The notes under the pieces were generated by a model that saw only the letters and a list, made by a program, of their open reading frames with translations, was not told where the DNA came from and did not search any database. Source: Blastocladiella emersonii ATCC 22665 (taxonomy: Eukaryota > Fungi > Blastocladiomycota). Taken from it: a stretch of DNA of 64,000 nt. This document shows positions 1-64,000 of this stretch, one piece after another. Every line of letters starts with the position of its first letter. Position 1 is the first letter of the stretch. Both the position numbers and the translations under genes were made by a program. The stretch covers positions 1,302,001 to 1,366,000 of the forward strand of contig JANHCV010000007.1 of NCBI GenBank assembly GCA_025594325.1, given 5' to 3'.

Positions 1-1314
1 GCGTCGTCGTCGTCCACCCGCGCCACCAACGGCACCGGCGACAGCGACCTCAGCGACCTCGACTCGCCGCACGAGGAGGACAAGAAGCGCCCGCGCGCCC
101 GTGCCCCGGCCAAGCGCGCCAAGGCGGCGACGGCGGCCTCGCCGAAGAAGACCAAGAAGGCGGCTGCGCCCAAGAAGGCCCGCGCGCTCCCCGAGAAGCC
201 CGTCGCGCCGGCTTCCACGACCACGCGGTCCGGTCGCCGCACCAACAACAGCCTCGCGTCGACTTCCGCACCCGCTACCTCGGCGACCGCCGCCGCCGAC
301 CACGACTCGTCCGCCGCACCGGCTGCGTCGTCCTCGTCGGCGCCCGTGCCCAGCAAGCGGTCGTCGTCGTCGGTGCAGTACGGCGACTCGGATTCGGACA
401 TTGACTACGACCTGGACGCGTGCAAGGCGTGCATGAAGCCGGCCAAGGCGGCGCTGCGGCAGCTGCGGTCGACGCCCGAGATCAAGGAGACGGCCGAGAA
501 GGTGGCGGTGACGACGAGCTGCCTGCACACGATCGGCGCGCTCGTGATGCGGCAACCCGAGGCGCTGCACACGGACCTGTGGAAGTACGTGGCCGAGTGG
601 TTCCCGAACCGGCCGCGCTGGCGCACCGTCCGCGACCTCTACACCAAGCTCGCCCAGAGCTCGTCCTCGTCCAGCAGCACGCCCGCGCGGCCCGCGTCGC
701 CCCACCCGGGCCCGCCGCCGCCGCTGCCGCCAGCAGGCGACGACGCGGAGCGGCCCAAGTCGGGGCTCTCGGCGTCAGTCACCGCGGCGGATGCCGGCGC
801 GGCGTCAACGACGACGCTCGGCCGCCAGCACTTCTCGTCGCGCAACGGGTCCGCGGCGCAGTCGCCCAACGCGTCGGCGTCCTCGATCGACCGCGGCTCG
901 GGTTCGGCGCAGCAGCAGCAGCACTACCGCGACCGGGATCGCGACCGCGACGGGCGCAGCGACCGTGACCGCGACCGCCACGGGTCCGGGTACGGCGGCA
1001 GCAGCAGCTCGCGCGACTACCACCGGTCCGACCGCTCCGACCGGTACGACCGCGACCGCGACTACCACCGTGACCGCGACTACCCGTCGTCGCGCGACCG
1101 GGACCGTGATCGCGACCACTACCGCGGGCGCAACAGCGGCGGCGGCGGTGACCGGGACCGCGACCGAGAACGCGACCGCGACCGTGACCGCGACTACCAC
1201 CACCGTGATCGCCACCGTGAACGCGAGCGCGAGCGGGACCGCGACCGGTACCCGGCGTCCCGCGGAAGCAACGGCGGCGGCGGGAGCAGCAGCGACGCGG
1301 CGCGGAGGCGCTGA
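1..1314 (+). CDS. CHD1: 3' end of a CHD1-like chromodomain helicase (C-terminal DUF4208/CHCT helical domain plus Arg/Asp/His-rich tail); gene starts upstream of the window
   Basis: Frame 1 is open from base 1 to TGA at 1312-1314. The segment CKACMKPAKAALRQL...LHTIGALV...LWKYVAEWFPNRPRWRTVRDLYTKL matches the CHD1/Hrp3 C-terminal domain pattern (C..M.P.K..L..L ... LW.FV..FWP ... L..MY). An RD/HR-rich tail follows. Confidence 0.7.
   Translation, partial: ASSSSTRATNGTGDSDLSDLDSPHEEDKKRPRARAPAKRAKAATAASPKKTKKAAAPKKARALPEKPVAPASTTTRSGRRTNNSLASTSAPATSATAAADHDSSAAPAASSSSAPVPSKRSSSSVQYGDSDSDIDYDLDACKACMKPAKAALRQLRSTPEIKETAEKVAVTTSCLHTIGALVMRQPEALHTDLWKYVAEWFPNRPRWRTVRDLYTKLAQSSSSSSSTPARPASPHPGPPPPLPPAGDDAERPKSGLSASVTAADAGAASTTTLGRQHFSSRNGSAAQSPNASASSIDRGSGSAQQQQHYRDRDRDRDGRSDRDRDRHGSGYGGSSSSRDYHRSDRSDRYDRDRDYHRDRDYPSSRDRDRDRDHYRGRNSGGGGDRDRDRERDRDRDRDYHHRDRHRERERERDRDRYPASRGSNGGGGSSSDAARRR
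928..1250 (+). repeat. Coding (GACCGC/GACCGT)n hexamer repeats encoding Arg-Asp dipeptide runs
   Basis: Directly visible: gaccgcgaccgtgaccgcgac arrays translate to DRDRDRD. Confidence 0.9.
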
Positions 1315-1498
1315 GAGCACGCCGAGGAGGAGGTGCTGAGACGTGTTCCTTATATATTGATAAAACGCATACGAATGCATTTTGAGCCGTTTTTGCCTTT
1401 GAAACTTTTGCGCGTCAGACACACGTGAGGATGGTCAGGGACGCGTTGCGCCACATCTCGCGCGGGGCGTCGAGTGCTCGGCCCCCCAACGGCGCACC

Positions 1499-3791
1499 AT
1501 GTTAGCCACCTCGCCAACTCTTACGAAAGCAGATGCATTGCCTCGCTGCACGGCGCCGCGACCGCCGTCCAGTGCGGCGAGCAGCGTGAGCTCGCCCGCG
1601 CTCCGTCCGCGACGGTGGCCTGCCGCGTCCAAGCTCGACCAGTCGACGCAGATCTTTGACCTTCCCGAGCCTGCCCCGCGGCCTCCCACCGTCGATCCGC
1701 CTGCTCCTCGCACGCAGGCCAAGCTCGCTGCTGCACTCGACCAGCTGCAGTCATTGCACCAGCACGCGGCGGCGATCCGTCGCGAACTGCTTAATGCCCA
1801 CGACCTCGATGCTGGCACCGATACCTTCACCGCGTCCGCCGACACGACGACGACCTACACGTCGTCCGCAACTACCGCGACGACACTCCCGCCGCCCGTC
1901 GCGCTGTCGGCCGCGCTGCAGGCGCAGCTGCTCAACGAGAACGCGGAGCTCCGCGCTCGCGTTCGCGCGCTCGAGGCCGTGTTCGGGACCAACGTCAGCG
2001 ATATGTCACGGAGCCCTGCTGTCGTCCGAGCGGCCCATGCGTTTGCGCAGGAGACGGCGCGGGCGGTCGAGGGCGCCGGCGCGGACCAGCCGTGGGACAC
2101 GGCCGAGTTGCGGCACGCGCGACATGAGCTTGCTTGCATGCCTGCCCCGCCATCCATCGGCGCGGTTCAGGCGGCGCACCAGTCGCTCGTCTCCGCGCTC
2201 GTCCGTGCCGTGACCGCTTCCGACGAGGCTGTGTGCGGCGAACGCGATCGTGTCGCGGCACTCGAAGCACAGCTCGCCGAATCGCAGTCGCGTGCCGCCG
2301 AGCTCAAACAGCGTCTCACGCGGGCCCGTTCGCGCACCGCGCGGCTCGTCCAGCTGCTCCGCGACCGCGACGCCGCGTACCAGCGCGTGCACCAGGAGTC
2401 GTCGGATTCGGCGCGCGCCCTTGACGCTGTCCGCGCCGAGCTGCGCAGCGCGCTCGGGGGGCGCGACGCTGCGGCCCAGAAGTACCAGCGGCTCGAGTCT
2501 GGGCTCCGCGTCGCGCTGTCGTGGGTCGCGCAGCACCTCGCCGCGATCCGCGACGGAACCGTCGAGTTTACCGCCACCGCGCGGCTCGCTGCCTGGCCGC
2601 GCGACGTCGTGGAAAGTGTGCAGGACGTCGTTGACGCTGTGTGCGCGCTACCTCGCGCAGTCGCGCAAACGGAGCAATCCTCGACTGCGGACGAGCATGA
2701 CGCCAAGTTTGCGGCGGCGGCTGCGACTGCTGCGAACGTCATCGCCGAGCTCGAGCGCCGGGTCATGGAGGCGCATTCAGACGCGTCGAGGCTGGGCCAG
2801 GAGTCGGGCGAGCTGCGCGCCCGACTCGCCGACGTCGAAAAGGAGCGGGTCGCGGCCGAGAAGCGCTGGTCCGTCCGCGAGCACAAGTTGCTCAGCCAGA
2901 TCGAGGCACTCGGAGCGGAAGTGGCTCGCGCCGACCACGCGGCTGCTGCGCGCATCACGCAGGCGCGGCGAGAGTACTCGAGTTTGGTGCGTAGATCGCC
3001 GCAAACGTGTCGGCCAAGACTGAATATCGTTTTTCCCGCCGTGTAGCGGGATCTGTACTCGCGAGCCAAGGAGGATCTCGAGCGCGAGCGCAAGGTCCTC
3101 GCCGAGTCGGCCGAGACGATCCGCAACCTCAAGCACCGCAACACGATCCTCGTCAAGAAGTGCGCGGCCAAGGACGTGCGCATGACCTCGCTCGAGCTCG
3201 TGGCCGCCGCCATCAACGACGACTGCAAGGGCGAGTCGGACGAGACCGCGCGCAAGGCCACTGACCTCGCCCGCGATCACGGCCGCCGCGGCAACCAGAT
3301 CCGGTCCCTGCAGGCCACGGTCGCTGATCTACGCGCTGCACTCGCCCACGCCGAGGCCATGATCAAGGCCGAGTCGGAGCGTGTCCAGCGCGCGGAGCGA
3401 CGCGTCGGCGAGCGCGAGGCGCGGATCCGGTCGCACGAGGCCCTGCTCAGATGGCTCGTCGCGCAGCTGACCGAGGCGCACGATGCCGCGGGCCAAGATG
3501 CGCCCGTCGCCGAGATACCGTCGGTCTCGGCCGCCGAGGAGCGCATCGCGCAGCAGTTCCTGGGACTCGGTGTCGCGGATCTTTACGCGCTCTCGACACG
3601 GCCACGACGCGAGCCACGGAGTGACTCCGCTGCTGTTCAAGCGCGCTTGGACATCATGTACGTCGTTCACCTTCACCACGGCCATGATCCCCACTGACGC
3701 GTTTCTGCGACGTAGTCTCGATCCCCGCGCACCGCCAGGGAAGCTGGTGGCCTCGCTCAAGGAGCTGTTTTCCCAGCTGCTCTCCGAATAG
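1499..3791 (+). CDS. Long coiled-coil protein of unknown function, 3 exons (introns 2987-3046 and 3658-3715)
   Basis: ORFs 1499-3046, 3176-3697 and 3483-3791 join in frame through GTGCGT..GTGTAG (60 nt) and GTACGT..CTGAC..CGTAG (58 nt). The product is heptad-rich in A/E/R/L. Confidence 0.75.
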
Positions 3792-3974
3792 ACTCATGCA
3801 TGCTTCGACGCGTGTCCTTCCAAAGGTCCCTGTTCAGGCTCTCGGGCAACGGGGGACTGCCTGGGGGACTGCGGCCAGGGGCTCGGCTCGCCGTGAGAGA
3901 GGGCTTCTCCTCAGCAACGACCGCCAAGCGCGCTCGCTCTCACATCTGTACTGAAGCAAGTCGATGCAACAACC

Positions 3975-4502
3975 ATGGACACCAAGATTGATGTGAATGC
4001 AACTCTCGAGGCCAAGGACCAGAAGCCGTTCCAGCCCAGCACCCTGCGCGAGCAGCAGAACGCTCGCCGCCGCATCGCCGCGACCGTGCTCTTCGTTGTC
4101 GACTGCCTCTGGGCGGTCGCCTTGCCGTCGCTTGCCCGCGCGTCGTTTGGCATATGGTGGACCGAGCCCGTCGCGTCTCCGCTGCCAGCGCCGTACGACG
4201 TGATGGTGTTCGAGCTCTCGGTCATCGTCCCGTTCGTCACGGCTCTGTTGATTACGATCATCTTCGCGACGTCGTATGCGCTCGTCAAGCTCATGGACAT
4301 CTACCCTTCCCACGTCATTCTCCCCGTGCTGTGCGTGATTAACATTGCGCCCACGTTCGGCCTGTTTTCGCTCGGTCTCTACGCCTTTGTGTGCTTTTGC
4401 TACGGGTACACGCTGCGTGGGTCGATCCGGACCCTCAAGGAGCACATGGAAAAGGTCGAGAGGGACGAGGAGGAAGACGCGTTCGAGGAGACGCGCGATT
4501 GA
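3975..4502 (+). CDS. Small multi-pass membrane protein (175 aa, about 3-4 hydrophobic segments), unknown family
   Basis: ATG in ACCATGG context, GC3-biased codons, hydrophobic stretches (IAATVLFVVDCLWAVAL; VIVPFVTALLITIIFATSYALV; VILPVLCVINIAPTFGLFSLGLYAFVCFCYGY), acidic tail. Confidence 0.7.
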   Translation: MDTKIDVNATLEAKDQKPFQPSTLREQQNARRRIAATVLFVVDCLWAVALPSLARASFGIWWTEPVASPLPAPYDVMVFELSVIVPFVTALLITIIFATSYALVKLMDIYPSHVILPVLCVINIAPTFGLFSLGLYAFVCFCYGYTLRGSIRTLKEHMEKVERDEEEDAFEETRD

Positions 4503-4579
4503 TCGATGTGTGACCTGATTGATTGAATATATCTTGGCGCTAGCAGTCTTTGTTTCCACCAGTCTGCGCACTAGTCCTG

Positions 4580-5030
4580 GATGTCAACCATGATACGAAC
4601 CTGCCCGTCGAGAGCGATTGTGATCGAAATTCTCCCTGTGAACTTGCGGAATCGTTAGAACGCCGCGATCGAGCTGGCCCTTTGCTGCATCAGCACCTTT
4701 GCACTGATAACGCTCGCTCGCTCGTTCATCTGCTAATAATCTATGCCCATCGCGTCGTCAGACTCAAGGCCACGCGCCGAGGTTCGAGCTCTTGGTGATC
4801 GTTGAGCTTCCACTTTTCCTGATCGCAACCGTTGTCGCCACACGAGAGGCCCTGGGCAAGTTCGCTGCTGTTCGCGTCTCGACATCACTCGCGTGAACTC
4901 TCACTGCGGGTTCGACGCGTTCGTCTTCGTCGGGCTGGGGTTCCTGTTGCACAAGACGATCAAACCACTCCAAGAGCAAATGAACAGAGCGAAGTCGGAG
5001 TGCATGCATGCTCGCCATCATTTCACATGA
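4580..5030 (+). pseudogene. Degenerate tandem paralogue of the 3975-4502 membrane-protein gene
   Basis: DNA 4782-4802 matches 4208-4228 at 19/21 nt. Translated pieces align to the parent: DVN, FELLVIVELPLFLIATVVATREALGKF vs FELSVIVPFVTALLITIIFATSYALVKL, and GFDAFVFVGLGFLLHKTIKPLQEQM vs GLYAFVCFCYGYTLRGSIRTLKEHM. In-frame TAA TAA at 4734-4739 plus frameshifts. Confidence 0.75.
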
Positions 5031-6360
5031 CGCCGAACCCGTGAAATAAAGAGAAATACCCTCCAAGATGGATTGCAAACGCCAGACCGCGAGACATACC
5101 AACTTCACCGCCATAACTTCGAGGTCGCTGACGAACTGATCTGACGCGTTGTTCATGCGTCACATGACCATGGCCTCGAAGGCATTTTGCTTCGCTCGCG
5201 TCAGCTGGCCTGAATTTGCTCCCACAAAACGTACACCATGAAGCAACGACTAGCTGCAATGCCCTCAATTGCTGAACATGAACCGCCAGCCACACATGCC
5301 GCAGACTGCAGCTTCACCTCGACGTGGCCGCCCACCCGCTGCACCATCGTGACCCGCGACCGTACCGATGCCGATCAGCAGAACGAGGAGCATCCCAACG
5401 GCAGGCAGCGTGTGCGGCGACCGTATTGTCCGGCGGCTGAGGCGGCATAGCCATGCGATTGCACGGCTGTGGGACCGGCGCCAGTGGAGGGCGCGCGAGG
5501 ACACGGACTCTTGAAGCGAGGACCGACCTGCATCGCTGCCTGAAGCATCCGAGCGCGTGAGAGTCCACAGGTCGAGTCCCGGAAGCGGGGCGCGACGCTC
5601 CTCGCCAGCCGGGCAGTTTGGCATCGACATGGTTAACTGAATGCATCAAGCGCCGGTGAGGCCGAGGGAGCAGATCAGGCAGCGGACGGTTGTGCTCGCG
5701 AGCAATCGGGGGCCGCCGTGAGGACAAGCATGCCAAAGCGACGCGTCGCGTCGTTCAATCGGCGGAAGACCACCTGACTGCCGCGCTTTCTGGACGGCGA
5801 AGCAAGCTCACCTCACGCTTCAGTCTTACTTGCTGCAACGGAGATAACGGTGGAATCTGACAGTGTTTCTTGAGTTGGGAACGGCAGTGATGGTCTGCTG
5901 CGACGACGCGCGGGCGTGAGCCAGGGCGTAAGCTTGAGTGTACCTTGTCCTGCCACGGATCAGCACTCGCCAATCAACCTGGACAACCATCATTCAACAG
6001 TGACCGTCCTTTGTGGTTCGTGAGGACTTGGCGCTGCGTACCCGTTGGGTGGGCAGGGCAAGAGCCTGGGCAAGAGCTGAGGTGGCGCGACGACTGCACT
6101 CGACACTGACCACGACAAACCTGTAAATCACATGGAAAGCTCATGCAACTTGCTGAAACTATGACTTTGAAGCAAAATCTACCACTGGCGTCGTTTGTCG
6201 ACCAAGGCGAGGTGGTCGATGGAGTCCGGCTCGGCCTTGCGAGCAATCGAGCCCTCATCCACCGCGTTCGACTGTGCGAGCTTCGCTGCATGGGGAACCA
6301 ATAGTTGTGCTGACAGGGGACCCCGATGCTTAGTGATGTGCCGACCACGAGGCCACTTTA

Positions 6361-6897
6361 TTGGTTCGGTGCCTTGCGTGTTTGGCTGAACGACTCCAGC
6401 GCTTCGACACGGACGGGCCGCCCGACCACGACATGTCTGTCTACTGCATCGACACAAAGAAATCGTGCCATGTCTACTCGAGGTTCTTCATCAGCTTCCT
6501 CGTCAAAAAAGTCGTGGAACGAATCTGCTTGCCAGGATCCAAACGCCACCCCGATGCTAAGCTGATCGCAGCTCGAATCTTGATCTGGCTGAACGGTTCG
6601 GACAGGTCGGTGGCTCAAATTGCAAATTCGTTCTTGAATGAATGCTCACAACTAGATGCAGCGCCTGTAGCGACTTTCCTTTACTTCCGGCACCTCGAGC
6701 TCCGCTCCCTGATCCAGCGCCTTGCCTTGAGCCTTCGCAGCCAACTACCTCTACAGTACACGCACTACCGGCTGCTGCGGATCCGCTTGAGCTCGAGTCC
6801 CTGGATGACGGCGCTGCCGAGCGTAATGCCATGCCCGGTGCCGCATCCGAGCTTTTGGGCAACTCGGGGTTGCACGTGCAACCCGCGCAGCCGCTGA
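6361..6897 (+). other. Possible relic or orphan ORF in an A/T-richer stretch
   Basis: 178-aa ORF with globular-looking composition but no recognisable motif and no GC3 bias. It overlaps the start of the C2H2 ORF in another frame. Confidence 0.2.
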
Positions 6898-7950
6898 TCG
6901 AGGCCGATGACGCAGCATTAGCACCGCTCGACGCGCCGATGCCATTGCCGCTTCCTTCCCCAACAACTTCACGCGTGCGCCAGTATTCGTGCTTAGAATG
7001 TGGCGCCCACTTCACGCGAGCCGACAGCATGCGACGCCACTCGCGTATCCACCGAGTGGCACTCGGGTTCCCGGCCCTTCGCGTGCTCGTACCCGGGGTG
7101 CACACGGACGTTTGCGCGCGTCGATTTACGGTTAAATCACTTCAAGTCGCATGAGCCTCAAGCTGCGGTGCCGAGCACTGCAAGGCCACTGACAACGGCA
7201 GAAGCGGAAAGTAATGGCAGCGCCGGCAGCGCACCAACGACCCCGCTTGTTGTCTCGCTGTCGATCCGACCTGCTACAGAACAGGTGACGGCGCTGGTGC
7301 CAGCGCCCTTCGCAGTAGCGGACGAAGTGGTTGATTCTGAGCCGGTCAAAAAGAAACAGAAGCACTCGCTGGACTCGCTCCGTCCCGAACTTGAGCAGGC
7401 GGCGCCTGTTTCGACCGCGCTGACGCTCGCCGCGAGCCCATTGACTCGTGGTTCGGCCTCGCCCAACGTGATTCCGCCGATCCCACCTCACGTGCGTGTC
7501 CCCACAGCACCGCTGCCCTTTGCGCACGACCGTCACCACCCCTCTTTTGCCGGATTCTCGCAGTACCCGCACTTCCTGGCCAAGGCTCGCTTTCCGCCCT
7601 TGCCACCGCAGCCAACCTCCGCCCATTACCAGCAGCTCCCGGCATCCCCGCAGCACAGGCTCGCACCACCGCGGATGCCACATTCCGCGGCGGTAGGTTA
7701 TGCGTGGTCCAACCCACTCGATTCACCACTCCTCGTGTCCGCCGGACGCCGCGAGTGCTACCTCACAAAGCCCATCGCCGCCCATCATCAATCCGAACTC
7801 TCAGTCAGCATCGATCAGCCGCTTCCCGAGCAGCCGTGGGCTCCGTCGCGCCACAGCAGCACTGGCAGCACCGGTGACGATGATTGCATCAGCGATGATG
7901 GAGCCATATCGTCGCCGCCTGTCGGACTTGTTCTCGACTCGTTCGAGTAG
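6642..7950 (+). CDS. Two-finger C2H2 zinc-finger transcription factor, interrupted by a 10-nt frameshifting insertion between the fingers (possibly a pseudogene)
   Basis: Finger 1 YSCLECGAHFTRADSMRRHSRIH lies in ORF 6642-7154. Linker and finger 2 (SGSRPFACSYPGCTRTFARVDLRLNHFKSH) lie in ORF 7000-7950. Deleting 7053-7062 fuses them in frame. Confidence 0.7.
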
Positions 7951-8839
7951 CGCGTCGCGGGCGCGACGATGATTACTGCTGCGGCTCAATGCTTGATCCA
8001 GGCGACGTAAATACATGGAATGCGTCGTTCACTGATTTCTCCCTGATCGTGCCTGCTATGGAAGCGTTGTGTGCTGCCGCCCTGGTCGTACACGACGCGC
8101 GATGCTCAGTGTGGCGCAACGCGTAACGGGCGCGCCGCGACTTGGGCTGAATGAGCCCTGCGTGCGCCAAGCACCGGCTCTGATTGCGTCAAGTCGGGGA
8201 TACCAACCGCCTTGCATTTACACTAAAATTCAGACAGAGAATTGAAACGAAATGGATTACAGCATCACGTGAAAATCACGCGGAGGGTGCGAGACGCGTT
8301 TCGACGCGTCTCCCGGCGCCGCGTCCTCGCTTCCCACGCGCACAGGCCCTAGCATGGTGCACCGAGCGCCGCGCGCGCGGCATCGGGCTGGCAGGGCGTC
8401 CACAAGGCGCAGTTTGGATTGTCTCCCGGCATCGTTTTGGTGGCCGAGAACAACCGCGGAGAGAGACGGCCGTCTCAATGTGCGCGTGTTTCGGGGCCAC
8501 GCACGTGCTCCTCTCAACGTTCTCGCTGAAGATTCGGGACCGCAATGGCCGCGGAGATGGAAATGTCGCCCACCGCAAGGATATCAGCTCCTATGCAGGC
8601 AGAAAGTGCTCGTGCCGGCACGCCGAGGTTGTTTCGGCAAGTCTCGCAGCCCGCCCCTCGCGCGCGCCGCCTTCAGTTGTGGCGGGTCGGACGCACCGAC
8701 CCGATTCAAATTGCCCTCCCCTTACCGCCCTTCATCCTCCCCCGCGACGTAGCACCCTGCGCAGCACCAACTGCCTCCACTGGATCGACTCAAACCACGG
8801 CGACTCCGTTGCGGACCGCGCCACTCCGACGCACCGACC

Positions 8840-11800
8840 ATGACCGAGCACAGCAGGGGAGCCGACTCGCCCGCGTTCGGCGGCGGACCCGGCCTTCCCG
8901 CTGACGGCGGCGGCCACAAGTCGGTCTCGGGCGGCAAGCGCGCCGGCCTCAAGGATGTGATGCGCCCCAACGCCGTCGAGCAGGCCATGTTCTCGGTCGC
9001 CTACATCACGACGCGCGACAACGAGCTCCCGCCGCTCGCCTCATGGTGTCTGACGGTACGATACGCGCGACGGTGGATCCACGCGTGCCGCCCGATCCGC
9101 TCACGCTCGCACCTTGTGTAGATTGTCGAGGACATCCAGTGGCTGGCGTTTTCGTGGCGCTTTATCTCCGACATGCCATGGATCCTCACGGCCATCGTCG
9201 AGCCGACACGCTTCCTGACGACGTACTCGAGCTTCGTCGTCGCGAACTCCATCGGTACGCGTTCCTCCCACCTAGCTTCGAAAACTCGAGACTGATTGAC
9301 ACCTCGCTCGACCGCGTAGGCATCGCGCTGGTCTTCACCGTGGTGGTCCTCATCGCGGCCGTCCTGATCGCCACGCACCGCGAGGCCAAGGTTCCAATTC
9401 CGGCCCTGCGCGTCCTACGCGTGCTAGGTACCCTGCTCATGACGGCGCTCAGCATCCCGATCGCCTCGCTGTTCGTCGGCGGGGTTCACTGCATCGGCGG
9501 CGTGATCCCCGAGTACGGCGTCGCGTGTGCCTCGTCGCAGCATCTCCCGCTCCTCATCTTTGACGCCATCGGCCTTCTCGTGTTCACCCCGCTCATCGTC
9601 GTCGGGTCCCTCGTGGTACGGCTTCGTCGCTATACTGCTGGGCGATTGAAAACTCACTGTCCCACCTGTAGTTCATCGAGACTTCTCCGACAAGCGATAG
9701 CCCGCTGGCCCGGCCGCACGGCCGCATCGACTGCCTCGCTGTGACGATGCGCATCGCGTTCGTGTTCTCCGACTACTTCACGCGCGACCTCGACACCGCG
9801 GGCAAGTGGATCCACCTCGTGCTGGTCGCGGGCGGGCTCGCGTTCCTGGTCGTCAAGATGGCGCGCACGCAGCCCTACTACAACTCGGCCATGACGCACG
9901 CTCGCATCGGTCTCGCCGCGGCCGCTCTCGCCTCGTCGGTTGCGGCCATGGTCATTGTGGGCGCCGGTGAGCCAGCGAGCTGGTGGATTGCGCTGCCCGT
10001 CGCGTCGCTCGTGGGCCTGGTCGTCGGCGTGGCCGGTTCCAAGTGGTACTCGCGCCGGTACCTCGCCGAGACGATCCGGTGCTGGCACCGCGTGGTCCGG
10101 GCCGAGGTCGGCGAGAACGAGGGCTCGCGGCTCGTCGACGGTATGCGGTCGCCGGTGCGGTCGTCCGACCCGTCGGTCGCCAACACGGCCGCGCGCGCGT
10201 CGACCGGTCTCGCCGTCGCGGTGGAAGCGACATGGGATGCTTCGACGTCGACGGGGATCGGGCCGGGCAGCAACATGGGCATCGACGGCGTCAACCATGC
10301 GACGACGAAGGGTAACCAGAACCTCACGCTACACGTCGGCGGTGCCGGCGCGCCGGTACAGCGTCGGCTCAGCGTCGACCGCGGCTCGGTCCACACGGGC
10401 ATGCCGCCGCGGGCCCGTCGGCCAAGCGTGGCGCCGTCCATCATCGAGTCGCTCGCCGCGGCCCAGGACAATGCCGAGTTTACCCTCAACGGTCTGCTCA
10501 AGGGCTCGTCCATGGACGCGCTCAACGTTCTCCGCGAGCGCCAGCCCAAGCGTCGGATCCGCGTGTTTGAGTCCCCGCTGCAGGTCGAAGTCTGTGCGTA
10601 TCGCTCATCACTCCGCCACTTCTAGCGCGAGCACTGACACTCTCTGCATACATTGATAGGCATTCGGTTTATTCGGTCGAACCCGACGGCCAAGCAGATC
10701 TCGCTTGGTCTCCAGCTGCTCGAACGCGGGCTCGTCGAGTTCCCCAACGATCCGCTCCTCCTGCTCCTCTCCGCAACGTACCTCTCGGCCTACTACAAGG
10801 AAGACGGCGCACGTGCCGCCGACGAGCTGATGCGCGAGCTCAACACGTCGCGGCGCAAGATCCCGATGACCGTCGCGTTCCTCGTCTACGTCCGCGAGCG
10901 GTCGGCGCGCGACCAGGGCGAGCACCTCCTCGACCGCGTGTCCATGGCCGCGCTGGCGAAAGAAGTCCGAGGGCATCACCTCGCGGCCCTCTACGGCATT
11001 CGCGACCTGTGGGAGAGCGTCCGCACGTCGGCGCCCGCGCACCAGATCACGGATATCGTCGGCCGCCTCGCCGTGTACCAGGCCGGCGCTGCGAGCTGTT
11101 ACACGCGTCTCCTTGTGATCAACCCGCGCGACAAGAACACGCTGCGCAGCTATGCCCAGTTCCTCCACTGCGTCGAGGCGGACGCGGCTAAGGCGACGCA
11201 GGTCCTCGAGCTCGCCGAAGAGGGTACGCCTTTGCGATGGTCGCATTCGATAGCCACCGAAACTAACCTTACCCTTTTATGTAGTCGAGACGCAGGAATC
11301 GCGCGCTATGACGCAGGAGCACCACCAGAGTCGCGTTGCCACCTCTTCGAGACCGATCAAGGCGACGGCCGCGCTCGAGCCGGCCATGGAGACAACGACG
11401 GTCGCGACCCCGTCGGCCGACAAGCTCGCGACCGTGTCCTCGGTCGAGCTCGACGAGAGCCTGACGCACAGCAACCAGATCATCCTCGACGATCACGTCC
11501 ACGGCGCCGTCGCGCAGTTCAAGAACATGGACCGAGTCAACAACAGCTTCGGCGGCGACGGCAAGTTTGACCTCGTCGCTGACAACACGCGCATGAACGC
11601 CGGCCGCGCCGGGTCGCACACGTCGGGTACCTCGGCCAGTCGGACCCAGCGGCAGGCCCTGCAGATGCGCCGCAGCCTCCTCGAGCGCGTGTCGCGGCCG
11701 CTGAACAGCAACAAGCTCATGGTCATCTCGTGCCTCCTGTTCCTCGGCTCCATCATCATTGGGTTCTACGCGTGCCTGCTCTTCTTCAGCGGCACCTCGA

Positions 11801-13530
11801 CGCTCCTCGACCGGTTCCGCCTGATGCGCAGCGCCCGCGCCGCCGCGAACACGGCGCTCGAGTCGGTACGTTGCTTTCTGTCGTCCTCGTTGTGAGGCTC
11901 ACGCTGACTTGATTGCCCACGCACAGGTCCGCAACGTCATGTTCTTCAACATGTTCAAGCTCTACGACTCGGTCGCGACATCCGTCGCCCTGCTCAAGAC
12001 GCAGATCGGGATCATGTCGGCGGCGCTCCCCAACCTCGCCTCGTGGGATACGGCCGCCGACATAACGCCGGCCAAGTTCCGACTGTACCAAGCACGGTTC
12101 CTGACCAACATCAACAACTACGTCGCCATGGACGCGACCCCGCTCGACGTCTACCGCATTGTTCTGCAGGCGGCGCAGATCACGCTCGCGTACACAGCAC
12201 CGGGCGCGTTCACCCCGGCCATCTGGACCTCGATCCCCGAGCTGCGGATCCTGACCGACAACCTGCCCAACGTGTTCGCCGGGCTCAAGGCTATCAGCCA
12301 GGCGAGCGTCGACGAGTACTCGAGCCTCGTCGCCACTAACCTCGGGATCATGACGCTGTGCTGCGTGTCGTCCGCTGTCTTTCTGTGCGGCGCTGGCATC
12401 GCCGTGTACCACTCGGTGCGTCGAACCGTCTTGCTTTCACGGCACCTGTCGCTGACGCTCATCAATTTTAGGTCGTCCACCGGTACTTTGTCAACGAGGA
12501 CCACGTCGTCACCCTGCTCCGCAGCCTGCCCAAGCGCGCCGCGTCGAACCTGCTGACGCAGATCGAGGAGGACATCGAGTCGTTCCGCGAAATCACCGAC
12601 GAGGACGACTTCGAGGCCAGCGACGCGGGCGAGGCCAAGCAGCTGTCGGCGGCGCGCGCCGCCGGAACTGGCCGCGTGGTCACGGACCGCCGGCGCAAGT
12701 TCAAGATCATGGTGCTGGCCGCGATCCTGGCCATCGGCGGCATGGCGGCGGGTATGTTCACCGTCACGATCCAGTCGTCGTCGCTGCAGAACGACATGGC
12801 GCGGCTCGTGCTGTCGAGCGACCGGCGGTTCAACGTGGTCGTCGCGCGCTTCTTCTCGCTCGAGTTCTACTCGCCCGACACGACCGTGTCGGCGGCGTCG
12901 TCGGTCCGCAACAGCCGGTCCGCAATGCTCGACCTGATCGACTCGCACTCGCGGCTGGTCCGCGACACGGACGGGATCGCGTCGATTTTGCCCGCCGACT
13001 GCATCTACCCGCGCAACTGCGACGTGCCGAGCAACTGCCCCGATCTGCAGGAGGACCCGGCGTCCGGGCTCACGCGGTCGGTCGCGTCGCTGCCCCTCGA
13101 CACCGAGATCCTGCGGTTCGCCGACGCCGAGGACCAGGTCATCAACACGATGGCCATGGCGACGACCAACATCTCGGACACGACCACGGCGTCGTACCGC
13201 ACGTGGCGGCTGTCGCTCGCGCTGGCGACCGACATCCAGACGCGGCTGACGGCCATGCACACGAGGTTCGAGCTCTACATGATCAGCCGCGTGTCGTACA
13301 GCTCGACGCTCTGCATCCTCATGTTCGTGGGAACGCTCGTGACCAGTGTTATCGCGATCCTTGTGTTCGTCGTGTGGGGCGTGCAGCGGCTCCGCCACGA
13401 GGCGCGCACTCTGACGGCGGTGATGCACCTGATCCCCGGCCCGATGCTCAAGGAGGCGCCCGCGCTGCTCAAGTTCATCGAGTCGGGCGGCGTCGCGCTC
13501 GACATGGACGCCGCGGGCGGTGTCGAGTAG
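8840..13530 (+). CDS. TmcB/TmcC-like (tiny macrocysts) multi-pass membrane protein with central TPR-like helical region; about 7 short introns
   Basis: N-terminal TM bundle (IVEDIQWLAFSW...), then a TPR-like block (HLAALYGIRDLWESVR...YTRLLVINPRDKNTLRSYAQFLHCVEAD), further TM pairs, and a C-terminal RHEARTLTAVMHLIP. Exon ORFs are separated by GTACG..YAG introns. Confidence 0.7.
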
Positions 13531-14159
13531 AGTCGGCTACGCCTAGGCACGAATAGACTTGCCTGATAAGCTGGTGATGACATGATATACGCTGTTCGTT
13601 ACTCCAAGACTCGAAGTGCGCCGAGTGTAACGGCAGCTCTCGTCCGACACATGAAACCCGCGGAACTTAGGCTACACACCACCACCGCCATCGAGTTGCG
13701 CGTCCACGAGCTACGCGTGGTCAACCCCGCATTGCTTTCCACCACATCCGCCAGCATGCCAGCATGCCAGCGCACAATGAACCGAGCGGCAATAACTTTC
13801 GGCATTCGGCAGCCTGGCAGCCTGGCACAGACAACTCGCTGTCGCATCAGCCGTGGACTTGGTCGCTTGATTCGTCTAGCGTTTTCTACTATGACTCTCT
13901 TTACATCTGTGATAAGGTCGATGTGGAAAGCGTTGCTGCATCAGTCAGTTTGCTTCTTTGATACAGCGAGCTCGTTCGCCTCTCATCTCCTCACTGCATC
14001 TCGCAATTTTCGCGAGCAAGGTGGAAGGGCTAATCTGAACACCCGATGCGTCGCGGCGTGCCATGTTTTGCCATCGCGATTGATTCGTTTCCTCACGTCG
14101 CTATGTACGCGCCGCGCCACTCACGTGTGGCGACCTCACGCGCCGCGCCACTAAATCGT

Positions 14160-14168
14160 AGTTGCAGC
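14160..14168 (+). repeat. Left 9-bp target-site duplication AGTTGCAGC
   Basis: Identical to 21505-21513 and directly abuts the TIR. Confidence 0.95.
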
Positions 14169-14185
14169 TAGTCTCGGTGCCAGAC
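14169..14185 (+). repeat. Left terminal inverted repeat TAGTCTCGGTGCCAGAC
   Basis: Exact reverse complement of 21488-21504. Confidence 0.95.
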
Positions 14186-14406
14186 TCCAGGGCAACGTGA
14201 CCTTCGAGGCGTTGTCAAGTCAATCGCCGCCGCGTGACCCGCGGGCGCTCGTTCGGATCGACGGTGCTGGAGTCTGGTTGCAGTTTGCGTGGCGCCACGC
14301 CTCGCCTGTGCTTTCGCGCGCCCGAAACCCCCCCCCCCCCGCGCGCTCTGATCGCGCTCTAGCTCCCCAACCGCCTGACCTATCGCCCTTGGCGTACACT
14401 AATAAA

Positions 14407-17355
14407 ATGGAGTACTCGATGCAACCTATCGATCCATGTCAGTTGCAAGGGGTCAAGTCCCGCGCGGGACTCGCGGGAGTCGCGAGAGATAATTCGGCTA
14501 GGGTCGGGCCCGCTGCGTCGATGCTCGCCCGACTGCCCCGCCCACTTCGCCCGTCTCCTCCCGCTCTCCTACTGCATCATGAAAGTCGAAACGCACTCTA
14601 TCGCACTGCCATGTCAGCTAATGCAATGGAATCCGCGGCGCAGGCCCGACCGGAGGGCCTGCTCCCGCACCATGACCAGATAGTCGAGACCGTCCTCTCG
14701 CTGGGTATCGACGAACCTCGACTCGAGCAGGAGCAGGTTCTCTCGCACCTGCTCGAGGGCCGTAGCGTGGTCCTCACTGCGCGGACCGGGTTCGGCAAGT
14801 CGCTCATCTTCCACGCGATGGCGCAGCTGCTTGATGGAGAGATCGTCGTGGTCTTGTCCCCTTACCGCTCGCTTCTTCGAGATCAGCTGAGTCAGACGCG
14901 CGCGAAGGGCATCGAGGCTGCATCGTTTCACTCGGACGTTGCACCGAGCGACCGTGCGACGTCCCTGGCTCGACTGTTTAATGGTGAGGTCCGGATTGCC
15001 TTCATGACGCCCGAGTACTACGTGAACAGTTTCCGCGCCGCTTGGATCTCGGAGCGACCCGCCACTCGCGTGGGCCTCATCGTCCTTGATGAGGCGCACC
15101 TCTTCGCGATCTGGTACGCAGTCTGAGCCTGCGTTCTCGTCGTTCGGAACGCATCGGCACGATGAACACGATGCTGAACGTTCTTCTCGCTCACTAGGGG
15201 CGATTCTACCTCGCAGTTCCGGCCCGAGTGCAAGCAACTGTTCAAGGCCCGCTCGCTGTTCCCCAATGCGCCTGTACTCATCATGTCGGCCACTCTTGGG
15301 AAAAGCTGGAGCACAACATCACTCGAACTCAGCTTCAGTTTGGCAGTGACGATTACGTGCTTGTTCGCGGTCCGCTTGACCGCCCCGAGATTTACATTCG
15401 TCTCGTCCGCTCCAAGCATGCGACGACCATTCGGGATCCGGGCTCTTACGTATGCGTCTGCGCGACATCGCAACGCATCGCTCATTCACTGACCACTAAG
15501 TCGCGCGTAGCATTACGAGTGGCTGCGCGACTACGTCATGTCTCTCAACCCTGCGAACGCGGCCAGCAAACCGCGCATTCTCGTGTACTTGTACGAACCG
15601 TTACTTGTCGTTGCCTTCTACGGCTACATGTGTGCGCTGAACCCGACCGCGGCCCCGCTTTTCGCGCATTACCACGGCGATCTCAATTCCGCGCACCACG
15701 AATCGGTGTACAACGACATGACAAGCAACGTTGAGCATGTTCAACCGCGAATTCTTTTCTCAACGCACGCGTTTGGCACCGGTGTCCATGTTCCCAACGT
15801 CCGCTGTGTCGTTTCGATCGGTAATACGCCATCCGGGGAGGAGGCGATGCAGATCATGGGCCGCGCAGGCCGCGATGGAAACCCGGCCGAGTTCATCATG
15901 TACTATGCTGCTCGCAGCGCGGCTAGTGCAGCCCCGCCAGCGGTCAGCTCCTCTACTTCAACCAGCAACAAACCGATGGACTTTGTTGTTGACGCCTTCT
16001 TCCAGGGCCATGGCATCGGCGCTCCAAACGAGGACGCCCCGCCACCAAAGAAGCGTCCAAACCTCGAGTCTGAGCCCGCGCATCTTGTCTCTGAGCCCGC
16101 GGATGCAGTTGCCTCTGATCTTGCGGTTTCTGCTCCCGCTCTGCCTCTGGATCTTGAGCAACCTTCTAACTCCAGCGAGAGCTCCCCTGTTTGCGCACGT
16201 TCCGTCTTGCTTGAAATGATCAATGGAGTTCCGTCCAGCGATCATCTTGACCCGAACATTTGCTGCTCGACCCATGGCCATCCGCGCATATCTCCGATTT
16301 ACAACTTCCATGTTGCAAGCGAAGATGCTCTGCATCGCTCGTTCGATTCGCTTCCTCCACCTCCATCATCCGCCCCTGCACCAAAACCAAAGACTCCTCG
16401 TTCTCGAGTGGCTGGGCGAAAGCTCAAGGGGTTGGAATCGCTCCGCCATTTCTTTTCGAGCATCGTTGACCTGACAAACGAGCTTGGCATTGAGTTGTCC
16501 GACTGCAACGGTCTCAACATGTTTAATGTCGCCGACTTTTTGTCGGACAAGGAACTGGAACGGATAACCGCCAATGCGCATGTCCTGGCCGTCGTGAATC
16601 CCGCGTTTGATGCAGATATCCTGACCCGCGACTATTTAACTCCAGATTCTTCGCTTTTCGTACCTGACCATGTGGGACGCCTTCTCGAGCGCATTCGGCT
16701 GGCTTACACCGGGGCGTTGCCCAAGGTCGTGCCTAAGAAGGCCACCAAAAAGGCTGCTACATCACGGCCAACCGAGGTTGCAACAACGCAGCCGACCACG
16801 CGAACGGGCAAGGGCAAGCGGGGAGGCAAAGCCCAGCCTAAAGCGACCCAGGTCGTCGACCGCATGGATGTTGACGATCCGATTGCTCCTGAGCCGCAAC
16901 TATCGGTGCCAGTTCCACTCTCCACGCCGCCGTCACTGTCGCCCGCAGTCTCAAACCCCGCTCCAGCTCCAGGATACGCGCCCCACTTTGCTCCCACGAA
17001 CATCCCGCTTCCTCAAGCTGCACCCTCTGCGACCTGGATTCCTTCTCATGCAGGCACGCTTCCCGCCCATCCGTATCCTCAACAATTCGCAGCTCCCCAT
17101 CCTGCCTCAGCTCCAGCTCCGTATATTTCGGCTAGTTCTGGCTATCCGACGTCTCCCCCGCCAACTCCTCGCTTCCCCGCCATCGACTTTTCGCCCGCAA
17201 TGGCTCGGTACTTGTCCGTCGTGCACGGGATCAACGTTGCTACTCCTCAGCAAACTCCGATCGGCAATACTCAAGCTCAAGCGCCGCCGTTTACGCACGG
17301 CGCTGCCGCGGACCAAGCAACCCAGCACCACCATCCCGCGCCACCTGGCGCGTGA
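14407..17355 (+). CDS. RecQ-like superfamily-2 helicase of the transposon (introns 15114-15197 and 15450-15510; one frameshift near 15298-15304; start may be 14611)
   Basis: Motifs: I ARTGFGKS, II LDEAH, spliced WGD..FRPE, III MSAT, DRPEI, V STHAFGTGVH, VI QIMGRAGRDG, and a Cys cluster CARSVLL...CCSTH. Confidence 0.88.
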
Positions 17356-17559
17356 GCCATGCATCTAGCCCAAATAAAAGGCTTCTATCATCATTTATTC
17401 TTGATTCGTCGAGTTTGAGTTAATTTTTGCGACCGAGTGTCTCGGTTCGTGCGCGTGCGAGACGCGTCGATCAAACACGTGACTGCTGCGAGACACTTCT
17501 CACTTCACTCGCCGAGGCGCGCGCGTCCGCGGAACGATGGAAATTCATATGTATTGCTC
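17356..17559. terminator. A/T-rich region between the convergent helicase and transposase stops (probable polyadenylation signals)
   Basis: AATAAA near 17372 and T-rich runs (tttattcttgatt, gagttaattttt) in an otherwise GC-rich element. Confidence 0.4.
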
Positions 17560-20500
17560 TTAAAATTCGTCGCTATCCTTGTCGAGCCCAGACAACTCGA
17601 TTTCAATGATTTCCTCCTCGGGGTGAGGGAAAGCGAGGAGCTCGTCCGAGTTGGTGCTACTCTGCTCGCCTTGCCCCGCAGCAACAGATGCAAGACTCGA
17701 CCCCGGCATGGGATGCTTCTTCGTCACGTCCGAGTAGTCCCAGAGATCTACCATGAGGCTGGCGTCTCCCATTCGCTGCCGCCCAATGATGCTGAACGCC
17801 TTGACGGTACCATCGTGCATGGGTTTCGGGTCGATAAGGCGCGAATAGATCAGGTCGACAGCCGGAGCACGGGCCTTGTCGCGAGCACGCTTATGGTAAG
17901 CGGACGGTGGAGAAATCGCGCACACGTTGTTGAACGTGGACTCGATGGCCTTAGGCTTGGGCATGGCGTGGACCAAATTGGCCGCACTGTCAAAGGTAAC
18001 GTTCGCGCCTGCGCTCTTGACCCCGATCTTGACAACACGGACGTGTTCCTCGACGTGGTGATCAATCGGGCGACAGGTGCCCGATTCCGATTTGGCGGAA
18101 TGCACAGAGCGGAGGTGAGTGGAGAGCAGGCGGTCGTACTCGGAATAGGCGCCAGCCTGACCACGGAGCTCGCTCATGATGGCGCGCTGGTAAACCTTGT
18201 GGTCCGAGCCAAGAAACGCGGCGAGAAGCGGTCGCTGGAGCCGAACCAGGGCGGGACCGTCGCCAGCGCGCACCGTTTTGCTGAAATCGCGGAGGAGGAG
18301 CGCGGCCTGCAAGAACTCGCCAAGAAAAATGTGTTGCTGGGCACTCGCGGGCATGGGAATGGTTTCCTTGCTCGAGGAGCCGGAACCACGCTTCGACGCG
18401 AGGGGATTATTGCTGTAGAAATGGAGATCGGCGCTAAATGAAAGACGGGACGTTGATTAGTGGGTTCCACGAAAGCTGAAATGCGCGAGCAAGACGTACG
18501 GTGTTTTATAGTACACCCAGTTGGTCATGATCTTGTCGATCACAACAGCAGCATCGTTGACAGAGAGCTTGTACGGGTCCGAGTCAGTCAGACCTCGAGC
18601 ACGCTTGAGCTCGGCAAGCTCAAGCTTGAAGAGCGCACGCAAATGACACTCAAGCTTTCGGGGACGTACAAGCACATGTCAATATCCAACCTGTTCCTAG
18701 TTTCAGCAGCTCAGGGAGGCGTACCAGCTCGTCGATGATCCGCATGCCGGCGTGATACGTAATCTTGGCACGTTTGAGTTCCTTGCGCTGAGTAAGCTGT
18801 TTGTACCACGAGATGGACAGCTGGTCGGTGGGCTCACCCCAGAAGCGGTTCACAATCGCAGCAACGAAGTTGAACATCGTGTGCCAGTCCGAGGTGATGG
18901 GCACAATGGTGCTCAAATCCCCTCCAAAGCCGCAGTACTGTCGAGCGGCCTTTGCGGCCCATTGCATGAGAAAGGTTCCGTCATCACCAAAGATGGGCTG
19001 CGTCGGGTGGCGACCAACGAGTCGCAGCACCTCGTCCAACACGTTGATCATGCCAGACCGCTCGCCTTCGTTCAGGTTAAGAATCTCGACCACGCGGATC
19101 ACAACCGGAAGTGTGACTGCGGGAGCTGTATTGGCGGGAAGCGCAAAGGCAGCGTGGCCAAGAACCCGAGCGTGGCCAAGGTCGGCCGCTGGCCCATCAT
19201 TGCTCGAAATGTAATGCGCAATTTCGCGCCGAGCGCGCTGAAGGCGGGCCGAGCGGTCTGCCGGAGGCTCCAGAATGGCCTTGAGAGAGTAAGTAGGGGA
19301 GCCAGGCGTTCGCATAGCCGGCGTATCGTGTGCGCGAAGCAGGGCATTTCGAAGCGAGAGCTGCTCGGGCGTGAACGCGAAGTCGCACGGCTTTGGGACC
19401 TCAAAGGACAGGACAAGAGTCCAATTGTGCATGACCGAACCGTGAATCGAGGTCGATTCAGATGGAGACTGGTAAACATTGACATTGTCCATGGCAATCA
19501 CGACAAGCGCTTTCGGATCAGCGAGGAGCTTCTTCACCGCGCCCCTGGCGCTCGTGGCCAGTTCAAGTACACATGCGCACGCTGGCCCGACCGCGAGAGA
19601 CGCGTCGGGCAATCACGCGAGTGGCACGCGCCGGCGGCGCCACACTTCCATTCACCGCCGGCGGACTGCCTCGCCGCGGGGTCGCACGCTCACCTCAAGC
19701 GAGCGTCTCCGCTCCCTCTGGTTTTGTTCTAGATCGCTGCTACTATTAGCCGTCGTTATACACCCTTTCCTCCCTTCTGCGTCTACCTCCTTCGCCGTGT
19801 CCATCACCGTCTCCGTCATCTCCTCAGCCTTCCGTGCATCGTGCTCAACCTTCCTCTCGCACCCTGCACCTGTACGCTTCAACTTGGCCGCAAGGTTGAG
19901 GCTCCGATGGTTAGACCAGTCGGACGCTGTAACCTTCAGCTTGTTGAGGATTTTAATGACTGCGCGTGAAGCCCCACTGAGGTAATCGAGCATCATTCCG
20001 AGCGCCAGGTGCAGCGCAGAGGAGTGGCCATGCAGGAGGAAGTTGAGCGTCGTGATAATGAACATGTACGAAAGCATGGCGGGCGTTACGATTGTGGATG
20101 TCCCAGCGCGCTTGGATTGCGCGGGCGGCGAGTCGGACTCGTCCGAATCGAAGGAACTAGCCGATTCGTCAGAAGCTGGCGTCGAAGGGCGAGCCGCTGA
20201 TTGTTTACGCGGAGGGGTGCTGATAGCTTTGAGTATTCTATAAAGCTGAGGGCAGATGTTCGCGCAGCGCTGGGCGATATCGCCCACGTTGAGCGCCTCA
20301 AAGTCGAGCTTTGTGCCAAGCTTCAGGTCGTTGGCGGACGCTTTGTTGAATCGTTCGAGCTCGGCATGAAGAAGCGGGATGGCCTCGGCGACTGGATCGC
20401 GGTCAATGGATGTATCGATCAACTCAAGCAGCTCACCCCACTCGCGAGTAACCGACTCCTTGGTCGCATTTGGAAGGACGGCAAGCTTAGTATTCGCACC

Positions 20501-20839
20501 AGTCGGATCCAGATCCGCACACAAGTCGATGTAGCCCTGGCGAAGGTCATCTGGCGTGAGACGCGCCAAGGCGGCCCTCGCGAGCAACTGACGATCAAGA
20601 GGTTTCCAGGGCGGGTCCCGCGGAATCGGTTGGACCATGCGACGCAAGAACCATCGACGAGGCTCCGAGTCGAGTCGCGTCCGGTCGCCCATCGACTGTA
20701 CAGGGTCAGGGGGACGACCACCGCTCGTTCCACTCCCGGCGGACGGTGCCGCGTCAGACGAGCTTGCCAAAGGGGCGGCCGCCGTCGACCTGCGAGATTT
20801 CTTGGTCATAAATGTCGGTTGCGATAGGTTAGGTTGCAT
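17560..20839 (-). CDS. Academ/DUF6589-type transposase, multi-exon (exon ORFs 19652-20839, 18650-19612, 18457-18675, 17560-18354; first junction uncertain)
   Basis: Motifs IAMDNVN, FGDDGT, SDWHTMF, RFWG, YHAG, TVRAGDG, FLGSDHKVY and SGTCRPIDHHVEEH follow the DUF6589 pattern (DN.N / GD..T / FH / R.GD / D...EH). GTACGC/GTACGT..AG introns join the later exons in frame. Confidence 0.82.
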
Positions 20840-21487
20840 AGCAGCTCACATGGAGGTGCATTCGTGGAGCTATATTGGAGAGAGCGAACGCGGTGGGCGC
20901 CGCGCGACTTGGCCCGCATCACTTCGTCCAACACCAGTCCCCTTGACCGAGGTCGACGCATTCAATGCTCATGAATCAGGAGGAGCTCGGATTCTCATTA
21001 TCCCGCCCAAGGATCGGGCCTTGAGAGTGGGGCGCGAGGCCGCGCGGCTCCTCCCCGCTCAATCATCGCTCCGACCACATATTTTTCACATCCATGGGTG
21101 TCAGAATAAAGCCAGAAGCTTGTTGTACTCACGTATTGCCTTAGTTGTGAAGTTCATGTCGCGGGGAGTGAGGGCGGCGCCGCGAGGGCCCGCGCTCGAG
21201 CGGCTACCACAGGGCCGCGGCCTTCGATCAAGCCTAACTCCTCAGCGGCGCGGAATCAAGGTTTGTGACTGATACGAGCGTGTAGCCCTTGCAGAGACGC
21301 GTCGATTGATATGCATATAAAGCCGATCGGGTAAGGGGTGCGGGAGCAGGAGGTTTAGAGCGCAGATCGCTTCTGGGCCGAGCAAACTGCAACCAGACCG
21401 TACGAGAGACGCGCCGTGCAGGGCGCGGTCATGTGACTCCGGAAACGTGACCCCCACGCGACCGCTCTGGCCAGCTGGATCCGCACG

Positions 21488-21504
21488 GTCTGGCACCGAG
21501 ACTA
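21488..21504 (-). repeat. Right terminal inverted repeat
   Basis: GTCTGGCACCGAGACTA, the exact reverse complement of 14169-14185. Confidence 0.95.
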
Positions 21505-21513
21505 AGTTGCAGC
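21505..21513 (+). repeat. Right 9-bp target-site duplication AGTTGCAGC
   Basis: Identical to 14160-14168. Confidence 0.95.
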
Positions 21514-22064
21514 AGGGCTCGGCAGCACACGGTGCGCCACGTTTACTTGCAGCACCTCACACGTGTGGGTAGCTGGTTCAAGGTTCAAGAACCACGAAAT
21601 GTGTATACCGCCGAAAGGAATCATGATCATGAATGCACAAATCACAGGAAAAAGTCCACAAGCGTCGCAGGGGCCGCGAAACGGATCGCAGTTTGAGGGA
21701 GTGGGAGAATTCTCCCGCTGATTCCACAGTTGATGCCGCGAGTTGTGGCACGGAAAACCGAGCAATTTGTTAGCAAGAAGCACCGCGAGTTTGGTGCGTG
21801 GATGACAGTAAGATAAGTCAAGGCACACGCCCTGGAGTACGAAACACACGGATCGAGCGACGAACAGGACTCAACGCGTCAAGTTGCGACGCGTCCCCCG
21901 TGTAGCGCAACGCGTCTCCAACGAACCCTGACCTTCAAAGCGCAATCTCCACGCGCAGAACAAGTCTTGCCGTACGAGTTTAATGTCTCCCCGGAGATTC
22001 TGTGCGCAGCGTCTCTATTTGTTCAGGACTCTCACATCAAGGATTTGATCAAACTCAATTGTTA

Positions 22065-22634
22065 TTAAGCCGAACAGGCCAATCCTTGCAGCGGGATTGG
22101 TCCATCGAGCCGCTGCCCTTCCTGTGGGACTGGGACATGCGCCATGGCTGTGAGCGGGACCATTCCGATTGCGCCCGTGCGCGTATTCCGACACTGTGCC
22201 CACCAGTCAGTAAACACCTGAAGCAGCACAAACTCGGTGTTGGGGGAGAAAGTGAGCTCGTCGGGCAGATGTCGTGTGAAGTGTTGCATCGCCACCCACG
22301 TCGCGCCAGGGACTGCCGCTGAGGGTAGCGGGCGGTTCTGCGAGGGCAAAATCGAGACCTTCTCAGACTTGATGTGCATAATCGGCACGAATCCGACGGC
22401 GCCATTAACCATGTTTTGGCACCGTGCCCAACCGTCGGCGTGAAGCTCAAGCACGGCAACTTTGTCGTCGCACTTGACAGCCAGCTCGTCGTACGATTGC
22501 GGAACAAAGTCTTCCTTGGCGACCCTTACACTGAGCGCCACGACTGTTGAGGGCAGAGGCCAGACGTTTCGCAAGTACGGAGTGAATGTCGAGGTCGGGA
22601 GAGAGTCCGTTGACGGAATCGGCGTGGACGGCAA
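22065..22634 (-). CDS. Tandem SH3-domain protein (last exon; probably extends to an acceptor near 22677 and has upstream exons)
   Basis: Two SH3 signatures: VAKEDFVPQSYDELAVKCDDKVAVLELHADGWARC...GFVP and VAMQHFTRHLPDELTF...DWWAQC...GMVP. Confidence 0.75.
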   Translation of the reverse strand: MPSTPIPSTDSLPTSTFTPYLRNVWPLPSTVVALSVRVAKEDFVPQSYDELAVKCDDKVAVLELHADGWARCQNMVNGAVGFVPIMHIKSEKVSILPSQNRPLPSAAVPGATWVAMQHFTRHLPDELTFSPNTEFVLLQVFTDWWAQCRNTRTGAIGMVPLTAMAHVPVPQEGQRLDGPIPLQGLACSA

Positions 22635-22977
22635 TTTGCAAAGTGGGCAGACAGCGAATATTTGGGGAAGAGTCGGCTACGGCGGACGAGCAAAAGGCTT
22701 TTATCGCATTCGCAGTCAATGAGTGCGCACAGTAGGTCGGACGTCAGGAAACGTGCATGTGTCCTGTATATCGTGCACTTCACATGTTATCACCGCGCGT
22801 CTCGCATCGCGTCTCGCCCCCGCCAAGCACGCAGGGCATGCTTTCAACATGCGATTCCATGATGCTCAGCAGAAATGACTCGCATGCGCAGCGCGTGACG
22901 ACGCGGAAATCAAATATATATGTAACGGCGGCGAGCCCAGAAATCCGCGCCGGTCAGAACACTCTTCCTTCCACTGC

Positions 22978-24276
22978 TCAGCAATGTCGCGCACGAATCC
23001 GCGCAGCGAACTCGTGCTCATTGCGAGCAAGCGCCGTGTCAAGGATGGCACTCCACCTCTTTTGAGCGACGAGTCCACAAGATTCGAGCAGCTCGAGGTG
23101 CTCAATGTGAAGATCGCCGCCAAACCATCGCTTGATCAGAAACCCGAGCTGATTTAACTCGTAGCTTGTGTACCCACCTCCCCAGCGGTGGAGCCGAATG
23201 TCCTTAAAGACATCATCGAAATCGAGAACGGGCACGACCTGATCGGGAAACTGCGAGAGTAGTGGCATAAAAGCTTTGTGTCCCACGAGCGCAGCCGCGT
23301 GGACGTATCGCTTGCACAGTCTGGCCGACATGTTTGGATGGTGCGAGAAAGCCCACTCGAAGATGCCCTTGGCGCTCTCGGCCATGTCGATGAACGTCGA
23401 ATACTCTGTGGCGCGTTGAAGAGCCAGAGTTGCTGTCGTGTCGTCGCTCAAGAGTTTCGCAAGCACCGTTTCATCGACGCCGTACTGAGGATTGCTGCAC
23501 AGAATCCGGAAGATCGCGCCACGCCACTCCAAGATTACATAGAAGGCGAGCAGCTCGACGAATCGCAGGGGCGCCTCGGGAACGATGGTGCCCTCGTGCT
23601 CGGAACCCAGGTTGTACAGATGGTTGAAGAGCGGGAGCCACTCGGCAGGCGTTAGTGAGACAAGTAAAAGCTGCCGAGCCTGAACGGCGACGACGTCGAG
23701 AAGTTGACACAGGGCGTCCGACCAGCACCCAAGGACGGCGGCGACAAGCAGCCAGGCAAGCGTGGAGAGCGGACACGTCCAGATTGACGTGTACTGCTGA
23801 GACCGAGCTGCTTCCACCCGTTCGCGGAGGGCCTGCGCGTTGATATCGCTTGGTCGAATGCGACGAGATAATAGTTTGACCACGTTTACAAGAGCCGTCG
23901 TCGGTGCCGGCCTGCGATAGTAGCGCATCCGGGCAGACATGGCCGCTTTCTCCGCCCCTGCAGGGTTTAGGTCCACCCAAAGGAGACGCGTGACGGCATC
24001 CAGATCTCGAGTATTCGCGCGCGTTGAGCGAGGAACAGTCGCAATCAGCCGCTCGACAAGGACAAGGGACCAGGAAATGCAGACTTCTTCGTGGAGATCC
24101 AAGACATGCAGTGAGGCCGAGCAAGCCGCGACGGCTGCGCGCGGCGAAGCGAGTCGAAGCACGGCGCTAACCAATTCCGCGGGGAGCCGAGCGATCGCGC
24201 GGCTGTATGCATCATCTTCATCCCGTTGCATCAAGTGTTTGTGTTCCATGGTGGCGTTGGTGGCGATAACTTGCAT
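22978..24276 (-). CDS. Orphan 432-aa helical protein with an F-box-like N-terminal motif
   Basis: Long uninterrupted ORF. IARLPAELVSAVLRLA resembles the F-box L..LP.E consensus. No other family was recognised. Confidence 0.55.
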   Translation of the reverse strand: MQVIATNATMEHKHLMQRDEDDAYSRAIARLPAELVSAVLRLASPRAAVAACSASLHVLDLHEEVCISWSLVLVERLIATVPRSTRANTRDLDAVTRLLWVDLNPAGAEKAAMSARMRYYRRPAPTTALVNVVKLLSRRIRPSDINAQALRERVEAARSQQYTSIWTCPLSTLAWLLVAAVLGCWSDALCQLLDVVAVQARQLLLVSLTPAEWLPLFNHLYNLGSEHEGTIVPEAPLRFVELLAFYVILEWRGAIFRILCSNPQYGVDETVLAKLLSDDTTATLALQRATEYSTFIDMAESAKGIFEWAFSHHPNMSARLCKRYVHAAALVGHKAFMPLLSQFPDQVVPVLDFDDVFKDIRLHRWGGGYTSYELNQLGFLIKRWFGGDLHIEHLELLESCGLVAQKRWSAILDTALARNEHEFAARIRARHC

Positions 24277-25497
24277 CGGGGGAGGAGCGTGGTCGCAAAG
24301 AGACTCGACTCACCAGACGCGCGACTTTGCGCACCACAAGCGCACGTGTCGCCACATAGTGACTCGACGCGCCGTCGCCCGAGTCCCAGCCGTTTTTGCT
24401 CACGACGGACCAAACCGAGCCGCCAACGTTGTAAGACGTGACGACATGAACCGCGAGAGGGCTTAGACGTCCCTCATGGATGCGACCAGCGGAAATGGTG
24501 CTCAAGTTGGGGTCCCGACGAGGATGAACATTATTTCTTGCCACCCACCGTGACGCCGTACCCTTGAGAAGTGTTCCACGGCACTGCCGGCCCTAAGCAG
24601 CGCATCGGGGTGACCGCGATAGATAGCGACCGCGTCGTGAAAACACGTGACGGGCGAAATGTCTCTTGTCTCGCAGCGCAGATCGCCCAGCCACCCGACC
24701 CGTTTCGGCTCTCGCCCATCTGCTCCCCCGACGTCACTTCCGTGCACTGCGCTCTGCTGCCACGGCCCACCCCTCCCTTGTGCTGCGCTGCCCCCGTTCT
24801 CTCTTCCATCGTCGAGTGCCCTCACCCTACGAAGCGACGAACGCAGCCAAGTGAAGGGCCCCTCCACCACGCACGCAGACGACGACGGCGGACGGTCCCA
24901 CCTGCTACCCCCACGAAACCGTTCTCCCTCGCATCGTCGCACGCACGCACGCACTCAGCCGGCCATCGCAAGCTAGGTGCGCATCACCTGCATCTCTCGC
25001 ACTCGGCGCAGCGGCGGCGGCGGCCAGGATGGAGCGCAGGCGAAGCGATTCCAGTCCACGGCAGCGGCGGCGCTGAGCAGGCCGTGGGCCTGCTTCGGGC
25101 TGCGCCGCCGCCCTGCCCTCACGGCCCACGAGCGCAGCTGCTCGAGCATGTTCATCGGCCGCACCCGGATGTTGGCCAACGTGGGTGGCGGCGGCGGGCG
25201 ACCTCGGGCGTGGGGCAGCAGGCAGGTGAGAAGGAAAAACCTTGCGTGCGCACGCACGTCGCAACGCCTCTCGACCCTCGCCGCCGCCGCCGAGCCGCCG
25301 CGTGCGCTGGTCGCCGGGGCACACCTTCCGTTGCTCTCCCGGCCGCCGCCCCCGCCCGCTTGCCGCTTGCCCGTCCTATCGTCATGCTAACCTCTCCCTC
25401 TCTCTCCTCCCCTCCACAACATCCGACCCTGTAGCAAACCTTGCACTTGTTGCACAACGCATCAACACCCCACACTCCACCCCACTAGCACTACGAG

Positions 25498-26995
25498 ATG
25501 ATGGCTGCCGGAGCCGCCTCCTCGTCGTCGACGCCCGCGAGCCCCATGGCCGGCGCCAGCGGTGCGCCGCGCACCCCGCTCAACCGCGCCGCGCGGTCGT
25601 ACCCGGCCTCGGTCGCGTCGGCCGCCGGCACGCCGCTCGGGTCGCCCGCCATGTCGCCCAACAACCCGCCGCTGTCGGTGGCGGCCGCTGCCGCGAACGC
25701 GCTGCCGTCGGTCCCCGGCTACGAGATGGCGCAGCTGCACACGGGTACGCTCCGTTGCTGCTGTGGCAGACTACGCAAAGCAGCGGACTGACGCGGTGGC
25801 TTTTCTCCCCGCTCGTGTAGAGACGTTCATCCAGTGCCCGCACGCCATGCCCAAGGGCTCGCCCGGCGCCGCGACCATCAAGCGCAAGAAGTCGCTGTTC
25901 CGCCGCAAGTCGCAGCGGTACCAGCTGCAGGCCGAGGTGCAGGTGCAGGGTGACGAGCAGCAGGCCGCCGCCGCCTCGTCGTCCTCGTCGACGCCTGCCA
26001 ACGGCCAGCCCGCCGAGCGCAACGGGCCCGAGGAGATCATGGGCCCGCAGGTCGAGGCGGTGCTGGCGTTCCTCAACAAGGAGCTGCTGCTCAAGCCCGC
26101 GGCGTACAGCCACGCGCTGTTCAGCTTCGCCTTTGATGGTGTCGCCGAGGCCGTCGAGGAGCGGCGCAGCGTCATGTGGATCGCGCAGCCGCTGATCGTC
26201 ACGGACGAGATTGCGCCCATGGTCGACACCGAGGCCGACTGGTCGGACGCGGAGCTGCTGCCGCCGACGCCGTGGACCGTCGACTTCGAGTCGTGCCTGC
26301 CCGCGACCTTCGAGAGCACCTTCGAGGTGTCGCTCGAGGTGCCCAACACCAACTTCTACCGGACGTGCTTCTACTGCGAGGGCCGCGGGACGTGCCGGTG
26401 CACGGCGTGCAGCGGCAACTCGCTGATCCTGTGCAAGCCGTGCAAGTCGACGGGCGTGACCAAGTCGGGCGCCATGTGCGACAACTGCCAGGGGCTCGGG
26501 TGCAAGACGTGCGAGAAGTGCCGCAACTCGGGCCGCCACCAGTGCCCCGTGTGCCAGGGCCACGGCCACCTGCGCATCTTCCTGCTGCTGCGCGCCGTGT
26601 GGCAGCGCCACGTCACGCGCCTCGTCGACAGCAACGGGTACCCGCTGCAGCCCGACAGCCCCATGGGCGACCTGCTCGCCGAGGTCGACGCCGCCTACGC
26701 CGCGACCAACGCCAACGCCCTGCCCGCGGACCTCGACGCGTCGACCGCCACCGAGGTCGTCGGCTTCTCCGAGACCCTGCGCACCCAGATCGCCCGCACC
26801 ATGCACCCGACGGCCTGGGTCCGCTCCTTCGCCTACAACATCCGCGTGATTCCGCTGTTCGAGATGGTCTACATCAAGCGCAAGGTGTTCCTCAAGAAGA
26901 AGAAGGCCCGCTACCTCGTCTACGGCAACTCGGTCCAGGGCGTCCTCCGCATGGGCGAGAACGCGCGCGCCCAGGCCTCGGCCGCTAGCAAGTAA
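25498..26995 (+). CDS. SSUH2-like protein with DnaJ-type CxxCxGxG zinc-finger repeats (intron 25745-25820)
   Basis: Repeats CFYCEGRG, CTACSGN, CKPCKSTG, CDNCQGLG, CEKCRNSG and CPVCQGHG are preceded by PWTV..LP..F...EVPNT and followed by L.A.W, matching the SSUH2 architecture. Confidence 0.75.
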
Positions 26996-27239
26996 CCGCG
27001 GTCGCCGCGGCTTGTCCATGTTTTCGTTCATTTGCTCCATCTAGACCGGGTGGCCCCTGGTGCGCGACGTTGTGCCGGCCGCCCTCGTGTGGTTTGCTTC
27101 TTTCCCTTCCTCCCTCCCTCATCTATGTACTCGTCCTGTTGTTGTTGCTTCCTTGCCTCGTACTTGTTTGTTCAGTATCGCGAAACGCGGAAATCTATGC
27201 ACTGTATTGCTATCCGCCGCCACGATGATGGTCAGCAGA

Positions 27240-28790
27240 GTCGAGCGAGCGCGACCGCGGCCGCGGTGACCCTGGTGGTGGTGACCCACGATGGCCATGG
27301 CCTAGGGCTGGCCACAGCGCGCCCCCACGCCGCCGCGCCGCTCCGGCCGCGCGGACACTTGAGCGAGACGCAGCGATTCCCGCTCGGCCCGCTCGCGGGG
27401 GTCCCTGCTGTGTCCATGGCCGTGGCGATTCCCAACCTCGGCTGAAGCGCATCCTTCCAACGCTCTCGCTAACGACAAACTCAACATGTCCCGCGCCTTC
27501 ACCCCGATCACCGGCGTGCCCAAGTCCGTCACCGTAGGCCCAAGCGGGCCGCCCGTGGGCGGGACGAGCACTGTGTCCGACTCGTGCACGAACCGCGCGC
27601 CCGACCCGCCGCCCGGCTCGTACGTGACGGCGCTTCTCACCCGCGTCGTCGGCGGCGGGCAGCTCGACGACGTGTCGGTGATGTGTGTACACAGCCCGAT
27701 CGATGAGTTGGGCGACGCGAAGCTCGGCCGCGTGCTGAGTGGCGGGATCAGCTCGCTCGAGGTGCGGTGGAGCGACGGTGACGGGATCACGCAGGTCGGG
27801 TACGCGGGCGCGCAGCAGCGCGTCGCGCCGGTCGTGGATCCAGCAGAACGAGGCGGGGTTCCGCGCGTGTACGCTCACGGGGATCGACAAGGCGCTCAGG
27901 AACACGGACCTGAGGCTGTGGAGTCTCACGCTCCGGTTCGTGTGTCCCGAGGAGCGGCCGCCGCCGCCGTCGCCGCCGGCGACCTCGTCGACCAACAGCG
28001 CGGGCACGGCGAGTAGTACGAGTTCGGCTGCCGCGACCGCGACCGCGACCGCCGCCGCCACCGAGTCCAAGTCGGACGCGTCACCGACCACGGCTACGGG
28101 CAGCGCGTCGAGTACCACGGGTCCGACATCTCGCGCTGCCGTGCCCGCGCTCAACCCGCCGTCGGCCGGTCCGCCGACGACCGTGTACCTGACGATCGGG
28201 ATCGGCGCGCTCGTGGTGCTCACACTCGTCGCGTTCGTCAAGTATCGGCGGTCGCAGGCCGTGGTCAAGTCGCTGCGCGCGAGCATGGCCGAGAAGCCGG
28301 TGGCGGACGCTGGACCGAGGGCCTCATCATCGGCCACATCCGTTCAGATCGCGGTCGGCGCGGCCCACGGCGAGCCGGCCGCTGCTTCAGCGCTCGCAGC
28401 ACGTCCGACTTCTGCATCCACACCCGTGACCGATCTCGCGGGCGCCGACGACAGCAGCGACGTCGTCTACCTCCCGGGCGAGCTGTCATCGTCACCGCGC
28501 GTCGACCCGTATGCAGCGGTCGTCCACCCCAGCAGCCCGACGCTCGCTCCAGTACCGGCCGAGGTCGGTGTATAAGATGACGCCGTCGACGACGACCGCC
28601 AGCGCCCCGCGGCGCTCGATCGGTCGGCGAGCGACAGCGCGGGCTCGCTGTACCTGCCGGGCGAGGTGGCGCGTCGCGAGCCGCTCGACGACGACGGCGT
28701 GCTGTATCTGCCCTGGCGTCGGCACCGAGTTCCATTGTGTGTGTGTGATCGATACATTCGTGTTGTTCTGCCCGCAGATCTTTCCGTGAG
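27240..28790 (+). pseudogene. Disrupted single-pass membrane receptor-like gene: putative beta-prism/jacalin-like ectodomain, S/T/A stalk, TM helix, tail with YLPG repeats
   Basis: GC3-rich coding frame switches at about 27830 (ORF 27486 to ORF 27739). TM segment VYLTIGIGALVVLTLVAFV-KYRR. An in-frame TAA at 28573-28575 is followed by continuing GC3-rich codons with a second and third YLP motif. Confidence 0.55.
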
Positions 28791-29130
28791 GTCGCCGCTG
28801 CACGACGCGTTCCTTCGCGGAGGCAGCGCGCAGGGCGGCGAGCATCAGCTGACGCCGCGGCGACGCGTCTCGGTGGCTTCGGTCTCATCGCCGTCGTTGC
28901 TTCTCGGATTCGGCCCGTCAGACTCGCCGACTTGGTGCACTGGGAAGCCGCTCGTCCATTTTCCAGCGTGTCGTTGCACATTGCCTCTCGCGGCCGCGCT
29001 GTCTCGCACCTCGTCGTGTCTCCCGCAGCCTTGTCACGCGCTCTCACGCGTCGCGCCGTCGCGTCCCCTCCTCCTGTCGTTCGCGGACACCACGCCTTCC
29101 CTCCCTCCCTCCTCTCCTCGTAACGCCGCC

Positions 29131-31609
29131 ATGACAACCGCGGCCCTGACCCCACCGACTGCCATGCCATCCACAACCTCGCCGGTCCTCGCGGCCGCCG
29201 CCGCGCTGGTCGCGCCCGATGCGTCGCCCGAGACGAGTCTGCGCGCGGTGCGCGCCGTCAAGAACGCCGTGATCGGCAACCGCACGCACAAGGCGCGCGT
29301 CGTCGAGTTCCCCGGCGCCGTGCCGCGGCTGTGCGCGCTCGCAACATCGGTCGAAGTCCCGGCCGATCTGCGCGCGCAGGCGGCCATGGTGCTCGGGTCG
29401 CTGGCCGCGGGCGACGACGAGTTTGTCGAGTTCCTCGCCGCGCAGGGCGTCACGGGTGCGCTGCTCCAGTGTCTCGAGGACACTGACGAGCGCGTCGCCG
29501 AGGCCGCGGCGCGCGCGCTCAAGGCTATGTTCGCGAGTCCGCGCGCGCCAAGGGTCGAGCTGTATCGGGTACCCTTGCCCTCCCTCTTCTTTGCGCCAAG
29601 TCCGACTGACCCGTCCGTCATTCGTAGGAAGCCCCGATCCGCGCGCTCGTGCGCCTCGTGCAACGCGGCGCGTCCCCGTCCGACTCGCCGACGGCGCGCC
29701 GCATCGCCGAGTTTGCCGCGCACGTCCTCGCCAGCAGCTGCGACTCGGCGCCGCAGCAATCGCTCGCTGCCGCATGTGGTGCGGTCACCGCCGTCCTGCA
29801 GCTGCTCGCCGCCGCGAACGGGACCGTGCGCACGCTGACGGCCGCGCTCGACGCGCTCGGCGCGCTGTGCCGCGAAAATTCCGGGATCGCGGGCGAGGTT
29901 GTGCGGGCACACTGTACGTGCCGCTAGGCGTGCCCGGTGTGGATGATACTAAAGCTCGGTGTGTGTAGGCAACCTGAAGCCCGTGTCGGCGCTTCTGATG
30001 CAGCTGCTCGCGGCGCCCGATGCCGACCTGCGGTTGATGGCCGCCACCTGGTCCGTTCTTCTGCCTCGGTGCCGTTACTCGACGCGACTGACACGCGGCC
30101 GAACCGTGTAGCGCAACCAACATCTACCGCACCAACGTGCTGCCCGAGCACGAGCCCGAGATGGCGCGCGCGCTGCTGCCCGCGCTGCTCAAGCTCATGG
30201 CCCCCGAGCACAAGCCGAATGTCAAGGAGTGCGCGTGTCTCGTCTTCGGTACTCTCTCACCTCCCGCTTCCCGCGCGAGCCGAGACACTCACACCAACTC
30301 CCAAATAGCCAACCTCGTGCAGGACTCAGAGGACCTGCAGACGCTCGCGGCCGAGGCCGACACCATGGTGCGGCTGGTCGAGGTGGTCCGCCTCGCGCTG
30401 CAGGACGCCGAGGTGCTCCCCGGCGCCAGCACGAACCCGGGCCCGATCCCGCCCGTCAGCACCACCGCGACGGGCGCCGCGGTGCCCCCACCGCCCGCGT
30501 CGGGGACCACGGGGTCCAGCGCAAGCGCGTTGCTGGGGAAACAGCCCACCGCCGCATCCTCGCTCGAATCGAGCCCGCTTCCGCCAGGCGTCCCCGGCCC
30601 GACCGAGCAGTACGCGAAGCGGTCCGCGCACCAGGCGCGCGTCGGCGAAGCCGCGCTGCTCGCGGCCGCCGCGGGCACCGCGCTGCACGAGCCCGCGCGC
30701 AAAGCGGCGCTCGACGCGGGCCTGATCCCGTGGATCCTGCGCGGGATGGCGCACCCGGCGGTCGGCGTGCGCGCCGCGGCGTGCCACGCGGCGCGGAGCA
30801 TCTCGCGCAGCGTCAAGGCGGTGCGCACGGCGCTCGTGGACGCGGGGATCGCGGAACCGCTCGTGCAGCGGCTCGGCGACGAGGCGCCCGCGGTGCTCCT
30901 GTCCGCGACGGCCGCCGTGTGTAATCTGGTGCTGGACTTTGCGCCGATGAAGCAGTCGATCCTGGCGCGCGGCGGGATCCAGCGGCTCGCGGAACTCGCG
31001 CGGCCGGCGTTCCCCGCGAGCGTCCGGGTCAACGCGGTGTGGGCGCTCAAGAACCTCGTGTACAACGCGAGCACCGCGGTCAAGAGCTCGGTCATGCAGC
31101 ACCTGACGTACGCGTACCTCGGCGAGCTGATTGAGCAGTCGGACGACGTGGGGATGGTCAGCCAGGCGCTCAACCTGGTGCGCAACCTCGCCGTCGGCAG
31201 CGAGGATGACATCCAGCAGGTGATTGACGGGTACGGCGGCGCCGCGCGCTTCTTCGGCATGGTCTCCGCCAAACTCGCGAGCGCGACGCCCGAGCACGCG
31301 CACGAGGCCGTGTTCATCGTCAACAACGTGGCGACGGGCAGCGACGCGCAGAAGAACGCGCTGATGCAGGACCGCGGGATCCTCGACGCCCTGCTCGCCC
31401 TCATGGACCACCCGCAGCCGGCCGTCCGCGCCGGCGTCGTCTGGGTCCTCATCAACCTGACGTGGCCCGAGGACGCGCAGCCTACCACGCGTGTCCGGTA
31501 CCTGCGGACCCTCGGGTTCGAGCGGCGACTCATCGCGATGCAGGCCGAGGCCGACGTCGAGCTCCGCGACCGCGTGCGCGCCGCGCTCATGCAGTTTGCC
31601 GACGCGTAG
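29131..31609 (+). CDS. ARMC8: Armadillo repeat-containing protein 8 (GID/CTLH complex Gid5/Vid28 homologue), about 4 introns
   Basis: VRAVKNAVIGNRTHK (ARMC8 KNAVIGN), AVCNLVLDFAPMKQSIL, NAVWALKNLVY, ALNLVRNL, VWVLINLTW. Confidence 0.85.
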
Positions 31610-32407
31610 TACGGGTGCCAGCGAGGGCGGGATACACTTGATTCATTGACTTCGCCCTCCATTGGTGCAGGTGCAGCGGCAGGCGCAGCGGCGCAGCAGC
31701 GGCCACGCGACGGCGCGATGCCCGCGATGCTCGCTCCGCGACACGGGAACAAGGCGAAAACCGACCTCGGTCGGTGCAAAGTCAAACGCTGCCCGCCGCG
31801 CCGCCTTCCCTTGTCCGGCCGGCCGACGCGATCGGCACGAGCATGAGCGCCACCGGTGCCTCTTCAAGAACGCCATCGTGGACACGGCAGGGCGCGGGCG
31901 CGAGGGTGACGTCGCGAGGGTGAGGGAGCGGTCCCACGACGTGTCCGCGGGATGGCGTGCACGGGCAGGCGAGGGCGTTCACCGCGTGGGGGCGGGGGCG
32001 GGCTGCTTGGGAGCGAAGCGGTCCGCGCGAGAGCGCGACAAGGCGAGTGCAGCGGCGGCCACCGCAGCGGGCGGGCTGCATCGCAACGGAGGTCGGCGGG
32101 AGGGAGGGAGGAGGAGGAGCAAGAGAACGCTCGAGTCCACTCGCACGCCTTCCTTGCTCGGCCGAATTTGTCGCCGCTGCAAACTTTGCGACCCGACCCC
32201 CCTCCCGCCTCACTTCTCGCGCTCCTCTCTCTCCCTTCCCGCTCTCGCTCTCTCTTCGCCGCGAGACGATCGCCTCGCACATTGCTCTCCTTGCAACGCA
32301 TCAACACATCTGATCCGCACACGCCGTGACCGTGCCGTGCCCGACCACCGACTCGACCGACCCGCGATCGCCACCTCCGCGACCTCGACCCTGCCATCCT
32401 CGCCACC

Positions 32408-35400
32408 ATGGCCGATCCGCTGTTCGACCCGAACGCCAATCTGCCGTCCGACGACGACATTATCGGGCCCATCAACTGGGATGACGAGTTCACGGGCGAC
32501 GCCACGGCCAACCTGCCGCCGGCCGTGGTCCTGGTCCTGCAGATCCTCTTCTACGCCATGCTGGCCTTCATCCTGCTCTACCTCGTCTCGCACTGGATCT
32601 TCCACTCGTGGTCCTTTGTCAACATCTACCGCATGGGTGACGCCAAGCGAAAGGCCGTCAACGCCTCGTGGAGCGACAAGGCCACGCCCGCCCTCGTCGT
32701 CGTCATGTTCACCCTCTACACGCTCTACATGGGCTCGTTCGTCTACGGTACGCTTCCCGCCCTTGGCGATCACCGTCACGGCGTGTGTGCTCGCCGTCAC
32801 GTCGTCGTGGGTGGTCTGCCGGCCACCGCGTCGCCGCGGCCGACCCGGATCGCTTCGCTCACCACCTCCGCACCCCCCTCGTAGTTACTGTCATCATGCT
32901 ACAGTTTCAAAAGTACACATCTAGCTTTATCAAAATCACCTCGCGCCGAACCCGCAACAACCTCAGCACTCTGCTGTGGTTGTTCTTCGCAATGGCGCTC
33001 TTCCCCGGTTCGTAGCCTTAGTACAGGCGTCGCAGTGCCACTGTCGCTAACGTCGTCGCCTCTACCTCTCTTACGCTTTCTAGTCATCGTCAACATGATC
33101 GCCGGTACGTTCGCGCCGTTGCTCCCATCGCTCCCGCGCGCTGTCCCTCCGCTCGCGTCGCTGCTCCCCTTCCTCCCGTCGATCCCGCTCGACACCTCCC
33201 CATTGCGCTCGCTGCTTCGCTCCTGTGCGCGACTCTCGTCGCTGTGCGCGCACACACAGCCGATCGCAACCGCCGCCACCGCCCCGTTGTTGTCGTTCGC
33301 CCGCTTCCATGGATGTTCCATCGCGAGCATCCTGGAACCGCCAGCCGCGCGCTCTCCGCCTCGCGAACCAATCATTTCTCGCGCCGCGAGTGTGATGTCG
33401 CGGGTCCTGCGGTGTCAACCCGGACCCGTTTCACCGCGGCACCGCGCGGCGCCCGATCGCCCTTGTTCCCGCTGCGCCCTGACGCCTCCCACTCACACCC
33501 GACGATCCCTGCCCATCCCATCGCTCTAGCCATCATCAAGCTGACCACCGACTGGCTGTACACGCGCAAGGTGCGCAACGACTTTACCGAGCGCAAGGAC
33601 GAGTTCCTGCGGTCGCAGGGCCTGCTTCCCGCCTCGGGCAGCTCGTCGTCCGCCACCGACCTCGCCCATGGGCCCGTCCACTCGCCCGCGGCCTCGCCCG
33701 ACGCCGCCGAGAAGGGCCTGCCGCTCGTCTACGTGCTGATCCCGACCTACAACGAGCCGCTGCCGAACCTCATGGGCGCCATCAACGGCGTCGCCGGGTC
33801 CGACTACCCGCGCCTGCGCGTCTACATCGGGTTCGACAACTACGACGTCGAGCAGCAGTTCTTCACCCTGTGCCGCCTCATGACGGGCGTCCCGCTCCGC
33901 TCCGAGACCCTCGCGCGCCGTGTCGCCGAGGACTCGGCCGCTCGCGCTGCTGCCGCCAACAACCAGGACTCGCCCGCGTTCGGCCCCATGTCCCCACCGA
34001 CGCCCGGGACCACGGCATCTGCCGCTGACCTCGCCGGCGGGTACAGCCCCAAGGTGCTGATGGGCCGCAAGTCGCAAAAGTACAACGGGTTCGACCAGAT
34101 CGTGACGGGCGGGACCGGCAGCATCCGCGGGTCCGTCGACCACCACCGCCGCGACTCGTTCTTCGCCGACCCCGGCGAGGCGGCCTCGGGCGACCTGGCG
34201 TCGCTCGGCGCCGCGCACCTGTACGAGGACGCGAGCACGTCGGGCGGCGGGTCGACGCCGTCGCTGCGGCTTCACGCCCCTCGCGGCCCGCAGCCGCTCG
34301 ACTTCACGGCCGAGGACTGTCCCGACGCGTACACGCTCGAGTACCGTTCGACGCAGATCACGGTGTGCCGGTTCGAGCACTCGGGCAAGCTGGGCACGCA
34401 GCGCAACATGTTCGAGCGGCTGCAGCAGGAGCTCGAGAACGAGGGCCACGTCGAGGACCCGTACATTCTGTTCATGGACTCGGACACGGCGATCATGCCC
34501 GACACGGTGTCGCAGCTCGTGGCCGAGGTGCAGCGGCGGCCGCAGACGCGCGCCGTCACGGGCATGGTGGTCAGCCGCAACGAGGACTGCTACAACTTCT
34601 GGCGCATCATGCAGGACGCCGAGTACATCGAGTCCATGATCTTCCGCAACGCCGAGGCCCTCATGGGCGCCGTAACGTGTCTCCCGGGTGTCCTGACCAT
34701 GTTCAAGTACCCGGTGCTGCTCGACGTTGCGCAGGACTACTTTTACCAGCGCGAGATCGCGTCGACGTTCGACTTTGCGCAGCGGTACCTGGGCGAGGAC
34801 CGGTACATGACGCACCTGCTGATGGAGCGGCCGGGCACGTACACGCTCGGGTTCAACTCGCAGGCCATGTGCAAGACCGAGGCGCCCAGCAACTTCAACA
34901 ACCTGCTGCGGCAGCGGCGGCGGTGGTTCCTGGGCACCATCACCAACGAGCTCATCATGCTGTGCACGCCGCTGTTCTGGCGCAAGTACCCGCTGCTGAT
35001 GCTGACCAAGTTCTTCCAGATCCTCAAGGTCGGCGGCGCCATCACCTACATCCTGCTGGTCGAGCTGCTCTTCAACCTCATCTTCGACTACTCGACGTTC
35101 AAGTGGGACTACCTCGTGTGGCTGCTCATCGTCATCATCCCGAACTGGCTCTTCGTCACCGTGTGGGCCGTGCTCGAGAAGCGGCTCAAGGCCGTCCTCG
35201 TCTTCCCCGCCTACTACTTCTTCAACCCCTTCTTCACCATCGCCATCCTCATGTACTCGTTCCTCACGGTCCGGCAACGTACCTGGGGCGGCCCGCGCGC
35301 TGCTGCCGCGACGGGCGACGACGACGAGGACGCGGCGGGCGACGAGGACGACGTGGGCGCGATCCGCCGCGACGGCGCGCCGCTCGAGACCGTGGTCGTT

Positions 35401-35442
35401 GTCGAGGACCCGCAGATCGCGCCGGCTGCCGACGGCCGGTAG
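32408..35442 (+). CDS. CHS: Chitin synthase (GT2) with N-terminal TM segments, no myosin or cytochrome-b5 domain seen; 3 introns in the 5' part
   Basis: LIPTYNE, GFD, GK, FMDSDT, QDAEY, TCLPG, GEDRYMT and LLRQRRRW motifs, followed by C-terminal TM helices. Confidence 0.9.
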
Positions 35443-36055
35443 CGGTCGTTGCCGTAACCCGTCCCCTACCATTTGCACATTCTGTTGCTGTAGTTACCCT
35501 CCCTCCCTCCCCTCGTTCGGATGTGTCCTCTCCCTCCCTAGTAGTAGTTTCCGTTTTGTCCCTCGCTCTCTCTTGCTCGCTTGCTCGCCAATTGTAACGT
35601 TTCATATACCTCCCCCTCGCGTGCGACTCGCCAACGTGTGTCTCATTTCTCGTGAGCCGGTGGTGTTGCGCGAAGGTCAGCGGCCGGAACTCGGATCACG
35701 GCGGTCAAGCCGCGGCCACGGTTGCCGCGGGCGCCGCGGCGTCGCCACAGCTTGCGATCCGACTTCCGCGACATCTGGTGCTTTGCGACGCCGCTGTTTC
35801 CTGCTTGCGATGCACTCATGAACCCTGGGCGGTTCATGACACGGCCACCGTCGCGCGTACGCCGCGAGCGGGTTCGGGTCGGCCGGCTCGCTGACGCGCG
35901 TGGCCGTGGCCATGGCCGTGGCCATCGTCCCTCTGCTCGATAAATAGCAGCGGATCCCCCGCCCGCCCATCGAATGGTTCATCACCAACCACTTACACTA
36001 GACAATCTCCGACTTAGATCGGCCCGGCTGACGCATCACTCACACCATCACCACC

Positions 36056-36805
36056 ATGACCAACGCCTCGCTCGCGCTCCTCCTCGCCCTCGTCGCGTGC
36101 CTCGCGGCGTCGGCCACGGCCTTCGACATGCCCAAACCGACGGCGTTCATCAAGCTCGACAAGACGATCACGGTCAAGTCGGGCGAGGTGTTTGACGGCA
36201 AGGGCGCGCAGTTCGACTTCCGCGCCCCCGGCGCGTGCAAGGGCCAGAAGGAGACGTCGTCGGGCATGCTGTTCCAGGTGCTCCCCGGCGGCACGCTCAA
36301 GAACGCCATCATCGGGCCGAACCAGGCCGAGGGCGTGCACTGCGACCAGGGCGGGTGCACCATCCAGAATGTGTGGTGGGCCGACGTGTGCGAGGACGCG
36401 CTGTCGATCAAGGGCGAGAACAAGGCCGGGTCCCGCGTCATCGGGGGTGGCGCGACCGGCGCCCAGGACAAGGTGATTCAGCATAACGGCAAGGGGCACA
36501 TTCTGGTCGATGGTTTCCAGACGCTGAACGTCGGCAAGATGTACCGCAGCTGCGGGACGTGCGGCGCGGTCCAGCGGTCCGTGACGCTGCGCAACGTCAA
36601 GGCCGAGGGCAAGGCGCTGACGCTGGTCGGGATCAACCAGCAGAACAAGGACGTGGCCACGTTCGAGGGCTCCATCACGGTCGGCGCCGGCGTCAAGGAT
36701 ATCTGCGAGACCTTCACGCGCGAGGGCAAGAAGGAGCCCAAGAAGGTGTCGACGGGGCCCGGGTTCGGGTGCAACTTTACCGCGTCGCAGGTCAAACGCG
36801 TCTAG
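36056..36805 (+). CDS. Secreted pectate lyase, polysaccharide lyase family 3, intronless
   Basis: Signal peptide MTNASLALLLALVACLAASATA. PL3 motifs FDG, LKNAIIGPNQAEGVHC, NVWWADVCEDALSIK, DKVIQHNG, GKMYRSCGTC, LVGIN. Confidence 0.92.
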   Translation: MTNASLALLLALVACLAASATAFDMPKPTAFIKLDKTITVKSGEVFDGKGAQFDFRAPGACKGQKETSSGMLFQVLPGGTLKNAIIGPNQAEGVHCDQGGCTIQNVWWADVCEDALSIKGENKAGSRVIGGGATGAQDKVIQHNGKGHILVDGFQTLNVGKMYRSCGTCGAVQRSVTLRNVKAEGKALTLVGINQQNKDVATFEGSITVGAGVKDICETFTREGKKEPKKVSTGPGFGCNFTASQVKRV

Positions 36806-36908
36806 TCGCGTCGTGTTGACTTGCTGCTGAAAGAGATGTTCGATGGAGGAGGAGCAAGATAAGATATCACATTTTTGGCATGTACACACACACGTCTCAT
36901 TGCGTCCG

Positions 36909-37874
36909 TCAGAAGCAGCAGAACAGCGCCGAGAAAGCACACGCGTTGCAGCACCCGTCGCACCGCGGCCACGAGCCGCAACACGCGGCCCTCCCTCCTC
37001 GCCCCTGCCCCCGTACGTCACGGCCGACCTTTTCCCCGCGGTCATCGAGCAGCATCTCGGTGCGCCCGATCGTGGAAACGGGCGGCTCCGCTTCCGCCGT
37101 CGGCGGGACCAGCGTCCGACTCGACTCGGCGCTCTGCAGCGCGCGCAGGAGCTGCAGCTGCGCGTGCGTCCACGTCCGTAGCGGCTCGACGGCGTCCGCA
37201 GGCACCTGCACGGCGCGTGGCGGCGCCGCCGGATCAATCGACGCGGTCGTATCGTCGAGCGCCAGCGCGTCGCTCCCCGGCAGCTCGTAGAACGCGACGA
37301 CGCCGAGCCGGAGCGCCGGCGGCGGCAGTGGGCGCCGCGACACGCTCGCGTGGCGCATCAGCGACGCTGGGTGTAGTGTTGCCGCGGACGGCGAGAGGAG
37401 CGGATCTGGTGCGCTTCCACCACCAGGCTGCATCGTCACGAAACCACCCGACGGCGACGTTGGTTGCAGGAAGACGTGCAGCCGTAACACGTCGGCGTCG
37501 ATATCCCTTTCGCGCGCGGCCCACACGCGGACGGCGGACGCGGGGACGCCGCGCATCGCGGCGGGCAGCGCGGCCGAGAGACCCGCGTGCGCGCCCGGCG
37601 ATACGAGGCGGAACGGGTGCAGCGGTGCCGGGTCGGACGGCAGGCACGACGGGTGCGGGTGGCCGAGCGTGTTGAGGTCCGGGACGGCCGTATGCGGTAG
37701 CGGCAGCGGCGAAGGTTCGGCTATCGTCGGTGCGGTAGTGTTTGGTGGTGGTGGCGACGATGAGGGTGCCGGTTCGGGCTCGTCGGCGAGCAGCAGCGGC
37801 GGCTCGGCAGCAGCAGCGTGGGCCGACATGGCCGGCGAGCCGGAAGGGTGACGAGCGGCAGCGGCGGGATGCAT
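36909..37874 (-). CDS. Orphan Pro/Ala-rich protein with Cys-rich C-terminus
   Basis: 321-aa ORF ending ACCGSWPRCDGCCNACAFSALFCCF. No family recognised. Confidence 0.45.
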   Translation of the reverse strand: MHPAAAARHPSGSPAMSAHAAAAEPPLLLADEPEPAPSSSPPPPNTTAPTIAEPSPLPLPHTAVPDLNTLGHPHPSCLPSDPAPLHPFRLVSPGAHAGLSAALPAAMRGVPASAVRVWAARERDIDADVLRLHVFLQPTSPSGGFVTMQPGGGSAPDPLLSPSAATLHPASLMRHASVSRRPLPPPALRLGVVAFYELPGSDALALDDTTASIDPAAPPRAVQVPADAVEPLRTWTHAQLQLLRALQSAESSRTLVPPTAEAEPPVSTIGRTEMLLDDRGEKVGRDVRGQGRGGRAACCGSWPRCDGCCNACAFSALFCCF

Positions 37875-38154
37875 CTAGTTACGTGGAGCAATACATTGCG
37901 GTATTCGGGCGGCGGGGGCGAGAGCGGGAGCGCAAAGGAAGGGCCCGAACAAGCCGGGGGACCGGCGAGCAGCGGCACACCGGACCGCTGAGGCTGAAAC
38001 AGACCGTGTGCGGCACGCGTTGACGAACCACGCGTCGCGTCGCGTCGCGTCGAGCAGCACGTTGAGAGAGAGAGACAGCGAGGTTGCAAATCACACAATG
38101 TATGAGGAATAGAGCAAGGTATCAAGGGGGGACAAAACCGGAGGCGAGCGCGCT

Positions 38155-40180
38155 TCACGAGGTCGGCTGAGCGAGGCAGTAGTAGTAGTACCACAAGATG
38201 AGGGCTGGATCGGCGGCCGCGGGCGCAGCGACAGGGCCCACGTCGTGCATCACGGTGTCGGTGTCGTGCTGCGCGAACGCCGCGCCATGGTGGTAGTCGG
38301 CGTCGGCGGCGGGCGGCGGGGAGCCGGTGCAGAGGTTGAGCGGGTCGTCGTCGCGCAGGCCGATCGTCGACTGCGTGGTGGCCATGGCGGAGCCCAAGGC
38401 GCCAGCGAAAGCCATGTCCGTGACGGGCGCCGCGGCCAGCGAGGTCACCGTGAACTCGGGCTGCGTCTGCGTGAGGTGGGTCGCGAAGGGCGAGACCGCG
38501 CTGGTGCCGTACACGTTGTTGTAGGACAGGAACTGGTCGAAGTAGGCGTTTTCGACGGCCATCTGCTTGCGGTCATGATGACCAATCGTAGCGCCCGAGT
38601 CGTCGTCGCCGTGGCCGAGGTCCTGCTGCATCGCGTCGTTGTCAGTCGCGCCAGCAGAAGCCGACAGGAACACGTCCGGACCGCCCGCGCTCAAGAAAAG
38701 CGCGGGAGGCTCCGTCTGGGTCTGCGCGAGATGGACCGAGGTCGCGGGCCACCCGGTCGCGCCACCGACGCTGCTGTACGGGATGTGGCCGTCGTGGAGC
38801 GTGGTGGCGGGCGTGGCGGGCATCGGCATGACGGGCATCGGCATGGCGGGCATCGGCGCGACGGGCGTCGACATGACGGCGTGCATCGGCATGAAGGGCA
38901 TCGGCGCGATGGGCATCGGCGTGGTGGGCATCGGCATGACGGGCATCGGCGCGACGTGAGAAGCCCAAGCGTGCCCACGGCCGAGCTCAGCAGAAAGCGT
39001 GTGCGCCGCCAGCGCGTTGGTGGGCGCGGCGAGCATCGGCGACGAGTCGTAGGACACGGAAGCGTGACCATAGCCGAGCGAAGCCGGAGCCGAGGCCGTC
39101 GTTGGCGCGTACGCGTAGGCCGGCGCAGCGACAGGTGCGGGCGGCGCCGCCTCGGCGTCAGGGCGCGGCCCATCCATGGCCGGAGGCGCCTCGAGCGTGT
39201 CCAAGTCAGAATCGTCAAGAAGGGCGGCAACCTCGGCAGCCAGCTCGGGACCCAAATGCCCAGCGCGATGGACAGCGGGGGCAGCGACGTGAGCAGCGGC
39301 CGGCGCGGGCATAGACCCGGACGCGGTTGCAGCCGCCGCGGCAGGCTCGGCCGGTGCGCCGGCGAACAGGGGCGCGACGTCCACGTCAAAGTCGACGAGG
39401 AACTTGGCCTTGGGCTCGCCGTTGAGGTGGTTGACGAAGCGACGCGCGAGCTGCTGCTCCGCGGGCTCCTGCATGGGCTCACCGGTCGCGACGGGCGGGT
39501 CGGCGGGCGGGTCGGCGGGCGGGCCGATGAGCGCGGTGATGCGCAAGCGCGCCGCCGGGTCGTTTCGCGCGAGAAGGCGGAAGTAGGCGAACTGGCAGCA
39601 CCACTGCGCGTAGACGTGACGCCAGTGGTGATGAATGTCCTCCGCGCTACGGGTGAGCGGGCAGCAGGTCAGTCTATTGTGCGGGGAGGAGAGCGCGCAA
39701 GAAGTACACGTACTGGCCCGAGTGGTAAAATGTGCCACACGGCCTGTTGTCCAAAAGAAAGAACTGGCCGGGGCAGCGGAACTGGTACTTAAACACCACG
39801 TGCTTGACGAGGTGCGTGCGGATGGCCGTGATGATCTCGGAGGTGCTGCGCGCGAGCTTCTCCTCGCGCTGGTGGCAGAGGGGGCAGGTGAAGTCCACAA
39901 TGTCGTGCTCGCCGCACCACTGGTCGTCGTGTTCCACCTGCGGGCCCTTCTGCTTGAACCGGCCGCTGGCTACGCCCGCGCGGTACTCCTCGAGCGTGAA
40001 CGACTGGCGCCGGTAGAAGACTTTTGGGTCGGCGAGGAAGCCATCGAGCACGGCGTCGTCGGGCGTGAACTTGAGCTTCTCGGCGGCCCTTGAGCCGAGG
40101 CGGGCGCAGACCTCGTCGACGTATTCGCGGGTCACGTCGTCCTGGGCGAACTGGATGAAGTCGAGGGGCGGCTCGGCCAT
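38155..40180 (-). CDS. Atypical two-finger C2H2-like protein A with low-complexity acidic/Pro/Met tail (intron 39647-39713)
   Basis: Finger 1 CPLC-x20-HLVKH. After splicing (phase-2 GTACGT..GTAG), finger 2 reads CPG-x9-C...HHHWRH. Paralogous to 40661-42028. Confidence 0.72.
38818..38955 (-). repeat. About 9 copies of a 15-bp coding unit (GGGCATCGGCnnnnn on +) encoding PMPxx pentapeptides
   Basis: Directly visible periodicity. Translation APMPVMPMPTTPMPIAPMPFMPM. Confidence 0.85.
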
Positions 40181-40316
40181 GGTGCGTGTGCTTGGTTGTG
40201 TTGGGGAGAGAGCGAGAGGGGAGGCGGGGCGGGCGGCGAGCGGGTTTTGTGCGCCCAGTTGCGGTCGCGGTTCTACTCCGGGGGCCCACGCATTCCGCCA
40301 CTCGCGCGCCCTCGAA

Positions 40317-40448
40317 CGCGTCGCCGTCGCTTGCCCTCGGCAGAACCTTACCGTAGCACGCGCGTCGCCGTCGCTCGCCCTCCGCAGAACCTTACCGTAG
40401 CACACGCGTCGCCGTCCCTCGCCCTCCGCAGAACCTTACCGTAGCACA
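40317..40448 (+). repeat. Three near-identical head-to-tail 44-bp units upstream of zinc-finger gene A
   Basis: CGCGTCGCCGTCGCTCGCCCTCCGCAGAACCTTACCGTAGCACA at 40317, 40361 and 40405, with 1-3 substitutions per copy and no spacers. Confidence 0.95.
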
Positions 40449-40660
40449 GCGAAAGCGAGTCGAACTCGGTGCGTGGAGGAGGGACCCCATCGCTGCTCGA
40501 CGGAGGGTCCCTCCCGATCGACTCGAAAGCCGCGGGGCTCTCGCGTGACAGCTTCCGATGGCAGGCACGAGCGAGTTGAAGGAACAGCTTTTTTTTGCGC
40601 GTGTATGCGGGTATGCGATTACAAAACTGAGGGGAATACAACTCTCGGCGACCATGGCCA

Positions 40661-42028
40661 TCACCAGCGCGACGCGACGAGCGCCAGCGGGTCGTCGAAC
40701 GGGCCCGCGACGCCGCCAAAGTTGATGAGCTCGTCCATCGTGACCGGATCGTGCACGGACGACGGCACGCCACCAAGGTCGAGGGCGGGCGCGCTCACGC
40801 CCATGGCGGGCAGCGGCGGCATCTCGAGCGGGGTTGCGGGAGCGAACGAGGCGATGAGCGCGTCGAGATCGAGCTCGAGCTCAAAGTCGAACGACTGCTG
40901 CGTCGCGCCCGTGTTGAAGCCGCCGGCGTACGCGAACGGCGGGAGAAGGCCCATGCCGAGATCCATGGCCGCGAAGTCGGGCGCGAAGCCCATGCCGCCG
41001 AACTCGGGCTGCGTCTGCACGAGGTCCGGCGCCGCGAAGCTCGCCTCGGCCGCGGACGGCGAGATCACGTCCCACACCGGGTCCGCGAGGAGCGCGTCGA
41101 CCTCGGCCATTACGGACGGCGCCTCGGACGCGGCGCGCGGGATCGCGTCGACGGCGGGGTTGCGCATGGGCGCCTCGACCGGGAGGTCGGCGCACGCAGC
41201 CGGCGCGGTGGCGAACAGGTGCGCGACGTCCACGTCAAAGTCGATGTGGTGCTTGGTCTTTGGGTCGTTGTTGAGGCAGTCGGCAAAGTGGCGCGCGAGC
41301 TGCGCCGCGGGCATGGCCTCGAGCTCGGGGATGGTGCCCGTCGAGCCGCGCGTGACGATGCGCTCAATGACGCGCGTGCGCACGGCCACGTCGTGCTCGG
41401 CGAGCGCCTTGAAGTAGGACAGGATGCAGTTGTGCTGGCGCAGGACGTGGTACCAGTGGTGGCGGATACCGTCCGAGCTACGATGGGGTGAACAGTACAA
41501 CCGTCAGTTCGCCGTCGAGCACGAACGCGATCGAAGGGCAACGTACTCGTTGGTGTGCAGCAGGGTAGCGCACCGCTTCCCGTCGACGGGGTGCGTCTTG
41601 CCGGGGCAGCAGAACATGTTGGCGAAGAGGCCGTGGGTGCCGATGTGGGCGCGGACGGCGGCTCGAGCCTCGGACGGCGCGCTGCGCTTGCGCACAAACT
41701 GCACGACGGCCGCGGCGCACACGGGGCACTGGAACCGCAGCGTGTAGCGCAGCGCGCACCACGCGGCGTCGCGCTGCTCCTTCCGGGCCTTCTGCTTGAC
41801 CTGGTCCGACCGCGCCTCGGCCAGCGTCGTCGGCGTCAGCGCGTAGTCGACCTTGGGCGACGCGAGGAAGGCGTCGACGAGCGGCAGCGCCGGGTTGCAC
41901 TTGAGCTTGGCCTTGACCTGCGCCGCCGACAGGATCAGGCTGAGCGCGTCGACGTGCGCGCGCGTCACGTCGCCCGCGTTGAACTTGACCGTCTCGCGGA
42001 TCGACTGCTGCTGCTTCTTCTGCGACAT
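40661..42028 (-). CDS. Atypical two-finger C2H2-like protein B, tandem paralogue of gene A (intron 41478-41546)
   Basis: Finger 1 CPVC-x23-HIGTH and finger 2 CPG-x9-C...RHHWYH. Same intron position and phase as gene A. Shared DVTR, FLA.PKV, QLAR.F...L..(D/E)PK.K..DFDVDVA.LF and QTQPEF motifs. Confidence 0.72.
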
Positions 42029-42370
42029 GGCGGGTATGCGATGCGAGAGGGGGGTATGATACGCGGTGGTGATGGGGGAGAGTTGTACTGTCGCGGGGGG
42101 AGCGGGCGGCTTTTGGAGTGTCGGTGCGGTGCCGTGTTCACCGCCGGCCTCGCCCGAGTGCGGTGCACCGCCTTCTTCGCACCGAACACAACCCCATCCT
42201 CGAAGGTGGCGTTTCCTTCGCGTCCGCACCCGCGTCTGCGCCGCAATCCTCATCCCGCGACGCGTCTCGGATGAGATGGCTGGGACTCAGATCGCGTCCA
42301 TTTGCTGTGTACTGTTCAAGAAACCCCCATTCTCTTAACTGGATCGCATCCAGCCTTGCCCCAACACACC

Positions 42371-44931
42371 TCACCCCGCGACCGCCGCCGCCGCGAGCGT
42401 CGCCGTGACAAACGGCTGGCGCAGGGTCTCGAGCGGGGGCATCGCCGCGCCGCCGTCGCTAAGTACGGCCGCGATCGCCTCGCTGTCCTCGTCCGCTGCC
42501 GCCGTAGCCGCCCACTGCGCGATCCGCGCGCGGCCCTGTGCCCCGCCGAGCGCGTGGACCAGCTCGCACAGCAGCGCGACGTGGTGCGACTTGGCCGACG
42601 GGAACATGGACTCGACCATGAGCTGCACCGTGAACGCCGCGTCGAGCCCGGGCTGCGGCACCGCGTCGGCCCGCGCGAGCTTGTCGAAGAGCGCCGTCGG
42701 CCCGCCGAGGACTGTCGCGATGAAGCTTGCGGCCGTGTGTACCGCGCGAACGACGAGACGCTCGGCGTGGTCGGCGGCGGCGGACGGCGAGTCGAGGCTG
42801 GTGAGCGTCGGGCACGCGCAGTGGTCAATGTCGAGGCGGCCGTCGGGGTACACCTAGTCGAGTCGTGCGCGGGTTAGCGATTTGCCTTCTCACGCAGAGC
42901 GAGTGAGTGCACCATGACGGACTCGATCCCGATCGCCTCGGGCGGCACCGCAAACGCGGCCAGCGCCTCGGCGAGCGCGAGCACCGCGCGCGTCACGTAC
43001 AGGAACGCGTCGTCGACGGCCTGCTCCGGCACGTGGCCCGCCGCGTACACGCGCGCGATCTCGGCGAGCGACTGCGCGCCGGTCCGCGGCGGCTGCAGGA
43101 CGGCGATCGGCTGGCCGTGCTTCGCATGGTGCACGGGATCGTCGAGCCAGACACCCGCCACGGGGAGGACGCGGAGCAGGCGCGCGAGCGAGGCAGACGG
43201 CGATGCCGCGCGGTGTTGGTGCGACCGGCGCCACACCACGGCGTGCCCGTCGAGCGCCGCCGCGAGCTCGGGCGACGACGCGCGAAGCCCGGTGGCCGTG
43301 TGCCGGCATGCCACCGTCGGCTTGGTGGTCAGCGGCGTGCCAGCGGACGCGACCAGGACCGTGAGGCGCGCGGGGTCGAGCGTCGGCGGGAACCAGTGCG
43401 ACGTGCTCGCCACGTACGACTGGTGCGCGATCACGACGGGGAGGCCGTGCTCGGCCGCGAGGTGCAGCCACGGGGCCAGCGTGTCGCCGTGCGACAGGAA
43501 TGACGGTGAGACCGTGCGCGGGGCCGCGGCGGCGAGCTGGTTGAGCGACCCGACGCCCGAGTCGATGCGGTGCACGGCGGCGGCCGACGTCGACCGCTTG
43601 ATCTCGTCCTCCCACGCGTCGGAGACGGCAAAGACCGAGCTCGGCGACGCGAGGCCGCTCATGTCCTGGCGGTACCGCTGTTGCTGCGGGAACGACTGTT
43701 GAACTGGCTGCTGCTGCTGCTGCACGGGCGCCGGCGGCAGTGCGCGCCCGGGCTGCGCGGGCTGGCCTTGAGACAGGACGGCGGCCGCCGAGAGCGGGTG
43801 GAGGAAGCGGGTGTGCTGGGCGAGGAACTTGATGGTATCTTCGGCGCCGCACATGACCGAGTCGACGCCGCCCTTGAACGTGAGCTCGGGCCCGAGCTCG
43901 ACGGGGGCGGCCGAGGGCGTGGCGAACTCGATGCCCGCGGCGTCGAGGACGACGTAGTCGGGGACCGGGTTGATGATGAACTCGTAGAACACGGCGCCGC
44001 GGTACAGCTCGTGGGTCGACCCGTTGTACTGGAGGCGCGGGAGGTACATGATGCTGGACCGCACCAGATCGCGATGGGTGGGCGGGAACCGGCGCGCGTC
44101 GTTCTTGCCGGGGCGCTCGTCGATGGCACAGTACACGTTGGACAGGTCCTGCTGCAGCTTGGTCCCGGCGACCCGCCGTTTCTGCGACCCGAGCATGCGC
44201 AGGCCGTTGTACCCGCTGTCGACGATGCGCGACCAGTCGCGCTGGTCGTTGGCGCACGGCGCCGACGCCTCGATGTCGCCGTACCGCGTGCGCAGGCTGT
44301 GCAGGATGCGCGCGTGGATGAACCGCGCCGCCGCCGCGTTGACGACCAGCCCAAAGAAGTTGATGTGCTGGTTGTCGCGGTCACCGCGCTTCATGGCCGC
44401 CACCGACTGCGCGCGCAGGGCGTCGCGCGGCGCGTTGGGCGGCAGCGCGCTCCACACGGCGTTGCGGACAAGCCGACGCAGCTCGGCCGGGTGCGGGCGC
44501 AGGTGCTCGTCGTTGAAATCGATATCGATGTGGAAGTGGAACTTGGCGTGCGGGTCGCGCGTGTCGATGCGCTCGCACAGGTCCACAATGTCGTACGCGA
44601 GCCCCGGGTCAATGGACTCGCCCGCGGCGGCGGCGTCGAGCGCTGCCGCGTCGCTGCTGCTGCTCGGGGTCCCCGACCGGCCCGCCGCCAGGATCGCCGC
44701 CTTGCGGTAAAAGTCGGCGAGGTCGCGCAAAAAGTCGGTGTCGTAGGTGCACAGGTCCGCGTACACCTTGCCGCCGTGCAGCCCGTTGAGCGACGTGTGC
44801 GTGATGGGCCGGTCCGGGTCGTCGATGCGGCACACGCGCGCAATGAACCGCGGCGGCCGCTTCGGCGGCGCCCTGGTCGTCGTCGCGGGCAGCGGGTTGG
44901 GTTGCATCAGGTCGGTCATCGTTGATTCCAT
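42371..44931 (-). CDS. Archaeo-eukaryotic primase/polymerase (NCLDV C962R/D5-N-like AEP) fused to a C-terminal pseudokinase-like domain; 2 exons (intron 42854-42912), about 830 aa
   Basis: AEP motifs: THTSLNGLHGGK, CE, motif I FHIDIDF, motif II QHINF.GLVV, motif III DWSRIVDSGYNGLRMLGSQK. After a Q-rich linker come kinase-like elements: VACRHTATG, GQPIAVLQP...SLAEI...PEQAV, spliced ESVMVYPDGRLDID. Intron GTGCAC..GCTAAC..ACTAG is in frame. Confidence 0.75.
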
Positions 44932-45145
44932 TTGCGGGGGGTATGTATGATGATGAGGGTGAGGGGAGAGGGAGCGGGGACGGGGACGGGCGGGAGCTTG
45001 GGTCCAAGCGGCGGCCGCCCGTCCACGTCGCGCTCAGCTCGTCACATGGCACCGCGTCGTGTTCGCGTTCGCCAGCCGCATCAGCGAGCCCATCAATATC
45101 CGCCCCGCATGCCGCAAAAACACACTTGGCGTGGTCTATCATCTA

Positions 45146-47185
45146 TCAAGTCTCAACAACGCTCTGCGGCTCGCCCGCCACCGTCACCGGCTCCTTGCGC
45201 GGCGTCGCGGGGACCGAGGCAGACGCAGGAGCGGTCGGCGTCGTTGGACTCGCCGCCCGCTGCGTCAGCAGGTCGTTGCTCGAGCGCGACGGACGCAGCT
45301 TGGCCGCCTTCTGCCGCCCGAGCATGGTGCGGCTCGCCGGGACCGCCGTCGCCTTGGCTCGCGCGTCGCCCTCGTCCTCCTCGCCCTCATCCTCCTCGAC
45401 CGTTGCCGCGAGGTCCTGGCTCCCGGCCGCCGATCCGCCCACCGGCCCGCTGCCCGTCACGTTGCTGCTCCTCGCCGAGCTGCTGAGCCGGACCGGCTGC
45501 GGCTTGGCCGTCGAAGCGCGCCACGTCGATGCAGGGCTCGCATTCGCTGCCCCTGTTACCGCCGCGGTCCCACCCTTGCGACTCAGTTCGCGCGTGACGC
45601 CCGTCGCGCCGCCGCCGCCGCCGCGTTTCCCGCCGGGCGAGATGGCGAACGTCGTCCGCGATACCGTCGGCACGATGCGCTGCGACCGGCCGCCGGTCCC
45701 GCGCCACCGCGAGATGGTGGGCACCGTGACCTCGTCGGTCCCGTAGTACCCCGCGGGCACCGGGAACATGCCGGGGTACTCGAACACGGACCCGGCGGCC
45801 GCGGGCGAGTGCGGCGCGGCGCCCGCCGACGCGTGTCGCGCGAGTTCGCGGACGAGCTCGCGCTCGAGCCGCTGCGTCATGGTCCGGGCGCGCTCCAGGT
45901 ACTCGAGCGGGGGTTCGGGGTTGGCGGGTGGCGAGAGACCTACGAGCTCGCGGAGGTTAGTACGGTGTCGACTCGGGCCGAGATGTGGAACGGCGTACGA
46001 AGCGTGCGGGCGTGGTGACGAAGACACCGGCGCAGCTGGTCCGTCTCCTCGAGCGGGTTGTTGGCAACGGTGATGCCCGACATTGGGTGCATCTTGAGCA
46101 GGTTGTCGATGCTGCGGAGCTTGTTGTTGGACAGCCCGAGCCACTGCAGGTTCGTCATCTCCACGATCTCGGGCGGGATCGTGTCAATGGCGTTCTCGGA
46201 CAGCGCGAGCGTCGTGAGCCTACCGCGAGTTCATCGTCAGCATGCGTAGTCGACGCATCCCCCGTAATCGAGCGTACTCGGTTGCGACCAGCGCCGTCGG
46301 GAACCGCGCCAGCCGGTTCCGTACGAGGTGCAGGCTGCGCAGCGAGACCATGAGCGGCCAGTTGATGGCGTTGACCGCCTCGGTCGTCAGCAGGTTGCCC
46401 GACAGGTTGAGCGTCTCGAGCGTGCCGAGATCCGACAACTGCCCGTTCAGCTTGGCGATCCGGTTCATGCCGAGCGACAGCGTGCGCAGGTTCGGCAGCT
46501 GGCACAGCGCGTCCGGGATCGACGTCAGCTGGTTGTTGCTACACTGTAAGGGTTAGGGGGGTGCTCGTGGAGGGCGTGGCGGGAGCGGGCGGGTACCTCA
46601 GGATCAGCGTGGTGATGTTGCTCTCCATCGACCACTCGTCGACGGGGCACTCGGTCAGATTGCGGAACCGGTACGTGAGCGTCTACACACACGGGGACCG
46701 CTCACACTCAGCCTGCGCTCTCTCGTCTCGCATGCCCACGTCGCACGTACCAGTCCCAGCGGAATCTCCGGCTCGCCGTCCTCGCCGCGGTTCAGCGTCG
46801 ACGCGGCGGTATTTGTGGTGGCCGTCGTGTGGTTGGACGCGAGCGTGCCGCGGCGCATCGTCTTGGTGAGCGAGTCGAACATGCCCTCCATGTTGGTCGT
46901 GAAGTTGGACGTCATGCTGTGGAACGTGTTGTTGCTCGACGTCGTCAGGATGCTCACGTCGCTGTGCGACGACTTGCGGTCAATGGCCGCGGGCGGGTTT
47001 GTCGCGGTAGTCGTCGGAGACGCGGCATCGGCCTTGGCGGAAGCAGCGGCCGCGGCGGCGAAGAGCGAGCCGGACGACTTGCCGATGGTGCGGAACTTGG
47101 ACAGCATGCCCGTGCCCGCCGCCTCGCCGCCTGCGGCGGGTTTGGGCGGCGGTGCAGGTGCCTGGTTCACGTTGCTTGCGCTCAT
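45146..47185 (-). CDS. Leucine-rich-repeat protein with low-complexity N- and C-termini, about 4 introns
   Basis: LxxLxLxxNxL repeats (LRTLSLGMNRI, LETLNLSGNLL, LRSLHLVRNRL, LTTLALSENAI, LQWLGLSNNKL), joined by GTACGC/GT..AG introns. Confidence 0.8.
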
Positions 47186-47424
47186 GTTTGCATCTAGTCA
47201 CTGGTTTTCATGTCATTTCATGGGTGCATAAGAGGGGGAGGAAGGATCGCATTCGAGAGGCGCGTCCGTTCGCTCGGCCCGCCGTGTCTCGCGTGTCTCA
47301 CAGCGACGCGTTCCGGATCACCTGATATCGAAACGCGTCTCTCACATCTTTGCCTTGCCTCTCGTTTTTAGCTCCCGCACTCCAGATCTACCATTCGCGC
47401 TGACATGTAATACCCGGACCCTCA

Positions 47425-48705
47425 ATGATATCAACCACCGCATTCCCGCTCGCTCCATCGACCGCGCCGGCCGCGACCGCCGAGCCGCAATGGATCAGCA
47501 CGGCCGAGTCGTCGGCGTGGCTCACGGGCCCTGAGCTCGCGTCACCGCCAACCCGCAACGCAACGTCTGGCGGAAGCAACCCGAACCTGCCCAACCCGCG
47601 CCCATTGCCCGTGCGGCCCCCGCTCCCGTCGTCGCCTGTGTTGCCGCAGATCAACGGGACTCCGGCGACGTCGCGGTCGCTCGCCCCGACGTCAACGCCG
47701 CAGGGGATCATCCGGCTCAACACACACACGCTGTCGGGACGCACGCTCGCGGACTTCTTTGGCGCGGGCGACGACGATGGAACTCCGCCGCGGCTCCCGA
47801 CGACCCGGCCAGCGTCGCCGCCCGTGGGCCTCGCGGTGACGGTGCCCGGGACCGCTGCGCCGATCGCGGTCACGCACATCCTGACGCCGAGCAAACCCAC
47901 CAGCCGCCCAACCCCCTCCACGGGCACCTCCGCGCCATCGACCCTCGTGCAACCGCCGCGCGAGTGCCTGCAATGGCTGCGCTCGCTCAACCTGACGACG
48001 CCCGTGACGCCCGCGACGCTGGCGAACGGGTACCTGGTCGCGGAGATCTTCAGCCGGTACTTTCCCGCGGCGTCGGCGACGCGCGGGCTGCACTACCGGC
48101 GGCGGGCCGATGAGTCCGAGGACGTGGACGGGTTCTCGCTGTACCGGTTCCAGAACGGGTGCGGGACCGCGTGCAAGGCGCGCAACTGGGCGCAGCTGCG
48201 GCGGTTCCTCGAGCGGCGGCTCGCGCTCGACCTCGCGCCGTCGGTCGTCGCGCTCGTGAGTAGCGGGCACCGGCCGCTCGCGTGGGCGGTCGTCGCGGAG
48301 TGCTGGGAGGCCTTGACGGGCAAGGGGTACGGCGGTTCGCGGACCCAGCAAGATCGTGATGATTGACCTCGCCGAACGTGTAGCCCGCGCCGCCCCGTCG
48401 CGCCGCTCTCAACTTTTCCGGTCGCGGACCCGCACCACCTGCCGACGAACCTGTCCGACTCGAAGTCCGCGACGACGGCCGTGTTCGCGCACACGCTCCT
48501 CCCGTCGCCGACCCCGCAGTCGCGGTCGCGGTCCGGCAGGGGCAGCAAGACGTACGCGCTGCCGACGGCCGCCAGCACGCTGCACACGATCCCGCAGGCG
48601 CTGCTCGACCAGGCGCGTGACGCGGGCGCGCTGCACGGCGACGTCGCGCGGCTCGCCGACGCGTACACGCGGTCGGTCGCGCGGATCGTGCATGGGCGCA
48701 AGTGA
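47425..48705 (+). CDS. SPATA4: SPATA4/Spef1-like calponin-homology flagellar protein (intron 48327-48383)
   Basis: LQWLRSLNL...LANGYLVAEIFSRYFP...FQNG.G...KARNWAQLRRFL matches the SPATA4/Spef1 CH-like domain. The 57-nt intron joins to ORF 48481-48705 in frame. Confidence 0.7.
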
Positions 48706-48731
48706 GGAGGTAATATATATCGACCAGAAAA

Positions 48732-51191
48732 TCAGTTCCACGCCTTCCACGTCCCATCGCTCGCGGCGGTCGCGAGGTACTCGCCCTGGACGTGGTCGAA
48801 CGCGCACGCCTGGACCGCATCGCGGTGGCCCGGCAGATCACGGCGGGCGGACACTGAGTTGTCGCGCAAGTTCCACAACTTGACGGACCCGTCGTTACTC
48901 GCCGCCGCGACAACGTGGCCCGCGAGGTCGAGCGCGACCGAGTTGACGGGGTGCGGTCCGAGATCCAGCGACGCGAGCGGGGCGCCCGACGGTCCGCCTG
49001 CGGCGCGCGGATCCCACAGCTTGACGATCCCGTCGGCGTCGCACGTCGCGAACGTGTCGCCCGCGGGCGCAAAGGCGATGGCGTTGACCGCGTTGGTGTG
49101 CCCGAAACACGTCTGCACAGCGTGCCCCGCGCGCGCGTCCCACCCGCTCACGGACTTGTCGCCCGACGCCGTGTACAGCGTGTTGGTGTACGGCTGCCAC
49201 GCGACCGCGTTCACCGAGTCGGCGTGCCGGCGGAAGGTCTGGCGGCACTTCCCACTACACACGACGTGGGGTTAGCGGTCGACGGCTGCGATGAGGGGGT
49301 CAGAATGAGACGTACGTCGTGAGATCCCACACCTTGGCCGTGTGGTCCATGGACCCGGACGCGAGGAACGCGCCCGTGTCGTGGAACCGGCACGCCCAGA
49401 CCGCCTGCGTATGGTCGCGCAGCGTCAGCGACGCCTGCGCGCGGCCAAAGTCCCACACTTTCACGGTCATGTCGCCCGACGCCGTGGCCATATGTGCGCC
49501 CCTACGGTGGTCTGGTGTCAGAGAGGACAAGGTGGAGGGTTAAGAGTGACGGTACGTACTTGGGATGGAAGTCGACGTCCGCGATCCAGTCCGTGTGCCC
49601 GTCGCCCGTCATGAGCAGCTCACCCGTCGGCAGGTTCCACAGCTTCCACGCGTGGTCGTCCGAGACGGTCGCGAGCACGAGTTTGCGCGGGTGGAACGCG
49701 ATTCTACACGAAAGCCGTCAGTCCACCGACCTCCTCCGTCGAGCACCGAGGAAACATACGCGCTGATCGCCATGTCGTGGGCCTTGACCGTGAGCACCTC
49801 GCGGAGCCCCGCGACACGCACGGGCTGCATCGAGCGCGCGGTGCCGCTCTCGACGAGCGGGTTGGGCCGGTCCTCGGCCGGGAACTCGGCGCCACCTGCC
49901 CCGACCATGCCGTTGGCGGACGCGGTGCTCGAGGCCGCGGGGAGACGCGTCTTGGACGCCGGGACGCGTTTCTTGGCGGGTGCCGTCGCGGTGGGCGGGG
50001 ACGGCGCGTCGGTGCGGCGTGCGCCGGGCGACGGGGCCCTGGTCCGCGGAGGCGGAGCGGACGGCTCGGACGAGGCGCGCGCCAGGGACCGCGGTGGCGG
50101 GGATGCCGTCTCAGGAGCGGTGGTGCCGACGGCGGGCCCCGCGGCGCGCGCGCCGCGCAGCTCGGTCGCCATCTGGTGCACGCGGGCGGCGAGCTTATCG
50201 CGCTCGAGCTTTAGGACGGCGCGGTCCTTGAGCGCGGCGTCGAGCTTGGCGGACGCAGCCTGGAGCCCCGCGTTCGCCTCGTCCGCGCACTTGGCGTGCC
50301 GCCGCGCGTCGGCGACGAGCCGGTTCTTCTCCTGCGAGGTGCGCGTGTAGTGGAGCTTGAAGAAGTCGCGCTCTTTTTTCGCGCGGTCGAGGTGGTCGCG
50401 CAGGCGGTCGGCGAGCGTGCGCATCGCGGCTAGGTCGCGCCGCAGCACGCGGATCGTGTCCTCGAGCTTGGCCGTGTGCGCGTACGCGTCGGGGATGGGG
50501 AGTGCGTCCTCGGGCGCCAGCCGGCCCGCGTGCAGCTGCTCATACCACTCGGTCTCGAACGACTCGAGCGTCAGGTGCATCCCCTTGGACGCGAGGTAGT
50601 TGCGCACGAAGTCGTCGACGACCTCGGGGCGGTGGGTCAGTGTCGGCTGGAGTTGTGGTGCGGCGGACGCGGCGTCGGGTGAGGATGAGGGGTCGGAGGG
50701 TCGTTCGGCAAACTCTACGAGTCGAGCGCAGGTGAGCGGAGTCGACGGGTCCGGAGTGTGAGCGAGGGCGTACTAGCAACGAGACTGCGCTGCTGGATCC
50801 GGCGCACGGCCTCGTCGAGGTCCTCGTTATCGACGCCCACGTCAGCATCCCCGTCCGGGTCGTCGGTGCCGAGCGCGAGCCACGGGTCGTTGAGGGCGAG
50901 GTTACCGAGACTCAGCTTGGCGAGATCGAAATCGTCGTCGTCGTCATCCTCATCGAGGCGCCGTTCCGTCACGTCAGCCGCGTCCAGCGTCGGCGCGTGC
51001 GGGTGGTGGAGTCCAGCAGCGAGCGCCGTGGCCGCGGACACGGAGGCACGGCGGGTAGTGCCGGGTGGCGCAGCCGTGGCGGGGTCAGCGGATGCAGGGG
51101 TGCCGACCGAGACGTGCGATCCGGCGGCGGCGGACGCGGTTGGAATCGGGAGGCCCGAGGCCGAGGCCACGGCCGGCAGCGTCGAGGCCAT
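48732..51191 (-). CDS. SPAG16: Sperm-associated antigen 16 / PF20 axonemal central-apparatus WD40 protein, about 4 introns
   Basis: RPEVVDDFVRNYLASKGMHLTLESFETEWYE, coiled coil (AKKERDFFKLHYTRTSQEKNRL), then seven WD repeats ending in WKAWN. Confidence 0.88.
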
Positions 51192-52710
51192 GGTCCGATT
51201 GATCGGCGGCTGAGCGCGGTGACTGGTCGAGTTGGACGGGCTAGAATTGGTTCATGGGGCGGCGGTGCGCCGATTGGAGTGCGGCGAGTGTCGACGCGCG
51301 CCGAGTTGCATTAGCCAATGGCGTGCTTGCCGACTCGCGGAAGCGACCAACAGGGCGGCCAAGCCGAGACGCGGTCGGTCGGCGCGAGACGCGAGACGCG
51401 TTGCGCCGCGCCCCTGTGGCGGGCAGGTGACAGGGCGGCGGTCAGGTGACGAGCGCGAAATGAGGGCGGTTGATGTGCGCAGCGGGGCGGCAAGCAAGCG
51501 CGTTGCGCCGCACACGTTTCGAGCGATGCGCCAACTCTGACGCGCGCCTATTTTCGGCCGTGTGTTCGCGGGCCTCGGCCAGGGTCGGCGGCGACCACTT
51601 GCCCGAGTGATCGCCCGCGCATGAATGTACAAGTATTAAACGCCGCGGGCTTGTGCTTGGCCGCGAGGGATGCTGGTTGGTGAGCAGCGCGCGGTCGGCG
51701 CAAAACCGGTTTTCGGGCGGTTTTCGGCGGCGCGTGGTGTCCGCGTGGGGTCGGCGATCCGGATCTGGACGCGTGCCGCGCGTTTTCGGCGGGTCAGACC
51801 CCTCCCCCGCCTGCCCCGCCTGGCCCCGCTGGCCGCGCCTGCCCCGCCGGCCGTCCCCGCTCTCCCCCTCCCCCTCCCCTCTCTCCTCGGCTCGCTCGCA
51901 GCCCGCCAGCATCGGCCCTCCGACCACTGTTCTCCGACCGACCGGCGCGACCACCCGCCCCAGCGCCCGCCCCGCACCACGCCCTGCACTGGACCCGGAC
52001 ATCGGGTCCACCATCACCTCTCCACCACGACCACGTCAGAGACGACGCACCGCCGACCTGCCGCCAGCCCGCACCCGCTGCGACGGCGACCCGGCTACAC
52101 CCCTAGACTCTCGGCGCCCTGATCGTGCTGCTCCGAGACCCGCTGCTGCTCGTCGACCCGACTCGGCGCATCACGCTCATCAAGCCGCCGACCGGTTCGT
52201 GCTCGCTGTTCGCTATCCTACTCGACTGCCGCTGACAACCACACGATGCCGTAGCTCCACCCCGAGTGCGCCCGTGTACAGTAGCAGCAACCGCGCGCAG
52301 TGGACGTGCTGCTCGTCGACCTCTGCTCCCTGACGACGCTCAACGTACGTGCCCTCGACTCGATGTGCGGGGGTGGCGGCGATCACGACGAGAGTGCAGG
52401 GCCAGACGCAGGGCGGCGACAGCGGCATGCGGCTGCAGCGGGCTGCAGGGTTTGCTGCAAGGCGTGCATGACTTGCGACCACGCGCCGCGCCAAACGCTT
52501 CCGCTTCCGCCCCCGCTGCCCTCCTCTCGATCGCTGCCTCGTCCCTTTATTTTTGGTCGCTCGTCTGCTAACCTTCAGCGATTGTGACGCTCGATAGCAG
52601 CTCACCTTACTGTGTCGCTCCCCGACCAGCTCCTCGCGCTCGCGCACGCGCCAACCCGTTGCCTCGCTACGACGACTGCGCTCTGAGTGACTCTGCACTT
52701 TGGCCGGCCT

Positions 52711-52777
52711 GTACGTTCTCCACCTCGCTCGCCGATCGCCTCGAGCACCCCTCTGACTGACCATCGCGACTCTGTAG
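52711..52777 (+). other. Probable 5'-UTR intron immediately before the CSL start codon
   Basis: GTACGT donor, CTGAC branch site and TGTAG acceptor, followed 8 nt later by CCACCACC-ATG. Confidence 0.55.
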
Positions 52778-52785
52778 CCACCACC

Positions 52786-55700
52786 ATGTCGGGCGCCCCG
52801 CCAGCCTCCTCGGCCGCCTCAGCCGCCCCCGCTGTCGCCGCCGCCCCAGTGGCGCCGCCGCCGCTGTCGGGACCCAGCGCCTCGGGCTCGTCCCGTAAGC
52901 GCACGCGAACGCACGAGGGCATGCAGCTGCGCCTCGACGCGCACCCGCACGCGCACGGCGGCTCGGTCGCGGCCGCCTTTGCCCCGCACGTCGCCAACTC
53001 GTTCCGCAGCGTCGCCCTCGCCGACCCCGCCCTGCTCTCGCCCACCACCGTCATCCACCCGCTCGGCCCAGCCGGCGACGGCACGGGTCCCGCCCTCGGC
53101 CACCCGGACCACCTCGCCTCGGCCCTCCCCTCGCTCCTCTGCGACTCTCTGCACCTCGACTCGCCCATCTCCACCTTGTCCCCGCCCGTCGGCCTCAGGC
53201 CCGCCGACGCCGCGGCCCAGTTGCCGCTCGAGCAGACCCACCACCAGTGCGCCGAGCAGCACCACCTCGCCGCTGCTGCCGCTGCCGCTGCGGCCGCTGC
53301 GGCCGCCCAGATCAAGCCGGCCGACCGTGCCCGCATCCAGCAGCAGCACGATGATGCCGCCAGTCTCCTCAACCGCAGCGGGTCGCCGCAGACCGTCACC
53401 CCGCGCCGCACCCCGCCCAACGGGCCCGCCGAGGCCATGCCCTCGTCGCTCTCGCACTCGCTGCCCGCCGCCGCGCACCACCCGCTGCCCGTCAGGCTCT
53501 CCCAGGAGGACCTGACGCCGCCCGGATCCGCGCCGTCCTCGGACATGGCGGCTGCCGTCGCCGCGGCAACCGCCGCGGGGCTCTACTCGCCCACCTCGGC
53601 GCCCTCGCAGCCCAACCAGCAGCCCCAGCCGCAGCCGTGGTTCGATTTTCTCCTCGAGGAGAACATTTTGGATGCGGACGACACGGACCGGTCCGTCTCG
53701 GGCACCCCCGCCAGCGCGACGGGTGCGCGCCCGCGCTGGACCCGCCGCCCGTCCGAGGCTACCACCACGGTCCCGTACCCGGCCGTCACCTCGGCTGCGA
53801 CCTCGATGGCAGCGCTGGCCGCACACCAGCACCTCGCCCAGAACGACGCGCGCGCCGACGCGGCCGCGGCTGCCGCCCGGTCCGCCGCCACGATCATGGG
53901 CCCGCCCAAGGCCGCGCCCGCGTCGGCTGACCCGTACGCCGCCGCTGCCGCTGCCGCCGCCGCTGCAGGCCTCCCCGAGCACCTCGTCGAGCTCGCCGAG
54001 TACAAGTCGCCCAACCCGACGCTCAAGAAGAAGCCCCGGTCGCTCGCCGTCTCGCTCGACCTCGCTGGCGCCGTCCCGCCGCCGCCCGCCATGCACCGCG
54101 CCGCCACGCTGCCCGCCGAATTGCCCCTCGGCATGGTTGTCTCCGCCGGCGGGGCATCCGACGTCGCTGCGTACCGCGCCCACCACCACCACCATCACCA
54201 CGCGGGCTTCCTCGGCAACCCGGCCTCGTTCCTGACCCCCGAGGCGTCCCCGTTCCGCCAGGGCGGCGACGCCAACCCGTTCCTCTTCGACGTGTCGCTC
54301 ATCAACCCGTCGCCCGCCTCGTCGCCCTACGTGTTCCAGGCCCGCCGAGTCGACTCGGCCATGCTGCACATGGGCGTGACCACCGCGACCTCGGCGGCCG
54401 CTGCCCAAACGTACAACACGCCGCCGCACACGGTGATCCCCGGCGGGCAGTACCACCACCACCAGCAACAGCAGCAGCATGCGTACCAGCAGCAGCAGCA
54501 CGAGAATGGGAACGGCGGTAGTGCCGAGCCCATGGACCAGGACGCGCAGCAGCAGTCGCAGCACGCGCAGCAGCAGCACAATGGTGGCGGCGGTGCCGAC
54601 CAGGGCGGCTACGACGCCGAGCAGTACCAGCACCACCACCAACACCAGCAGCAGCAACAGCAGCAGCGCCGCTCGTCCGTGTACTCGAACGGTGGCGCCG
54701 AGCACGGCTACGCCCAGCAGCAGCAGCAGCAGCAGTACCAGCAGCAGTACGACAACCAGGCGCGCCAGTCGTCGCAGCAGACCGAGGAGTCGTTCGCTGC
54801 CGCGCTGTCCGAGTACCACAACCAGGTCGCTGCCGCTGCCGCCGCCGCTGCTGCCGCCGCGTCCGCCCACGCGGGCTCGGACTCGCACAACGCGCCGCGC
54901 ACCGCGTCGCCCGCGTCGTCGTCCGGCTCGTCGATGCACGTCATGAGCTCGGGCCCCGAGCCCACGGCCGCCACCACGCTCGCGTCGTCCTCGGGCGTCT
55001 CTCCTACGGGCTCGTTCGCGACCGAGCAGCAGCAGCAGCAGCAGCAGCAGCCGTTGCTCCTGTTTGGCGGCCGCTCGAACCTCCCGACCTCGTCGTCCGC
55101 GGCCGGCTCGTTCGCCGGCACCGCGTCGTCTCTGGTCCAGTCGCCCGCGTCATCGTCGTCCCTCCTCGCGGCGCAGCAGCAGCAGCACCACTACCACCAG
55201 CACCACCACGCTGCGCTGCACCACCACGCGGCCGCCATGGGCCTCGAGCCCATGTCCCCGAACACGGCGTCCGTCGTCGCCGCCGCGGACGCGCTCATGG
55301 GCCTTCTCCCTGCGTCCATGACCGTCGGGTACACGGACACCCTCGCGGGCGGCGTCGGCGGTCCGCTGCATCTCGGCGGGCCCGGCGCCGCGGGGTTTTT
55401 CGTGGATCTCACGGCCGACCTGCACGCCATGTACCAGCCTGCCCACGGGCACGCCGGGCACACGCACGCCGCCTCGGCGCTCCCGCTCCCGCCGCCCCCG
55501 CCCGCGGTCTCGGCGTCGGCCCTCCCGCCCCCGCCGCCTGCGCCCGCCGCGTCGCAGTCGTATTCGGGTGACGTCCACGATGGGCGCCGCGGGTCGGTCC
55601 ACCACCAGCACCACCCGCACCACCACGATGCCGGGTACTGGGCGCAGCAGTCGTCGTCAGGCCCCGCGACCAGCCAGTCGTACGCGGCCAACGACCACCA

Positions 55701-58700
55701 GTCCTCGGCCTCGGCCCTCGGTCTCGTCATGCGCCACGCCTCAGTCTCGCCGCAGAACCTGTCCCTGACCCCGCCGCTCGTCTACGCGCCCGGTAATCCC
55801 AACGGCGGCGGGTCGGTCGGCTCGCCCGTGCACGAGTTCTTTGACGCGGCGGCAGCCGCCGCGGCGCTGCATGAGCGCGCGCAGTTCGAGCACCACGCGC
55901 AGCACGCGCACCACCACCATCACCACCAGCAGCCGCACCCGCTGTCCCAGGTCTCGGACGCGCACGACCTCGCGTACACGGCCGACCGCGGGCTCATGGC
56001 GGCTGCAGCTGCTGCTGCGGCCGCGGCGGCCGCGGCGTCGGTTCCGGCTGCTGCGGCGAGTGGGACCCCGACGTCGTCGGCCTCATCGCTGAGCGAGCCG
56101 GCGGGCACGTCGCCCATGATCGAGGACGCGGCAACGTTCAGCAATGGTAACGGCAGCGCCACCACTAGTGCGCCGGCGCCCGCGCCTACCTCGACCTCGA
56201 CAGCGGTCACGGCCCCGCGGCGACAGCGGCGGCAGCAGCAGCAGCAGCAGCAACAGCCGCAGCCGGCCCCCGCGCCGCCCGTCCCGACGCTGTTCCGGTT
56301 CCCGAACCCGGCCTCGGCCCATACCCCCGCGGCGCCGGCCATCCTCACGGACGCGCAGCTGCAGCTCGTCCTCGACGCGATGCTCACGTCGTGCCACGCG
56401 CAGGGCCCGTGCCACCCGCTCGGGTGCTGGCACATGTACGTGCGCGGGTTCGCGGCGTCGCAGGGCGTGCTCCCGAAGGACGCCGAGACCGAGCCCGAGC
56501 GGTGGCTCGGCCGGTGGGGGATGACCAAGGTCTCGGTGTACACGCCCAAGGTCGCCCAGAAGTCGTACGGGTCCGAGAAGCGGTTCCTCTGCCCGCCGCC
56601 CATGATCTCGGTCGTCGGTAACCCGCTCCTCGCCGCCACCGCGCTCGCCAACCCGCTCGCCCTCCCGCCGTCGCCCGACCCGCGTGTGCCTGGGTGGGTC
56701 GCCGTCACGCCCGAGCACGGGCTGCCCGTTATCTCCATGGCGATGCAGGGCGAGACCACGCACAGTGACGGGGCCGCGATCACGGTTGCGCCGGCTGCAC
56801 CGGCTGCGGCTGCTTCGGCCGCGGGCGACGTCGACAGCGAGGACGGCACCGTCGCCGAGCGCGCCGTGTCCGCGGTCCGCGGAGAGCGGATCCATCTCAG
56901 CGAGAACGGCTGGCGCGCCGCTGGCACCCACGCCAGCTCGGCCAGCGCGTTCGGGTCCACCGACGCGGCCTCGTCGTCGACGTCGTCGCGCTCGCGCCGC
57001 GCACGCACCGTGTCCATGTCGTCGGCCTCGTCGGGCCGCAGCGTCTCCGCCAACCCCTCAGCCGCCGCTGCCGCTTCTGCTGCGGCGGGCGTCCCCGCAC
57101 TCGCGACCGACGAGCCCGAACCCACGCTGCACGTCGACAAGTTCTGCGCCGAGAACGCGTGCGGCGAGTTGCCCGCGGAGCGGTGGTCGTTCAAGAACAT
57201 GTGGGTCAGCGACTCGGAGCGCAAAAAGTCGTTCAACTGCTCGTTCCGCATCGCGCCCCCACCCGCGGCGACCGCGGATGCCGGCGAAGCCGCGGCCGCG
57301 GCTATCCCGCCCGTCCTCGCCGAGTTTTTGTCGAAGCCGATCCGCGTCATCTCGAAGCCCAGCAAGAAGAAGGTGACGACCGCCAACTCGACGCTCGTCC
57401 AGCCCGCGGCCGTCGCCGGCGCTATCCACTCGGGCACCACCATCTGCCTGTTCAACCGCATCCGGTCGCAGACGGTGTCGACCAAGTACCTCACGATCGG
57501 GTCGTCGATGCCCGTCCCCGCCTCGGTTCTCCCCGCCGACATGGCGCAGGCGTCCGAGTCGGGCAAGCCGCCGCGCGGCGGTGGGACCTCGTCGCTCGAC
57601 CAGGCGCGGATCGCCGCCAACGGCAACGTCGTCCGCCACGTGTTCCCCGGCGCGACCACTAGCGAGCAGGTCAAGTTCCTCTCGTCGACGGCCGCGTGGA
57701 CCAGTTTCTTGATCGAGGTCATTGACGAGTTCGAGCGCACCTCCGCGTACGTCGACCTGCCCCGGTACGACTGCCGGTGCGGGTCGTGCAACGCGTCGCG
57801 CCAGTACCACGAGGCCGTCACCGCGGCGCTCGCGGCCGAGGCGGCCGCGCAGAGCGCGGGGAATGCCGCGACCGCGCTCACCCGCCCGCACATGCCCCCG
57901 CCGTCGCAGTGCCCGTCGCGCGGACGCATCCTGTACTACAACCAGACGGTCGTGCTCGTCGACCCCGTCACGGGCCTCCGGTCGCGCCCGCTCACCATGC
58001 GCAAAATGGACCGCACCACCATGGCCGTCCTCGGCGAGGGCACGCTCGTCCCGCAGCCCGTCGCGTCGCAGCACCTCGACCCCGCGACCGCGGCGGCGGC
58101 AGTGGCCGCGTCTGCGGCAGCGACAGCCGCGGCTGTCGCGCGCGCCCGGTTCCCGCTCGGCGCCGCCGCCGCCAGCCAGCAGTTCACCCCCGGCCAGCGG
58201 CTCCGCCCGCTGCCCAACCACCCGTGGGTCCTCCACTGCAACACGCAGGCTGGGCTCCGCGCCGCGCAGGACCCGCAGGCGGCGTATGTCGCGAGCCAGA
58301 CCGCGTCGCTTATCCATGGAACTAGCAGCGTCGGGTCCCACCACCACCACCATCACCAGCAGCACGCTGCGCACCCGCACGCGCATGCCCACCCGCACCA
58401 CCTCCAGGCGGCGGCAGCAGCGGCGGCCGCGGTCCAGCACCTGCAGCAGCAGCAGCAGCAGCAGCAGCATGCGGCGGCCGCTGCGCTCGCGTCGTCGGCG
58501 CTCGCGTCGGCGGGGTACGGGTCGTCGCCCGCGAACGCACCGTCTGCGCCGCTGACGGGTTCGGCGGGTCAGCCGACGTCGTCGGCGGCACCCACCATGG
58601 CCAAGCAGGACGCCATGTCGCAGCTGCACAAGGTGGCGTTCCAGCTCGCCGACTCGGACGAGTACCCGGGCGCGTTCGTCGCGCTCATCGACAACCACGT

Positions 58701-60621
58701 CGGCGTCTACTACCCGCCCGCCTCGGCCGTCAAGTTTGTGCCCTTCGCGGCCGAGAAGAAGACGGCGGCGCAGCGGCGTAACAGTTCGGCGGCGGCCGCC
58801 GCGGCGGCGGCTGCTGCGAGCGCCGCGGGGTCTGCGTCGTCGACGCCCACGGCGGGTAACTCGGCGGCCAACTCGGCGGCTGCGTCGCCCGTCGGCACGC
58901 TCCTGCAGGGCCCGGCCGGGCCCATGGGCTCGATGCTGATTCACCCGGCGCACCACCTCCCCGCGCACCAGCCGGCGGCCGTGATCCCGGCCGCGCAGCA
59001 GCTGCCACAGGGCATGCTCGTGGTCGACGTGACCGAGGGCGCCGTGTGGACCATCGTCAACACGGACCGCCAGGAATACTCGTTCTACGTGCCGAACCCG
59101 ATGCTCCTCGCGCCGCGGCCGCCGCACCTACCGCCGCACCCGCAGGCCAACGGCAACGACGTGCTGCAGTGGCTCCTGAGCCAGCCGCCCGCCACGCCGC
59201 TCCCCGCCGTGTCGCCGATCCCCGTCATCGAGTCGTACAGCATCACGGCGTCGCCGCACCAGGTCGCGCCCGGGATCGCCGAGGGCTCGTCGCCGGCGGT
59301 CCCGCCGCACGTCGCGTCGGCCGCCAACGCCATGCAGCAGACGGTCATCAAGCTCAACGGCGCCCACTTTCTCCGCCAGATGCCCATGTTCGTGTACCTG
59401 TGCGACATCAAGTGCGCCGTCGAGTGGCGGTCCGACTCGCAGGCCATTGTCACGCTCCCGCCCGACCGCGTCATCCTGCAGCGCCTGTTCAACGCGGCGG
59501 TCGGCCCGCGGTCCGCGTCGTCGACGCCGCTCGTCGAGGGGAGCGGCAGCGGGAGTAGTGGGAGCGGGAACAGCGGCGAGAACGCCCTCCCGCGCGACGC
59601 GTCGCTCGCGACCAAGTACTCGGCGTTCATCGTCACCCCCGAGACGCTCCGCAGCCGCGTCCAGGACGAGCGCCTCGAGCTGCTCGTGACCGGCCAGGGC
59701 ATGTGGCTCCCGAGTCTCGGCGGCGCAGCGGCCACGGCCGCGGCGGCAGCGGCTGGCGCGCTCGGCGGGCCGAGCAACCAGCAGGTCAACATCACGGGCG
59801 CCGCGCGCGCCGCGATCCCGCTCACGACCGTGTCCGAGAAGATCATCGGGCTCTCGCTCGGGGTCCCGCCGCCGCCCCCGCTGCCGCCCATGATGCAGCG
59901 CCCCGCGAACGCGGCGGTCCCAACTCAGCAGCAGCAGCACCCGCCGTCGCACCTCGCCATGATGCACGGCAGTAGCGGTGGCCCGGGTTCCGCCGCGGCC
60001 GCAGCCGCAGCGATGATGTACCAGCACCACCCGGGGCTCGCGCACCCGCACCAGTCGATGCTCGAGGCCATGGGCACCGCGAACCCGGCGTCCCTGACGT
60101 CGGCGGCGGTCGGCTCGCCCGCGTACGCGCTCGCCCAGCCCGGGTTCCTCGAGGAGCCGCGCGGCGGCAGCAGCGAGCCGTCGCCCTCTGCGCCCGTGGC
60201 CCCGGCGGCCGAGGGCCGGTCGACTCCGGCGGCTGCGTCTGCGACGGGCGAGAGCCGGCGGACCGGCCCGACGACGCGTCGGCGCAAGCAGTCGCTCGCG
60301 TCAGGATCCGCCAGCAGTTCCGCCGCGTCGACGCCCGGTGTCTCGCAGCACGCGCACCCACCGGCACAGCAACAGCCACAGGCCGGCGCGCAACCACCGT
60401 CGGCCGCAACGGGCACCGTGACGTACTCGTCCATGTCGCTGCTGACGGGTGGGACGCTCCCGCTGGGCGCCGTGTCGGTCGACATGGTCAAGACGCCGAG
60501 CCTGGTGCTCCCGCTGTACTTTGTGCGGGCCGACGGCGTCGTGTACGACACGGGGCGCAGCTTCCTGTTCCGGCTCGACGAGCGCGTGCTCGGGACCGGG
60601 AACGTGGTCGTCATGGAGTAG
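52786..60621 (+). CDS. CSL: CSL (CBF1/RBP-Jk/Su(H)/LAG-1) family transcription factor, about 2,611 aa in one exon
   Basis: LAG1 domain PKVAQKSYGSEKRFLCPPP, FKNMWVSDS, FLSKPIRVISKPSKKK. Beta-trefoil IHSGTTICLFNRIRSQTVSTKYL, ILYYNQTVVLVD, SQLHKVAFQL, WTIVNTD. C-terminal LPLYFVRADGVVY. Confidence 0.92.
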   Translation: MSGAPPASSAASAAPAVAAAPVAPPPLSGPSASGSSRKRTRTHEGMQLRLDAHPHAHGGSVAAAFAPHVANSFRSVALADPALLSPTTVIHPLGPAGDGTGPALGHPDHLASALPSLLCDSLHLDSPISTLSPPVGLRPADAAAQLPLEQTHHQCAEQHHLAAAAAAAAAAAAAQIKPADRARIQQQHDDAASLLNRSGSPQTVTPRRTPPNGPAEAMPSSLSHSLPAAAHHPLPVRLSQEDLTPPGSAPSSDMAAAVAAATAAGLYSPTSAPSQPNQQPQPQPWFDFLLEENILDADDTDRSVSGTPASATGARPRWTRRPSEATTTVPYPAVTSAATSMAALAAHQHLAQNDARADAAAAAARSAATIMGPPKAAPASADPYAAAAAAAAAAGLPEHLVELAEYKSPNPTLKKKPRSLAVSLDLAGAVPPPPAMHRAATLPAELPLGMVVSAGGASDVAAYRAHHHHHHHAGFLGNPASFLTPEASPFRQGGDANPFLFDVSLINPSPASSPYVFQARRVDSAMLHMGVTTATSAAAAQTYNTPPHTVIPGGQYHHHQQQQQHAYQQQQHENGNGGSAEPMDQDAQQQSQHAQQQHNGGGGADQGGYDAEQYQHHHQHQQQQQQQRRSSVYSNGGAEHGYAQQQQQQQYQQQYDNQARQSSQQTEESFAAALSEYHNQVAAAAAAAAAAASAHAGSDSHNAPRTASPASSSGSSMHVMSSGPEPTAATTLASSSGVSPTGSFATEQQQQQQQQPLLLFGGRSNLPTSSSAAGSFAGTASSLVQSPASSSSLLAAQQQQHHYHQHHHAALHHHAAAMGLEPMSPNTASVVAAADALMGLLPASMTVGYTDTLAGGVGGPLHLGGPGAAGFFVDLTADLHAMYQPAHGHAGHTHAASALPLPPPPPAVSASALPPPPPAPAASQSYSGDVHDGRRGSVHHQHHPHHHDAGYWAQQSSSGPATSQSYAANDHQSSASALGLVMRHASVSPQNLSLTPPLVYAPGNPNGGGSVGSPVHEFFDAAAAAAALHERAQFEHHAQHAHHHHHHQQPHPLSQVSDAHDLAYTADRGLMAAAAAAAAAAAAASVPAAAASGTPTSSASSLSEPAGTSPMIEDAATFSNGNGSATTSAPAPAPTSTSTAVTAPRRQRRQQQQQQQQPQPAPAPPVPTLFRFPNPASAHTPAAPAILTDAQLQLVLDAMLTSCHAQGPCHPLGCWHMYVRGFAASQGVLPKDAETEPERWLGRWGMTKVSVYTPKVAQKSYGSEKRFLCPPPMISVVGNPLLAATALANPLALPPSPDPRVPGWVAVTPEHGLPVISMAMQGETTHSDGAAITVAPAAPAAAASAAGDVDSEDGTVAERAVSAVRGERIHLSENGWRAAGTHASSASAFGSTDAASSSTSSRSRRARTVSMSSASSGRSVSANPSAAAAASAAAGVPALATDEPEPTLHVDKFCAENACGELPAERWSFKNMWVSDSERKKSFNCSFRIAPPPAATADAGEAAAAAIPPVLAEFLSKPIRVISKPSKKKVTTANSTLVQPAAVAGAIHSGTTICLFNRIRSQTVSTKYLTIGSSMPVPASVLPADMAQASESGKPPRGGGTSSLDQARIAANGNVVRHVFPGATTSEQVKFLSSTAAWTSFLIEVIDEFERTSAYVDLPRYDCRCGSCNASRQYHEAVTAALAAEAAAQSAGNAATALTRPHMPPPSQCPSRGRILYYNQTVVLVDPVTGLRSRPLTMRKMDRTTMAVLGEGTLVPQPVASQHLDPATAAAAVAASAAATAAAVARARFPLGAAAASQQFTPGQRLRPLPNHPWVLHCNTQAGLRAAQDPQAAYVASQTASLIHGTSSVGSHHHHHHQQHAAHPHAHAHPHHLQAAAAAAAAVQHLQQQQQQQQHAAAAALASSALASAGYGSSPANAPSAPLTGSAGQPTSSAAPTMAKQDAMSQLHKVAFQLADSDEYPGAFVALIDNHVGVYYPPASAVKFVPFAAEKKTAAQRRNSSAAAAAAAAAASAAGSASSTPTAGNSAANSAAASPVGTLLQGPAGPMGSMLIHPAHHLPAHQPAAVIPAAQQLPQGMLVVDVTEGAVWTIVNTDRQEYSFYVPNPMLLAPRPPHLPPHPQANGNDVLQWLLSQPPATPLPAVSPIPVIESYSITASPHQVAPGIAEGSSPAVPPHVASAANAMQQTVIKLNGAHFLRQMPMFVYLCDIKCAVEWRSDSQAIVTLPPDRVILQRLFNAAVGPRSASSTPLVEGSGSGSSGSGNSGENALPRDASLATKYSAFIVTPETLRSRVQDERLELLVTGQGMWLPSLGGAAATAAAAAAGALGGPSNQQVNITGAARAAIPLTTVSEKIIGLSLGVPPPPPLPPMMQRPANAAVPTQQQQHPPSHLAMMHGSSGGPGSAAAAAAAMMYQHHPGLAHPHQSMLEAMGTANPASLTSAAVGSPAYALAQPGFLEEPRGGSSEPSPSAPVAPAAEGRSTPAAASATGESRRTGPTTRRRKQSLASGSASSSAASTPGVSQHAHPPAQQQPQAGAQPPSAATGTVTYSSMSLLTGGTLPLGAVSVDMVKTPSLVLPLYFVRADGVVYDTGRSFLFRLDERVLGTGNVVVME

Positions 60622-60950
60622 TAGTAGAGTGCTCCTCGTTTTTGAAAAATCCTCCCCCTTCTTGTATTGTTCGTGTGCCTTCCCATTCTGTCTCTTCGTC
60701 CAAACGCCGTTTTGTTGTGTATTTTCCCCTCTCTGATCGATCTCACTTGTACATGGCTGTTCCTTCATCGGCTCGGCGGGTCGCTCCGGGTGATGCGTGA
60801 GACAATCTCGCGTTGATTTATCACGTGCCAATGTGAGACACGATGCGAGACCAAACGGAGCCGGCCGCCGTCCACCTCTTCTCCCGCCTCGATCATCGTC
60901 CCCGCATCGCATCAGGACCACGCAACCCCATGCAACGGAGTACTGCTACT

Positions 60951-61601
60951 ATGCTGCGCTCGGCCCCGCGGAGGCTGCTCGCTACGGCCAACACTTCCCC
61001 GGCGCTGCCCCCGCCGCAGTCCCTGACGCTGGCGCTGCTGAAACCGGACCTGTTCGCGGATCCGTCGGCGGTCGCCGAGGTCAAGTCACGGATCGCCGCC
61101 GCGGGATTGCGGGTTCAGCACTCGCAGCGCGTGACGTGGACGCGCGACGACGCGGGCGACTTTTACGCCGAGCACCGTGGCCGCTTCTTCTACGAGCGGC
61201 TCGTCGGGTACATGACGTCCGGCCCGTTCCTCGCCATGGCGCTCGAGCATGAGGCGAAAGGCGACGTGATCAAGGCGTGGCGCGGGTTGATTGGGCCGAC
61301 GCACCCGGTTCGGTACGGTTGGTGGTGGGAGAGGGTGAGAGGGGGGTTGGACTGACGATGGTGAGAGCGCTTAGGGCCCAGGTCAGTCACCCGGACTCGC
61401 TCCGCGGCCGGTACGGGCTCACGGACACGCGCAACTCGTTCCACGGGTCGGGTACGGCCTCTCGGTTCGCGTCTCTGAGCGTTCCTCACACTGACTGACC
61501 TGTTGGTAGACTCGATTGCGACGGCGGCGCGCGAGCTCGAGTTCTTCTTCCCCGACCACTCGCTCATCCGAGCCCACCTCGCGCGTATCACCAAGGAGTA
61601 G
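60951..61601 (+). CDS. NME6: Nucleoside diphosphate kinase, NME6-like, with probable mitochondrial presequence; 2 introns (start may be 60930)
   Basis: LTLALLKPDL, FYAEHRGRFFYERLVGYMTSGP, WRGLIGPTHP, SLRGRYGLTDTRNSFHGS-DS...RELEFFFP. Confidence 0.85.
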
Positions 61602-61946
61602 GCAGCCCTCAATAGAACCTCAATCCTGTAGTGTTGAAGCCTTGCCGACCAGTCGAGAACACTAGCGACTCGTGGTCGACGCGTACGCGTCGGAGGAAGA
61701 TCGCTCCGGCGCGCACACGCAAACGGTGAGCGACCTTCTTTCTCCACTCGCGTTTCCGCGTTGGCCGACCACCGGAACGCGGTGCGCCACGCAGAACGGG
61801 GAGCAGCACTTGCCCGCCTTGCTCGCATCGCTCGCCGTTCTCGCGCTGGTTGGCCGGACCAGGGTATAAAACCCGCCCGCTCCCCCCGCGCGCCCTCTTG
61901 CTTTGAGCTTAAGCCTGAGCTTTGAGCGTATCGCACCGAAACCACC

Positions 61947-64000
61947 ATGTCCGACAGCGACGACGATTCCCACGGCCCGTGGAGCCCGTGGAGCCAACGC
62001 GGCTACTACCGCGGCGGGCCGGGCCAGTACACATCCGGCCCGCTGCCCGCCGACCGCACCGCCGACGACGACGAGCAGATTTTCACGCACCGCCCGTATG
62101 GCCGCGGCGCCGACGTCGACGTGGCCGCTGCTGCCGCCGCGGACCAGCGCAAGTTCCCCTTCTTCGGCACCCACAAGCCCGACACCACCACCACGACGCC
62201 CGTCGACCTGACGGGCCCGGCGTGCGGCGACCGCTTCTACGGGCCGTACCTCAAGTTCCTCGGCACCGACCTCGCGACCGGCCGCTGCCGCTACTCGGTG
62301 CTCGTTGTCGCCAAGCCGGGCGTCACCGAGTCGCCCGCGATCCGCATCATGACGTCGGCGCAGGACGCGATCCCGGAGGTCGCCGGCCCGGCCACCCTGC
62401 TCGACGCGTTCGCCGACCACCGGTTCTGGCGCATGGACGTGGCCGTGCCCATGCCGACCACCGGCAACGGGCTCGCGTCGGCCGAGATGCGCTACTCGAT
62501 CCCGGGCACGCGCCGCCCCGAGTCGGAGCCTTACACGTTCGCGGTGCCCGGCCGCAACGCGCAGTGGAACTGGGCATTCACGTCGTGCAACGGCTTCTCG
62601 TCCGACGTCAACCCCGACGTCGAGCGCGAGTACGCTGGGATCGCGCCGCTGTGGCGCGACGTCCTGCGCAAGCACGCCCAGGTCAAGTACCACGCCATGC
62701 TCGGCGGCGGCGACCAGGTCCGTTTCTCGCTCGTTTTTCGATCCCAAACCGAGCATACACTAACCCGACGCCACGACGCGACGCAAACAGGTGTACATGG
62801 ACGGCGTGTGGGACCTGCCCGAGCTGCAGCCGTGGCTCGCGCTCAAGCAAAAGGACGCCAAGGCAACGGCGGCCTTCTCGCGCGGCATGAACGACGCGGT
62901 CCACGGCTTCTACTTTGCCCAGTACCTGCGCCACTTTGCCAAGGACGGCTTCGCCGACGCGCTCGCCTCGATCCCGTCCATGTTCGTCTGGGACGACCAC
63001 GACATTTTCGACGGCTACGGGTCGTACCCGGGGTACCTGCAGGCGTCGCCCGTGTTCCGCGGCATGTTCTTTGCCGCGCAGCGCTTCTACCTGCTGTTCC
63101 AGCACCACACGACGCTCGCCCTCGCCCGCGCCGACGGGTACCTCGGCGTGGAACGCGGCGGCCACTCCGCGGTCCTTCAGATGGGCCCGCACAACGCGGC
63201 GGTGCTCATCGACACGCGCACCGAGCGGTCCGTCGCCACGCTGCTGTCGGGCGGGTCGTGGTCGCTGATCGAGGACGCCCTGCGCACGCAGCTCGCGCCG
63301 ACGACGCGCCACCTGTTCGTATGCGCCACGGTCCCCATGGTGTACCCGCGCCTGCACGCCGAGTCGGCCATCTCGGTCGCGGGCATCGCGGCCAACGCCG
63401 TCGGCCACGTCGCGGGCAAGATGCCGTGGTTCTCGTACCTCAAGAAGACGGGCGCGTTCAAGACCATCGTCAACTCGCTCGGCGAGCCCGAGCTGCTCGA
63501 CGACCTCAACGACCACTGGACGTCCGCCAACCACGTCGCCGAGCGTAATGCGGCGCTCGACATGCTCGGCCGCATCGCGCACGAGCGCGGCAACCTGCGC
63601 ATCACGCTCGTCTCGGGCGATGTGCACTGCGGCGGCGCGGGCCACATCTTCCCGTCGTCGGTGCCCGCGAACCACTGGCTCAACCACCCGGCGCACATGA
63701 CGCAGATCATCAGCTCGGCCATCGGCAACATCCCGCCGCCCGGCATCGTGATCCGCGCGCTGCACGCGGTCGCTAAGCCGCTCGCCGTCTCGGGGGGCGC
63801 CGACCACGACGCGGATGGGCTGACCGAGGCCATGCTCGCGCCGTTCGACGTGGACGCGGGCAAGCCGACGCACAAGCTGCCCGCCGACCAGCGCGCGCTC
63901 ATGGGCCGGCGCAACTGGTGCAGCGTCGAGCCGCGCGGCGCCATGGCGGGGTCCGTCACGTTCGAGCTGCGCGTCGAGGTCAACAAGGGCCAGCGCGACG
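61947..64000 (+). CDS. PhoD-like metallophosphatase (fungal type), truncated by the window end; intron about 62719-62790
   Basis: AFTSCNGFS, MLGGGDQ-VYMD, WDDHDIFDGYGSYP, LIDTRTER, LLDDLNDHW, LVSGDVHC, ISSAIGN. Confidence 0.85.

What the first reader, a model, noticed from the sequence alone, without database searches (positions are those of the whole stretch)
14160..21513. Complete, apparently young AcademH (helicase-carrying) transposon in a zoosporic fungus
Seen: perfect 17-bp TIRs beginning TAG, a perfect 9-bp TSD (AGTTGCAGC) and two convergent spliced genes, a RecQ-like SF2 helicase and a DUF6589-pattern transposase. Known: Academ elements encoding a RecQ-like helicase (AcademH) have been described from animals and some fungi, with ~9-bp TSDs. 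Inference: unmutated TIRs and TSD suggest a recent insertion. As far as I recall, no such element has been characterised from Blastocladiomycota, and the helicase's role in transposition is unresolved. Candidate catalytic residues are D in AMDNVN, D in FGDDGT and E in DHHVEEH.
Basis: partly seen in the sequence, partly recalled or inferred. Interest (0 to 1): 0.82.

Follow-up and report, generated by a model that had tools for sequence, protein, structure and literature searches.

The report
Young helicase-carrying transposon, genes broken
A 7.3-kb cut-and-paste jumping gene that carries a transposase and a RecQ-like helicase sits here with perfect ends in a zoosporic fungus, but this copy has both genes damaged, while near-identical copies elsewhere in the genome look intact, so it is a new family of a known, little-studied transposon type.

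Summary
There are perfect 17-bp TIRs (14169-14185 / 21488-21504) and an exact 9-bp TSD (AGTTGCAGC). Two convergent spliced genes lie inside: a RecQ-like SF2 helicase and a Pfam DUF6589 transposase.

"Complete" is only partly right. In this copy the helicase has a -1 frameshift in an A-run at 15301-15304. The transposase is split by a nested 325-bp dispersed repeat (19555-19884, 5-bp TSD TGGCC) that brings two in-frame stops.

Short-read contigs of the same sample carry the extra A and lack the 330 bp. They differ from the window by about 0.2% and are about 2.5-4 times as deep as the flank. The family is therefore young and multi-copy, with apparently open genes in other copies.

The only detectable transposase relative among 1.84 billion representatives is Allomyces macrogynus AMAG_20110. 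Its locus has the same convergent helicase and a homologous terminus.

The architecture and TSD length fit AcademH. Direct comparison with Academ reference transposases was not possible.

The scan found another copy of this family before, on another piece of the same genome. I call this a new member of a known kind, of moderate interest.

The parts
14160..14168 (.). Left target site duplication, AGTTGCAGC
   Evidence: identical to 21505-21513 and found nowhere else in the window
14169..14185 (+). Left terminal inverted repeat, TAGTCTCGGTGCCAGAC
   Evidence: (I5). The terminal TAGTCTCG...CCAGAC is conserved in Allomyces L001 8427-8443
14267..14293 (+). Left subterminal motif. CTGGAGTCTGG is an inverted copy of the inner part of the TIR (14180-14190) and is followed by TTGCAGTTTGC. 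Probable second transposase-binding site (inferred)
   Evidence: (I2)
14611..15113 (+). Helicase exon 1: start codon chosen at the first ATG before motif I; Walker A GFGKS; DEAH box
15114..15197 (+). Helicase intron 1, 84 nt, GTACGC...CTCAC..TAG (predicted; no RNA evidence)
   Evidence: The model is collinear with the Allomyces helicase across the junction
15198..15449 (+). Helicase exon 2. It carries a -1 frameshift in this copy in the run GGGAAAA (15298-15304). Other copies have five A
   Evidence: (A put in behind 15300 in X1-X3 contigs)
15450..15510 (+). Helicase intron 2, 61 nt, GTATGC...CTGAC...TAG (predicted)
15511..17355 (+). Helicase exon 3: Helicase_C with QIMGRAGRDG, then a long proline-rich tail. 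The stop codon is at 17353-17355
17461..17495 (.). Short dispersed repeat between the 3' ends of the two genes
   Evidence: loose ends on both sides, raised depth; D5, D6
17560..18433 (-). Transposase exon 3: holds DHHVEEH with candidate catalytic E775. The stop codon is at 17560-17562
18434..18499 (-). Transposase intron 2, 66 nt, GTACGT...ACTAAT...TAG (predicted)
18500..18654 (-). Transposase exon 2
   Evidence: collinear with P0001
18655..18724 (-). Transposase intron 1, 70 nt, GTACGC...AAAG (predicted)
18725..19554 (-). Transposase exon 1, distal part: AMDNVN (D341) and FGDDGT (D509); DUF6589 match
19555..19884 (.). Nested insertion: a 325-bp dispersed repeat plus one copy of its 5-bp TSD, TGGCC (the second copy is at 19885-19889). 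It has imperfect TIRs, AGTTCAAG..TACA / TGTACGCTTCAACT. It brings two in-frame stops (codons starting at 19654 and 19615, - strand)
   Evidence: (the contigs skip it; its depth is 3-6 times that of the element; many loose ends at 19884)
19885..20839 (-). Transposase exon 1, proximal part (N-terminal 318 residues, no Pfam match)
21377..21404 (-). Right subterminal motif: the mirror image of 14267-14293, with an inverted copy of the inner part of the TIR
   Evidence: (I2)
21488..21504 (-). Right terminal inverted repeat
21505..21513 (.). Right target site duplication, AGTTGCAGC

Best explanation
This is one copy of a young, low-copy family of cut-and-paste DNA transposons of the AcademH type.

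The family's working form, inferred from the other copies, is about 7.0 kb and has three features:
- A 937-residue DDE-type transposase of Pfam family DUF6589, with candidate triad D341, D509 and E775.
- A convergent 866-residue RecQ-like SF2 helicase with all ATPase motifs.
- Ends built of a 17-bp TIR plus an inverted copy of its inner part about 90 bp further in.

Inferred mechanism: the transposase binds the terminal and subterminal sites, excises the element, and joins it to target DNA cut with a 9-nt stagger. Repair of the stagger gives the 9-bp duplication. The helicase is assumed to help at a DNA-unwinding or repair step. Its role is not known for any AcademH element.

This particular copy inserted recently into an intergenic site. 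Since then it has been disabled twice: by loss of one A in an A-run of the helicase, and by insertion of a 325-bp dispersed repeat into the transposase. With perfect ends it could still be moved by a transposase supplied from an intact copy.

Shown: the ends, the TSD, the genes, both lesions, the multi-copy state, and the relative in Allomyces.
Inferred: the catalytic residues, the binding sites, the mechanism, and the equation of DUF6589 with the Academ transposase.
For: Ends and TSD.

Domains. The helicase's best solved relatives are all RecQ family.

Gene models: once the two lesions are taken out, both genes read open, at 866 and 937 codons. The spliced transposase model aligns collinearly with Allomyces AMAG_20110 over 353 residues, E 2e-25. 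The Allomyces DNA aligns without a gap across the 330-bp joint, so the segment is an insertion.

Reads:
- Contigs of X1-X3 carry the extra A behind 15300 and skip 19555-19884.
- The skipped segment is flanked by TGGCC on both sides and is 3-6 times deeper than the element.
- Element depth against the junction contig is 23.4/9.33 in X1 and 145.9/36.4 in X2.
- About 11 fixed differences in 5.4 kb, a mix of missense and silent.

Allomyces locus L001: a DUF6589 gene and a convergent DEAD helicase, and a terminus TAGTCTCGAACCCAGAC with the same subterminal GGTCTGGTT..CA..TTTGC block.

Literature: AcademH makes 9-10 bp TSDs (PMC10045372). AcademH carries DEAD and Helicase_C domains and is known as a low-copy element in three fungal phyla (PMC10799480).

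Atlas: DUF6589 clusters occur in fungi and invertebrate animals. Their nearest non-family folds are transposases (UPF0236, ZBED RNase-like, MULE), at TM 0.29-0.36 by the query model and up to 0.43 by the matched model.

Against: - No Academ or AcademH reference protein could be compared, so superfamily membership rests on architecture, TSD length and the taxon range of DUF6589.
- No other copy could be fetched as DNA. Copy number comes from contig word depth, which the tool itself warns is not a copy number.
- The contigs come from one sample, probably the one the genome was assembled from.
- No RNA run was listed, so all four introns are predictions.
- The frameshift lies in a homopolymer, where assemblies err. 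Only one noisy contig (X4) shows the window's version.
Confidence: 0.78

Rival explanations
1. It is a mobile TIR element with a DUF6589 transposase and a RecQ-like helicase, but DUF6589 is not the Academ transposase. The family would then belong to another superfamily or a new one, for example a distant Mutator-like lineage, which also makes 9-bp duplications, that picked up a helicase.
For: No direct comparison with Academ references was possible. MULE transposases are among the weak structural neighbours of a DUF6589 model. The protein is very isolated in sequence: one hit among 1.84 billion representatives and none in three word-indexed searches.
Against: No Pfam MULE or other transposase family matched at E up to 0.1. 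The combination of helicase, 9-bp TSD and TIRs is the published hallmark of AcademH (PMC10045372, PMC10799480). The taxon range of DUF6589 (Basidiomycota, Mucoromycota, Cnidaria, Mollusca, Arthropoda) matches 'animals and fungi'.
Confidence: 0.12
2. This copy is autonomous after all. The missing A would be a homopolymer error of the assembly, and the 330-bp segment would be removed from the mRNA by splicing.
For: The frameshift is in an A-run, and the main contigs of three runs show five A. Several in-frame GT..AG combinations span both stops, one of them 333 nt long and starting inside the insert's terminus.
Against: A contig of run X4 carries the window's alleles at both 15035 and 15300. A 75-nt contig at single-copy depth carries the window's left insert junction. 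None of the candidate introns has the GTAYGY donor, the nearby CTRAY branch site or the 61-84 nt length of the element's four credible introns. The segment is a dispersed repeat with its own TSD.
Confidence: 0.08
3. It is not a transposon. The inverted and direct repeats would be chance or an assembly artefact around two ordinary host genes.
For: None beyond the fact that no empty site could be examined.
Against: The joint chance expectation is about 2e-6. The multi-copy depth begins at the predicted terminus. The terminus is conserved in Allomyces. Third-position GC (GC3) is 0.63-0.68 against about 0.9 in the host's long ORFs. A second copy sits at another site.
Confidence: 0.01

Closest known systems
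AcademH (helicase-encoding lineage of the Academ superfamily; Kojima 2020, Mobile DNA 11:15, cited in PMC10045372 and PMC10799480)
   Same: TIR element with a DDE-type transposase and a separate SF2 DEAD/Helicase_C helicase. The TSD is 9 bp. It is low-copy and occurs in fungi.
   Different: The host phylum is Blastocladiomycota. The papers I could read name Basidiomycota, Ascomycota and Mucoromycota. Sequence similarity to the reference AcademH transposases was not measured. The termini are bipartite and conserved across two genera.
Allomyces macrogynus locus around AMAG_20110 (GG745366.1, L001)
   Same: The transposase is 27-33% identical over more than 350 residues, with the same DN.NVY, F.D.G, SDWH and VE..VR motifs. 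There is a convergent RecQ-like helicase. One terminus reads TAGTCTCG...CCAGAC and has the same subterminal block.
   Different: The locus is decayed. The annotated gene lacks the first catalytic region, the helicase survives in pieces, no second terminus was found within 3 mismatches, and no TSD could be defined.
AcademX (Academ lineage with XPG nuclease)
   Same: Presumed to share the transposase superfamily.
   Different: AcademX makes 3-4 bp TSDs and encodes a nuclease, not a helicase (PMC10045372). Here the TSD is 9 bp and no nuclease domain was found.
Mutator-like elements (MULE)
   Same: 9-bp TSD and TIRs. MULE folds are weak structural neighbours of DUF6589.
   Different: No MULE, DBD_Tnp_Mut or SWIM Pfam match. 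MULEs do not normally encode a helicase.
KolobokH and Helitron (other helicase-carrying fungal transposons, PMC10799480)
   Same: They carry a helicase.
   Different: By established knowledge of those families, Kolobok duplicates TTAA, and Helitrons have no TIRs or TSD and carry a Rep-Pif1 protein. Here the TSD is 9 bp and not TTAA, the TIRs are perfect, the helicase is RecQ-like and there is no Rep.

Membership tests
AcademH | Transposase homologous to Academ DDE transposases | tested here: inconclusive
   The Pfam DUF6589 match is above the gathering score, and the D, D, E candidates are conserved with Allomyces. No Academ reference sequence or profile was reachable. A structure model of the core failed, with pLDDT 34.
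AcademH | A superfamily II helicase encoded in the same element | tested here: met
   DEAD 1.2e-18 and Helicase_C 1e-9. The best solved relatives are RecQ, WRN and RECQ4. The gene lies inside the TIRs. The pairing with the DUF6589 gene recurs in Allomyces.
AcademH | Target site duplication of 9 or 10 bp | tested here: met
   Exact 9-bp AGTTGCAGC on both sides. The criterion is from PMC10045372.
AcademH | Terminal inverted repeats bounding the unit that is repeated in the genome | tested here: met
   17/17 TIR. The multi-copy contigs start at 14172-14176.
Mutator-like elements | MULE-type transposase domain (PF10551 and relatives) | tested here: not met
   No such Pfam match at E up to 0.1 on any piece.
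Kolobok (KolobokH) | TTAA target site duplication | tested here: not met
   The TSD is 9 bp, AGTTGCAGC.
Helitron | Rep (HUH) plus Pif1-type helicase, no TIRs, no TSD | tested here: not met
   TIRs and a TSD are present. The helicase is RecQ-like. There is no Helitron_like_N or PIF1 match.

The most novel reading that the evidence does not exclude
At least one fully intact, currently active master copy of this family exists in the genome. Its ends are conserved across two genera of Blastocladiales, which marks the transposase-binding sites. Together with the naturally helicase-dead and transposase-dead copy described here, it would be a tractable system for asking what the helicase does in AcademH transposition.
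Probability: 0.4. Interest if true: 0.55.

Novelty: new member of a known kind. Interest (0 to 1): 0.4.

Why it matters
AcademH is one of the least studied DNA transposon groups. No member has been shown to transpose, and the job of its helicase is unknown.

This family offers several things for experiment:
- Exact ends and near-identical copies.
- A natural pair of knock-out lesions beside apparently open copies.
- Termini conserved between Blastocladiella and Allomyces, which gives concrete sequences to test.

It extends the group to an early-diverging fungal phylum that a survey described as having very few DNA transposons, if any (PMC5751038). It also gives a likely function to the DUF6589 'unknown' family in that lineage.

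It is not a new kind of element, and the scan had already met the family on another contig.

Tried and rejected
- Word-indexed protein searches found nothing beyond self. I tried the transposase core, Allomyces P0001 and the helicase ORF.
- The exhaustive representative search gave a single hit.
- A metagenome scan with a two-sequence alignment gave no relative.
- AlphaFold2 on the 276-residue transposase core without an alignment gave pLDDT 33.8. It was not used for any fold search.
- A MAFFT alignment of exon pieces to P0001 misplaced exon 3 and was discarded.
- No RNA run was listed.
- Kojima 2020 and Yuan & Wessler 2011 are not held. Supplements of two papers had nothing on Academ, and DUF6589/PF20231 is not linked to any transposon in the library.
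- Short helicase exon-2 pieces are too short for PDB sequence search.
- No second terminus or TSD could be defined for the Allomyces element.
- There is no other copy of the element or of the nested repeat in this window.
- There is no tRNA near the target.
- I considered reading the 330-bp segment as an intron and rejected it. No offset gives GT..AG. The segment has its own 5-bp TSD and high depth. The Allomyces homologue is continuous across the site.
Full report
**1. The observation**

The window holds TAGTCTCGGTGCCAGAC at 14169-14185. Its exact reverse complement is at 21488-21504. No other match exists, even with three mismatches.

Immediately outside both arms lies AGTTGCAGC (14160-14168 and 21505-21513). 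This 9-mer occurs nowhere else in the window. The repeat cannot be extended to 10 bp on either side.

From the window's base composition, about 0.22 perfect 17-bp inverted repeats within 10 kb are expected. A matching 9-mer beside one has probability about 1e-5.

Short-read contigs of four public DNA runs reproduce the left junction over 14100-14196 without a difference. All four runs are from one sample, probably the sequenced strain. The higher-depth contig of the element starts at 14172-14176, so the repeated unit begins at the predicted terminus. The element is 7,336 bp, or 7,354 bp with both TSD copies.

**2. The helicase gene (+ strand)**

Pfam finds DEAD (1.2e-18) and Helicase_C (1e-9). 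The two halves find only RecQ-family proteins among solved structures: E. coli RecQ, WRN, RECQ4, RECQ1, RECQ5 and BLM. The Atlas neighbours agree.

Reading the DNA gives three exons: 14611-15113, 15198-15449 and 15511-17355. They are separated by introns of 84 and 61 nt with GTACGC and GTATGC donors and CTCAC/CTGAC branch-like sites.

Inside exon 2 the frame slips by one base at GGGAAAA (15298-15304). No intron can fit there. Another note of the scan on this window (s1-256597) had flagged the same run.

The main contigs of runs X1-X3 have one more A at this place. With that base the gene reads open for 866 codons, and motifs I (GFGKS), II (DEAH), III (SAT) and VI (QIMGRAGRDG) are intact. The Allomyces helicase aligns in one frame across the site: model residues 166-249.

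A contig of run X4 carries the window's alleles at both 15035 and 15300. The frameshifted version is therefore present in reads. That contig is noisy, however, and a homopolymer error in the assembly is not fully excluded.

**3. The transposase gene (- strand)**

DUF6589 matches two stretches, at 41.6 and 21 bits against a gathering score of 27. The reading frame from 20839 runs into two stops, at 19654 and 19615.

The read contigs skip exactly 19555-19884, which is 330 nt. TGGCC stands at 19555-19559 and again at 19885-19889. The skipped segment has the following properties:
- Its depth is 3-6 times that of the rest of the element.
- Many contigs run out of it into unrelated sequence at 19884.
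- Another contig enters it at 19559.
- It has imperfect inverted ends, AGTTCAAG..TACA / TGTACGCTTCAACT.
- No offset of the 330 nt gives GT..AG on the coding strand.

The Allomyces homologue aligns without a gap across the joint: LNKLKV...NLAATSARG...AMDNVNVY against LNALGV...AVDNINVY. The segment is therefore a nested insertion of a 325-bp dispersed repeat with a 5-bp TSD, not an intron.

With the segment removed, and with two short introns (18724-18655, GTACGC donor; 18499-18434, GTACGT donor), the gene reads open for 937 codons. It then aligns collinearly with Allomyces AMAG_20110 over 353 residues at E 2e-25. That alignment supports both exon junctions.

Many GT..AG pairs could in principle bridge the two stops in frame. 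None resembles the element's four credible introns. No RNA run was listed to test this.

**4. Catalytic candidates**

- AMDNVN against AVDNIN.
- FGDDG against FADQG.
- DHHVEEHVR against DLLVERYVR.

The conserved residues are D341, D509 and E775. In the other copies of this genome codon 510 is GGC (Gly), so the second D of FGDD is dispensable. [quoted passage not shown]

A structure model of the core without an alignment failed, at pLDDT 34. The Atlas shows that a modelled DUF6589 representative has bacterial UPF0236 transposases, ZBED RNase-like domains and MULE transposases as its nearest folds outside its own family. The TM-scores are low: 0.29-0.36 by the query model and up to 0.43 by the matched model. 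This is a lead towards an RNase-H-like transposase fold, not proof of one.

**5. A young, multi-copy family**

Relative to the contig that bridges the left junction, the element's contigs are 2.5 times as deep in X1 (23.4 against 9.33) and 4.0 times in X2 (145.9 against 36.4). The tool warns that contig word depth is not a copy number.

The contigs differ from the window at about 11 sites in 5.4 kb, or about 0.2%. Further sites differ between runs, so more than one other sequence variant exists. The coding differences are a mix of missense and silent changes, as expected for copies drifting without selection.

In the contigs the helicase is open throughout. The transposase is open over the part that was laid (codons about 281-937).

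A 75-nt contig carrying the window's left junction of the nested repeat has single-copy depth (9.05). It has only 25 nt on one side, short of the tool's 31-nt bridging rule.

Earlier notes of this scan report a 7,339-letter copy on another piece of the same genome. They name the organism as Blastocladiella emersonii, which I did not verify. They place that copy at a different, palindromic target, also with both genes broken. I could not fetch that DNA. I therefore cannot say whether it shares the lesions seen here, although its length suggests it may carry an insert of similar size.

**6. Relatives**

Among 1.84 billion representative proteins, the transposase core finds one protein: AMAG_20110 of Allomyces macrogynus, annotated only as DUF6589.

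Its locus has a DEAD-helicase remnant in convergent orientation. The remnant is collinear with the helicase here at 31-44% identity.

About 400 bp upstream of the inferred start of the transposase gene, the locus has TAGTCTCGAACCCAGAC. After 65 nt this is followed by an inverted GGGTCTGG and then TTCCA...TTTGC.

Aligned with both ends of the present element, the blocks TAGTCTCG, CCAGAC, GGTCTGGTT and TTTGC..GGC are invariant. Within each end here, the inner part of the TIR is repeated in inverted orientation 76-77 nt further in. Conservation across genera argues that these are the transposase's binding sites. That is an inference.

The Allomyces copy is decayed. No second end or TSD could be found.

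**7. Classification**

Published statements I could read:
- AcademH makes 9 or 10 bp TSDs and AcademX 3 or 4 bp (PMC10045372).
- AcademH carries DEAD and Helicase_C domains and is a low-copy element of Basidiomycota, Ascomycota and Mucoromycota (PMC10799480).

The element meets the helicase, TSD and TIR criteria. The criterion that matters most is homology of the transposase to Academ references. I could not test it, because the defining papers and Repbase are not available here and nothing in the library links DUF6589 to a transposon.

The taxon range of DUF6589 clusters fits 'animals and fungi' (Basidiomycota, Mucoromycota, Cnidaria, Mollusca, Arthropoda). Mutator-like, KolobokH and Helitron readings each fail a defining feature: no MULE domain, a TSD that is not TTAA, and the presence of TIRs and a TSD with a RecQ-like rather than Pif1 helicase.

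I put the AcademH assignment at about 0.8.

**8. Composition and site**

The element has 58.9% GC against 67.7% for the rest of the window. Its genes have third-position GC (GC3) of 0.63-0.68. Long host ORFs in the window have about 0.89-0.93. The genes are therefore not adapted to the host's codon usage.

The insertion lies between a membrane-protein gene and a double-SH3 gene. It disrupts no recognisable ORF.

**9. Verdict**

This is a recently inserted, doubly disabled copy of a young AcademH-like family whose other copies appear open.

It is a new member of a known kind, already met once by this scan on other DNA. Its value lies in offering defined ends and natural mutants for a transposon group whose mechanism is untested.

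Noticed in passing
window 19560-19884: A 325-bp dispersed repeat (62% GC) with imperfect inverted ends and a 5-bp TSD (TGGCC), nested in the transposase gene. In read contigs it is several times more abundant than the transposon and has many different flanks. It has no other copy in this window, and its family is unknown.
   Followed up: partly
window 17461-17495 (also 19592-19623 and 21403-21420): A motif of about 35 bp containing CGAGAGACGCG (with an ACGCGT core) lies between the two genes' 3' ends. It recurs in the nested repeat and near the right end. Read contigs leave it into several unrelated sequences, so it is dispersed in the genome. One contig joins 14127 to 19594 through it.
   Followed up: no
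window 14161-14167, 14277-14283, 21387-21393, 21506-21512: The 9-bp target duplication shares the 7-mer GTTGCAG with the element's own subterminal motif at both ends. The 7-mer is not over-represented in the window (10 found, 9 expected). The coincidence is post hoc and unexplained; it may be a hint of target preference.
   Followed up: partly
window 18979-18981 (transposase codon 510): Copies of the family differ at the second D of FGDDGT: Asp here, Gly in the read contigs. The first D is the one conserved with Allomyces.
   Followed up: yes
window 21514-24300: The low-GC stretch (57-59%) continues for about 2.5 kb beyond the right end of the transposon. It includes a 432-residue ORF (22978-24276, - strand) with no Pfam match. 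It may be older mobile DNA or an accessory region.
   Followed up: partly
L001 8427-8530 and 9719-14574 (Allomyces macrogynus GG745366.1): An unannotated, decayed relative of the element: one recognisable terminus, a DUF6589 gene whose annotated model misses the first catalytic region (which lies upstream at 9719-9865), and a fragmented convergent RecQ-like helicase.
   Followed up: partly
run X4, loose ends at window 15403, 16086, 19842: Contigs of this run end in loxP-like sequence (ATAACTTCGTATAATGTA). This is most likely a library adaptor of a mate-pair type and therefore a technical feature, not part of the genome.
   Followed up: no
window 14328-14340: A poly-C run in the helicase's upstream region varies in length between the window and the read contigs (one C more in one run, two fewer in another).
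   Followed up: no

Follow-up and report, generated by a model that had tools for sequence, protein, structure and literature searches.

A C962R-like primase-polymerase domain joined to a predicted pseudokinase in Blastocladiella emersonii and other Blastocladiales

The window analysed here is a stretch of 64,000 nucleotides from Blastocladiella emersonii, whose minus strand carries H9P43_006383, a two-exon gene with a joined frame of 833 amino acids and a single stop. Exon 1 (42913..44931, minus strand) comprises 673 codons and exon 2 (42371..42853, minus strand) 160 codons and a TGA. They are separated by a 59-nt, phase-0 GT-AG intron with a GCTAAC branch site (42854..42912, minus strand), which follows the pattern GTGCAC...GCTAAC...CTAG from 42912 to 42854 and falls within what would be kinase strand beta-7. 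The NCBI model (KAI9176019.1, 829 aa) begins at Met5 (44919) and has an identical splice. None of 14 alternative GT-AG pairings around the junction was preferred over the 59-nt intron, which is backed by the orthologue alignment. GC3 is 0.94 in exon 1 and 0.92 in exon 2. A preliminary description of the locus had proposed a two-exon reading frame of about 830 aa with host-like GC3 and a 59-nt intron, encoding a primase-polymerase (AEP) joined to a degenerate kinase fold; this gene structure is confirmed, and the motifs quoted there are all present where expected in the 833-aa frame.

The fusion gene occurs once within the 64-kb window. Its GC content, 0.71 across the gene, is the same as that of the flanks, and its neighbours are of host type (LRR, WD40, CH_2, pectate lyase and chitin synthase-like genes), with no effector-like gene recognised among them. 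The neighbouring WD40 gene holds a comparable 61-nt intron-like element. The host-like GC and host-type neighbours argue that the fusion gene is not a recent viral insert; an endogenous giant-virus element was considered and rejected on these grounds and on the presence of the intron.

Several other features of the window were recorded. Directly downstream of the fusion gene is a tandem duplicated pair of reading frames (39364-40162 and 40664-42028, minus strand; 34% and 40% identical), the smaller frame of which has a zinc-finger-like Cys/His pattern and no Pfam match at E 0.01. The plus strand encodes a chitin synthase-like glycosyltransferase (33313-35439) and a pectate lyase (36056-36805, E 4e-64), and the region 47425-50772 contains a CH_2 sperm-protein-like gene (plus strand) and a coiled-coil and WD40 gene (minus strand), the latter presumably resembling flagellar PF20/SPAG16. 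A single-frame ORF of 2611 aa (52786-60618, plus strand), in which LAG1-DNAbind, BTD and TIG_SUH matches lie far apart, is predicted to be an unusually long CSL-type transcription factor. A block of lower GC at 4000-24000 (0.57-0.66, versus 0.66-0.74 elsewhere), which contains DEAD and Helicase_C frames (14407-17352) and a DUF6589 match (18653-19492), is possibly a mobile element.

By sequence, the N-terminal half of H9P43_006383 is a C962R-like AEP domain whose catalytic motifs are intact. The domain spans 43930..44860 (minus strand, as are all features of the gene; approximately aa 25-334) and contains motif I, FHIDIDF (44515..44535; D136, D138), motif II, NQHINF (44356..44373; H189), and motif III, WSRIVD (D238) followed by GLRMLGSQK (44179..44235), which was aligned to viral AEPs. 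Residues D136, D138, H189, D238 and K251 (D132, D134, H185, D234 and K247 in the 829-aa numbering) are invariant in 8/8 aligned homologues, and the first four correspond to D97, D99, H157 and D200 of C962R (PMC10516667). A conserved helix behind the AEP core (43804..43836) is also present in P0011, a short homologue of 247 aa. PF23162 (AEP_C962R) is the sole AEP family matched in Pfam. The window protein scores 17.3-18.9 bits against it, under the Pfam cut-off of 23, while P0011, at 45.5 bits with nearly the full model covered, is the one alignment member of eight that passes. In hhalign, the family profile matched two viral AEP sets, standalone and D5-type, at 98.7% each (E about 2e-16), and in the Atlas the Allomyces AEP domain joins AEP_C962R clusters that are mostly viral (features 0.97, structure TM 0.60). 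AEP folds are absent from the lists of structure searches with the full-length model, which is too poor (pLDDT 37) for this absence to count. The hhalign, Atlas and P0011 results bear out the assignment of a C962R-like AEP to the N-terminus, and the invariance of the metal-binding residues agrees with the earlier impression that all three catalytic motifs are intact.

To define the distribution of the family, we searched 1.84 billion representative proteins with a profile of five homologues (E up to 0.001), which matched 6 representatives. With cluster members, the family comprises Blastocladiella, Allomyces macrogynus, A. arbusculus, A. javanicus, Coelomomyces lativittatus, P0005 and P0011; the family records listed all carry the names hypothetical or uncharacterized. 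The full-length fusion (825-829 aa) is found in five species, Blastocladiella, the three Allomyces and Coelomomyces lativittatus (826 aa), and all three genera belong to the Blastocladiales in the NCBI taxonomy. A second, shorter copy of the fusion gene in A. macrogynus (P0009, AMAG_03635) has an internal deletion; it retains the catalytic Asp and His residues, and Cys replaces the Arg of GLRM. A weak search among 573 candidates gave no longer relatives of P0011. Scans with short exact motifs produced 154 and 8 pattern matches in viral contigs, 98 in metagenome contigs and 5 in prokaryote genomes, and no relative was confirmed among them; the lone match in another metagenome motif scan was an off-frame chance match in a retroelement-like ORF. 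The survey suggested in the preliminary description has thus placed the fusion in three zoosporic genera and yielded no viral or prokaryotic copy.

The homologue records also bear on the age of the intron. All five truncated or intron-retaining records examined diverge or end at the intron codon, after the catalytic-loop-like segment: Val follows this codon in P0005, P0006, P0009 and P0012, and the partial model P0010 ends there. Five records breaking at the same codon point to a shared, old intron, whose position, judged from the proteins alone, is apparently common to Blastocladiella, Allomyces, Coelomomyces and P0005.

AEPs of this kind are known from several viral systems. ASFV C962R and the NCLDV D5-like primase-helicases belong to the same AEP family and have the same catalytic D-x-D, H and D. 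In them PF23162 is combined with PriCT_2, D5_N and an SF3 helicase, whereas the fungal fusion has no match to any of these three modules and is a cellular, intron-bearing gene with a kinase-like C-terminal half. PriCT_2, D5_N and SF3 helicase were absent from Pfam searches of the family, and P0003, P0004 and P0005 had no Pfam family at all up to E 1; viral controls do show D5_N and DUF5906. Similarly, Herpes_UL52 had no match in 8 family members but did match the control L234, a standalone NCLDV AEP. We take L234 and L238 to be A468R-like. In PMC4538821 this name denotes standalone NCLDV AEPs that carry a zinc finger of the UL52 type. When the family profile was compared with the sample of viral AEPs, its best single matches were standalone AEPs (L234, 30 bits), and they have DFxD and NGLRM in common with the fungal proteins. 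Within the aligned standalone group, seven proteins from viral contigs (L237, L244, L245, L248, L249, L263 and L264) are 535-775 aa long, and in the first five of these, the ones scanned, an AEP_C962R domain is accompanied by a long remainder that has no Pfam match.

The AEP tree contained 27 rows, of which 21 were motif-selected viral AEPs and none a eukaryotic PrimPol; 5 rows that were weak or partial had been removed before this first tree was built, and the second was computed without 9 viral rows and P0007. The fungal family forms a single clade (100/99) on a long branch, within which Blastocladiella and Allomyces are grouped as in the NCBI taxonomy (97/86 in the first tree, 78/77 in the second). 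In tests of the donor class neither grouping was rejected (p-AU 0.25 and 0.43), and support for the D5 grouping was 54/39. Hence, of the link to D5-like/C962R proteins that had been put forward, membership of the AEP family stands, as does the absence of the PriCT/helicase module that usually lies behind such AEPs; a closer kinship to D5 primase-helicases than to standalone viral AEPs does not. The phylogeny that had been proposed recovers one clade and is compatible with either D5-type or standalone viral AEPs as the source. We infer that an ancestor of the Blastocladiales acquired the AEP from a large DNA virus or a related element; a tree that contains no PrimPol does not, however, separate such an origin from descent from the host's PrimPol. 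The host-like GC3, the intron, the host-type neighbours and the single clade make it likely that the gene has been domesticated. Allomyces genomes contain giant-virus islands, and a D5 gene inside one is described as a primase-helicase among viral genes (PMC5294986); it does not appear to be the fusion gene.

The two halves of the protein are joined by a Q/P/S/A-rich linker (43480..43800), which the preliminary description had noted and which is unconserved in length and sequence. It is followed by a conserved helix-strand element of the type WL..A....LP..I (43429..43470) and then by the predicted pseudokinase (42374..43190), in which we recognised alphaC/beta4/beta5-like elements, a C-lobe and a degenerate catalytic loop that spans the splice. 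A protein-kinase match in Pfam or HHpred had been expected; the C-terminal half has no kinase match in Pfam or PDB sequence searches. The latter gave nothing for queries P0001 or A4, and two neuroglobin rows for query A5 (E 1.5) were taken as chance.

Structural comparison was more informative. With the AlphaFold model of the full-length Blastocladiella protein (pLDDT 37), Foldseek listed a kinase among its four best rows, with E-values no better than 0.27, and VIA returned only mixed helical bundles. When the Coelomomyces C-terminal domain was modelled alone (pLDDT 43), kinase folds made up 42/42 of the Foldseek matches listed (best E 0.015) and the best 50/50 rows of a VIA search against a clustered library of 48,161 chains. 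The best VIA row for this low-confidence model had Z 9.3 (9.8 in a second look), rmsd 4.2 and 144 aligned residues, just above the Z of 7-8 that is reported as common. These matches cover model residues 133-313, that is, the C-lobe only; residues 47-133, the N-lobe region, have pLDDT under 50, and no Lys or Glu column there is conserved among the three genera. Against viral structures, 34 of the best 50 Foldseek rows were named kinases (best E 0.013). No Foldseek match to either the Coelomomyces or the Blastocladiella model reaches E 0.001. The proposed structural check thus gave kinase folds for the Coelomomyces domain, from poor models.

We also compared a five-row alignment of the C-terminal half with sets of 50 PI3K-like and 62 ePK-like viral kinases, chosen by motif after the kinase idea had been formed. 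In hhalign the alignment landed on the catalytic loop of both sets, with scores of 30.3 and 22.6, respectively, versus maxima of 27.3 and 19.5 over 40 block shuffles; the Blastocladiella sequence alone gave no kinase signal. The Allomyces protein leads to kinase-like families in the Atlas by both features and structures, which we treat as leads only. The Blastocladiella C-terminal half is homologous to those of Allomyces (z 6.5) and Coelomomyces (z 13.7), with no signal against the truncated P0005, and the fold call for Coelomomyces therefore carries over to Blastocladiella. No single test is significant; taken together, they make it very probable that the C-terminal half adopts a kinase fold. 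A leaning towards PI3K-like kinases is seen with Foldseek, with hhalign and in the Atlas features, while the top VIA rows are ePK-like and lanthipeptide kinases; PI3K/VPS34 chains head the Foldseek list and are missing from the best 50 VIA rows, which need not count against them. The earlier threading onto a kinase fold thus holds for the C-lobe (the region of subdomains V-XI, through the structural matches) and finds no support for subdomains I-II: VACRHTATG, which had been assigned to the latter, is unconserved and lies in the part that could not be modelled.

To read the catalytic positions, we counted in a fixed register starting at the beta7-beta8 turn. The Asp at the HRD position is Ala in Blastocladiella and is kept as [IV]GD in the three Allomyces, Coelomomyces and P0005. 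The catalytic-loop Asn is lost in 5/5 full-length proteins, where K, R, T or S stands instead, and RCR, RCD or HCA occupies the place of DFG, again in 5/5. The claim that both HRD and DFG are lost is therefore correct throughout for DFG, and for HRD in Blastocladiella only. These replacements support the prediction that the kinase-like half is a catalytically dead pseudokinase. A CxC replaces the end of DFG, and together with a later His it belongs to the 24 columns that are identical across the three genera; the CxC and this His might form a metal site.

We propose that the fusion is a domesticated virus-type, primer-extending DNA polymerase that is regulated or recruited by its predicted pseudokinase, a reading to which we give about an even chance. 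After capture of the AEP from a virus or related element by an ancestor of the Blastocladiales, the module that normally positions such an AEP on DNA, a helicase or a UL52 zinc finger, would have given way to a kinase domain. Having lost catalysis, this domain would now serve for docking or as an on/off switch. A dead kinase fold is coupled to a nucleic-acid enzyme in PAN3 and RNase L, and the module in the fusion could act in a similar manner. The AEP itself would add nucleotides by a two-metal mechanism, like the AEP domain of C962R; the isolated C962R domain extends primers using dNTPs (PMC10516667). The likeliest job of such a protein would be to fill gaps in host DNA or to reprime its synthesis.

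A less probable, though plausible, version of these events would have a giant-virus primase-polymerase turned against giant viruses. On the plan of RNase L, the pseudokinase would recognise infection by a viral protein or ligand and then activate nucleotide synthesis by the AEP, whose product would be an oligonucleotide signal or corrupted viral DNA; the protein would be a polymerase counterpart of RNase L, with the possible CxC-His metal site replacing the start of the activation loop. What makes this plausible is that giant viruses persistently infect Blastocladiomycota, according to PMC13533422. Moreover, divergence between genera is far faster in the C-terminal half than in the AEP (20-21% versus 54-59% identity), and the five best structural rows include the pseudokinases of PAN3 and RNase L (Z 8.4 and 8.2, about 9% identity), tied with other kinases. 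Within Allomyces, on the other hand, the C-terminal half is 92-94% identical, compared with 96-97% for the AEP, and the overall pattern fits a conserved enzyme plus a structural partner. A single copy in the window and 6 representatives in 1.84 billion give no sign of family expansion, and effector-like neighbours were not recognised. In PMC10516667, terminal transferase activity was not clearly seen for the C962R AEP, which also speaks against the antiviral reading.

It is doubtful that the AEP is instead a strongly diverged form of the PrimPol (CCDC111 type) native to the lineage, with a pseudokinase in place of the UL52-like zinc finger and no viral capture. Eukaryotic PrimPol resembles the fusion in being a cellular AEP that belongs to the NCLDV-herpes clade and has an accessory domain at its C-terminus, and it is present in some fungi (PMC5295015 and PMC4538821). 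One nearby Atlas cluster of the Allomyces AEP domain is 50% eukaryotic, but 3/4 of the clusters by features and the first nine of ten by structure are 80-100% viral, and AEP_C962R alone among AEP families was matched in Pfam. Motif I of the family is DxD, unlike the DxE of PrimPol. The accessory domains would also set the two apart, a UL52-like zinc finger in PrimPol and a predicted kinase-like domain in the fusion.

The remaining alternatives concern the C-terminal half and the gene itself. That this half is not kinase-derived, its matches reflecting a widespread arrangement of helices in models that are weak, is a little more doubtful still. The low pLDDT, the lack of a significant E-value or of a Pfam or PDB sequence match to kinases, and the N-lobe strands missing from the models would agree with it; against it, the best 50 VIA rows show one fold, unlike the mixed rows of the Blastocladiella full-length model, profile alignment independently finds the catalytic loop, with the [IV]GD Asp at the HRD position, and the Allomyces leads from the Atlas are kinase-like. 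It is very unlikely that most members have an active atypical kinase, acting on proteins, lipids or small molecules, and that the domain is dead solely in Blastocladiella: the retained HRD-position Asp of the orthologues and the higher loop score against PI3K-like than ePK-like viral kinases would be expected of one, but the Asn and DFG positions are replaced in every full-length protein and identity between genera is about 20%. A recent endogenous viral fragment, for which the Allomyces islands (PMC5294986) are a precedent, or a gene model joining two genes by mistake is scarcely credible, because the same fusion of 825-829 aa occurs in five species, a single exon covers the AEP together with the greater part of the kinase-like half, and GC and neighbours are host-like.

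The preferred reading of a regulated or recruited polymerase differs from the systems it recalls. The partner here is a polymerase, unlike in PAN3 and RNase L; no specific kinship to these is apparent, and ATP-binding residues are not evident in the fusion. The kinases of class III lanthipeptide synthetases (SalKC, CurKC, ThurKC), which provide the top C-lobe structural rows (Z 8.5-9.8, 9-13% identity), are active, bacterial and of different architecture, so that the likeness is one of fold alone. Both folds, and the control of nucleic-acid enzymes by pseudokinases, are already known; what would be new is their combination. The statement that no AEP-pseudokinase fusion had been described holds for the literature searched, in which we found none and which left out two key surveys.

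The usual partner of a viral-type AEP is a helicase module or a zinc finger. The narrow known range of the fusion limits the reach of the finding, but its host phylum is one that giant viruses infect, and Allomyces and Blastocladiella are culturable models, so that the repair and antiviral readings can both be tested. If the proposal is correct, the family would represent a separate eukaryotic domestication of viral-type AEPs, kept across a fungal order, and would extend control by a pseudokinase, already known for nucleases, to a polymerase.
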